From positions 23,867,648 through 23,931,647 of the forward strand of contig NC_092673.1 of the NCBI RefSeq assembly GCF_964355755.1: a DNA stretch of 64,000 nt, read 5' to 3'. The translations under genes and the position numbers were made by a program. Positions 1-64,000 of this stretch are shown one piece after another (position 1 is the stretch's first letter; each line of letters opens with the position of its first letter). Below the pieces are notes generated by a model. The model searched no databases, was not told the DNA's origin, and saw only the letters and a list, made by a program, of their open reading frames with translations. The DNA comes from Antedon mediterranea (taxonomy: Eukaryota > Animalia > Echinodermata).

Positions 1-467
1 GTGGTCTAACATATAGCAATTCAGTTTTTTAAGGCCCTTCTTCCATGTCCGAGCCTTTGGAAATATTAAAAAGTTATATTAATATAATATATTCTGTGTT
101 TTCATGTTTTGAGAAATTGTATATCATTTCAGATGTTTCGCGCTGCGTTTTTATTTGTTTCGCGCTTCGTCTTGTTGGCAAAAGTAACCTCGACTTCCGC
201 TCGAGCTTTCTCCGTACATACCGATGATTATTCATTTCATTTTTTGTACATTATTAAAAAATAGCATACAGAACCCTATACGGAACATACCCTGCTCTGA
301 GAAAACACTTGTGGGCGATTCCCCGAATACGACATGATGGAATAGCTTTGGAGACTTTGACTTTGGAGTAAATCGAAACGTCGAGCAACTCAACAGTTCT
401 TTTCAGAACTAATATACGTGGTGTACCGCAAATTTATATCAACAAATATGTAACTTGTTTAGCACGT

Positions 468-1990
468 CTAAAATGGATAGCAAAACATATTCAAAATAAA
501 AAACCTGAATTATTTCAAACAGACAGCACATTAGTTCAAACAGATAGCACAATAGATAGCACAATCAAATGGATATAACTGTACTGTACATTATTCTATA
601 AGAATTATCGGGTAGCACATTCTTTCAAATGGATAGCACATTATTTCAAATGGATAGCACATTGGGTAGCACAATCAAATGGATATAATTGTACTGTACA
701 TTATTCTATAAGGATTATCGGGTAGCACATTCTTTCAAATGGATAGCACATTATTTCAAATGGATAGCACATTATTTCAAATGGATAGCACATTGGGTAG
801 CACAATCAAATGGATATAGTACTGTACATTATTCTATAAGGATTATCGGGTAGCACATTCTTTCAAATGGATAGCACATTATTTCAAATGGATAGCACAT
901 CAGGTAGCACAATCAAATGGATATAATTGTACTGTACATTATTCTATACGGATTATCGGGTAGCATTATTTCAAATGGATAGTCACATTATTTCAAATGG
1001 AAGGCACATTAGGTAGCACAATCAAATGGATATAGTACTGTAAATTATTCTATAAGGATTATCGGGTAGCACATTCTTTCAAATGGATAGCACATTCTTT
1101 CAAATGGATAGCACATCAGGTAGCACAATTAAATGGATATAATTGTACTGTACATTATTCTATACGGATTATCGGGTAGCATTATTTCAAATGGATAGTC
1201 ACATTATTTCAAATGGAAGGCACATTAGGTAGCACAATCAAATGGATATAATTGTACTGTACATTATTCTATACGGATTATCGGGTAGCACATTCTTTCA
1301 AATGGATAGTCACATTATTTCAAATGGATAGCACATTCTTTCAAATGGATAGCACATTCTTTCAAATGGATAGCACATTCTTTCAAATGGATAGCACATT
1401 ATTTCAAATGGATAGCACATTAGGTAGCATAATCAAATGGATATAATTGTACTGTACATTATTCTATAAGGATTATCGGGTAGCACATTCTTTCAAATGG
1501 ATAGTCACATTATTTCAAATGGATAGCACATTATTTCAAATGGATAGCACATTGGGTAGCACAATCAAATGGATATAGTACTGTACATTATTCTATAAGG
1601 ATTATCGGGTAGCACATTCTTTCAAATGGATAGCACATTAGGTAGCATAATCAAATGGATATAATTGTACTGTACATTATTCTATACGGATTATCGGGTA
1701 GCACATTCTTTCAAATGGATAGCACATTAGGTAGCATAATCAAATGGATGTAATTGTACTGTACATTATTCTATAAGGATTATCGGGTAGCACATTCTTT
1801 CAAATGGATAGTCACATTATTTCAAATGGATATCACATTATTTCAAATGGGTAGCACAGTCAAATGGATATAGTACTGTACATTATTCTATACGGATTAT
1901 CGGGTAGCACATTCTTTCAAATGGATAGCACATTATTTCAAATGGATAGCACATTGGGTAGCACAATCAAATTGAGCACATTGGGTAACA
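468..1990. repeat. Compound minisatellite: 21-22 bp unit (TTATTTCAAATGGATAGCACA) interleaved with a ~65-70 bp unit, forming variable higher-order blocks
   Basis: Dozens of CAAATGGATAGCACA copies alternate with TTGGGTAGCACAATCAAATGGATATAATTGTACTGTACATTATTCTATAAGGATTATCGGGTAGCACA. This explains the FQMDST ORFs at 1252 and 1864. Confidence 0.95.
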
Positions 1991-2104
1991 CATGGGAGCC
2001 TACTGTACAGTTATTCTATTCATTCATTCATTCATTCATCTTTTATTTCGGAAAAAAAAAAATCTCCATAGTTCAGTAACAAATTAGTGTACATTATTGT
2101 AGCA

Positions 2105-2113
2105 AATATATAA

Positions 2114-2146
<33 letters not shown>
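2105..2146. repeat. (TA)n(TG)n microsatellite
   Basis: Directly visible dinucleotide run. Confidence 0.9.
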
Positions 2147-2317
2147 GATATATTAAAAAAAAAAAAAAACCTACGCCACATAGTCACGTGGTTAGAACAA
2201 TAGCTTCATCCATCTACTATGTAGATTGGATGAAGGAAAAGCAAATTAATGAATACATTTTATGACAATATTGTCTGACCTCCCTATCCTGCACAACATG
2301 CCAAACACCACCTTACG

Positions 2318-2492
2318 TTGAATTGAATTGAATTGAATTGAAATATATATTTATACTGGGTAACCTCTTCAGACACAGACTGGTCTCCCATAGGGCCCAG
2401 TTGATGATCAGTGGCTGTGATGTACTAATACACCGGGGTAACCCCCTGCTCGTCTCGAAAGATTTACTAGGTTTTTTAAAGTGCACACGAGC
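2318..2492 (-). mobile_element. 5'-truncated SINE copy (same family as 8208-8520)
   Basis: Reverse complement of the 3' part of the 8208-8520 element (GAAGAGGTTACCCAGTATAAATATAT), ending in a (CAATT)n tail seen as (TTGAA)n on the + strand. Confidence 0.75.
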
Positions 2493-3853
2493 TAGATGTG
2501 TATTCTATTATCGGGTGTAGCACATTAAAATTGAGAGGACATAAGATGGACACCATCATTTATTATTAAGGGGCGAAACAGTCAATCCTTACTGAGGGGA
2601 CACTCTTATAAAGGGGACATTAAGGGGACGGGGAACATTTAAGCTCAGTGCCAATGTTCACTCAATATTTTTTCCATCACAAAATAACAAAAAAGACGAA
2701 ATATTTATATCCATTTATCGTTATTAAATAAAAATGGATATCATAATAATTATGAAACGTTGCCTGCTACATTTTAAATTTCCGAGTCCAGATCAGTATA
2801 TTGGTTTTTTTCTGCGAAACCTCTATGAAGAGGACATGTTTTTTTAGGAATTGTTCCAGGGGCAGTAGAACCCCTATTAAGGGGACACTTTCTACTGTAT
2901 TTTTAACGGAGGATATCACAAATCAAGTACGTGTTTCCAAGTACAGTACAGTGTTTAAAAAGAATTATTTCATTTCAATCTTTTTAAAAACAGAAATAGG
3001 TCTGTTTTGAAAGGTTTTTGTTTTTTATTTGTTCTTTTCCCGTGTGTTACTTGGCAATACAGAGATATGAAGGACAATTTTGGCGGGATGTTTGCATTGT
3101 CGCCCCTGAAACTTGTGACCTGAACTGAAGAATATGGTATGTTGTTAGTGCTGAATTCTGTAAATTTTGTGTCATATCAACTGAGAATTTGTATCATTTC
3201 TGTAGGCCCAACAGTTAACATCATCATTTTTCAATCACATTGTCAGAAAATGAAATTCTTAATGAAATATTACGTGTAAAACCAAATATAAATATATGTG
3301 ATGTGAATATAACAATGGAGAAACTTTCATGGAGAAATAACTTACTTATTTATAACTAACTTATTTTTCCGTGATATAACTAATGAAACAATGTTTAGAA
3401 AATGATATATCTGATAGATATCATCTAAGTGATGTTTTACATATAACGTTTAACAATTGTTTTTTTTCATTCTCCATACATTCAATTCTTTTAATATAGT
3501 TGTTGTATAACACCATATCAAGTAGTAGTAGAAATTATTGTAGGGTTTTCTTATTCAGTCAATTCAGTGTTTCTATACAGAAAAGAGTAGTCAGTGGCCT
3601 TAACATCAATTAATTGTATAATTTGCACCCAAGGTCGAATAGCAAGTAACTCAGGTCCAGTTACATTGGTGTTCATTGGTCAATAGGAAATGAACAGCAC
3701 ACTTATGGGTGGTGACAAAGTTTAGTTATTGATAAGTTGTCCTTGGGAAAAACACATTAGTTGGGCTGACCATGGGTTGACAGAGTTAACGACTTCGTAA
3801 CGCTATCCGGGGCTCCTGCGCCTAATGATTTTACAGATACAGTATATGCTTAC

Positions 3854-3958
3854 CGGTCCTAAATTTACAGCCTTCGTTTCTGTTGCCAATTTAGCAAACT
3901 CAACCCACATAATCTTGTCCAAGTTGAGAATCCTTTTTGCTGGGCCATAATTAGACAT
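3854..3958 (-). CDS. First coding exon of a second kynurenine aminotransferase (KYAT/CCBL) paralog; gene presumably continues beyond the left window edge
   Basis: Encodes [35 protein letters not shown]. It has the same 105-nt CDS length, the same acceptor context (cag|gttaaaATG) and a GT donor like exon 12998-13102. I could not find a downstream GFPD exon in 1-3850. Confidence 0.75.
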
Positions 3959-6876
3959 TTTAACCTGTAAAATAAACAATTAAATCCTAATATGAATGAA
4001 AAAAGGTACATTAGAATTGGCGACATTGCTGTAATTGAAATTAAGAAATCATCAACACGTAGTTGTAAAGTAGACTTAATTGACAATGCAATGCAACAGA
4101 GATAAGACTGGTTTTCTGTTTAATGCGAACGATAAGGATATGACATCTATTAACTGTAAGTTAATCAACAACACATGCATTAAAAGTATGAAGCAAGCAA
4201 ATTGAAATACATCAGCAAACATATCAAATAAACTCTACTATAATAGCTTAAATAAATTATTAAACAATGTAAATGTTAATATTATATAATTAATTAATTA
4301 TGTAATTAACAGCCCATCTAAATAGTCAAGTTTATTTACCGTACAGTTGATCCTTATTATCTCTGTGAAACTGAACATCTACATTGATTATTTCTTCTGT
4401 AATTTCTCTTACAAATATTGTAGGGTTTTTATAGCAGTGATGTGGATATCACCAAACACCAGAAATATCAAATTTAACACTGTGAGTATCAACCATGTGT
4501 CTTTCAACATTACTAATCTTGATACTAATTTTACTAGAGAGGGTGCAATACCCAAATAACTGACATTGAAAATAAATGGCATCAACAAACGCTGTGGTTC
4601 ATTTAGAAAAATAAAATTTGTTCTGTCCTATTTTTTTAGCATATAAATCGCCCAACGGTAACAGCCTTTTACAGTGCATATCCTCTACTGCATCTACTGC
4701 TTACAGCGGACCACATTACTTGCAGATACTCAGAGAGATTAGAACTGGATATAATGTATATGTGGAAAAATGAACAACAATATTAAACATCTTATCTATC
4801 TATAATTTTGCAGCATTTACTACTTGGATTTTTTTTAAAACTCAACCTATTTTTTAAAATAAATTTTTTTTTAATAAAGTAAAAATAATTTCAACATTAA
4901 CATAGCATAATGCAACAAAAAAACTATTAAATAATAATTTCAGTTATGCGTACTTAAAACATAGGCCTACAATACAAACCTTATCATTATAAAACTATAC
5001 ATTGTAGAGTACATGATATATTTAAGAGAGTAATTGTATCTTTTTTCAATCATTACGATACTTGAATATTCTTTGGTTATTGCAACTCAAATGAAGATCC
5101 TGCACAGCCTCAGGCCCCCTTAACTGCTTGTATGTACATGCTAGGAGCAGGGACCTTTTGACTGCCAAATGGAAATATTCTACTTGCAATCAGTGTGGAA
5201 GTTTATATAATGTAAAAAGTTGGGCAACATTATTCGCGATATCACCTTAAACACTTCGGTGTAAATCAAGGACTTACAAATTTGGAAAAGCTCTCGAAAA
5301 AATCTGTAAAAACAGCAGCTGATATAAACTACTTTAAAAATAATGTAAAAGAAATTACCTTCCTTCTTCCAACTGTTATAATTGAAAGTTCTTTCAATGT
5401 TGACAGGAGATATAATTATAATCAAGTGTAGATAACCTTCTACTGTACTTGCAATCAGCTGAATATGGGTGTTTTCTGATAATACTTCTCTTATATAGAA
5501 GTTTGTATTCTGGAAAACCAGGGTAGTAAATTATTAACAAACAAACTTCTTGTTTGCTCTTTTGTGATAAGATATTAACCTTTGACACGATGCAAGTAAC
5601 AACTTTTCAATATACAAATACAAATATTTATTCTTGAGAATATTTTGGCTTTATTGCGGAATTCAAGGAAGACTTTCCAATATAAAAATTATTTAACATC
5701 AACATACACTTATTAATTATCTAATAATTCAATAATTTCATAATTACTTTTAGAACCACAAACATTATTTTTCTATTGCATGCAAATTCTTAAATATTTA
5801 ACCATAATAAAATATTAGTTTTACCAATATGTAACAATATATTTCAGATTCGTATAAAAATCAAAAGAAAATTGAAAATGATGAAAAGGGCTACAAAAAA
5901 AACCAGAATTAATGTAGATTTGGGAAATTGGGTGAAGACCTGAAGTTCATATTATTATCAATCAATCACGACTGTATTGTAATAAATAAACTTCATATAC
6001 AACTAGTTTGTTGCGTCGTGAGGTAATTTCCCGATTGATCGTAATCCAAACGGTACTGGGTTTGGTCTACTAGCGTTCCTGCTCCCAACCAGTACATCCA
6101 TTCATAGAAGCTTTAATGAAGTAAGCCTACCTGGTGGTAACCATAGAACGGTCCCGAGGTAACGACTATACTTCGGCTTTAGTCGATAGAAGATTGAATA
6201 GAGTATACGATGTTTGATTACCGGTATGTGTAGATGTGTGCTTTGTTCTTTTATTCAAATGATGTTATTTATTTAATACATCTTTTATATAAATTAATTA
6301 AATTATCGTAGATTGTATATTATGCGATAAATATTATTTAACCAATTTTTGATATATTTATTATTATAATATTAATAAAAAGATATTTGTTAGTATAAAT
6401 TAAAAAAATGTAGATATGAGGAAGAAAAGCAAAGAGATTATGGAGCGGCTGTACCAGAATATACAACACTAAGTATTGTAAAGTTAATATACCAAAAAAT
6501 GTTAGACGATCTTGTCAAAGGTCAAGCGCCTTCAGCCTGCCACGTTTCGATATTCAATATTGAACTTGACCTATAAGGATCAATTTCTATGTGTATAGTT
6601 TCCTAGAATCAGGTATTAGAATTAAATTATGAATACTGTTTATGTGTACATGACATACCAGAAAAATAGTTTGTGATATCCCATAATCTTTTGGCAATTT
6701 ATAACATAGTATCATTTAAAAAGGAAAATGTACGTAATTTTGTACCCTAAACCAAATTAAAAGTTTTCTTCCGAAAAATAGACACCAATTTAAAATATAT
6801 TTATTTTTAAAATACCTAGTAATAATTATTTGGAGAGTTAATAGTTGCTTTTGAAAATACTTAATATTTGTCTTTT

Positions 6877-9800
6877 TTATTTATTTAATGTCTTCAGAAG
6901 TTCTAACCCTTTTTCCAGTGTACTCTCCTCCTGTAAAAAAAAAAAATTTTCTTTTAAAATCTTTCCTGTTAAATTTAAAGGCCGATGCATATTAAACATT
7001 TACATACATGCGTGTCGCTTCCTGTGCATGTTGTTCAGCATGCACCCGCCTTAAACTGGGAAGAAATTAAAAAATCAAGTTTGTGAAAAGACCATTTATA
7101 CGTACCTTAATAATACAAATCCTAATATATTTCTCTCCAATATATTTATGATCATCACTAAAAAATGCACTGGGAGGGATTGTTGCTACTCCCTAAGAAA
7201 TTAATAAATAATAAATCAGAAATTAATTGTAAGTTAAGAGACGAGACTTAAACTATTCAAATTGTTAATTTTTAACTTAAGTAAAACAATGTTTAAGACA
7301 TACCACATTTTTTGTTAGCCATCGAACAAACTTATAGTCCCTTGTGTCAGAAGTTCCATCATCAAAATCAACATCTAGTGAGAGATTACACAAAAAAACA
7401 ATCAAAATCTAATGACAAAATCTGAATTCATAAATTTAATTTTCGTCTTTTTAAAAAGTGAACTATTAAAAAAAAAAACTTTTGTTTTCATGATTAACAA
7501 TTAAACCTCATAATTATTCTTTAATAATAGCTTACTTATTTTAGACACATCAGCAAGGATAAAGTAGCCTCCATCAGGCACTATAGGCTCCAATCCGATT
7601 TCATGTAAAACCTTGCAGACTTTGTTTCGTTTCTCTTCTAGTTCTTCTGCCAAAGACGTCAAATAACAGTCAGGTTGGCCAAACCTTGCTAATTCTGTTT
7701 CTAAACCAACTGCTACTGCTTCCTGAAATAATATTTAAAATGCTGTTATTAAACTTCTTTAAACTAATTTGAAAGAAAATTTGAATGGAAATGTTCAATT
7801 GATGTATGCCAGCAATAATAAAAAAAAAAGTATTGGAAGCAAATAGACAGAACTTGCAGATAGACGACAATAATAGTGTTATTTTTTTACAATATTAAAT
7901 AGGTGGTTGTTACCTGCAGTGGTGTTGGACAGCAGTATACTGAATGCTGGTGAACTACACGTAGCCCCTTCATTAGGTTCTCTGGTCCAATGCCCCATCC
8001 AAGCTAAATAGAAATAAATGTAAATACGATAGTTTAAAGATGTAATTTCTATACTTAAAAAGTTGCTGCATATGTATGTAGTTTTTATAGACTAATTCTT
8101 CATTCTTACCTTCCAACCTGTTGCACTAAAGGTCTTTCCTGCACTGCCTATTGTAATAGTTCGTTCCCACATGCCTGGATACGAGGCTACAAGGAAAAAA
8201 AGTTGATCAAGAGCGAGTGGGCAGAGCGGTTATGACAGTGGAACCGTAGTATGTAGCCATTACATCGGCAAGCGTTCAAGGCTCACTCGCTCCATGGTTC
8301 TTGTGGTAGAACAAGTCTTCTCGGATAAGGACTATAAACCATACTATAGGTCCAGTGTACACATCATGTGTACTTTAAAGAACCTACTACATCTTTCGAG
8401 ACGAGTAGGGGGTTACCCTTGTGTACTAGTTCACACACAGCCACTGATCATAACTGGGCCCTCTGGGAGACCAGTCTTTGACTGAAGAGGTTACCCAGTA
8501 TAAATATATAAGAAATTCAAAGTATTACAACACTTGCAGCACTTTTTATCCAAGCCCTGTCAGTGATGCAGCCAAAAACATGAATGTACACTCAATGCTA
8601 TGCACACCCATGTTTATGCACTATGATCTCCAATGTCGTAAGCTACAGTACGACCCTATTAACACCCATCTGTCATTACACACAGGTAATGCCAAACATA
8701 TATAAAAGTATGACAATTACAATAATACTCATTATCATGACAATGTTTATGGATTCTTTACCAATTCTTTCATGTTTATTTCCTGTGTATATCATCCATT
8801 CGTAGACTTCATCGCTGATGCAGATCACATTATGTTTCTTGCATAATTCTGCTATCATTGTTAATTCATCTTTTGTAAAAACCTGAAGAAGAAACAAGAA
8901 ATATTCTATTTTCAATCAAACATGTTCGGTTTCCTTCCTAACAATCGGCATCTGATGGTGTTTTTTTCCTAAGAAATGTAATTTCCATTTTATAGATCAA
9001 ATATTTGCAAATCTACTGACTACCGCACATGCACAAGTAAATTGATAGTACAGTGTGTGAAAGACAACGACTACAGTACAATATCTAACAAAAGCTACCA
9101 AAACAGCAACAAGATAGGAGACAGTGGCTAGACATTATGAAGCTGAAGCCATCCCACATCCATAGTTTTTTTTTTTTTAATGCTTGCAAAAGACAGATAA
9201 TTCAGTAATAAAAATTAGTGTCTCTCAATCCATTTCAAGTGTGTAGTCTGTCTGTAGTTATTTTAGTGTCACTACATGCATCAGTGGCGATAGGCGTGAA
9301 CAGGGCCAGATATATATTTAGGTAATTTTACCTTGCCTAGTGGATTGTTTGGGTTGTTGACAATAATCATTTTTGTTTTATCATTAAACATGGCTGCAAA
9401 TTCAATTGGATCCAATATCCAGTCTTTTGTACTCTCGGCATTTTCTCTCTAGATAGAAAAAATAGATATATTTTAGCAGTAAAAGTAAAACTTTATTAAT
9501 CCCTTACTGTGGGTAAACTAATATACTCTCAATTTAAAATTATTATATAAATATTAAAAATATAGTATTAATTAAATTAATATTTCACATCACCATGGTG
9601 TTTAATGTGAAAGGGATATTAGATTCTTTAAAAGTCAGTGTCTTTAAAGAATTTATTCATTTGGTTATGTGCTTTAAAACCTTTAAAAATACAAATGTTA
9701 AAAACTTACATGGTCAACATAATAACATGGATAAATATATATTATTTTATATTTACAATATTGCATAAGTAACAGAAAAAATACAAATCTACTTACTGGT

Positions 9801-12800
9801 TTTAATGGGATATACTTTGGAACACCACCAGCCAGTAAAACCATTGGTTTGTAGCAATCAAAGAAGGGCTCAATGATAATTACCTATAAAATAATAATAA
9901 TAATAGATTTGTCACAATTTTTCTTTTACTTTCTGTATCATCAAAACGGCAAAGTATCTAGCAAAAATAAAAACAATTGCACAGAATAGAAACAAAAGGA
10001 AAAATCTTGTGAGGTCCTAGGCAGCACAGGCGGAGAAGTACATGGACCTCTCGGCGATGAGGCTGTAAAGTGAAGCAAGTAGTTTCTGTATTATCTATTC
10101 AAAGTCATAGAACAAGAACAGTGTTTGGTTTTAATGTACATACTATAAACAGGAAAACGTACATGCAACAATTAAATAAAAAAATATTTATATGAGTATT
10201 AATCAATTATTACACAACTAGTTGTGTTATCCTTGTCATTTAATTGGTTGATTTCGTATTACATGCAATACATTATATTCCAACATTGGATATTAAGGTT
10301 TTTGTCAAAATTGTGAGAATATTGTGAGGCTGGTTCTTGAAAACCAATCTGTAGTGTGCACCATCTATAAACTGTATACAGACTGTGCGGCCAAAATTTT
10401 GTCATATTCGAGTGTACCGTTTAGTAGTTTTTCCGTTGAGTACTTCTTTAACGGAGTATTTTGAGCGTTGAGATTGTTCTTAACGAAAAAGCTTTCGTTG
10501 TCAACGTTTTCTATTCGAATGACTTTCTGTTGAGCACAAATTTACAATTCGAATACAAAAGTATCAAAACGAATCTTTACGTTGAGTGTAATAAATTACC
10601 ATTCCCTAACATATAGAGTAACATAGTATTTACATGAACATTCTAGAATAAGATGTTTTGATTTAAGAAACCATATATAATTAATAAGAACAATCAAGAA
10701 CATTCCAGAAGTGCTATTAATAGAAACTGTAATCATGTAATAATGAGAAGTATAAAGAATGATCTAGAAGGATAGGAGCATCTTGTATATAAAGGGATGT
10801 AAACTATTGTAAGGTTGTTGGATTAGAGGTTGGATTAGAGGTTGGATGTTATATTGTAAAGTCATTGTGAAGCTGTTGTTTAAAGTGCTTACTGGATTGT
10901 TAAAAGTTGAAGTTGATTGAAATTAAAGCTTTGTTTTTGAGTTATTTTACAACTTTGTGGATTTTGTGTGTATACTTTTATGTCACAAGGGAGTTCCTAA
11001 AGTATTTTCAACCGCTCGGAAACATACGTAAGAGGAGTTCGTGACATAATTTGGTGGCAGCGATGTTCAGCCTAATTTGGTGGCAGCGGTGTTCAGCCTA
11101 ATTTGGTGGCAGCGGTTATTTCGATCTACTGTTCGACTTAACTGTGTATTTATCTACGGTTGTGATATTTTGTGGTAGCAGTTTGATCTACTGTATTTTG
11201 CCATAGATTGGTGGCTGTTTTAGGATCAACTGTACTTTATTGATATTTTGTGAAAGCGGTACTTACGATACTGTGATATTTTACGGAAGCCGTGGTGCTA
11301 CGTTTTGTTTAATCGTAAGTACACAAACATTGTTTTAAGAACAGTACATTATTTATTTGGAACAGTAGACTTGTGAACGTCTCGGTAACTACGATTAACT
11401 AGTAACAAGACCCTCATCCAGATTTAAAATATGGCTGATAAACAATCAACAACAAGATCCGGTAGAGAATACCGCTTCCTCAAAATATCAATAAAGTACA
11501 GTTGATCCTAAAACAGCCACCAATCTATGGCAAAATACAGTAGATCAAACTGCTACACCACAAAATATCACAACCGTAGATAAATACACAGTTAAGTCGA
11601 ACAGTAGATCGAAATAACCACTGCCACCAAATTAGGCTGAACACCGCTGCCACCAAATTATGTCACGAACTCCTCTCACGTATGTTTCCGAGCGGTTGAA
11701 AATACTTTAGGAACTCCCTTGTGACATAAAAGTATACACACAAAATCCACAAAGTTGTAAAATAACTCAAAAACAAAGCTTTAATTTCAATCAACTTCAA
11801 CTTTCAACAATCCAGTAAGCACTTTAAACAACAGTTTCACAATAACTTTACAATATAATATCCAACCTCTAATCCAACCTCTAATCCAACAACCTTCTTC
11901 AAAATAAATGCTTCAATCAAAATCCTTCTCCCACTTACAATTGTCATAGTTGGCAACAAAAGTTCCCAATCGAATACGCAATTTGAGTGGCAACTTTTGT
12001 AGTTCAGCCAATAGCAATAATAAATGATCTTGCTACCTGCTGTATAGATCTTTCATTGTCATTGTTATTATTAAAGTCAACTCTTCCAATACTGGACACC
12101 TTTGGGCAGGACAAATATGTCTGATTTTACAGAATGTCTGGTATTCAGAATGTGTTTTTAATAAAAGAGGAATTTGGGAGCTTTTGGACTTCAAGAAAAG
12201 TCTGGTTTTGGTTAAGTTTCCGGTTTTCAGGGATTCCAGTATTGGGAGAGGTGACTGTATAAAGTATTTGTTGAATTTTAATTCGGTGAGTTATAATAAT
12301 AATATATAAAGTGTACTTGCCTCATCTCCTGGGTTTACAAGACCCATGATGGAGTTAAAGAGCGAACCATAAGCACCAATTGTCACTAATATTTCTTTTG
12401 TTGGCTCAATAGTTCGGTTCTGAAATTTACCATACAGTGCAGCTAACGCATTGACGAGTCTTGTATGACCCTGAATGAAGGAAACAAAAAGAATTGTGAC
12501 AAGTTATGTTTGAATGAGAAACGGATACAAACGGTTGTTAAAGAAGATTAACGTCAGAAATGTATACAAGTTCAAAAGGGTATTAACATGAGAAACTAAT
12601 ACTTACAAACGCCCTTGTATACTGGTTCATGAGAGGATTAGCATGAGTGGTAGCTTCCTTCAAGGCCTCTATCATATAGCCTGGTGTTGCAAAGTCTGGA
12701 AAACCCTACAAAAATTGGAGTAAATCACTATAATACCACTTTTATCTCACACCGGATTCATTAACCCGATAATAAACAAACAAAACCAGTATTTTCTCAT

Positions 12801-13102
12801 TGTATGAAGATTAAATACTATAGCAACGAACTGGAAAAACATAGGCGGGACTGTGCAATCATGCAAGTACATTGTGTATGTCCAGGATTTGATTGGTTCA
12901 GCGGCTTTTACGTTGTTTATACCGGCATACTACTACTACGTCCCACGTAATATTAAGAATTAGATGATGTCCAATAATTAAGCAAAAAAGGGTTTACCTG
13001 TCCCAAGTTTACAGCCTTCGTCTCAGCAGCCAATGCAGAAAACTCAACCCACACGTTCTTGTCTAAGCCGACAATCCTTTTAGCTGGGCCATAACTCGAC
13101 AT
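6877..13102 (-). CDS. KYAT3: Kynurenine--oxoglutarate transaminase / cysteine-S-conjugate beta-lyase (KYAT1/KYAT3-like), PLP-dependent class I aminotransferase, ~414 aa, 12 coding exons
   Basis: Hand-spliced exons: 13102-12998, 12705-12607, 12470-12321, 9883-9797, 9448-9332, 8882-8762, 8186-8110, 8003-7914, 7722-7536, 7374-7304, 7192-7106, 6930-6877 (TAA). All phases are compatible. Motifs include [57 protein letters not shown] (PLP lysine), GGYF and IRIC. KYAT1 versus KYAT3 orthology cannot be resolved by eye. Confidence 0.95.
8208..8520 (+). mobile_element. tRNA-derived SINE in a KYAT intron
   Basis: The tRNA-like head has A-box-like GTGGGCAGAGCGG and B-box-like GTTCAAGGC. The core reads GGATAAGGACTATAAACC...TTAAAGAACC, and the 3' end is shared with the copy at 2318-2492. 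Confidence 0.7.
10587..11896 (+). mobile_element. Truncated LTR retrotransposon (LTR + repeated PBS + gag start) folded back into a hairpin
   Basis: TG...CA-bounded LTR-like segment at 10587-11046, followed by TAATTTGGTGGCAGCG (PBS-like, three tandem copies) and an ATG at 11431 giving [14 protein letters not shown] (gag-like start). Segment 11471-11896 is the reverse complement of 10811-11261. Confidence 0.75.
12074..12259. mobile_element. Short MITE (Tc1/mariner-like ends)
   Basis: Imperfect terminal inverted repeats AGTCAACTCTTCCAATACTGGA ... TCCAGTATTGGGAGAGGTGACTGTA. Confidence 0.45.
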
Positions 13103-14731
13103 TTTAACCTGTTCATAGAATTTAAAATATCATTCAGGGAAGTAGCTAGAAAAGTATAGAAATAGGTAGGAAAAATTGTTTTGGGCGGTTGTGCTACTGT
13201 ATGTTCAAATTAATAACACTAATGTTTTGTTTCCACAAAATACATTACAGCATTTCACATATGAGTCTTCCTAACTAAGCTCTATCAATCTCTACCAGTA
13301 TAAAGTATAAATTATTCAAAATAGAATATTTGGAGTGCTAATTATGATTTTTTTCAAATTTATTGTCATATGTCATGTAATTATAATGCAATACAGACAT
13401 TATTGACGCATTGTGCATTCTCAAAACTAAATACATAGATTTATACAACATTTAAAAAAAAATCAGTCTAAAAGAATTGTATTGAAGAAAATTCGGATCA
13501 ACTGCCGTTTTGGCTCCGGAGTTTTTTTTTAGGGTTATTCCATTATTAAAGTGGGGGGTGTGTGGTTATGAATATTGTGTGCAGGTACGTCAATAGAAAT
13601 GACATTGAGAGCCCTCTTCTGTCAGTTGACTGGTTCCCGGTCTACCGCCTTGTAATTGACTTAATCATGATCGAATTCCAACAACTTAAAAATATACAAA
13701 ATGTTTACATAATTATATAACAATGTAGATCTATCTAATAATGTTTTTATTTTTTTGCAGATAAAGGAGGATCATCAATAAGATAAAATGATAAAAATTC
13801 CAGGCATTTAATATACGGTTTACTGATAAAATATAATGTACCAATGAAATAAACCTGGTGTTCTGAAACATATTTTAATAACTTTTGCCGGCCTAGCGCC
13901 TTTGTGTATCTAAATCTATCTAAATAATTAAGTTAGTACAGTATTAACAAATAAAGGGTTAGGGTTATGTATAATAAAATGATAGAAATGAGGCATTATC
14001 TAATAATGTTTTTATTGATTTTTTTTTCTGATTTTTATAGTTTTAAAATTCAAGTACCGTTTTTATAGCGTTATGTATCCTGTAAATGCTAACCTAAAAA
14101 CGTTATCTGAATGTTTCTTTTGACGTTATAGAAATGTAATAAAATAACGGTTATAGTGAACCTAAACATTAACCAAACACTAACATTAGAAAACCACTAT
14201 GTGTTTGCTGGACTGCCACAATGGAACAATAGACCTAGGTATGTTAAACAAAGAAATCACATCAAAGCAGGGTGGAGACGGAATTTTAAGACAAAGGCGT
14301 TCTATACAAATGCAAATCATTCATGTATACTTTTTACAAATTTTGTTTAGTTTCTTTATTAAAAGATTTTGATATGCTGTTATATATAAATATTCTAATA
14401 CATAGAATAGCAAAATTATCATAATACATAGGATAGCAAAAAATAAACCAAACATAACAACAAAATTTAATTGACAATGTATTTTTATTTAGAAATTCAT
14501 TTCAATAATATAAATATTTTTTATTAAATTACATCATTATTTACTTACAATTAATTAATTACTTAACTTACATTACAGTAACTGAATAAATGGTACATAA
14601 AATTACTAAATAATTGCACATAAAATGCAGGTTATAATAAAGACATAAGTATACATATAATGGTACAGGTTATAAATATTAAAATTACGTTTTTTAAATG
14701 TAATTATAATAATTAATGATGAGAACACTTA

Positions 14732-14868
14732 CGGTTACGAGTAGACATGTACATTGGTACATTACAGTACGAGCAATCCTTGGCAGTTGGATAAAAACCC
14801 CTTCGTTGGAAAAAGTCCAGGTAGTCATCAAATCCATTAAACAAATGTGGTCCTATCTTCGGCAGCAT
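14732..14868 (-). pseudogene. Possible remnant first exon of a Merlin/ISXO2-type transposase
   Basis: ATG-initiated MLPKIGPHLFNGFDDYLDFFQRRGFYPTAKDCSYCNVPMYMSTRN ending at a GTAAGT donor. The F-x-x-RG...CxxC-x-x-x-M pattern resembles the N-terminal Zn-ribbon of ISXO2-like transposases. No catalytic exons were found. Confidence 0.45.
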
Positions 14869-15550
14869 GGTCCTTGGTTTAAATCACAGTAAAATCAAAT
14901 CGAGAACGCAGTAAAATATTGGAGTTGTAGGCCTATAATATAGTTGAAAGTTTTTCGAAAAATGAGTGATTTGAAGACAACTGATCTTGGTTTATATACA
15001 TGTGCCATATTTTAGTTTGTATACATAGCTCCATGTCGGCATGAGTGATATTGTTATATGCTTTATTATGTAATATTGTAAGCTTCAATGAGACACCTTT
15101 GTGCAGCGATAAAAAAAAGTAAAACTATGCTACAGCGGTTTTTGTTTCTTAACCTGATTACATATATTTTATTAATATTTATTCTTCCCAACAATTTTTT
15201 TTTATACTCAAAATTTGAAACACTACCGTTTAGCCTTTTCATTCAAATTGAAGATTGAATTTAATGAAATTTTATGTACTGTACTGTTTAACAAATCAAC
15301 ATAACGGTACAATAGGTTATGATTATTTCAAACCAAAATAGCTAGGTTTTTAAGGACTGATTTATCTTTAAAAAACGCCTAGAAATAAAAGAGAAAGAGA
15401 GAGAGAGAATAGCAATTACGTGTTGGAATAATACAGTAGTAACGGTACAATATATAATCATTTTGGTAAAGAAAATCAAATACTAGGTTTTTTAAGGTCT
15501 GATTAAACCGAAGTGTGACGTCGTCTGGAAGCAGGAATTTAATATTCATA

Positions 15551-16268
15551 ATTAGGTGATCATTTAGAATAAAATGATCACCTATTGTTATTGTATCAAA
15601 TCTTTATTGGTTATCTGCAACGAAGTTGCTGATAACCTCTTGTGATTGTACGAAATCATCATCAACATCAACTTTTTATTTCTCTTCTTTCTTTCTGTAT
15701 GATTTTTGTGTAACGCTTTTCTCTGAAACTTGCAAACATAACATTTTGTGAACTATGTTAACATTTTGACATTTGTGTAACGTTCATATAAAAATTAAGC
15801 CTATTGGATGTTTTGATGTTACCGTATGGCCAGTTGAAGTTAAAAAGTATTTTTTTCATCACTTTCGTAAAAGTTATACAATTTTTAAATAGCGCGCACC
15901 GCCCTTCTACGTGCCAAATTTTCTTCCAATTGTTATATTTTATTACTCAATTCATTATCTTTCGATATTGTTATCTTCAAGTTTATTTTGACAACGTCAT
16001 CATACCAAAAAATTAGAACATGATGTGGGTCCCGTAATTTCACCTATGCTACACTGTATATAGATATACACAGTACAGTATATACTGTACATATTGTATA
16101 TGGCATATAATAGGCACAACTCAGCACTATAAGCGTATAATAGGATGGCATACATCAACATTTTCCGATTGTATGTTAACGTAGGTGCATGTTTAAAAAA
16201 TATGAATGTCAATAAAATGATAAAAATGATCACCTATAATTCGTCAAAGTGACGAATTAAATTCTAGT
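15551..16268 (+). mobile_element. Helentron-associated (HINE/DINE-1-like) non-autonomous element nested in the Merlin-like element
   Basis: 5' sub-TIR AGGTGATCATTT with a nearby inverted copy, 3' sub-TIR AAATGATCACCT, then hairpin AATTCGTC-AAAGT-GACGAATT and a CTAG(TT) end. Confidence 0.6.
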
Positions 16269-18289
16269 TACAAGTTGTACTTGGATATCAAACTGTCTCT
16301 ATTTGGTCGTCTTGAGCCTCAAGAGAATAGCAACTATGTATGAGCTGTAATAAACAGTAAGTACAGTATAGAAATCATATATCGACTAGCATTAAAATTA
16401 AAAGTAGGAGTCTGTAGTACAGTGAAAAATTTCATTTCAAAATTTTAGCAAAATTGCTAATCAAACTGATTTAGTCGAGAAACATAGTTTTGTATTGTAT
16501 TTTTTGCTACACAATTTTCGAAATGTGTAGCAATAAGGTTGTTTTGTATAGGTTTTTGCTATGCCACACTGGCGAAATTATTCCTTGTAGTAGATAAAAG
16601 AGACGTTCAAAACAGGTTAAAAAAGAAAATCATAGTACGGTTATTATTGTACAGTATATTAATTAAACAAGCTGAACATTTTATATAGTGATTTAATACG
16701 CAAATAATGTTTCTTTTTTACTGCAGAGTTTACGTGAATTTCTGTCAGCATTGATCATGTTGTATTCCACCACCAGATTTGCATTTGTAAAGAACGCCTT
16801 TGTCTTAAAATTCCGTCTCCACCCTGCTTTGACGTGATTTCTTTGTTTACCATACCTAGGTCTATTGTTCCATTGTGGCAGTCCAGCAATCACATAGTGG
16901 TTTTCTAACGTTAGTGTTTGGTTAATGTTTAGGTTCACTAATAACCGTTATTTTATTACATTTCTATAACGTCAAAAGAAACATTCAGACAACGTTTTTA
17001 GGTTAGCATTTACAGGATACATAACGCTATAAAAACGGTACTTGAACTTTAAAACTATAAAAATTTGAAAAAAAAATCAATAAAAACATTATTAGATAAT
17101 GCCTCATTTCTATCATTTTATTATACATAACCCTAACCCTTTATTTGTTAATACTGTACTAACTTAGTTATTTAGATAGATTTAGATACACATAGGCGCT
17201 AGGCCGGCAAAAGTTATTAAAATATGTTTCAGAACACCAGGTTTATTTCATTGGTACATTATATTTTATCAGTAAACCGTATATTAAATGCCTGGAATTT
17301 TTATCATTTTATTTTATTGATGATCCTCCTATCTGCAAAAAAATAAAAACATTATTAGATAGATATACATTGTTATATAATTATGTAAACATTTTGTATA
17401 TTCTTAAGTTGTTGGAATTCAATCATGATTAAGTCAATTACAAGGCGGTAGACCGGGAACCAGTCAACTGACAGAAGAGGGCTCTCAATGTCATTTCTAT
17501 TGACGTACCTGCACACAATATTCATAACCACACACCCCCACTTTAATAATGGAATAACCCTAAAAAAAAACTCCGGAACCAAAACGGCAGTTGATCCGAA
17601 AATTCAACTGCAGTACAGTTAGTATATTCTTCAATACTTTTATTACCCTTGCCAATACTTTTATCTCCTGTAAGTGTGATTAGTTTATTAGTAATACCTT
17701 TTGATCATGTACTGAATTAACTTGATGTTTTACTTGAATATGATTTCTGGTTAAATATGGAAAGCATGAAACTATTTTGCAATTAAATCTACAGTTGCTG
17801 AGGAAATTTACAGTAGATCTGCTAAGCATACCCTAAATGGAAGAACAATTATAAAGTAACTAAGGACAAATATTTTATTAATATTTCAGTAATGATTTTA
17901 GAACAGGATAATTTTAACATTATATCTGAATATAACTAGAAAAAGGCTGTTCTAAACTTCATTCCGTCTTGGCAAATGGTAAGAAAAGATGATGATGATA
18001 AAGACGATGAGTAAAAAAATGAATGATGAAAGATGCTGTCATCAATGGGTTTTGAACCTGGTGCGTGAGCACTGACCACTCACGATATGGAGAGATGTCA
18101 TAATCAATATTAGTATTTATCAAACATTTATTGAGCATGCATTATAAGGTTTATCGTAAATAGCTTGATTTTATGAGGAATGTCCTTTCAAAATGCTTGT
18201 GGGAAGGAGCAGACGTCATGACGCGTACATATACAATACAAACAACAAAACCCTTCCCACCATGCGTCGTGCACGCTATTTGCGATTTA

Positions 18290-20756
18290 GGGTCCTACTA
18301 AACACCACCAGATACCTACTAGAGCAATAAATCCTACCACCAGAGAGCAGCCACCTGTTTGGAATTGATTATTAAGGGTATACTGCAAATTTCAAAGCTT
18401 AATTCTTTCAGAAACTGATAAAATTGAAGTTTAAAGTTGAATTTCTCGCCGTCGTATTCCAGAACCGAATGCGTTTGATAAACATTATAGCAACGAAACG
18501 AACGCATTCATCCGTGTCTCTTGTGTATTGTATTCAACGGTCAACTATGATTTTTGCAATTTGCAATATAGGCTAGGCCTACCCTTAATAATCAGGTGGC
18601 TGCTCTCTGGTGAGTGTTGACAAAGTGCGAGGCAGCGAGGCACGCGAGGCAAGCGCGGCATGCCAAATATTTGTGCGAGGCATCATTTTATCATTTCCAA
18701 AAGTGCGAGGCATGCGAGGCATATAGTTTACAATTTCAAAAAGGTGCGAGGCATATCTTAACGTGCTATTATGCTATATTATAGGCCTAATAATCAATCG
18801 ATACAAGCGTATCTAAATAGATTCGAGTGTTGACAAAGTGCGAGGCAGCGAGGCACGCGAGGCAAGCGCGGCATGCCAAATATTTGTGCGAGGCATCATT
18901 TTATCATTTCCAAAAGTGCGAGGCATGCGAGGCATATAGTTTACAATTTCAAAAAGGTGCGAGGCATATCTTAACGTGCTATTATGCTATATTATAGGCC
19001 TAATAATCAATCGATACAAGCGTATCTAAATAGATTCGTGTATACACTCATCATGTTGTTTATTTTATTTTACTCACATGTCTCTCGAACATAGCAGAGT
19101 GAAAATAATATTTTGTCACACCCCTGCGCCTAGATCCGGTAGACCCGAGAGATGGAAAATCCCTCTTTACTATTTAGCAGGTAGCGGAATGATTCAGCCC
19201 TCAGCTCAGAGGATTGTGGTGCATTCCCCTCCTATAGCACGTGGTTTCAGCAGCAACGCACAGACTTCTCTCTGAGCAGCGTGCCAAAGACATTTTTTGA
19301 CATTCCATTCTCTAGGAACAACACGTGTACCTCTCTCGCAAATAAAGTGAACAGCGATTGCCAGGACAAGTTCAATAACTGGCGTTAACTGATATGCCGA
19401 TCCAATAACATGCCGCAAAGAAAAAAATTGCAACAGAATTCTGGAGCGCGTGTGAAAAAAGACTTGTAATACTAGGCCTAAAATTAAACTTTAGCTAATA
19501 TGCTTAGCCCTAACCTAGATAAGAGGCCTATGTAGAAAATAATCTAATCAATTTTGATAAAATAGTAATTGGTGTAATATTTAATAATGATACACTATTC
19601 CTGTTTTAGTAAGCTAGGTATATTACGAACGATTTTTATTTATTGTTGTCCATGTACGTACTAATAAACCTGGCGCTAGTTTCCTTAGCTTGTATTTTTA
19701 CTCCAAATTTGATAAATAACTAACTTTATCGTGTATATACCACACCTTAGAAGTATACCTCATGAGTACTTTAATGAAAGAATCACATAAAAAGTAACAA
19801 ATAAATCCTTAAATTAATGATTTTACAGTCGTGTTTCTCGCACACTGTTCGCGAATTTCACTTATTCAATGTTCAATATTTTTGTTTCTATGGAGCGCCA
19901 AAAGAGCAACGATAATAGAGGACTAAAACTCAGTGGAATGCGTCAATTTCTCATGCATTTATTGGTGAAAAACACGTTTTATTTCAATATATTTGTTAAT
20001 TTGTCAATAAAAATGTTGTAATATGTTACTGCTGATACTTTTCTGTTTTCAAAGAATAATAATCGATCCTAAATCAACATCACTACCTAGTCTAGACCTA
20101 GGACATCCTACTAAGGATATTATGATGAATTTTTCTATTTTATTCTTTAAAAGGTAACGAAACCGTGTACATTATCAACAGTAACATTTTTCCTTACTGA
20201 CAGTGACAAAATCTATTGAAATTGTACTTGATTTTCACCAAATAATGCGTTAAATATAAATGGATTCCACAGAGTTTTTAGCCCTCTAATTAATTTTGCT
20301 CTTTTGGCGTTCCATAGAAACCAAAATATTGAACATTGAGTGTGCGAAATGCGAGAAAAACAACGTCTGTAAAATCACCAATTTAATGGATTTATTGTTA
20401 CTTTTATGTGATTTTTCTTCATTAAAGTAGGCCTACTAATTCTAATAAGCTGTGGTATTCAGGATAAAGTTGGTTAAAATACAAGGCAGGTGCAAAAGGA
20501 AACTAGCCTAGCGGGCCTAGGCCTAGGGTAGGCTACTTCAATTTCGGTGATTTCCTGCCTTGCAATTTTGAGAAATGATAAAATGATGCCTCGCATTTTT
20601 TGATGATGGTAAAACGATGCCTCGCATAAATTTCTGACTTGCCTCGCATGCCTTCCCTGCCTCGCGTGCCTCGTTGCCTCGCACTTTGTTGGTAGAATTT
20701 ATTGCTCTAGCCTAGTTGGTATGGCTGGTGGTATCTGGTGGTGTTTAGTAGGACCG
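18290..20756. mobile_element. Composite TIR element with 8-bp TSD containing nested MITE, GCGAGGCA sub-terminal repeats, a ~214-bp tandem duplication and an internal diverged inverted repeat
   Basis: Ends GGTCCTACTAAACACCACCAGATACC / GGTATCTGGTGGTGTTTAGTAGGACC with TSD GCGATTTA (18282-18289, 20757-20764). Inner TIR pair CCAGAGAGCAGCCACCTG at 18340 and 18594. 18612-18825 is repeated at 18825-19038. Diverged IR at ~19675-19975 versus ~20230-20510. Confidence 0.75.
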
Positions 20757-21041
20757 GCGATTTATTATTGATTGTTGTATTGAAAGGATAGAAACTATTA
20801 ACTATGATGAATTAATTATTTAATATCAACGGTAGGCCTGGCTGGTGGTCATACTAAACAACTAGCTAGCTAGGGCCTAGGCTAGTAGGCCTAGCTAGCT
20901 AGGCCTACCCTCTAACTAGTTTAGTAGTAGGCCTAGCAGGCCTACTACTAGCCTAGCCTGGCCTGCCCTAGCCTAGCTAGAGAAGTTGCAATTTTTATAT
21001 AACAGAAAGTAAAATAATTAATAAAATTACAGTATATTTAC

Positions 21042-21137
21042 GTAGCAGGCTAGGCCTAGTAGTAGTGTAGACTGCAATCCGCCGGTGGTGGTGGTGTGCG
21101 AGAGATCGGTGAGGAGGTTTATTTGGTGACGTTTCAT
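21042..21137 (-). other. Candidate upstream first exon of KYAT (possible N-terminal extension)
   Basis: GC/CpG-rich patch. ATG at 21137 reads 32 codons (MKRHQINLLTDLSHTTTTGGLQSTLLLGLACY) to a GTAAAT donor in phase 0, in frame with the GTT AAA ATG start of exon 13108-12998. No homology support. Confidence 0.3.
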
Positions 21138-21217
21138 GAGGGGGTCCCCAACTTATGTACGAAAAAAAAAATCGCGGCCGGCCGGTCGGAGAGAGAGGGG
21201 AGAGAGAGGAGATATAT

Positions 21218-24200
21218 TAGTCCATGGGCTGGAGGGGGGTTACCGTGCACCCCCCCCCTCCCCCACAGTTAAACTTCTTTGGTATCATTTTCTTCCCACG
21301 GACATATAGAGTGAAAAAATCGATGTTAACAAGAAAAATATAGGGATGCATTGTATGTACTTGCGTCATTTGTAATGATCATCAGTGTTTTATCTTCAAA
21401 TATTTTTTGGGGTAGGGGGTAACATTTATCCTAATAACCCAAGAATCCAACATCTAATTAGTATTATCTTAGTAACATTGTGTAGCATACATCTTTTAAA
21501 ATCTTTTAAAATTTCAATAAAATTAATCGGAAGATTATTAAGGTCAGTAGAGGTGAAAAGGTCATTGACCTTTTGCAAAATGCAAATTTTCCCCAAAATA
21601 TAGATAAATTTCAATATCGTATCTACAATTTTCAATATTTTTTATCTTAATTGTGTTTTACTTGTGCTTACTGACATATTGAATAAGAAAATATATGTTA
21701 ACAAGATAAAAATTGCAGTTCATTATATACAAATTGTTATTTTTTATTGTTAAAAATTGCAATAAAAATACATTTTTTGGGGTAGGGGATAACAATAATA
21801 GCAATAACCCAAGAATCAAACATCTAATTAGTATGATCTAGGTGTCGTTGTGTAGCATTCATGTTTTTTAATCATATAAAATTTGAATAAAATTAATCGA
21901 ACCAATTTTAAGGTCAGTAGAGGTCAAAAGGTCACTGACCTTTTGCAAAATTGCAAATATTTGCCATAATGAGATACATTTCAATATCAAATCTCCAATT
22001 TTCAATATTTTTTATTTTAATTGTGTTTTACTTGTGTTTAGTGACATATTGAATAACAAAATATGTGTTAACATGAAAAAAATTGCACTGCATTAATACC
22101 AATTGTCATGTAATTTTGTTATTCTTCAAAATTACAACAAAAAGACATTTTTGGGGTAGGGGGTAACAATTATCCCAATAACCCAAGAATCCAACACCTA
22201 ATTAGTATTATCTTGGTACCATTGTGTAGCATACATCTTTTAAAATCTTATAAAATTTTAATAAAATTAATCGGACTATTAGTAGGGTCAGTAGAGGTCA
22301 AAAGGTCATTGACCTTTTACAAAAATGCACATTTTTGCCAAAATATAGATAAATTTCAACATAGTATCTATAATTTTCAATATGTTTTATCTTAATTGTG
22401 TTTTACTTGTGCTTACTGACATATTGAATAAGAAAATATATGTTAACAAGATTAAAATTGCAGTTCATTATACACAAATTATCATTTTTTATTCTTAAAA
22501 ATTGCAATAAAAATACATTTTTTGGGGTAGGGTGTAACATTAATAGCAATAACCCAAGAATCAAACATCTAATTAGTATGGTCTTGGTGTCGTTGTGTAG
22601 CATTCGTGTTTTTTAATCATATAGAATTTTAATAAAATTAATCGAACCATTTTTAAGGTCAGTAGAGGTCAAAAAGGTCACTGACCTTTTGCAAAATTGC
22701 AAATATTTGCTATAATGAGATACATTTCAATATCTAATCTCCAATTTTTTCAATACTTTTCATTTTAATTGTGTTTTACTTGTGTTTAGTGACATATTGA
22801 ATAACAAAATATGTGTTAACATGAAAAAAATTGTACTGCATTAATACCAATTGTCATGTAATTTTGTTATTCTTCAAAATTACAACAAAAAGACATTTTT
22901 GGGGTAGGGGGTAACAATTATCCCAATAACCCAAGAATCCAACACCTAATTAGTATTATCTTGGTACCATTGTGTAGCATACATCTTTTAAAATCTTATA
23001 AAATTTTAATAAAATTAATCGGACTATTAGTAGGGTCAGTAGAGGTCAAAAGGTCATTGACCTTTTACAAAAATGCACATTTTTGCCAAAATATAGATAA
23101 ATTTCAACATAGTATCTATAATTTTCAATATGTTTTATCTTAATTGTGTTTTACTTGTGCTTACTGACATATTGAATAAGAAAATATATGTTAACAAGAT
23201 TAAAATTGCAGTTCATTATACACAAATTATCATTTTTTATTCTAAAAAATTGTAATAAAAATACATTTTTTGGGGTAGGGTGTAACATTAATAGCAATAA
23301 CCCAAGAATCAAACATCTAATTAGTATGATCTTTGTGTCGTTGTGTAGCATTCGTGTTTTTTAACCATATAGAATTTTAATAAAATTAATTGAACCATGT
23401 TTAAGGTGAGTAGAGGTCAAAAAGGTCACTGACCTTTTGCAAAATTGCAAATATTTGCCATAATGAGATACATTTCAATATCAAATCTCCAATTTTTTCA
23501 ATACTTTTCATTTTAATTGTGTTTTACTTGTGTTTACTGACATTGAATAACAAAATGTGTGTTAACATGAAAATAATTGCACTGCATTAATACCAATTGT
23601 CATGTAATTTTGTTATTCTTCAAAATTACAATAAAAAGACATTTTTGGGGTAGGGGGTAGCATTAATACCAATAACCCAAGAATCAAACATCTAATTAGT
23701 ACGATCTTGGTATCGATGTGTAGCATACAGTATATTTTTTTGTAATCATGTTGAATTTAAATGAAATTAATCGAACGATTATTAAGGTCAATGGATGTTT
23801 GATTCTTGGATTATTGGTATTAATGCTACCCCCTACCCCAAAAATGTCTTTTTATTGTAATTTTGAAGAATAACAAAATTACATGACAATTGGTATTAAT
23901 GCAGTGCAATTTTTTTCATGTTAACACATATTTTGTTATTCAATATGTCAGTAAACACAAGTAAAACACAATTAAAATAAAAAGTATTGAAAAAATTGGA
24001 GATTTGATATTGAAATGTATCTCATTATAGCAAATATTTGCAATTTTGCAAAAGGTCAGTGACCTTTTTGACCTCTACTGACCTTAAACATGGTTCAATT
24101 AATTTTATTAAAATTCTATATGATTAAAAAACACGAATGCTACACAACGACACCAAGATCATACTAATTAGATGTTTGATTCTTGGGTTATTGCTATTAA

Positions 24201-25525
24201 TGTTACACCCTACCCCAAAAAATGTATTTTTATTGCAATTTTTAAGAATAAAAAATGATAATTGGTGTATAATGAACTGCAATTTTAATCTTGTTAACAT
24301 ATATTTTCTTATTCAATATGTCAGTAAGCACAAGTAAAACACAATTAAGATAAAACATATTGAAAATTATAGATACTATGTTGAAATTTATCTATATTTT
24401 GGCAAAAATGTCTTTTTTTGTAAAAGGTCAATGACCTTTTGACCTCTACTGACCCTACTAATAGTCCGATTAATTTTTATTTAAATTTTATAAGATTTTA
24501 AAAGATGTATGCTACACAATGGTACCAAGATAATACTAATTAGGTGTTGGATTCTTGGGTTATTGGGATAATTGTTACCCCCTACCCCAAAAATGTCTTT
24601 TTATTGTAATTTTGAAGAATAACAAAATTACATGACAATTGGTATTAATGCAGTGCAATTTTTTTCATGTTAACACATATTTTGTTATTCAATATGTCAC
24701 TAAACACAAGTAAAACACAATTAAAATAAAAAATATTGAAAATTGGAGATTTGATATTGAAATGTATCTCATTATGGCAAATATTTGCAATTTTGCAAAA
24801 GGTCAGTGACCTTTTGACCTCTACTGACCTTAAAAATGGTTCGATTAATTTTATTCAAATTTTATATGATTAAAAAACATAAATGCTACACAACGACACC
24901 AAGATCATACTAATTAGATGTTTGATTCTTGGGTTATTGCTATTATTGTTACCCCCTACCCCAAAAAATGTATTTTTATTGCAATTTTTAACAATAAAAA
25001 ATAACAATTTGTATATAATGAACTGCAATTTTTATCTTGTTAACATATATTTTCTTATTCAATATGTCAGTAAGCACAAGTAAAACACAATTAAGATAAA
25101 AAATATTGAAAATTGTAGAAACGATATTGAAATTTATCTATATTTTGGGAAAAATTTGCATTTTGCAAAAGGTCAATGACCTTTTGACCTCTACTGACCT
25201 TAACAATCTTCCGATTAATTTTATTTAAATTTTAAAAGATTTTAAAAGATGTATGCTACACAATGTTACTAAGATAATACTAATTAGATGTTGGATTCTT
25301 GGGTTATTAGGATAAATGTTACCCCCTACCCCAAAAAATATTTGAAGATAAAACACTGATGATCATTACAAATGACGCAAGTACATACAATGCATCCCTA
25401 TATTTTTCTTGTTAACATCGATTTTTTTACTCTATATGTCCGTGGGAAGAAAATGATACCAAAGAAGTTTAACTGTGGGGTGGGGGGGGGGGGTGCACGG
25501 TAACCCCCCTCCAGCCCATGGACTA
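21218..25525. mobile_element. 4.3-kb palindromic fold-back DNA element made of ~373-bp tandem units (Academ-like ends)
   Basis: Termini TAGTCCATGGGCTGGAGGGG / CCCCTCCAGCCCATGGACTA flanked by TAT on both sides. The left arm has 7 units (GGGGTAGGG at ~21410, 21780, 22152, 22523, 22900, 23272, 23646). The right arm has 5 inverted units, with only ~100 bp unpaired at ~23692-23792. Confidence 0.9.
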
Positions 25526-26389
25526 TATAGAGAAAAGTGAAGTTGATATAATAGATAGGCCTAGGTATGAGAGGCCAAGCATGTCGTCAACCCGTGGTAA
25601 GTATGGAACGCGAAAAAAATACCCAATTGCCTAATTACTATTCCGTGACTCAAAATAAAATGTTAACGCGCCACCATTCAATATTATCAAACATTGAACA
25701 CATCCAGATAATAAATAATATTCGACATTATCATCTGTCATCAATAACTGTCCTGTTGTGCCTTTATTAGCTGTATGTAAATTAGTATATAATTTATAAT
25801 GTCTTCATTAGAACAGACTGGATTGATTGATTATTCACTCATTACGAATACGAATGATCATCTGTATTATGTTTTTTTTATTAGCGTTCCAGCTCCATCA
25901 CCGTTATATTTATTCTCAACTTGTTTTCCTCTCGTTGGTGGAGATTTCACCCACTTTTATTTCTTGTATAAAAATGCATATTTAATTAAACATATTTGTA
26001 TATAATAAATATATTTTTTTCGTTATATGCATTCTTCATAATGCAACGTGTTCATTAAAAATGTTTCTCTACTTTAATACACTCATACAAGTGTATATAA
26101 CTTTCTCTTACACATCATTAGCCTATGACAATACAATAATAATAATTATAAAATAACTACAGTATTTATATTTTTATAAATCATTTTTCAAATCAATTAT
26201 TTAAACTCATTTCTCACCTATAAACTTAGACATCATATTATATTTATTAATTTGTCTAAGCATCATAGCATGTGTTTCACTTTCTTCTTACACAAACATA
26301 ATTTTCTTATCGTATATTATATTACAACGTCGACTGGAAAACAGGCTTTAGGTGTTTCACTCGAGAAATACATGCAATAATCGGCGATT

Positions 26390-26467
26390 TTGTTTAAATC
26401 ATCATTGTTAAAGGACACATTTATTCGTAACCCTTCTAAAATATTTTTCTTCGTTCATCTCCACAAT
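26390..26467 (-). repeat. Short direct duplication of the ST8Sia terminal codons and stop in its own 3' flank
   Basis: 26390-26467 is nearly identical to 26580-26657. Confidence 0.8.
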
Positions 26468-26598
26468 AAAACAAATCGTGCCGCAATAACAACGACGCAA
26501 CGATAAGAAAATACTCTTCAATTTCTAATCGCCGTCTTTACGAGAAGTTTAATCATCAGCTTACGTCGTTTGGTTCCGTTTTGTTTAAATCATCATTG

Positions 26599-29500
26599 TT
26601 AAAGGACACATTTATTCGTAACCATTCTAAAATATTTTCCTTCGTTCATCTCCACAAGTTTCTTATGTTCACCTGGCATTTTATGAGAGTTATTAAACGA
26701 ATGTCTTGATTTACCATCATAGTGAAATTTAATTTTTCTTCCATCAGGTGAAATTCCAAAAGGATAAAATCCATACAGTGATATCATATCGCAAAACGGC
26801 ACGGCTGCAGTGTACAAATACAGGCCGGATGAAGGCTTATCTGTCATGTTCCAGAATCTAAAGGGAACAAAAAGATGACAGTAGAATCCCTATAATAGGA
26901 TAGGGGTTCCCGTTTACGCGGGAAGTACCGGTATGATGTTCCCTCTAAATAGGTGTGTCAGATGGAAGGGATTCTGCTGTAATTTTTCTTTTTTTCGTAT
27001 TTATATGGTGTTTGGTTATTTTGTAATATCACGAACTTGTGTAAAAACAATCAATGTTGATTAAACACGTTGTACCGTACACATCAGTCACAGAACATTA
27101 ATTCTAAACCGCCCGGTGATATACTGAAATTTAATTTAATTTGAAACGATAAAGATGAGGAAATGTCAGAATGAGAGGCGCCCCGACCGAGACTCGAACT
27201 CGGAACCTTCTGCTTGATATGCAGATGTCCTAACCATTAGACCACTGGGGCTATCATGGTATTGTTTAAACTCGATTGGATAAAGCGACTCTTTAACATT
27301 CTCGGCATGGTACGACCGAACAGCACTTGTCCCTCAATTGTACATAATGCAGTAACGAGGCATACTTTATAAACGTTTGTATTCCATAATTCGGTACGTA
27401 GCAACGTCGCTACCTTAGCATCATAAATATAGTAGGCTATGGTCGCCAATTCAATCGCAATTTTTGGTTGCGCAGGTTTTCTAAAGCTCTGTCTATAATA
27501 TCAAACTAGTTTGACAAACAAGTTTGATGTTCCCAAATATGGTAGTAATGTGACATCATCGTGTCCATGGATGGGCACATCATATTTTTTTGTCACATAA
27601 AGTTTTTAGACAGAGCTTTAACGGTTTAAGAAGAAAGCTTTCAGTAAAAAAACTTATCCTTTTAATTTAATCACAAGTAAAAGAATTAAAGTAGGCCCAA
27701 CTCTGGTGATCTATTTATTTGTCAGTAGGCTTAGCTTACTGCTTCCCTGCAACAGTTGGGTGTTCTGCAAACTACATCGTCATCGTCGTCAAAAATGTAC
27801 CATCACACCAATATGGGAACATCTTACCTTTGTAGATTATCCGCCAAACGCGTAAACGGATAAGCAATTGAAATATTCAAGTTGTTTCTGTCAAAATAAT
27901 TAATAAGCTCAAAATGGTCAAAAACTTGTGGTCTAGATTGCTTAGAAAACCACAAAATGACATTTTCAAACTCTCTTAATCTTTCCAAATCAAACCTTGC
28001 ATCACATGGATTAGTTTTTCTAATGCATGTTTGCAAAAAACGCATTGACTCCTGATTGGCAGACATAATGTTTGTTTTTTTCCCAACATCATTTAAAAAC
28101 CCCTTTAAAGGAGCCATGTTTGATCTCATCACAAAGTCGTGAGCGTCTATTTCAGATCCACATCCACTGTTTAGAAGAATTCCGCCATTGCCGACTACTG
28201 CGCATGTGCGATGCTGAGAAATTGTCTTTCCTGTCTTTCTTAGGTATCTGGTGTAATCAGTAGCTTTTCTGAATTGTTTCAAATTCGTAAATTGGTCACG
28301 TTGATAATAAGGTATTAGCATACTTGTTTCGAATTCCTTTGTTTTATTCCTGTGAACGAAATAGAAATATATTACCTGGGTACATTAGTAAATTGGCCAT
28401 GTTGAGACGACAATGTTAAAATAATGTTCATCCGGGCCTATTCTTAATGTATTACCCAAGACATATAAGAAATTAATTGAGTCACGTGATTGTCTAATTA
28501 CACAGTAAACCGCCTGGCAGCCTATTTAGTGCTGAAAAAGAACCTTCGGAAATTTGTGACGTGATACCTGAAATTCTTTGCTTGTGTGAATACGGTAATA
28601 CAATTAAATTACTATTTTTTTTAATTATTTATTAATACGCAAAAAATGCAGGTTGACTATAAAATTCACAATTAAAATACAACAAAGTTAAAATAATCAT
28701 TTAATTTCATTATATCGGCAAGGGTTCGAGGCTCACACATTAATACGACTACAAAATTTAACACAAAAAAGGAGTTTACAAAGAATTAAGATTATGAAGA
28801 GAGAAATTAAAGTAAAATTACGAAACAAGATCACAAGGAAACTTAGAACAACACATTTATATGAAAATTAAGGCCTGTTTGCACAGTCTTCTTGACGTTC
28901 GGAGAAAAAGACAAAAGGCCGATCAGCTACTTGGCGAATTTAAAAGGCGTATTGTGAAAAAGACTTGAGAGGGAGAGAGAGAGAGTGATTTGTAGGCCTA
29001 TTGGTGTAGAAATCAAAGCAAAGTTGGATGGGTACTGCGAGTTTGATGTGTGGGGAAGAAGCTGTTACGTCGCAACAAACCCAGCAGGTCTACATGTAAA
29101 ACTTGGTTGTTGCCACTACTGTAGTATAGGACATAACGCAAAGACGGTACAGTAGTTCGCTTTTGATTGGTCAACTGCGTTGTGTCCTAGATGGGAATTA
29201 AGCATCGTGCAAACATTAATGTTCTTTACAAAAACAAGGCCATATACATGGCTGCAGTCGCATGCTCAAATTTGAGTTAGTGTTTACCGACCGACCAACC
29301 GACCGACATAGAGCTGTTTGCACGCGACTAAAAACTGAACTTTGCATATTTCAGACAGAGATATTTCAAGGAAATTTTCCAGAGACCCGACCATCGAATC
29401 AATGCAGATCCTCCCAAAAGGCAATTGAATCCTCGATGGTAATAATTTTATTTATATTTTGAACAACAAATAATATTATTATATAATATTGGTATATTTT

Positions 29501-31023
29501 GATATCCCGTAAACAAATTTTGTCAGCTGGTTACAAATGGACAAACTTACCTTAAGTTGAATACTTTGGTTAAATCAATGGTTTTAGTAAATTCTTTTTC
29601 AAGTAATTCCTTCATGATGTCTCTTTTTGAGAACAATCTGTGAGTAAAAAATCTTAATTGTACCATATTGTATTTCTTAACAAGCAGCATGAAACCATTT
29701 TAAAATTAGGCCAAGCATGATTGTGTCGCAATGTTCCACAAACAAATATGCCTGTAAGCCGCTTGGTTTTCACTAGAGCCCCTTTCTCACAGATGTGCCT
29801 GCAATATACCGGTACAGTGCTGGCGTCGTGCCGGTATCGTTACCGGCATATACCCATTCTCATCGGACTATCGTGCCGGAAATATAACTGGTATATACCG
29901 GCTTTCTGTGAGAAAGGAGTCGGGCATATTCGGCCAATAAAAAGTCTCTGACAAAATAATTATTGAGGGCGCCCTTTATTGTTATTATTTTTGTCTAGCG
30001 ATGATATGGCGGCGAATGTTAAGTTACAGATTATTATCTTCCTTTATAGCATATTTATGCAATACATGCTATGTACAGTATATTGTGCATATATTATACA
30101 GGTATAGCAATTAATTTGCCGTCATCGGCAATCTGTAAAACACCTTAGAAGGCTGTAGGCCTACAATTTACAAGGCGACGAAAGGTCAGGCACCAACAAA
30201 CAAAGAGCTAATGCTAATGGCCTAGCCTAGCGGCCTATATAGATTATGCTACAAATTTCTTCTTGTCCCCTTATTTTAAGCAGCTCTCTTATCTCATTAT
30301 CCCTCCAGTTCGACATTATTATTGTTAATTGAATTGAATAGGCGCCAAAGTGATACACTTGACTGCGCAAGGTGTCAAAGCCTCGACGGGGAACCCCGGA
30401 ATATAACGGCAATACGTTCTCACAGAATGCCCGTCTGGCATTGCGGGGAATATCCCTAGAATATTACTAGGTCTAAAGCAGGTCATGTCGATGCCGGCAT
30501 GGTGCCGGCATGATGCCAAGACGACCCGTTCTCACAGAAAACCATACCGGCATGGTAATGGTATATTCCCGCAATATTCCTGGCACACAACTCTGTGAGA
30601 AAGGGGCTTAGGACGCAACCCGATGACGTAGAGGCAAACAAGTTGACCAATGGCAACCGACAGTTCGAATAATTCATATCGTCGTGATTGATCAAATCTA
30701 CATCCTGGGACGCTCGCTGTAACGTAAGGACGTAAGCGCAACGCAAACAAGTTGACCAATGGCAACCGATAGTTTGAATAATATCGCATGTGATTGATCA
30801 AATCACTAGCGTTGTGCTTACGTCCTTGTGTTGCGTCTCTAGTGGTAAACCAACCTTTAAATAAGATCACTCATGTACTAAAACTGATATTTTGTACTAA
30901 CCTTGGACAATACAGTATGTTTGTGTCTTTACTGCGTTTTGATAAAGATAGTAGAGAAAATGTTACCAGTATAGATAATGTTGTTATAAACATGAACACG
31001 GTAATCTTTTGATCTCTATCCAT
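26599..31023 (-). CDS. ST8SIA: Alpha-2,8-sialyltransferase-like (GT29, ST8Sia family), ~329 aa, 4 coding exons
   Basis: Exons 31023-30902 (MDRDQKITVFMFITTLSILVTFSLLSL..., type II anchor), 29637-29551, 28349-27828 (sialylmotif L: TCAVVGNGGILLNSGCGSEIDAHDFVMRSNMAP...DVGKKT) and 26857-26599 (motif S PSSGLYLYTAAVPFCDMISLYGFYPF, motif III HYD, VS HKMPGE, C-terminal Cys). All phase-2 junctions are consistent. Confidence 0.93.
27179..27251 (-). mobile_element. tRNA-like head of a SINE or tRNA pseudogene (anticodon position ATC)
   Basis: Cloverleaf-like: D arm TGGTCTAATGGTTAGGAC, anticodon stem TCTGC/GCAGA, T arm CCGAG-TTCGAGT-CTCGG. The acceptor stem is imperfect, loop position 32 is atypical, and there is no Pol III T-run right after. 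Confidence 0.6.
27483..27620. mobile_element. MITE family AAAGCTCTGTCTA...TAGACAGAGCTT (other copies ~46925-47070 and partial ~51850-51945)
   Basis: Terminal inverted repeats with T/A trinucleotide flanks, Harbinger-like; three related copies in the window. Confidence 0.65.
29233..29334 (-). mobile_element. Short HINE-like repeat with (CCGA)n core (other copies ~54255-54365 and ~63870-63972)
   Basis: Shared AACAAGGCCATATACATGGCTGCAGTCGC...CCGACCGAC...GCACGCGACTAAAA in three places. Confidence 0.65.
29777..30608. mobile_element. Harbinger/PIF deletion derivative inserted into a MITE, retaining a Myb/SANT gene fragment
   Basis: TIRs AGCCCCTTTCTCACAGA / TCTGTGAGAAAGGGGCT with 3-bp TSD TAG (29774-29776, 30609-30611). 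An internal minus-strand fragment MSNWRDNEIRELLKIRGQEEI (from 30316) resembles a Myb/SANT-like N-terminus. The host MITE halves lie at 29758-29776 and 30609-30858. Confidence 0.7.
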
Positions 31024-34000
31024 GTCTTCTATAAACATAATATACGGTATTTATGGTAATAGTATATAATTAAAAAATGAATACAAGACGGATAGAGGCA
31101 TGTGAGCCATGATTTTCAAGGAGAATTCTAAAGTAGAGGGGGTTGTAGAGATGTTCAACATATGCAATTATTACCAAAGTGCGAAATATTTCGCACACAC
31201 ATTTAGGAAAAGGGGAAAATACAACTGCTGACACTATGCGGAAAATTAGAGGGATGAAGAAGTCATGGTCGTGTTATACCCCTACCAACCAAACTCATCT
31301 CTTAGTTCGCTTTTTAGGCTACTTTGTTTTTTTCCTATGGAATTTAGGGCAGAAATCATGACATGACATAATATGGAAAATTATAGAGGGCGATATAAAC
31401 AACCGAAATGTTTTGGTCTAGTGGCTTTAAAATTACACTGGAGCCCTCGGTTCAAGGTCTTTTAAAAACATTTTTTTTAATAGTTGAGAGATATTATTTA
31501 GAGGGTTAGGTTTAGTATATTTAGGAAGTGGATCAGCTATCTTGCAATTATTTATAATAGAAAATAATTAGGGTATAAATTATTCATGATTTCTGCCTTT
31601 ATTGTATAGAAAAAAAATAAGGCGTCCGGCTCTTCAGTCATTGATTGTTCTATTGTACGATACCTTTATAATCTATATATAAATTTACGTAAGGGCAAAA
31701 TTCGGTAAATCGCGCGTTATTTCTAGAATGTTTACTCGATGGTATATAAAGTTGGTTCGTACTTTCGGTACTGATTTTAACCGCCTGATGTAACCCTGTT
31801 TACTAATTAAATTGAGTTCGATAATTAGTTATTGACGATTAAAACGAATTTAGGTTCAACGATTTGCCCCAAATAGGGGTGTTTTCCGATCGTGGTATAC
31901 ACTGTCTAATGGATGTCCATCTTGAAAAATACCCGCCACAAAAATTCGAGGAGGCTTCGCATTTTCCTATCTCCTCCTACGATAATTGTTTTTAATAGCT
32001 GAAAACCGGTTGAACAGCTCGAGTACAGTATCATAATGTTGAAGACAGGCCGATTTTCTTTAAAAAATACTATTTTGATAGATTTAATATACGTTTATGC
32101 AAATGTATTGATTTGAAATGAATGGAACATTCCAATCTCTGTTCCACAAGTGTCTATTCCCTCAGGCGTCGTAAAGGCAAGTACTGTATACCATGGAGGT
32201 CCATGTGTATACTCATAACAGAAATTCGATCCATTTTTTTTTTCAATCTGTGCTGCAGAGGTTGGATATAGATTTTTTTTAACGGATAATGAGCTAGCGT
32301 TTTCAGTCGCCGTATATTATGTACAAATCTTTATTATTGCAGTTAAACCACCCACGTGACATCATCACCCTTCCCTCACTGACATGAGTAGCGTTGTAAA
32401 GCCAGTAGAGGATAGGCCTACGGTGCATCACATGCCCTAAACGCAGAACAACTTCGGTGGGTAGGGTTAGGAACCAACTTAAGTATGAATTGGCTCTAAG
32501 AAACAATTGAAAACCATTAGGCCTACTAATTAAGTTGAGTTAGATAATTTAATATTTATTGACGATTAAATCGAATTTATGATTTGCCACGAATAGGGGT
32601 GGTTTTCACAAATTGTTTTACATTATATAAACATATTATACACGTCGTAGTGATGTATCGGTACATGTACTATACTATTTCAATCGACTAGGACGGTGAT
32701 AGTTTCAACAAAGTATTACATCGCAATGTTTTACTGTGTTTAGTGGTATATTATTTGTAAAACATGAAAACAATTAATATTTCGTTACTACATGGATAAA
32801 GAATATATTTAAAAATTGTTCCTCTTTGCACCCATCCTCTTTCCCATCCCTCAACCCTAACGTTACATACAAAACACAAATTAAGTTTGTTTAAATTTGA
32901 CTTAAACAATTGGTCTCATTTTGTGACAAGCTTCTCTTTCGGAAGTAATTCCCAGGGTGCTAATTTTAGTTCAGTACATAAATCACAGTGTCTATTTATT
33001 CGTTCCTGTAAACTACATGTATTATTGTCCTGCAATTTGAAATCGCCAGTTTTTTAACGCTGAAATTATTATGTATTCGAGAACCATCTGTGGGCACGAC
33101 CTAGATGGTACGCGAGCGAAGCGAGCGTTCCATCTAGTGCTACTAACTATGCATCCTCCATGTACATGTACGTGGAAATAAAAACTAATTGAACTGATTT
33201 GTCAATAACGGCCGTATGTCATTTCAGAACACCTATACGAACACAGCTAATACAATGCTGCTGAAATGTATTGGCTTTAGAAAGAATACAGATAAATAGA
33301 ATATAAAAACACAACACTTATCTATAATTTAGCATATTTCATACCGTAATCCATGGAATATGCCTGCGTATAGTCTTAACAATAAAGAAGAAATATACTC
33401 TTATATGTTTGTTATTTTATTAGAAATGTGATTTAACGCCTTTCCCGAGAGGAAATAAATAAATAAATGGCATGTATAATCAAATGGGGCGATGATGACT
33501 AGAGGGTTATAAAAAGCAATACAAAATGCGTACTTACCGTCAATGTTTTGAAGAATAAACTTACAACAAAATAAACTCACTGACATTGAAATAAAGTGGT
33601 GTGTTGACCACACGTTACAACAATATAATTATAAAGAATAGTGGAAAGCCATCGGAGCTTACAATCTATACAATTCTTATTGAATTCTCGTAATGCAAAC
33701 ACAAAGGGGGATTTTGGCAGTGTTTTTTCATAACACATCACATGTATACTGCCGTACTTTTTTTTTCAAATTCGAAATTGAGATTGTTGTCTTATTCGAC
33801 TCTTGGCGGTATACTCTGTTATCCCAAAATATAAATATGAAATTTATGATAATAATTATTATCATTGGGGCTTATCTACAAACACCAATAGAAATAATTT
33901 GACAAAAGGCCTCAACTACAGTAATTGACCAATCAGATAACAGTATGATGAATATATAAGGAGGCAAAATGCTTATAGAAGAAAAGCCTTTTTCCTATAT

Positions 34001-35129
34001 TTTGTAAAAAAAATTACCTGGTCTAAATTACAGTTATAATTTATTTTAACTAAAATTATAAAATGTTTTTTTTATCAAAAATCAAACAAGTGCAAAAGTG
34101 CCTTGTTTTCGAAGTATTCCCTGCCATTTTTAAGTACAATTAATTTGAGAAAAGGCTTTATCTGCAATGTGACCCCCCCCCCCCCCCCCCGAAAATACAA
34201 AAATAAAAATTGAAAATTATGTCAGATATTTTTTAATAATGTACTTTTGAAATATATTTACTTGAAAATAAAATACTACATTAACTTTTATAATGAAAAA
34301 CAAAACCACGTTTTTTGGTCAATTACTCAAAAGTAGCTTTTTATAGATAAGCCCTTTTCTCAAAGTACGGCAGTACTGTTATTATTACAATCATCACGCG
34401 ATGCGCAATGGATCATCCGAACGGTCACCGCCTGCGTTGTGCCCATTGTCCTAGTGAGAACAAAGCTGTAAACAAATAATATATGGTTCTGTATAGTGAT
34501 TAGTTTCTAAATATTTTATTTTTCTTGTTAGTTTGTTTGAATTGTTTTGACCTTACTAGAGATACTATTATTTTGCTTGTACAGCTGTGCTTTTTTCCTT
34601 CTATTTTTTTCATGTAGGCCTACTTTTCGTTGTCTTTCCACACCACCAAAGTGAATTTGTCATTTCAAACAATTTCTTTATTAATTTTTACGCACCTCGG
34701 TTAACTTACGTGCGCCATTCGTTCGTATGTTTAAAGAAAATGATTAAAAACGGTGTTTGTTTTTTTCTAAATTAGCCTATATTATTTCTATTAAGGCCAG
34801 CTTTTGATAATCTAGTTTGTTTTGTTCAGAGTTAGTTGATAATGATATCTTATCATTTTGTATTACCATGACCATTGTATTTATCATTGAAGGCGACAAG
34901 TGTTTGCCATTATTAGGTTATTGTTTGAACAGGTATTTGACGTTTTTACGTAAACACAAGGAGAATATAATATACACTATATAACACAGTATACAATTGC
35001 ATTGCAATAGGTATTCTTTATACAACCAATAGGTTTTCTTCAACTAGTATAATGTATTTCAATATATTGTATAATAACTACTGTACCCCGATATAATTAC
35101 TCCCGATTCTGTAAAGTTCGGATTCAACA

Positions 35130-38100
35130 TCAGCAAAATACTTTCTGCAATCTACATTTGAATCTATCAAGATCTGTATCTCATCTTTCAGTACTACGTC
35201 GAATTCCAGAGTCCAAAATGGGTTGATGGTCAATTTAAAGGGTGGGTATGATAAGATACGGTAAGCTCAGCGGTAACACATGCGGACACGTACACAGATC
35301 GTCATGGTAGTAAAGATGCGAGTTAATAGTGGTACCGTTAAAACTTGAGTCAGAACCCAACTTCTTCAGAAGGTGGATTCCAAATTGAGTCCCAGACACT
35401 TCCCTCCTTACATCTACGACTTCCACGATTAATGCTGCAAATAAATGCGATTGATTAATGCTGCAAATAAATGCGATTTCAAAGTAATATTTTTCTGTTA
35501 AATTAATCAAGTAAAGCATCTTTAATATCACGACAACATTCTCGTGCATTCAGTAATAATAATATAATTATTATTATATAAATACATTTTCTCTAAAGCG
35601 CTATGATCACAATTCTCGAACGGCTACGAAGAACCTACAAAAACATAGTGTGTTGGATGAGTTCAGTCTTGCAAAATGGGATATGTTTTCTTATTGATAG
35701 TCGTTAAAATTGGATTCAATAGAGCTAAAATTAATGAACAAATTCAACACACCTTCTAAATGTAAGCGACATGCAATAAGTAACGACATCACGGTCTCAC
35801 AGTTTCCACACATATCTAATAATAAAAGTGAACAATTATTCAAAATATACATTATTAGTTTTACATACCACCAGGAACATGGTACATTTCGGAAATTCAC
35901 AAAAGGACAACCGTCTGTTAGCCTCCATCGACAGGGGTAATGCATCAGGGAAGACAGGAGAATCTTTATTTATACCAGAGCTCAGAGTAGCCTAACATGG
36001 TCTGGTGGTAGAATATGAGTTGGAACTTTATCTCAGTTTTCTGCTATTAAAGTTAAGGTTAAATAAAAACGAAGCAACTACAATAATACAACAAAATAAT
36101 TGTTATAGTGAACAAAAAACTACTAATTTACCTGGACATGTTTTTATACATCGAGACTCCAGCGCCATAATTATTCAAATGACATACACTTACTCTCTTG
36201 CTGATCGTAGTAAAAACGAAGATAACTAAATGGTCCAAATCCACTGTCTACTGCTTGAGAACACGTTTCATCTATAATAAAAATAGATCTATGTATAAAT
36301 ATTGGTTGTCACTGTAGTGGTTTACTTGCAGTAGGCCTACATGTGATTGTAGAGAGAGAGTTAAAAAGGTAGTAAAACTAAATTGAAAGGTAGAGTTAGC
36401 TAAACCAGATGGAGCAAAAACAGAGGTAGCAAAACTACTGGCAGAAAAACCAGTGGCAAAAAAACTAGAGGCAGCAAAGCAAGATACAGCAAAACCAGTG
36501 GCAGAATAACCAGGGGCAGCAAAGAAAGATACAGGAACGCAAGAGAAAGCAAAATCAGTGGCAGAAAAGCTAGGGGCAGCAAAGCCAGAGGCAAGGAAAT
36601 CAAACTTAATGAAACCATCACCAAATGATGATCTAGGCCTACTTTTATTGGATGTTTGATTAAAATAAAGAGAGTTGAATATAGGTTGTACGTAGGTATA
36701 AACGATCAAATGAACACATCAGTGTTGAAGAACAAAGAACGCCTTTGATATTTACCGTAATCACCCATACACTGATCTTCGCATTCATCCACAGTTCTAA
36801 ATCCTTCATCAGATTGCATGCAAAACCCGTCTGCCACTTGTACGCATACCTTTATGTCCGATCTAAAGTAAATTTGGTTCACGCATTGCACATCGCTACG
36901 TACGGGATTTGCGTGGCATGATATACCTATACAGAGAAGATAAACAAACGTTTATTTATAATTATATGAAATAGTATTGTCATAAATTAAAAAAAACATG
37001 AGCATAAAGAGGCCGCACTGATTTGTAAATTTTTAAAAGATTTTAAGAATCAGCTTATGCCTAACAAATTGTTGCCAAAAATATCTTAATTCACTCAATG
37101 CAGTGGGGTAGAAGAAATATTCCTAGGCTTATTGTTTGCTTTTTGTTTTATCATTTGCACATTTCATAATATTATAATTTTCACACATTTTTTTATTGTA
37201 GTTATTTCAGAAAATTCATACTTTTGTGTCGATGCTTGTAACTATTAAATACCGGTACCGTGTGATCTTCAATTCTTCATAAAATGACAAGGTGTTATTA
37301 TAAATGAAGTTTATGAACACGGTTAAAAAATAGGAATACCATTTATGCATCTTCCATTGTGCATGACGTCAATTACTTTTTCTGTACTGCATGCTGTCAC
37401 TTTTAGTAAGCACTTATTTGAATAAGTCACTGCGTCACTTCCGCAAACTAGCTCTCCAATCAGTGGACAGTCGTCAGACGTTTTGGATATACACGTAGCT
37501 TCGCGTTGTCTTACCACGCATTTCTTGTCATCGGTGCATGTGTTATTAGCACATATATCTAAATAAACATCGGTTAGAAAAACATTCAAAATGTTATGAG
37601 TCACTTTCGCAAACTAGTTGGTGGGCAGTCTTGGTATTTTACTGTAGATAGATACGTGGCTACTTCAAGTTATCTTACCACGCACATCTGGTCACTGATG
37701 GGGATATAATTTAGTAGGCTACAGAAGAACCCATTCAGACGCGCTGTATTAAAGGGAAACTTTGTTGTGTCAGTGTCCTCTTAATATGGTTTCTACTGCA
37801 TCAAATATTTTGATAAACATCGGATAGATAGATAATTATAAGCAAACAGAATGTGGTTCAACAGACCTTCACATGTTGGTAACGATCCATTCCACATTCC
37901 ACTTTTTGCACATTCTAAGACAGATTCCCCGACCAGTTGGAAATCTGGTGCACAAGAGTATCTAAGTAAACCACCAATTAAATGTTCTCCTTCTATCTCA
38001 ACAGTGCCATTCCCGAACGCTTCAAACTTGTCACATCCAAGAACTATACAAGAAATGAAATCATTAAAGTATGCACCGTTCCTTGTGGATTGGCTATGAC

Positions 38101-41064
38101 ATTTTCAGTATCTTAGTGGACCATGTACATATTATATCGATACGAACATTGGTTAATAATAGGGGCCTAAGGAACGCAATATGGGAGTGGCGTCAGAACA
38201 CATTCTATCGCCCACTTACCAACGCAACTGCATTCTTCACCAGTCCATTCTCCATTAGGCAAGCAGTGACGTATTGCTGAACAATTGATGACATAATTCT
38301 CACCACACTCGCATGTTACTGTGGCACCCGCACGCCAATTACTGCCTTGTAGAAAGCCGTTAGAAGGTGGTTGGATAATAGAACACGGAACTGTACATAT
38401 AGAATAACATGCAATTCCAAAAATTAGAGAAACATAACCAAACAAAAATTGCAATACAAATCCATATATTGAAAACGTTTGCAAAACTTTGGTGGAGAAC
38501 AAAAAAAAAACAAATGTGATGTTGCAAAACAAGAAACATGCAGTTGCTACATTAAAGACTAAAGATTGCCATAAATTGAGAAATGTCATCAGAATAGTCA
38601 CGAGTACTTAACTGTTAACCTGGATGAACACAGATTTTGATATAATAGGCGATGCACATGTGTACCATCCCTGACTGCCACTTTGTATATTCAAGATCGC
38701 CAAGCGAAGGTACTGGCCATCTTCAATTATAAATTCATTAAATCCATCCATCACTCTAAAATTTAAAAAACGACACATGATTGAAACGATTGGATCAATG
38801 TTATCAATTGTTAGTTTATACTTTAATGGGCTGTATGCTGAAGAGTCAAGCCTTACACATGGAATTGAGGATGTCATCAAAAGATGAACAAGCAAGGTCA
38901 AGGAAAGAAAGTAGTGGAGAGTCACCACGGTTAAACGCGAGTATAGTGCCTGAATGTGAATGCTTCGCACGAAGCTCTTTAAAATCACTAATAGACGGGC
39001 CATCTTCTTGTAGAAGGAATTATAAATTACAATCAGGTACAGTGGAAAATACTGTTAATTGTTAATTGTGTTATTATTATTGTTTTTATGGTGCTGCAAT
39101 ATATTAAATCTAAGACAATCATAAGTGCACTAACCTTTGTAACATATGGGTGCTTCAGCCGTCCACTGTGCAGCGCCATTCAAGTACGTACAACGAATAA
39201 TACTTCGTCCACTTGGAATACGTACTGTTCCTGATTCACACGCGAACACAACGATTCTGCCAACGGTGAAATCATCACATTTTCGAAAGCCGTTTTCTGG
39301 AGTCCCAGGATCTTCACATGTTGCTTTAACATACACAAGATCACAATTACAATATTATAATATTTTGTCTCATTTATACATTCATTGTTTCTAAAGTGTG
39401 AAATTACAACAGAAATGGATCTCATACATCTTACTGTAGTTCAAATACTCGTCATTGAAACGGATCCTTTAAAAATCGTTTGGAATTAAATAATTCCTCT
39501 GAAGCAATGGTCATTCCAATGGTCATTCCAACGAAATTCAAACACATTTGAAACCAACAATTTTAAAGGGTAGCTTTTAAGTTTATAATAACTAAACGAC
39601 CGGGAAGTCACCAATCTCTCATTAATGTGAATGTGTGACATTTTCTTATTATTGTCGTTACAAAGGTATAATTAACAATATGAATTTTAAACCCGGAACT
39701 GCTGATTAAAGATACATCTATATCACTTACCAATAACTTGAATCTCGACTTTTCCTCTGTTCGAATCAAACGCTGAAAGACAAACATAAGTTCCCGCGTC
39801 TTCCTCCTTGATGTCCGTCAATTCCATTCGATATACATTAGCTATGAGAGATAGAAGATAGAAGGTACGTTAGTGGGTTGTCGATACAAGATCCTTATAA
39901 GCCTGGTTTCCTTAAAATGTCTAGTGCATGTGTGTGGACGATGTCTACACACATGCACTACATTAGAAGTATTTACAGTATATTATCTGGTTAGCTGAAT
40001 AATTCTGTAATGTATATTCAGCCTCGTATAATCCGGTAGTCTTCACTGGCATAGTCATATTAACATTCTATTTCCGATAAGCTGGTATAACATTTAACAA
40101 AAGTTTTTGCCAGGATGGTATGGTATGATCATTGATTTAACAATGTAACATTGGACAATTACCACCCTTAACGGGTATATTTCTTGATTTTGGATACTCA
40201 ATATTTTTTCAGACAAAAATCGAAATAAAAACAAATAAAAAAAAAAGACAATGAATACAGACTTGGGGCAAGTGTAACTTACCATGATAAATGCAACGCA
40301 TCCCGCACCGACCATCACAAAGACATTCGCCGTCGCCTGGACAGTACCCATCGCTTTCACACGAGATGAAGCAGACGTGATTATAGGCATAATATCGATC
40401 TCGTGTTTCACATTCTTAAATAATAATAACAAAATAATAATAACGGATGTCGTCAGTAATAGAAGATGTTGATATACAAACATGTTGCCTAGACTTTTTA
40501 TATAAAGCGTTATAGAAACAGACTTGATATTTCATCGATCGAAACTAGAGATAACATGTATTTCTACAGTATAACTCCTTTTAAGGGGACACTTTCTGGA
40601 CCCCACAAAGTAACCGCTTCATTAGGGGTTGGTCCTCGTTCTTTTTCAAGACAATCCTCAATTTCCAATATATAATTCCAGGGAACTTCCTTGATAATAC
40701 ATTGACGCCAGATTTATTTAAGATACATTAGGTCGTGTTTGATGAATTCCTGATCTTCTTTATCTTTTACTAGTGTTAGTTGTATGCATTTTTTAACTGA
40801 ATGAATATGATATAAGATGATAAAAGAACAACTCTACTATGTTTATGTTGACCATCTTGTGTATAATACGTTTGTCATGTGAACAGGTAATTACCACCTT
40901 TATGGAGTGAATGAATTATGGTTACCGTTGGCGATTTACTTAAATACTTACATATAACGAACATATTTACATTGTTGACAAATCACAGCTACCTTACCTA
41001 CTAATGAATCCCCATAGCACAGTTGCACTATAGCAATAAAAAACACAATCACTTTACACATCAT
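35130..41064 (-). pseudogene. Secreted mosaic protein gene, apparently decaying: SP-WAP-like-Ig-CCP-Ig-CCP-CCP-follistatin/Kazal-Kunitz-NTR-like
   Basis: Phase-1 domain exons: 41064-40998 (signal peptide MMCKVIVFFIAIVQLCYG), 40414-40283 (CESDGYCPGDGECLCDGRCGMRC), ~39841-39731 (Ig, DAGTYVC), 39323-39135 (CCP), ~39007-38605 (Ig pieces, GWYTC), 38390-38220 and 38043-37867 (CCP), 37558-37340 (FS/Kazal, VCGSDAVTYSNKC), 36926-36756 (Kunitz, FRTVDECEDQC) and ~35460-35130 (CTCP...YLI). In-frame stops or frame breaks occur at ~40715, ~38850, 35235 and ~35180. Confidence 0.7.
36400..36630 (+). repeat. Degenerate 15-bp repeat (reads as AKPVA/EKPEA-like pentapeptides on +)
   Basis: Periodic GCAAAACCAGTGGCAGAAAAACCAGAGGCA-like units with one in-frame TAA; explains the Leu-rich and Phe/Ala-rich minus-strand ORFs. 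Confidence 0.6.
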
Positions 41065-42494
41065 GTTAACAGCAAAACTAGCACAATAAAAGTGATATGT
41101 GTTTGAACTACAGCAACAGATATGTAAAGCACCTGCTCATTTGCATAAACACGTAGATACGATACTAGAGCTAGCGCCCTCTACACATATAAAATACACT
41201 CTCTAATCTGTTTTAAAAATGTATTGGATTTGATAAACAGAGAAACTTTGATTTTTTTTTTCGAACGACTTATAACAAAATATATAATAAATTAATAAAT
41301 CCAAAGGCAAAATATTGAAAAATGACAATGCTGTGGGTATCAGTGGCTGGATCTCAATGAAGATACAAAATAAAATAAGCAAAAAGCTAAATCAAGACAA
41401 TAAAGTAAAACTGCCAGAAAAAAATAGCCGAGATCAAATATTGAGACAATTTACAAAATGAATTATTTCTGAAACCTGATTTCATTTGTATTTGATGATG
41501 ATAACTTTAGTAACAGTGACCTTTTTATTATTCTGATATCAACTAGAACGAACCTGTATAATTTTAAATATTTTTTCTTATTATACACCGTACCGGTGAA
41601 GAGTCACATTTCTTAATTTAATACCGATAATTTGTTTTACTTAATGTCCCTACACCCCTTTCACATTCACTCAATCCGTCCTTGTTTTCCGTATCGTAAA
41701 CCATCAAACCGGCACGTGGAGACAAAGGTATTAACACGGAGGAAATAAATAAGAGATTTCCTCCACAGTACTATTAAAATAATTGTCAATACCCATAGGT
41801 TTTGTTAGATTTTATAACTAAAAGATGACAAAGTGTATTTTCTTGTGACGATGTTAACAGCCTGGGGCGCATCACTATTTATCATATCTCATCACTAGAT
41901 GAGGCATACGCTCGTCTCGTCGTCTATCTGTAGCATCTGTAGACCAAAAAAAGAAATCCTAAAATAATAAGTCGACACATTTAATTTCCGGAAATTGACA
42001 TCAAGATTAAACATAAAACAAGACAACTATTTTAAAATGTTTAAAACTAGATGTATTACAACTGTCCAATTTCCATGTTTGCATCTCCATTTCCTTCGAC
42101 ATTCTACTAGGGTCTATTTAATTAGACGTTCCATTAAAACAACTAAAAGGCGGCGTTTCGATAATAGCTGTCTTAAGATGTGCTAAATTGCTTAGTAATT
42201 TAGAAAATTACTTAGTGCATGGTTTTTGAAATTTATGCCCGAAATTTATCTAAAATTTGATGAGATAATGATTAGATTACCGGACTGAATTGAAAATGTC
42301 TTGCTTCAGATTGTGCATTTCAAGGCATCAGAAAATTGCAAAAACGTCATTCGATGTTTCAATTTGGTAACTTGAAATAGTTGAATAAATTATCTTTATA
42401 ATAGGCCTAGTTCATCGATGATTATATTGTTTACTGTCATTTATATTAATAATAAAGATGCTCCGTTGCTTATGTGGGTTATTCATTTCACTAA

Positions 42495-42898
42495 AAATAT
42501 CGTCATTGTCACCATTATCAACAACACAAACATTGCCATTATCACCATCAACAAAAACATCGTCATTGTCCCCATTATCATCACCATTAACGTCGTCATT
42601 GTCACCATCAACAAAAACATCGTCATTATCATGAATAAAAGCATCGTCATTGTCACCGTCAACAAAAACATCGTCATTGTCACCATCAACAAAAACATCG
42701 TTATTATCATCAACAAAAGCATCGTCATTGTCACCATCAACAAAAACATCGTCATTGTCATCATCAACAAAAACATCGTGATTATCACCATCAATAAAAA
42801 CATCGTCATTATCACCATCAACAAAAACATCGTCATTATCACCATCAACAAAAACATCGTCATTACCACCATCAACACAAACATCGTCATTGTCACAA
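42495..42898. repeat. 27-bp (and 21-bp variant) minisatellite AACATCGTCATTGTCACCATCAACAAA
   Basis: About 15 tandem copies; source of the NIVIVTINK and MTMFLLMV ORFs. Confidence 0.92.
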
Positions 42899-45175
42899 AC
42901 TTCCTCATTGGCTTTGAATTTAAAGTTTTGAATTGTTGTATCTTGTGTAGCCTATAGTAACCTTTTATTTTTAAATCTCAGTAGGCCTTTTTAATTGTCA
43001 CATAAAAACATTAAGTGTAACCACACGCATAACATAAACAAAGCTACAAAGAAAAACATGGCTTTACACATCTAATGTAGTATAATATCCATAAAATACC
43101 ATCAATAGAATATATTATCTTAAATATCACTACTAGATTGCGAAGGCGGTATTCATTAAATACCTAATCTCTCATGATTTCGACTGCCCACTCTGAATGA
43201 AAATTCAATAAATGTCACGAGAATCTCTAAAAAGGTCTCATTCATTCATGTTAACATTAGATGCGACAAAAGTATGTTTGTCATTGGCCTAAAATGTGTA
43301 GGCCTATTATACGTAAGGTTAAGCCAACGAAGAAAACAAGATTTCAAGCCCCTCGAATGCCTTTCACATCGCCTGGCAAAACTTGGGAGTTTACACACAC
43401 CAGCACCAGTACCGGCGTTGCAAATAATTACTTTTAAATATCAAATATGAAACGACAACATTAGAATCCATAGAATTGTATAGAATATATAATTCCTGGT
43501 GATGTTATTGATACAAATATATTGAATCTCGTCACGTTACCTGGTACAGTAGGTTCGTACGACAAACTTAGTAATGGCCATTCGTTACGATGCCTCGAAA
43601 CGCCAGGAACACCATATAGTTCAATGTTGAAATATATAGGCCTACTCTTGAAAGAGGAAAATCTCAGCGTTATGTCTCGAACGGCAAAACCCCATCCTTA
43701 GTAGTTTGTTAGGACAGTAAACTCGATATCCGAAATCTTCTATAAAACCTTTGCCAAACATTATTATTAAGTCACAACGATCCTTGTGAAAATTACTGGT
43801 TACTTTACATAATTATGTAGGCTTTGTAGGCCCTTTAGTACCAAATCTCTTATAAACGGTTATGGAACAGTGCGTTTACTTAATAAAGGTATCTCATCAA
43901 ATCAAAGATAAAGTACTATTTAAGAGATTTAATTGGTCGAACAAAGTATAAAGGGCGCAGATAACTCGTCATCATTCAATGGTGAAATGATAAAGAAATG
44001 TTTGCTTGGGATTCCAAGCATTCGACACTTTGGGAATTCCATAAATGATAAGGCATTGTAATTGTACTAATTGTACTATTATTATTATTGTATTATTATT
44101 TCGTCACCACAGTTGCATAGTTATGTTAGTTACATCAAGGGGTAAGTGTAATTGATCTATCTATTCCTGTTCATAAACTGCACACCATTATATGAATAAG
44201 TACAAAATAAATAACAAATATAGGCCAATAAAGAAACGGTTAAAGTTTGGTTGACCACAAAATGGCTCTTTTTATAAAATTTGATTGAATTTGTTAGATT
44301 ATAATAGTGAACAATTAGTATGAATAATAAAGTAATATGGTTATGACGGCATTTATCTGATCAGATTTTAAAAAGTAGAACAAGTCAGAGTCGGTCGTTC
44401 TCGATTTGATATCGGTTGCTGTCGGCCAATCTTTGTTGACTGTCGGTTATTGTCGGAAGAGTACGAGCGATTGACAGAGATCTCTTAACATCATAAGATT
44501 CATTCATCTTATGGGCCAAACCTTGAAAAACATGGAATCATCGTGACGCACAACATAATGCATGTGCATTTATTATGTGTATTTATAGTCTGAAAACGTT
44601 TACAACACGATAACTCCACATAGGCCTAGTTAAATAACGGGATATTTATTTAACTTCATAACTTAAATAATATAAAAAAAATTGCAATAAATATATTAAA
44701 TTTATAATTTTCAAAAGATGGAAGATTGTCTAAATGCATTATATACATTATATAAATACTTTATTAAATATTAAATATATATTATAGTTGTTAAATAAAA
44801 TTTCAAAACATTCATTATATTGCTTCACTAAGTTTAAATATTACATTGTGAAATATAGATATTTATAAAATTGATATAAGTATCTAAAATAAATAATATA
44901 TAATAAATAACTAATTAACTTTCTCATGTTTTCTCTCTTCAAATACTTAAATTAATATTTTTTGTGGTTTATAAAACCAAACATTGTTGTTTTTAATGCC
45001 AGAATGCATTGTACTCCTAAAGTTTACGTATATAGGCCTATTACATATTTTTACTTTTATAATGCTATAAATAATGTTCACATACTTTTTAGCGAATATC
45101 GCATACTTATAAAACGTAATTATCTTAAATAGCCATTACCGGCTACGAGTTTTTATCCATACAAAATATAGAAAG

Positions 45176-48100
45176 TTATTGCAGTTGACTATGATTAGAG
45201 GTATTGTAAATATGTCTGAGAACACTTTGCATCCATGTCAAATAATGTTGCATTCCTACAATGACACGCTTTACTCCAGCAGTAGCCGAATGGCAGGATG
45301 ATATGTCTATTTGCACTCCTTTGGTTTCGTTATCAGAGTCTTCTTGAATGTTGTGGTCTTTCATCTGTAATAAAAGAACACAAACATTTAAAATAGAAAA
45401 AAAATAAGGAAATACAATAAGGCGGTATCATGTCTAGTGACACCAAACACAATGCAGTATTGCGTCTTATGACAACAACCCTCATTCCTCTCACTATAAT
45501 ATTAAACAAGTTACCGTACTTACCAACAGTTTGAAACGGTGTAGTAGAACTGTTGTATAATCGGACAGTTCTTCCAGCTTTGTTTTATACTCGTCACTGA
45601 TGTTAACGTTTGAGGTAATGTTGTTTAAAAAGTTCAGGTAAACTTGCAAATCTTGTATGTGTTTGTTGGCAAGAAATTTTTCCTAAATATACAAAAGTTA
45701 ATATTTTTATTTATCATTAAAAAAACTTCACATATGTTAACTTGATCTATTTATCTATTTTTAAATAATTAGGCCTATACATTAGATCTTTAATTAGAAT
45801 CACCACATTTTAATTAAAGAAATATATAATAATACAATATAGATTTTCATGAGAGTATTAACTCGTTAACTTACCGATGAGAAATGTGTTTCCAATCGTG
45901 TGAGTCTGTTTGGAATTCCATTAACATGATGACACCTGATTACTTTATTTTTTTCCTATAAATTAAATTCAAAATAAAGGTTAGTCACGTCTGAAGGTGA
46001 ATATACAGTTGTACAATACTCTGTGTAAAGTAGTAACAAGTTTATAGCTCTGAGAATCAGACAATGAGAAGTAAGAATGGCAGGCAGCATAAATGGTTAT
46101 CTTAGTTTTTTGAATGAATAAGCTTTACTTATTATACTGTTTTCTGTTCGTTAATGTCCATGGAATAAACGGCCCCTTTGGCTTACAAATTCATATATAA
46201 TGCCTGGTTTGCGATGTGAAAGCAGTAAGCAAAACTTATATGTTCAGAAAAATCGGATATAAATGTATTCAGCCCCAATGGAGTGAGATTACACCACCGT
46301 AAATTAAAAAGACACAGATTTTGCTTGCCGTGTATTTTGTGCAAAGTTCTGTCTACAGTGTGATGTGCCCAAATATGTTACTGCCATGCAAATTTCTTCT
46401 AATAAAAATACTAATTGCATAACTTACCAATATCTGTTCAAAGTTGTTCAGTCGATGTTTAAGATGCTTAGCTTCATTTTTTACCGCTGTTGTGGTAGAA
46501 TGCGTCTGGCTGTATGCTGTTGTTGCAATAATACTTATGACAAGAAGTGTACGCAATCCTAAAATAAAAAAGAAATATATATATAAATATAAATATTCGA
46601 ATTTAACTTTTGCCGTTTGTAAAAGAAATAGTTTAACATGCACAATTAAAAAATTACAAGAACTTTTCTGTGTACGACAATACATCGTTGGGGGAGAAGG
46701 AGAATACCGAATATACCTGTCATAATAATATACGAGATTTGGTTAACGATTTCGATTATCGTTCGCCAGATAGATACGTGAATAAATAATTTGAACTTTA
46801 TGGTGTAAATTAAGAAACAACATATACATATTATTCGCTCATAATGAAAATGGCTAGAAAAAACAATAACATCCCGTCTAACTGAAGCGTCGTACTAAAT
46901 TTCTTTTACATTGCTCTCGTGGCTAAAGCTCTGTCTACACTACCTAAACTTTAAAAAAATGTGCATGATGATGATGGTGATATCACTTCCATATTTGGGA
47001 ATATTACTACCATATTTGGGTACATCACACTTTTCTTGTCAAACTAGTTTGATAGTGTAGACAGAGCTTAACACCAGAAGGACAGCACAATGGTAGAATT
47101 CAATACAGAAGAGAAAAAAACAAAATTCGGCGAAGCATCCACATGCAACCATAAGTTCGGGAAAACAACAGCAACTGTGATTTTCAATTTAGGCCTATTA
47201 CTAATCGGACTGTCTAATATGCAACCCAAAAAATAGAAACATAACCAGATAGGGTATCAGCAATAAAACAAGAAATGCCTACGAAAATAATGATACATAT
47301 TAAGAATATTAGTTAATATCAAATTAATGCTACGCACTATGTGCTAAACCTGTATAAATATAATATGAAGGGGAAAAGTAAATGCGAGACAGCGGCTAAG
47401 GAGAAAACAAAGTAGGGTCCAAGTTAAAATCATAAATATTATCTCAGTCGTACATACCAGCGGTTTTCATCTTTCCTGTAGATTTGTTCACGTATAATTT
47501 AAATTGGTCTTTCCTTATAGGATTCAGTTCAGTAATAAATGTTAACTAAAAGCCATAGCTTATATAGATATGTAAAGTGTAGGCCTAACTTTAGGTGAAA
47601 ATAGATTTCATATTTTGTAAAATAAATTTTCGTTAGATAAAATTTTCGAAACTTTTTTTTCAAATATCTCCAAACCAGGACTAACTATTGCGAAATAGTT
47701 GAGCGGAACCCCTTTGTTGTATGTCATTGTACCAAGTTATTTTTAGTGAATTACTATTCAATGAACCATATTACTATTGTGTTTGTTTACAAATTACAAA
47801 GATCTAAGATCTGATAAGAATATCGATCAAATATGTAACAGAGGAATACATCAGGTCAGCTACATCTATCGTAACCCACTATATTTTAATGAGGGTGATC
47901 CATCCAGCAATTGCTGATCATTAGGGACCCTCAGAGGTTCACAAGATGCATATACACATGATGCTCGACATAAACAAAGTCTTATTACAAGTCTTTGGGA
48001 GTGGAGTTGTAATTTTGTCCTTAGAAAAAATCCTGACATGTGACGGGACTTGAACCCAGGACCCTTGGAGTGGTAGCCAAGCATCATAACCACCAAGCCA

Positions 48101-48911
48101 CAACTCCACCATCGTAGTGAAGTGTATTGACAAAATGGAACACTGTATTGAACTGTTTTAAATGGACGCTAGGTTTATTCGGGAAAATTTAATACCATTA
48201 AGAGAACGAAAATCTAAGTAAGGTATGCAGCATTGTTCAACACTCGACCTCATCTTCTCTAATATATTGTTAAAAAAGTTGATGTTCTAATCTTAATCTG
48301 TGACACATAAATAAGGCATTGCTAAGTATGGTGTTAATGTTGAACATTTGAAAGAAACAAAATTTAAGTTGGATTTTATATTATTTTGATAATAATCTTA
48401 ATATCTTTATTTTTTTAATGTATTTTTAACGTACGTAGACATTTTTTTTGCCAGAAAAGTATAATAGTTAAATAGGCTATACCAAAATAGTTTTTAAATA
48501 ATATTTTAAAAAGGCATTTCTAGCCTTAGATAGGTTATGTTTCCTAAAAAGATGTAAACCTAATAACTGACAAGAATATTGCACAATAGGTAGACCTAAA
48601 ATAATTGGGCTTATAATTATTTTAAAAAAAATACAATTCTTCAGTAAAGAATCAGTTTCGCAGTATAAATTCTGATAAAAAACTGTCTTTACAATCGTGA
48701 ATGTTTCAGATTTTAACGTATTTTAGTATGTCTATAAATGTATCTATACATTAACTTTTGAAATTATAGACATAGTATTTTCCTCTCATTACCGGAGCTG
48801 AAGTTGGTCACTTAATTTACAGCATGTATATATTAATTTACATTGCAAATATACAATAGTATATTACTAAAATCATAACTCTTTTTAGTTGTACTTACCC
48901 ATATATTTCAT
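45176..48911 (-). CDS. Secreted four-helix-bundle cytokine-like protein A (~190 aa, 5 exons)
   Basis: Exons 48911-48899 (MKYM; alternative 47470-47458 MKTA), 46558-46428 (signal peptide + helix A ...AVKNEAKHLKHRLNNFEQIL), 45955-45875 (EKNKVIRCHHVNGIP...), 45682-45524 (EKFLANKHIQDLQVYLNFL...KLEELSDYTTVLLHRFKLL) and 45364-45176 (...CHSATAGVKRVIVGMQHYLTWMQSVLRHIY...). Canonical splice sites, phases 1-0-0-0, no internal stops. Confidence 0.8.
47550..47825 (-). promoter_or_regulatory. Diverged third copy of the cytokine-like promoter upstream of alternative exon 1 (47470-47458)
   Basis: Homologous to 49000-49260 and 52895-53170. Contains TATATAA (~47560-47566 on minus), ATTGCGAAAT (47687-47696) and GGAACCCC (47705-47712). 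Confidence 0.55.
47865..48107 (-). mobile_element. tRNA-derived SINE
   Basis: Minus-strand head GGAGTTGTGGCTTGGTGGTTATGATGC...GGGTTCAAGTCCC (A and B boxes) followed by a ~170-bp unrelated body. Confidence 0.65.
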
Positions 48912-48999
48912 ATTGATCGACAGAGATTCTTCCAAGTTCTGACTTTAATTGAGGCTTTACGGCAAATAAATGTTCTACTGCCATTATGGCTCCTTTCTT

Positions 49000-49260
49000 G
49001 ATATAGGCTACGCTTTCAAAATTCGAAAAATAGAATTATTTATTTTGCAAAATAAGTTTCGTTCGATAAAATTTCTGAAACTTTTTCAAAACAAACTTTG
49101 CAAGCGCTGAGCTAAACATTGCGCAATAGTTTACAGTAAATCCCTTGTTATGAGTCATTGTATTCATCCCTTGAAATGTATTTTTAGTAACTAGTGAATT
49201 ACTATTTATTCAACCATATCATCTGTGTGTGTTTGTTTAAAAATCAGACAGATCTAGAAT
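49000..49260 (-). promoter_or_regulatory. Promoter of cytokine-like gene A with C/EBP, NF-kB-like and AP-1 motifs
   Basis: TATA-like CTATATCA (~49000-49006), perfect C/EBP palindrome ATTGCGCAAT (49118-49127), GGGATTTAC on minus (49136-49144), TGAGTCA (49151-49157). Confidence 0.6.
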
Positions 49261-49272
49261 AAGTACAAAATA

Positions 49273-49927
49273 AACTAGAAAGCCACTCCGAGAGTGCATA
49301 CCTCCGCCCACTGTAAAATGTTCGTACATAAGATTTCTCCAGAAAAAAAGAAAATATATATCTTTGTGTGTATCTTAATGCTGTGTGTGATTTAGGCTAA
49401 TTTTACTACAAGCATGTGTATTCGAGTTTGGTGTAAAGGTTATGTAACAAGCTCAACTAATAATAGTTTCAGTTGACTAACAATAGAACAGCAACGCGAA
49501 AATCAAACGGATGAATTTGAAAAGAAATAGGTTTTGTAAACTACTCGTTTAAAAAAACACCTGTACATTAAATCAAATTATGTTTTAAAATTACAAATTA
49601 CTAATTTTAACTCTTGCTTCTTGTACAAAACTGTTTTGGACAAGTAGTTATTAAAAAATGCAATTAAAGTATACATGTTACCGCTCGCCGGCTTTTGAAA
49701 ATTCTGTCCTATACTTTAACACTAGCAGGTCTGTAAATGATATTAAAAAGTGGTCCAAAATTAGGACCGTGGTTCGGATTGCCTCCAAAATGTAATGGTG
49801 TGGTTCACATATCTATCTGTATTTTCATTTTGGTAAAGATATTGGAATAACTTGTTGAGTAATCCTGCTAACAAGCAAACAAATAGACACACGCGATCGA
49901 CTACATATACCTCCTTGGCGGAGGTAA
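49273..49927 (-). mobile_element. Helentron-associated (HINE-like) insertion
   Basis: On minus it starts TTACCTCCGCCAAGGAGGT and ends GGCGGAGGTATGCACTCTCGGAGTGGCTTTCTAGTT. It is absent from the paralogous site at ~44200-44225. Confidence 0.75.
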
Positions 49928-50855
49928 ATATCAAGTATAGGCCAATAAAGAAATGAAAGTTTCGTTGACCACAAAATGGCTCTTTTTGTATTGCATTTCT
50001 CGATTATAATAGTGAACCTTAGTACAAATAGTAAAGTAATATGGTTATGACGGCTTTTATCTTCTCTTCAGATTTCAAAAAGTAGTAAAAAGTAAGTCAG
50101 AGAGGGGTTGTGCTTTCGGTTGTTCTCGATTTGTTATCGGTTGCTACCGGCCGATTTTTGGTTTGCTTTACAGGTGATTGACAGAAATCTCTTCAGATCA
50201 TAAGAGATTCGTCTATCTTATGAGCCAAATCTTGAGAAGCATGGAATTCTCGCGACGCAGGGCATCAGATTATGCATGTGTATTTATTATGTGTATTGGT
50301 AGTCTGAAAACGTTTAGGCCTACAACACGATAATAACCACATAGTTAATAAATAACGTTTATTATTTATTTAACTTCATAACTTAAATAATATATAAAAA
50401 TTGCAATAAATATATTGGATTAATAATTTTTAAAAGATAGAAGATTGTCCAAATACATTAGATACATTATATAAATACTTTATTTATTCATTATGTTGCT
50501 TTACTAAGTTTAAATATTACAATGTGAAATATAGATATTTATAAAATTGATACAAGTATCTAAAAGAAATAATATATAATAACTAACTACTTAACTTGTT
50601 TTCTCTCTTCAAATAAAAAACAGTACTTAAATTAATATTTTTTGTGGTTTATAAAACCAAACATTGTTGTTTTTAATGCTAGAATGCATTGTACTCCTAA
50701 AGTTTACGTATATAGGCCTATTACATATTTTTACTTTTATAATGCTATAAATAATGTTCACATACTTTTTAGCGAATATCGCATACTTATACAACGTAAT
50801 TATCTTAAATAGCCATTACCGGCTACGAGTTTTTATCCATACAAAATATAGAAAG

Positions 50856-52811
50856 TTATTGCAGTTGACTAGAGGTATTGTGAATATGTCTGAGAACACT
50901 TTGCATCCATGTCAAATAATGTTGCATTCCTACAATGACACGCTTTACTCCAGCAGTAGCCGAATGGCAGGATGATATGTCTATTTGCACTCCTTTGGTT
51001 TCGTTATCAGAGTCTTCTTGAATGTTGTGGTCTTTCATCTGTAATAAAAGAACACAAACATTTAAAATAGGAAAAAATAACGAAGTACAATAAGGCGGTA
51101 TCATGAGCGGTATCATGTCTAGTGACAACAAAAAACATGCAGTATTGCGTCTTCTGACGACAACCCTCATTCCATGGAATACTGTACAGCCTCTCACTAC
51201 AATATTAAATAAGTCACCGTACTTACCAACAGTTTGAAACGGTGTAGTAGAACTGTTGTATAATCGGACAGTTCTTCCAGCTTTGTTTTATACTCGTCAC
51301 TGATGTTAACGTTTGAGGTAATGTTGTTTAAGAAGTTCAGGTAAACTTGCAAATCTTGTATGTGTTTGTTGGCACGAAATGTTTCCTAAATATACAAAAG
51401 TTAATATTATTATTTATCATTATGTAAACGTTACGTGTTTTAACTTTATCTATTTTAAAATAATTATAGGCCTAAATTAGATCTTTAATTAGAACCCCAT
51501 TTTGATTAGAGAAATATATAATAATATAAAATAGATTTTCATGAGAGTTTTAGCTCGTTAACTTACCTTTGTTTCCAATAGTGTGAGTCTGTTTGGAATT
51601 CCATTAACATGATGACACCTGATGCCTTTACTTTGTTCCTATAAATTAAATTCAAAATAACGGTTAGTCACGTCGGAAGGGGAATAAACAGTTGTACAAT
51701 ATTGTAGTAACAAGTTTATAGCTCTAAGAAGCAGACAATGAGAAATGAGAATGCAAGGCAGCATAAATGGTTATCCTAGTTTTATGAATAAACTTTCCTA
51801 CTTATTATTCTGTTTTCTGTTCGTTGTTGTCCACAGAATAAACAGGCCTTTTGTCATGTGCCCAAATTTGGTTAATATTATTAATATATGGGCACATCAG
51901 GGTTTTTTTGTCACATAAACTTTGATAGTGTAGACAAAGGTTTAAGCTTGGTTCCCACTAGAACGTAACGCAAGGACGTAAACGCAACGCAAGCGTTTTA
52001 ACCAATGACAAGCGAAATTATAGACAGTTAGCAATCACAAGCGAATAAGCCATCGCTTGTGATTGGTCAATTCACTTGCGTTGCGTTACGTCCTTGTATT
52101 GCGTCGCTAGTGGGAACCACGCTTTAGACGCTTGATCTCTTTTGTAAATGGTTATAATCTATAATTTCCTCTAATCAAAATACTAATAGAACTTACTAAT
52201 ATCTGTTCAAAGTTGTTCAGTCGATGTTTAAGATGCTTAGCTTCATTTTTTACCGCTGCTGTGGTAGTATTCGTCTGGCTGTATGCTGTTGTTGCAATAA
52301 TACTTATGACAAGAAGTGTATGTAATCCTACAATAAAAAAGGAAAAGGTAAATAAGTAAACAATTGGAATTAAACTTTTGCCGTTTGTAAAAGAAAAAGT
52401 TTAACATGCACAATTAAACAGTTTTAAACATGCTCGTGTGTACGACACTACATCGTTGATGGAGAATGAGAATACTGAAATGGCCTACCTTTCATAATTT
52501 ATAAATGCATTTTTGTTTATTAGTATTTTTTAAATTTTGATTTGTGGGAAAAAATCTATCATTACTTGTATTACATTTATGGTATACTGTATAACTGAAA
52601 TAGGATCGCCTCTCGCAGGAGATTAGGTTAAAGATTTCTATGGAACATTAATAAGGCATTGTTAAGTATGTTATATAATGTTGAACACTTGAATGCAAGA
52701 AAATTTAGGTAAAAACTTGCTTTACTTACATTATTAGTTTACATTGCACATATATAATAGTAGGCTATACTACTAAAACTCGTTTTAGCTGTACTTACTT
52801 ATATATTCCAT
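50856..52811 (-). CDS. Secreted four-helix-bundle cytokine-like protein B (recent tandem duplicate of A, ~185 aa, 5 exons)
   Basis: Exons 52811-52799 (MEYI), 52327-52197, 51638-51567, 51385-51227 and 51038-50856. Phases 1-0-0-0, open frame, near-identical to gene A except in exon 3 and the start of exon 4. Confidence 0.8.
51944..52105. mobile_element. Palindromic MITE family (GCTTGGTTCCCACTAG...CTAGTGGGAACC), Harbinger-like; further copies or fragments at ~29758-30858, 57656, 58023-58170, 58553, 60205-60345, 60745-60850 and 61604-61930
   Basis: Nearly fully palindromic ~160-bp element with recurring ACGCAACGCAAG...GACCAAT cores. Confidence 0.75.
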
Positions 52812-52894
52812 ATTGATCGACAGAGATTCTTTCAAGTTCTGACTTCAACTTAAGCTTTGCAGAAAATAAATGTTCTACTGCCATTGTGGCTCCT

Positions 52895-53170
52895 TAATAT
52901 AGGCTATACGCTTTCAAATTTCGAAAAAATAAATATATGTATTTTGCAAAATAAGTTTTCGTTCGATAAATTTTCTGAAACTTTTTTTTAAAACAAACTT
53001 TGCAAAGCGCTGAGCTAAACATTGCACAATAGTTGACAGTAAATCCCTTGTTTTGAGTCATTGTATTCATCCCTTGAAATGTATTTTTAGTAACTAGTGA
53101 ATTACTATTTATTCAACCATATCATCTGTGTGTGTTTGTTTGTTTAAAAATCAGATAGATCTAGAATCTG
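52895..53170 (-). promoter_or_regulatory. Promoter of cytokine-like gene B with C/EBP, NF-kB-like and AP-1 motifs
   Basis: TATA-like CTATATTA (~52895-52902), ATTGCACAAT (53021-53030), GGGATTTAC on minus (53039-53047), TGAGTCA (53054-53060). Confidence 0.6.
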
Positions 53171-56100
53171 ATAGGACTAATGTACAGGGTACTGGTATCA
53201 ATGCATGGTCTTTCATTATTTATAAAATGCAATAATTCTTTTCTCAGATATTTAGACAATGTATACATGAATTTCATAGTTTGCGGATATCGTATATTTA
53301 TGTATGATTATTTATAGTTAATTTAATACCAATACCAGGCTACTTCGAAGCAAAAGTTTAGTTACATTCTAGTAGAAGTGTGAGCATGAGTTCTACAACC
53401 GCTTTTACATTCCTTCTGGTCCCGGTGAATATATAAAAGGAAACTAAATCTAACAAGAACACCCCAATCCTACGAGAGGAGCACACAAGCCTCTACCAAT
53501 AATTGGAAAGTTAAACATTGTATATTTGTTTTGTTCTTTAAATGTTTTAACCAAAATATTTGTCCAGGATTACACAATCAGGTAAAGAAAAAAAAGTTTT
53601 ACATTGTGGTCCTGTCTAAATTCAAAATATATTAAGAAAAAAAAAGTTTCAGTTTCATGAAAAGAAATGAGATCTAGCTTTAAATGAACCAATTGTTGGC
53701 AAAAAGTACCAGGTACCAGGTATTAAAAGTTAGGCCGTAGACCTACATCTTGAAAAACTGGTTTGCTGAGATTTTGAAAAACTCAGCAGTGTATCAAATG
53801 CAGTAGAAATGGACACAAATGCAGCCTTCAGTGGGGCTAACAGGAGGAAAGAGAATTAAATTTATAAGTATAGTAAATGAAAAGTATTCATATCTTTCCA
53901 ATACAACACAGCAGTGTTTCACATTTATACTTAATTTCCATATTTTCTGACAACATACATGAACGTTTCCAAAATATGACATAACTCCGTTCGGTGGTGT
54001 ATGCTAGTGTTTACTAGTGTTTGTAACAAAGGTGGGTTTTCCAAAATAGATTTCCAAATTACGGACTTGACATTTTAGGCTTGCGACCCACTTTATTGTA
54101 CGTCACTACATACCATTATTTCCGAAAGTGAAAGAAAAATAAGAAAACAAACAACCGAAACCAGATTATCAATACTATTTACAGTTCAATTGTTATCCAT
54201 TCATGTATTATTATCTACTATTAATCTACAGCACAGTAAAGTCTTGATAAGATAATGGCATATACATGGCTGCAGTCGCGTGCTCAAGTTAGTGTTTTCC
54301 GACCAACCGACCGACCAACTGACCGACATAGTGAGCTCTAGAGTCGCGTTGCACGCGAATAAAAAGAATTATAGTTGCGGCGGTTACAACATAAAGTTAC
54401 TAAATTGAGGAAAATCGGAATTTATAGCACACATCGCATGTATCGGGTGCTCAGTAGAGCTGAAGTATTCGAGTCAGAATTGGTGACCAAACAGTGTCTG
54501 ATAACTGAAGAAATGACTATCGAGGTTGGCTGACAGATTAAAGAATAGATTGATTCACTCTAAAGAATGGATTTATTGATTGATAAAGTACAATCTGGAT
54601 TATTAATAAACATTCACACTATTACCCATTTCAAGTCGTGCAAAAGTGCACAGCTTCGAAGATTTGCAACGTATTGCGGAATATAGAATGAATATAAAAA
54701 TTGTTTGAAAAGTTTACATTTCTCTCAATTTAAAGTAGGTACTTGGTATACAAATATTGACAAACAACACCATTTATACCTAAAATAATATATTGTATAT
54801 ATATATTCACTTTGACCAAAAATTGGATCGACAAAAAAAATAGTTACCTGAAAAATTTTACAGCAAAAAATAGTCAAATTGTCTGTTAGACAATGGGGGT
54901 CTGGTTAAATGTAACAGTTTATTGTGTCTTTAAAGTAAAGTAAAAAAAATGTCTGATTTAGTTTTTTTTAATGAGTTTGGGAAACAATAATAAAAGCAAT
55001 CAAGAACAATTATTTTAATTGTTTGTACAATCTCTTGAAAACAGTTTCTGGAAATAAACGTCACCTTGGATTGCTAAATTCAGAACATTCTTTTACTAAA
55101 TTTAGACAAACAATTATCCATAATTATTATAAAATATTTAATATAAAACATTTTCTGAGAGTAATTCAGCACTAAAATATATTTAAACTCATTAAAATAA
55201 GTAATGATACACTATAACGAATAACCATTATATTATTAAATAACATATTCTATCACACATGTACTTTATTGATTCGGCGCGCGGGTATATGTATTTAAAA
55301 TGTATGACCTTACATAGAATAAGATGCTTCTTTTACTTTCTAAGTTACTAAAACTCAATTCTAAGATTGATCCGTGATCAACATTTGGCGTCTGCAAGAA
55401 AGAGTTTGTGAAAGGGAAACAACACGACGCATGAATGTTCTGGGGGTGGGGACGATTTCAGAGAGTTTATAACCACAACTACAGTATGAATGGTAGATGG
55501 TGATACAGATATGTATTTATATATAATAGTATCGGTATTCTTTCTCAGTTTCAAATGATATAAACGAATAATAAACAAACACAAGACTGAAGAAATTGAA
55601 GAAGTCATCCATAATGCCAATAATGTGTGTTTAAGATATTTTTTTAAACTATGCAATCCTTTACACTGAATGCTATATTATTTTATGTTGGTGTTTATTT
55701 ATCTCCAATTCAAGTGGTTCTTCAATAATAGATTGTTGTATCAATTATGTTGATAAGTAAACATTCAAGTTAAATAGTATTTTGTATCCTGCAATGAACG
55801 GGGCGCGTTGACAAAACGGTACAGTACTGTAGGTGACACAGACAAGCAGACAATTACAAAGAAGGGATAGACGCAAATATGATAAACAATTATATTTATT
55901 TATTTATGACGCAATAAACACTATAATTTTACAATAGTACAGTTAAACTTAATTAAAATGTCTGCATTGTGAACTCTTACTTATTTTAATGATTATTAGT
56001 ACATACTGTAATAATATATAACATTCTATTTGAAATCTAAAATATTTAGTTACATGTTTTTGTTATATTAGTTGAAACATTTTTGTAATATAATATTTAC

Positions 56101-56579
56101 TTAATATGAATCTTTCAAGTTTATAATTGACCGATTGAATCCAAGCGGTAGGATGAGACTCTTTAAACCCAAAAACAAATAGATTCGTTAACTCGATCCT
56201 TTGTTCCCTTCATTATTATCCAGCAAAACCGCAAGTAGGTAGATAATTCCTATGATTATTTAGTACTGTATACTGTTATAATATATAACATTCTAATATT
56301 TAAAAATCTAAAATATTTAGATACATGTTTTGTCATCAATTGACTAGTTTTTATAATACATAATATTTTCTTCTAAATGCATCGATTCTTATATTTCAAA
56401 ATCGCTAATTTTGAATTACCCTGTTTAAAACACCGTTTTTCTAACATCCGCTATAACCAATAACATTAGTAAATATATGTAATACTGTATTAAAATGACT
56501 ATTATATAATAATAAAATATGTGTAATCACAGATTACAAACATGTTAAGTTAGAGACGTTCCAGCAAGCTGAGGCAATT

Positions 56580-59500
56580 CTATGGTTTTACATGACGTAA
56601 GTAATCCTCAAACCAGACCGTGTAAGGGACCATCCTTTCAGCAACGTACAGCACGCTGCAGATTGTCTGTGTTTGGTTGGCAGCAGAATCGATTACCGTT
56701 TGTGAGGAAGAGTCATTCTGGTATCCATTTTCTGAAAACTAAAAAATGATACTAATATTTATGCACCGTCACAAAAAAACAAAAACATTTTACCGATACA
56801 GATTTTCTGCTTTTTAAAATAAATTATTTATACTCTTTTAGATATTAATAAAGTTATGATTACTGATTATAATATGTGAGAACTACTTTCTCGCACCACT
56901 TGTATCGTGAGACAGTATTCTTCAGCCAATATTGACAGGTCTTTTCATAATCATGTAATTAAAAATCAGCTTTTCATGTTTGTAAATTTGTTTGAGCAAT
57001 TTATTAATTTATTTATTTCTCTTGTAGAGATTAATAAGGTTTTAATGATTATAATATCCGATAACTACTTTCTCGCACCACTTGTAGTATAGAAAGTATT
57101 CTTCCGCCAATATGGTAGTATAAAGGTATAAATAATATAATAACATGATTTGTTACATTATTTTCTAGTTGTTCCGCTTCCCATAACACAATTAAATCAT
57201 GAATGGCTTACTATATCAGATATCCTAGATAATACAACTAGAACCTGGTTCCGAAGTTGTCGCAGCATGTTCTTTAAGTTGTCTGCAATTTGGAAAGTTG
57301 TCTGGTTTTCAATTCGTCCAAGATAATCTTCATATGCCGTAAAACTACGTCTGTGATAGTTCATTACAACCTAGAGATCATTAAGCAGAAATACCATACA
57401 AGCTTCTTATGAGTTTTTAATGTTCTAGTAGATTAATACTTGGATTATATGTCCGGTAGTGATTGATCATTTCTATATAGCCATTAACGACTGAAGGAAT
57501 TAATTCCCATTAATTATGTAAATCATTTGCATATTGCTAATCAGGCGGTTTTTGAAAAAAAATTTGGGGGGGGGGGGGGAGGGTGGGTTGGTACGGGCAT
57601 GGTAAGATGCATATTATCTTAGGGGTTAGGAATATCAGATGGTGCAGAGGCAAAAGCTTGGTTTCCACTATAGGACGCAGTGCAATTTGATTATCCGAAC
57701 TGTCGCTTGTCGTTGGTCAACTCGGCTTCGAAAAAGTTGGTGCCTTTGTATTTCAGCGTACGTATTTTTCGGCTGTACATACGACAGAGATGCATTCACT
57801 TAAACTGCATGTTACATTTGACTTTGTTACAATACAACATTATAAGTCTACTGATGTAAAAGCCAAATCAAAATACAGTGTAACTTATATATATATCAGT
57901 TTCAATTTAAAAAAAAAGATTAGTGCCAGAAATTGATTGTAAGTAGTTTATAAGCAAAAAAGGCAACTATAATTATTATGTTAAAGTAATATTTTAAAGA
58001 TCTAGGCACGTCACAACTACTCAAGCTTGCTTCCCAGCTAGGGCGCAGTGCAAGGACGTAAGCGCAACGCAAGTTGAGGGATGGATTATTCGATATGTCG
58101 CTTGCCATTGGCAAAATCGCTGGCGTTGCGTTTACGTCCTTGAGTTGTGTCCTAGTATGATCCAAGCTTAATAAGGACAAACTACTTAATAACTGGATTT
58201 TATATTAGTCTTCAGCTGCGATACTATATCTAACATATTATACAAAATAATAATTAATATAACTTAGTATGGTGATCATCAACATATACTCGGCAATTAT
58301 TATCACCGTCATTATAACAATTATTCTTCATAATATACTACTGGACATATTTCATTGACGTAATATCGTAATAACACACTGCTTTAGGGGCTAGTTGAAG
58401 TTATATTAATACAACTGTAATGTTCAATGTAATTTAATAACTTAACTTTGCATAATTACCAAAACATGTAGTATTTTCGTAATCAGCCCAGGATTAGGTT
58501 CACCTAATATTTAGGTGCTGAACGTCTAACGTGTGCAATGATAAAGAGAAAAGCGTTTGGTTTCCACTAGGACTCAACGTAACGAAGCGTACCAACTTGA
58601 CCAATCAAAAGTGTCACTTGCTAGAACTTATTATGTATTAAATAACTTCATTTACCCAATGATAGGGTTAGGTTCAGTATGAACATGAAACAGTCTCGCA
58701 GTTGATCGACACAGTACGAGATGGAAACAAAACATTATCTGTAGGGCAAATATAATATGTAGGCCTATTACCGAATTTACATTCAATGACATGTGTTTCT
58801 TACCTCTTGATCAAGAAAAAAGAATAAAGTACTACTCTTTATTCTCGGAACTCCAGACACCGGCGGTGCTCCTAAGGCATTTCTGCTACAATTGTTTGTC
58901 TGTGGATATGCGATAAATGTTTGTTTGTGATACAGTATTATTCTTATCAACGATTCGTTGAGCAAGTTAGTTATACAATTGACAGGTTTAACTGTATATA
59001 ATGTACATAATAAAAACGTATATTTGTATTAATCAATTGGCTAGATACAACACGTCTTTCTAAAACGAGGTGAATGCAATAAAACACGATCTCAATAGTC
59101 GTTCATTATTCGCTGAATGCGGTTAAACATAATCGTCATTTTATAAATGATGGTATTTTTATACAATAGTTATAAAAACCCTAAACCGCTGTATTATGTA
59201 TAGTTCCAAAAAATCGTATTAATCATGGTAGTCTACTTACAAGATGTGTTGTAAAGTTATTAAGTTGACTTCTCAGGTATATTGAGTGATTTTCAGCATC
59301 GTCGTACACATTGGTCGCTCGCACTGTCAAGTTCATTCCAACTAATACGAGTACCACCAGTGCGAGGTTTATTGCTTTGTAACAAACAGGTTAAAATTAA
59401 GCTTTATTTTTGTTGTCCAAATCAAACGATTTGTAAAAAAATAATTTATATTAGGAACATGTTCGAGAAGGAGCTCCTTTTCGACAAACGACTCAAAAGT

Positions 59501-59691
59501 AAATGCAATTGACAAATTTGTGATTAGGGAGAAATATAACCGATATTATATTGTTTTAATATTTAGGTAAAAAAGTATTAGTAAAGTACTAGAAAAACCT
59601 AATTAATAGAATAGATTTCACCGGCGGATTTATCGTTGCTAGACATACAACCGTGTACTGGGCGTTTTTACTTACCATAGTTTGGCTTCAT
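56580..59691 (-). CDS. Secreted four-helix-bundle cytokine-like protein C (divergent paralog, ~187 aa, 5 exons)
   Basis: Exons 59691-59676 (MKPNY), 59374-59241 (AINLALVVLVLVGMNLTVRA-TNVYDDAENHSIYLRSQLNNFTTHL), 58899-58804 (TNNCSRNALGAPPVSGVPRI...), 57370-57212 (VVMNYHRRSFTAYEDYLGRI...LKNMLRQLRNQVLVVLSRISDI) and 56738-56580 (...ICSVLYVAERMVPYTVWFEDYLRHVKP*). Phases 1-0-0-0, exon 4 is 159 nt as in A and B, and TATATAA lies ~100 bp upstream of the ATG. Confidence 0.8.
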
Positions 59692-62600
59692 ATCTGCTCG
59701 GCTGTAGAAAATACTTAAATTTAAAATAGACCTACTACTTTTTGTCGCAAAATGATTTTGTGTTATATTTAACGTTAAAGATTCGGCTTATATACTTTTC
59801 TGTGTTACCACGTTTCTAATTTTATTATTTTTAAAAATCTGAATGAAATTGTAATATCATTCATTTTCCGGTATCGAAGGAAATGTAATACGAAATAGTA
59901 AGATGTGACATAATTGTTACGTTTGAAACTGTTTAATTCCGTATTTCATGCATAAGTTGTATACAATTGTTGACAATTGTGTTAAGTCAGCGTGTTCATA
60001 ATATATTGCACGTTTACACACACTAACCCAATCAAGATATCAATACTACATGAAACGGAAATGTCATATTGACAAATCAAAACAAGTGACAGCCGAATTT
60101 CTACTTTTCTTTGAACTCACTTTATTACCGTTACGAACACACAATACTGTTTAGTATCTTATCATTTTATTAATACAGGTATATGATTATCAAATCAAGG
60201 TCTAACGCATGGTTCCCACTTAAAAAATGCAATAGGAAAAAGTACAACGCAAATTATTTGACCAATCAAAAGTGATTGATTATTCGAACTGCCGTTTGTC
60301 ATTGGTGAACTTGTTTGCGTTGTATTCTAGTGTAAACCAAGGTTAAGAAAGATGCCGTCTGGGTAACGCCATCCATTTAATAATATTAATACTTTTTTTG
60401 TAATGTACGAAGAAAAATCAAGATGCAGATCAAAACAAATTACATTGAAGACCAAAAAGTCTTTAATTTCTCCCCAGAATCCATTCACATCGAACCATTG
60501 AAGCAGGGAGTTGTTATTAGAGCAACTCTCTGATTGAAGGATATACCACCTCCATGATCGGTTGAACAATGCAACAACCCAACCCCTCACACTCCTCGCT
60601 CCAAATTTCCCGCTGTATGATTTTGAAGGCCTCATACTATTTTATTGAATTCTCACAAATATGATATAGTAACAAAATAACTGATTGAATGCTGATGTTG
60701 ATATTTTTATTTAAATTGTTCTCATGGGGACCAAATTAAAATGTGTTAACGCAACACAATGACGTAAGGAAGCGCAACGCAAGTGGGTTGACCAATCAAA
60801 AGCAACAGTTGGGAATGATACATATTGCTTGCGTTGCGCTTACATCTCAGCTTACAAGAAACTGTAGCAAAATAATATATCGCATTTGACCATGTGCTCC
60901 GACTTCAGATTGTCTGTCGTCACACAAGAAATTATATTTGTATAAAAAAACGACCAAATCTTATAAACATCCGAATTAAATATGCAGATATTGTAGATAA
61001 GAATATAACATTTTATCTGTATTATAATTACGTGTCGTTTTTTAATTAAAAACAAAGTGGTTGAAATCTCCACCCCTCCCCCTCCCCCCCCCACAAAAAA
61101 AAAAGGATATGACTTGACAAAATTGGTGTTTATGTCCTTTCAACATCTAAACTAAGACAAATATGGAACTGTAACTATTACTACTACTCTTATATTATTT
61201 GTTTTGTATTCTCTGTATCTATGATTTCTGAAATGAAGATGTCATTAAAGGCTTAGCATTGCGTGTCAATGTGGTTAACGTTTTTTTTCTCTTTCTGTAC
61301 GCCTTTCTGTTTTGTTTTCTGAAAGTTATCATTGCTCCCTTTCTATACCATAAATAAATTCCATTAAATAAATAATTAATATGTGTCATTCTTTTCTATA
61401 GTTATTTTTTGGTTTATTTGAATGTACTACGTAAATGTACAACCTCCTTTGGATATGCAAGAATGTAATATGAAGAATGCCCGTGAATTTAATTTGACCA
61501 ATAACAGGCAACTAATCATCGAACTTTGGTTAGCGATTGAACAAATGACTTGATTTGCGCGTACGTCTTTGCGTTGCGTGGAAACGTAAAGCATTCCTAC
61601 TAAAACGTGGTTCCCACTACTACTAGCGACGGAACGTAACGCAACCTACGCAACGTATGAAAATGTCCTTCCGATAATTGTGTTTGCCCCCGCCTGTGCG
61701 TGAAATCAAATCTGCGATATTTGCAACATTGTTGAGTCGTCGGTTCCCACTTGTGATTACGCAATACAGCACTTTGCGTCAAAACGTCGCTGCGTTGCGT
61801 TACGTTGCGTCGCTAATAGGTACCACGCATATAGAACGCAACGCAAGGACGTAAAGGCAACGCAAGTATTTTGACCAATCTCAAGCGATGGATTATTCTA
61901 ACTGTCACTCGTCATTGGAAACTGAGCTTTTGGGTCGTTACCGTATTCATTCGGTGTAATTAAATCATTTGGTGAACTATTTCGTTTACTTTTCTAGATT
62001 AGGTTGCAAGTCAATTTCATTTAGAACACAATTTGCCATCAAAGTCAAAGAACATTTAATAACCTTATATGATGCTTAGTTTTTTTTCTATTTTTTCTAT
62101 TTAAAAAACAAAAAAAAATGTATATAATACTCTTCTATTACTTATTTCATATTCATATTGATAATGCCAGTGAGTTATTAATTTTCATTTATGTAATTAA
62201 TTTTCTTCAGATTTTTCTTTCTCAGAAATGATATACGTTCTAGTTTAAGTTTTATTTATTTTAAAAGGCCAAAACTCGATAAGCGAAAGGTTTTTTTTTT
62301 TGGTCTTTTGTCTTTAGTTTTGATTTTATGTATGTGAAAAAGAACAAACAAGAAAGAAAGACAATAAAGATTATTATAAAGTAATGTTATAGTTTGCAGT
62401 ATAACGTCATTGCCTAAGTAAATATCTGAGAGAAAAAGTTTACATAACTTAAGATCAGTCTAATTTCGATCGCTGGTAACGTAATACAACCTATTTGAAA
62501 ATAAAAATTCACATTCTTGTGTTACCTAATTTTACTTCATCAGAAGTAAGAATACACACAAACGGTACTAAACAACACGCCTACTGTGCGTGTAATTGTT

Positions 62601-64000
62601 TTGACAATGACAACAACTACGTTTGCATTGCAGTATTGTTGTCCAGTAATTTCTATATATAGTATGATAGAATTGAAACTTACAGAGTAAGTCATCGTAC
62701 TGTTAAAAATGCCATTCATTAATTCATTTGCCTTTCTTTCAAAGGCTTACACATAATATTTGCCGAACTACAGAATAAATATCTACATATGTTAAACTCA
62801 TTTTTTTCAAAAATGGACACAAGCCCTTTTGCATATCAGCTTTTCATATAAATAAATAAAATATATCATTACAATCTTACAAGAGTGTAGATATTTAACC
62901 ACAATAATATATATGCCATTTATTTATTTCCATAATACATTTAGTAAACATAATATTGAATTTATTAGTGTATATAAATATTTAATTTATTTTATTACCA
63001 TAGCTCTCATTAAACTTGTATTTACCCAATTTTACCTGTTTTTATGCATTATGATACTATACTGTACAGTAATTACCATGCTTTACTCATTTTTCATTGT
63101 ATTGTTAATGTTGCATTTGTATTTTATCATCTTGGTGTGTCATATACTGTCTATATTTTACCCCCTTTTTATGATATTTATCATGTGATTGTGTTATATT
63201 ATGCAATTTTGTGTTTGCAGTCCATGACAAGCAAGACACATCTCCACGAGTCAGTGTATTCTTTTATTACAATTCTCCGTTTTATATGTATATATATATA
63301 TTTACATTTGTGTCAATTAAACATTTGTAATCATATTTTTTCCTTTCGATTGTATTTTACACAAATATTCTTACAGTAGTTAAAAAATACATGCATGCAT
63401 ATTTACATAATGAGATGAATGATTTCAATATAAAACCATAGTTCCTTGCATTTACATTTTTAAGAAGATGTTAATTAACATATATAAATAAAACATGAAA
63501 ATAAAAGACGATGAACAGTGATTAAAATCGTACTTATATAAAAATCGCTATCTGGTTTGTGTTCGGGTAGAGAGGCTAAAAACTCAGAAAGGATTATAAA
63601 ATATCTTCCGTTTTTACCAAGACAAAATGGATGAGATGATAAAAGAAGAATGCAAAAATTCGAAAATTCGGATGATAGCTTGGAATGATATATTTAATGA
63701 AAACCGTAAGAGTTCATACACTGTGCTAGTCCAATGTGTATGCGTCATAGCCGATGTCATCTTATTATAATACTACATCATATATGTATTCCTCGGATTT
63801 TACCTCCTGAAGAAAAAAAACATTTTCGACTTCAATGTTTGTTTTTTTAGACAAGAATGGGTGTATTCTTATTAGTCGACTCTACAGCTCACTATGTCGG
63901 TCGGTTGGTCGGTCGGTCGGTAAACACTCAAATTTGCGCACGCGACTGCAGCCATTTATATGGCCTTGTTTCTTGTAGCACAGCTATGTTGGGGGTTTAA

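What the first reader, a model, noticed from the sequence alone, without database searches (positions are those of the whole stretch)
45176..59691. Hidden cluster of three candidate long-chain helical cytokines (IL-6/IL-11/GH-type) in an invertebrate
Seen: three same-strand genes assembled from small exons that the ORF track mostly misses. Each has a tiny exon 1, a signal peptide, a ~165-aa mature chain, several NxS/T sites and intron phases 1-0-0-0. Shared features across divergent paralogs are L-x-x-x-LNNF (helix A), V-x-G-[IV]-P plus a Cys (AB loop), a 159-nt exon 4 with two amphipathic helices, and C...M-x-x-Y-x-x-W-x-x-x-x-LRH (helix D). Known: 5 exons with phases 1-0-0-0 is the layout of vertebrate IL-6, IL-11, G-CSF, GH and prolactin. 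A disulfide between the AB loop and helix D occurs in GH/PRL and OSM/LIF. The last helix (VIVGMQHYLTWMQSVL) resembles the IL-11 helix D pattern as I recall it. Inference: these are class-I helical cytokines, a ligand class poorly documented in invertebrate deuterostomes, and could be ligands for gp130/Domeless-like JAK-STAT receptors.
Basis: partly seen in the sequence, partly recalled or inferred. Interest (0 to 1): 0.93.

Follow-up and report, generated by a model that had tools for sequence, protein, structure and literature searches.

The report
Feather-star IL-6-type cytokine candidate cluster
Three tandem five-exon genes in a feather-star-like genome, with no relative in the databases searched, encode probably secreted helical proteins whose exon layout and helix spacing fit interleukin-6/growth-hormone-type signals, making them likely but unproven candidates for the cytokine ligands reported missing in echinoderms.

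Summary
The three minus-strand genes are in the DNA: five exons each, open frames, 12 of 12 GTAAG donors, phases 1-0-0-0, 185-190 aa, a hydrophobic N-terminus, a 159-nt exon 4, two cysteines. Corrections: two genes are a recent 93%-identical duplicate, so there are two divergent types (27% identity, z 17.6), and the cysteines do not align between them. A neighbouring sialyltransferase points to a crinoid host. No homolog, Pfam or PDB match was found, and no RNA run was listed. Exon 4 alone folds as a 22/6/23 helix hairpin; exon 5 alone folds as one 42-residue helix, which does not show the expected long CD loop. The full-length fold, splicing and receptor were not tested. Best reading (0.62): long-chain class I helical cytokine-like ligands for a gp130/Domeless-type receptor. 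They are not IL-6, LIF/OSM or GH family members by motif. My searches found no published echinoderm class I cytokine gene. This scan earlier noted similar genes on other DNA (octopus, annelid, ascidian; unchecked), none in an echinoderm.

The parts
48899..48911 (-). Gene A exon 1 (ATG, 13 nt, phase 1)
   Evidence: same position in B within an 88% identical block
46428..46558 (-). Gene A exon 2 (131 nt): signal peptide and predicted helix A ending LNNF
45875..45955 (-). Gene A exon 3 (81 nt): predicted AB loop, Cys56, V-x-G-I-P
45524..45682 (-). Gene A exon 4 (159 nt): predicted helices B and C
   Evidence: (second row of the alignment folded)
45176..45364 (-). Gene A exon 5 (189 nt to stop): predicted CD loop, Cys152, helix D
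52799..52811 (-). Gene B exon 1 (13 nt)
52197..52327 (-). Gene B exon 2 (131 nt)
51567..51638 (-). Gene B exon 3 (72 nt, 3 codons shorter than A)
51227..51385 (-). Gene B exon 4 (159 nt)
50856..51038 (-). Gene B exon 5 (183 nt to stop)
59676..59691 (-). Gene C exon 1 (16 nt, phase 1; an upstream exon is not excluded)
59241..59374 (-). Gene C exon 2 (134 nt): signal peptide and predicted helix A
58804..58899 (-). Gene C exon 3 (96 nt): Pro/Gly-rich predicted AB loop, Cys54
   Evidence: (only candidate passing my filters between exons 2 and 4)
57212..57370 (-). Gene C exon 4 (159 nt): predicted helix(22)-loop(6)-helix(23)
56580..56738 (-). Gene C exon 5 (159 nt to stop; acceptor has alternatives): Cys162, helix D
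44476..45175 (-). AU-rich 700 nt downstream of gene A (15 ATTTA vs 6.2 in shuffles; not enriched behind B or C); possible mRNA instability elements
   Evidence: weak, 1 of 3 genes

Best explanation
A tandem cluster of three five-exon genes (two recent duplicates and one old paralog) in a crinoid-like genome encodes likely secreted glycoproteins that are predicted to be long-chain four-helix (class I) cytokines and would signal through a gp130/Domeless-type receptor and JAK-STAT. Shown: the open five-exon models, phases 1-0-0-0, the paralogy and the hydrophobic N-terminus. Predicted: exon 2 gives helix A, exon 3 a 27-32 residue non-helical AB loop, exon 4 the B-C hairpin with a 6-residue turn, exon 5 a CD connector and helix D. 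Inferred: a long-short-long loop pattern gives an up-up-down-down bundle, with one disulfide tying the start of the AB loop to the start of helix D. Inferred from established class I cytokine biology: the ligand clusters receptor chains and activates JAK-STAT, most likely in immune or repair signalling. A and B keep all four helices unchanged and differ mostly in the N-terminus and AB loop, which could tune receptor specificity.
For: Gene models and chance controls. Size 185-190 aa with a signal-like N-terminus meets criteria i and ii used to find lamprey IL-6 (PMC13081863). One intron in the signal region and three in the mature domain, as described there for IL-6 (the phase numbers 1-0-0-0 for IL-6/IL-11/G-CSF/GH are recalled, not read). 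Not the 0-0-0-0 layout of interferons. Exon 4 of C folds as helix 2-23, loop, helix 30-52, pLDDT 81. The hydrophobic moment peaks at 100-105 degrees in 6 of 8 proposed helices and in neither AB segment; 4 of 8 helices have shuffle p < 0.05 (segment limits set by eye). Identity between A and C is concentrated in the proposed helices A and D. An IL6R-like receptor is reported for sea urchin and acorn worm (PMC13203501). Host: 7 of 7 hits of the neighbouring sialyltransferase are crinoid.
Against: No full-length fold, so the defining feature is untested. No match of exon peptides in Pfam (0 of 8), PDB sequences, two homolog searches or the full HMMER scan (one spurious bacterial repeat protein). 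Exon 5 of C alone folds as a single 42-residue helix with only 8 non-helical leading residues, which does not show a long CD loop. Helix C of A and helix A of C have no clear amphipathic signal (p 0.19 and 0.27). Helix D of C contains a Pro. The cysteines are not aligned between paralogs. The IL-6 signature, the FxxK motif and the four-Cys GH pattern are absent. In a published screen only 1 of 14 small secreted genes with a cytokine-type phase pattern proved helical, so layout alone is weak. An older paper states that sea urchin has no apparent cytokine receptor system (PMC3296744). The receptor was not checked in this organism.
Confidence: 0.62

Rival explanations
1. A lineage-specific family of secreted helical glycoproteins unrelated to cytokines (for example lipid-binding, defence, adhesive or gamete-recognition proteins) whose 1-0-0-0 layout is coincidental.
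Against: Size, helix lengths (20-27), a long Pro/Gly-containing loop in its own exon, a two-helix exon 4 and a Cys pair at loop start and last-helix start all fall where a long-chain cytokine has them. Cytokines typically give no sequence hits across phyla (PMC13081863).
Confidence: 0.24
2. A helical cytokine of another class: class II (interferon/IL-10-like) or a four-helix ligand of a receptor tyrosine kinase (M-CSF/SCF-like).
For: Five exons, about 190 aa and a signal peptide also describe interferons, now reported in lancelets. One interferon-lambda complex appears at rank 24 of the hairpin search, tied with unrelated rows.
Against: Interferons are 0-0-0-0 with five helices; here the first intron is phase 1 after a tiny exon and four long helices are predicted. 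That study found no interferon-fold secreted protein in sea urchin proteomes. There is no transmembrane segment as in SCF or M-CSF (recalled).
Confidence: 0.09
3. Silent or decaying genes, or wrong splice models.
For: No junction was observed. A vs B differ at 15 non-synonymous and 3 synonymous codons, which by itself shows no purifying selection. The C exon 5 acceptor has competitors.
Against: All 15 exons are open with consensus donors. A and C keep frame, phases and the 159-nt exon at 27% identity. A/B exons are 539 of 558 identical against 663 of 790 in introns 2-4. None of the 12 indels shown (of 28) in other assemblies falls in an exon.
Confidence: 0.05

Closest known systems
Vertebrate gp130-family cytokines IL-6 and IL-11, and G-CSF (long-chain class I helical cytokines)
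   Same: Five exons with one intron in the signal region and three in the mature domain (PMC13081863); 150-280 aa with signal peptide; predicted long helices with a short BC turn. Exon sizes are recalled to be near those of IL-11.
   Different: No C-x9-C-x6-G-L-x2-[FY]-x3-L signature; no Trp at the start of helix D (IL-6 site III); no Pfam or PDB sequence match; neighbours in the window are not TOMM7 or other listed IL-6 neighbours.
LIF / oncostatin M / CT-1 / fish M17
   Same: N-glycosylated long-chain bundle; a disulfide from the AB loop to the start of helix D (recalled for OSM and LIF) fits the Cys positions here.
   Different: No FxxK motif; LIF and OSM have 3 coding exons (recalled); only two Cys.
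Growth hormone / prolactin family and amphioxus GH-like (GHl)
   Same: [quoted passage not shown] Amphioxus GHl is the published invertebrate deuterostome precedent (208 aa, PMC9010856).
   Different: Two Cys instead of four, no C-terminal disulfide loop, no sequence match.
Drosophila Unpaired 1-3
   Same: Invertebrate four-helix JAK/STAT ligands for Domeless.
   Different: Longer precursors and a different gene layout (recalled); no sequence match.

Membership tests
Long-chain class I helical cytokines (superfamily) | Up-up-down-down four-helix bundle | not testable with these tools
   No full-length record was found to fold. Only single exons were folded: exon 4 is a helix hairpin, exon 5 one long helix; hairpin searches uninformative.
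Long-chain class I helical cytokines (superfamily) | Signal peptide, no transmembrane segment, about 150-280 aa | tested here: met
   Hydropathy peak at residues 9-19 (KD11 2.4-3.2), later 19-residue maximum <= 1.0; 185-190 aa. SignalP not available.
Long-chain class I helical cytokines (superfamily) | Four 20-30 residue helices, long AB and CD loops, short BC loop | tested here: inconclusive
   B-C hairpin 22/6/23; AB segment non-amphipathic, 27-32 aa; 4 of 8 helices amphipathic at p < 0.05; CD loop not seen in the isolated exon 5 model.
Long-chain class I helical cytokines (superfamily) | Five exons, first intron in the signal region, three in the mature domain (phases 1-0-0-0) | tested here: met
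   3 of 3 genes. Reference layout from PMC13081863; reference phase numbers recalled.
Long-chain class I helical cytokines (superfamily) | Binds a class I receptor (CHR, WSXWS) and activates JAK-STAT | not testable with these tools
   No genome held; needs an experiment.
IL-6 / G-CSF / MGF family | C-x9-C-x6-G-L-x2-[FY]-x3-L signature (PMC3271213) | tested here: not met
   0 of 3 proteins; the two Cys are 93-108 residues apart.
IL-6 / IL-11 | Site III Trp at the start of helix D | tested here: not met
   The only Trp lies late in the proposed helix D; site III Trp described in PMC7378365, its helix position recalled.
IL-11 | Pfam profile match / helix D pattern | tested here: inconclusive
   Single exons give no Pfam hit at E <= 1; fragments have little power. 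The likeness is recalled only.
LIF / OSM / CT-1 / M17 | FxxK at the N-terminus of helix D (PMC9601804) | tested here: not met
   0 of 3 proteins.
Growth hormone / prolactin | Four conserved Cys forming two disulfides (PMC9546618) | tested here: not met
   Two Cys only; the pattern is also absent in amphioxus GH-like.
Interferons (class II) | Five exons with phases 0-0-0-0, five helices | tested here: not met
   Phases 1-0-0-0.

The most novel reading that the evidence does not exclude
These are the first gene-level class I helical cytokines of an echinoderm. They keep the vertebrate IL-6/IL-11/GH exon layout, which would place that ligand gene before the split of chordates and ambulacrarians, and supply the missing ligands for the echinoderm gp130/IL6R-like receptor. 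The layout then works as a search key for hidden cytokines across invertebrate genomes.
Probability: 0.5. Interest if true: 0.8.

Novelty: new member of a known kind. Interest (0 to 1): 0.6.

Why it matters
Recent surveys report IL-6-family ligands only in vertebrates, while IL6R/gp130-like receptors, JAK and STAT reach invertebrates including echinoderms (PMC13203501, PMC12284397). The published invertebrate class I ligands I found are insect Unpaired and amphioxus GH-like. An IL-6-like activity was reported from a sea star in 1996 (title seen in a reference list only). Concrete crinoid genes make the origin of this ligand class, and the upstream signal for echinoderm JAK-STAT in immunity and regeneration, directly testable. 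If the fold fails, what remains is an unannotated secreted-protein family of modest interest.

Full report
Observation. The stretch 45176-59691 holds three genes on the minus strand. Spliced at the coordinates listed under parts, each reads without a stop: A 190 aa, B 185 aa, C 187 aa. All have a 13-16 nt first exon, phases 1-0-0-0, a 159-nt exon 4 and GTAAG donors (12 of 12; 68 of 3630 minus-strand GT sites are GTAAG; my choice of donors was partly guided by this word). Each has one hydrophobic segment at residues 9-19, 5-7 NxS/T sequons and two cysteines, one in exon 3 and one in exon 5. A scan of both strands for this layout returns these three chains only, and none in 40 shuffles (thresholds chosen after seeing the genes). 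Contigs of DNA runs X2 and X4 match the gene C region nearly letter for letter; they may be the source sample and are not independent support.

A and B are a recent tandem duplicate: 153 of 164 mature residues are identical, exons 539 of 558 nt, introns 2-4 663 of 790 nt. They differ at 15 non-synonymous and 3 synonymous codons; 14 of the 15 lie in residues 2-79 and none in the four proposed helices. C is an old paralog (40 of 147 identical, z 17.6; colinear exon by exon). The shared motifs therefore rest on one comparison. The cysteines do not align: the first is 3 residues before V-x-G-[IV]-P in A/B and 10 in C, the second is 20 residues before the Trp in A/B and 15 in C. The exon 5 acceptor of C has one out-of-frame and one in-frame competitor, and an acceptor-like site 10 nt before its ATG leaves room for another upstream exon.

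Host and neighbours. The window is about 31% GC. On the same strand, downstream of the cluster, lie exons with Sushi and Kazal domains (36.7-43.7 kb), a family 29 sialyltransferase (27.8-28.4 kb) and a class I/II aminotransferase (7.5-12.5 kb). All 7 hits of the sialyltransferase exon at E <= 1e-20 are crinoid: 6 Antedon mediterranea (44-54% identity) and 1 Anneissia japonica (41%). The host is therefore likely a crinoid echinoderm (inference). None of these neighbours is among the IL-6 neighbours listed in PMC13081863. No whole genome is held.

Relatives. None was found. Two homolog searches, a full HMMER scan of 1.84 billion representatives, Pfam, PDB sequences, the ESM Atlas and a metagenome scan were blank or spurious. 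All queries were single exons of 27-62 residues, so their power was low. That gene A exon 5 found no near-identical record suggests these genes are unannotated in the collections searched.

Mechanism. The most likely reading is a secreted long-chain four-helix cytokine. Helix A ends at the exon 2/3 border, a 27-32 residue loop fills exon 3, two helices with a tight turn fill exon 4, and a polar connector and final helix fill exon 5. A long-short-long loop pattern is what an up-up-down-down bundle requires. In that topology the start of the AB loop and the start of helix D lie at the same end, where both paralogs place their cysteines despite the shift; an up-down-up-down bundle would also allow this, so the pair does not decide the topology (inference). 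By analogy the ligand would cluster a gp130/Domeless-type receptor and activate JAK-STAT (inference). An IL6R-like receptor is reported for sea urchin and acorn worm (PMC13203501, abstract and passages), against an older statement that sea urchin has no apparent cytokine receptor system (PMC3296744, passages). Weak support for an immune-type transcript: 15 ATTTA in 700 nt behind A against 6.2 in shuffles, but no enrichment behind B or C, and no NF-kB site upstream.

Comparison with what is known. The genes meet the size, signal peptide and exon-layout criteria used to find lamprey IL-6 (PMC13081863, section 5 and passages; its figure with the phase numbers was not seen, so 1-0-0-0 for IL-6, IL-11, G-CSF and GH is recalled). 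They fail the motif tests for named families: no IL-6/G-CSF signature (PMC3271213, passages), no FxxK (PMC9601804, passages), not four cysteines as in GH/PRL (PMC9546618, passages), not the 0-0-0-0 layout of interferons (10.64898/2026.05.30.728932, passages). That last study gives a useful caution: of 132 lamprey genes with its phase pattern, 14 were small and secreted and 1 was helical.

Novelty. Eight searches of the held library showed no report of an echinoderm class I helical cytokine gene; most subscription papers are not held, and preprint supplements were closed. PMC13203501 finds IL-6-family ligands only in vertebrates. PMC12284397 (passages) says leptin and IL-6-family cytokines are not identified outside jawed vertebrates. 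PMC9010856 (passages) describes amphioxus GH-like and says none was detected in acorn worms or sea squirts. A 2026 sea cucumber review does not mention IL-6 or JAK (PMC13673367, term counts and passages). A 1996 IL-6-like activity from a sea star appears in the reference list of PMC9465101 (title only). PMC13736523 (passages) shows the same structure-guided route working for IL-1 in echinoderms. PMC1963337 (passages) reports a gp130-like receptor in sea squirt. Earlier notes of this scan describe similar genes in octopus, an annelid and an ascidian (unchecked AI notes), with no sequence or place match to this cluster.

Verdict. The genes are real at the DNA level and unnamed. The cytokine reading is the most likely one (0.62) but rests on gene layout and piecewise structure, not on a fold or a homolog. 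Novelty: new member of a known kind, in a phylum where my searches found none reported. Interest 0.6.

Noticed in passing
window 36272-43700, minus strand: Multi-exon gene or genes with several Sushi domains, a Kazal domain, an Ig-like exon, a WAP-like Cys-rich exon and an Asp-rich repeat exon at 42412-42951 (Pfam for Sushi and Kazal; the rest by eye), directly downstream of gene A.
   Followed up: partly
window 27824-28384, minus strand: Alpha-2,8-sialyltransferase-like exon (PF00777); six Antedon relatives, each on a contig of the same listed length, suggest an expanded crinoid cluster.
   Followed up: partly
window 7500-12500, minus strand: Class I/II aminotransferase exons (PF00155), kynurenine aminotransferase-like by eye.
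   Followed up: partly
window 21402-25339: About 370-nt satellite in two adjacent arrays (6.4 and 4.1 copies) that look inverted to each other.
   Followed up: no
window 47030-47075, 51900-52125, 57650-58160: High-copy short elements inside the introns of A, B and C (very high depth and many loose ends; inverted repeat 51944-52124), likely MITE-type insertions.
   Followed up: no
window 45176-45682 vs 50856-51385: Exons 4 and 5 of A and B are 98-99% identical while the introns beside them are 90-92% identical and synonymous changes are few; gene conversion is possible.
   Followed up: partly
window 56820-57113: A 114-nt direct duplication inside intron 4 of gene C (82% identity).
   Followed up: no
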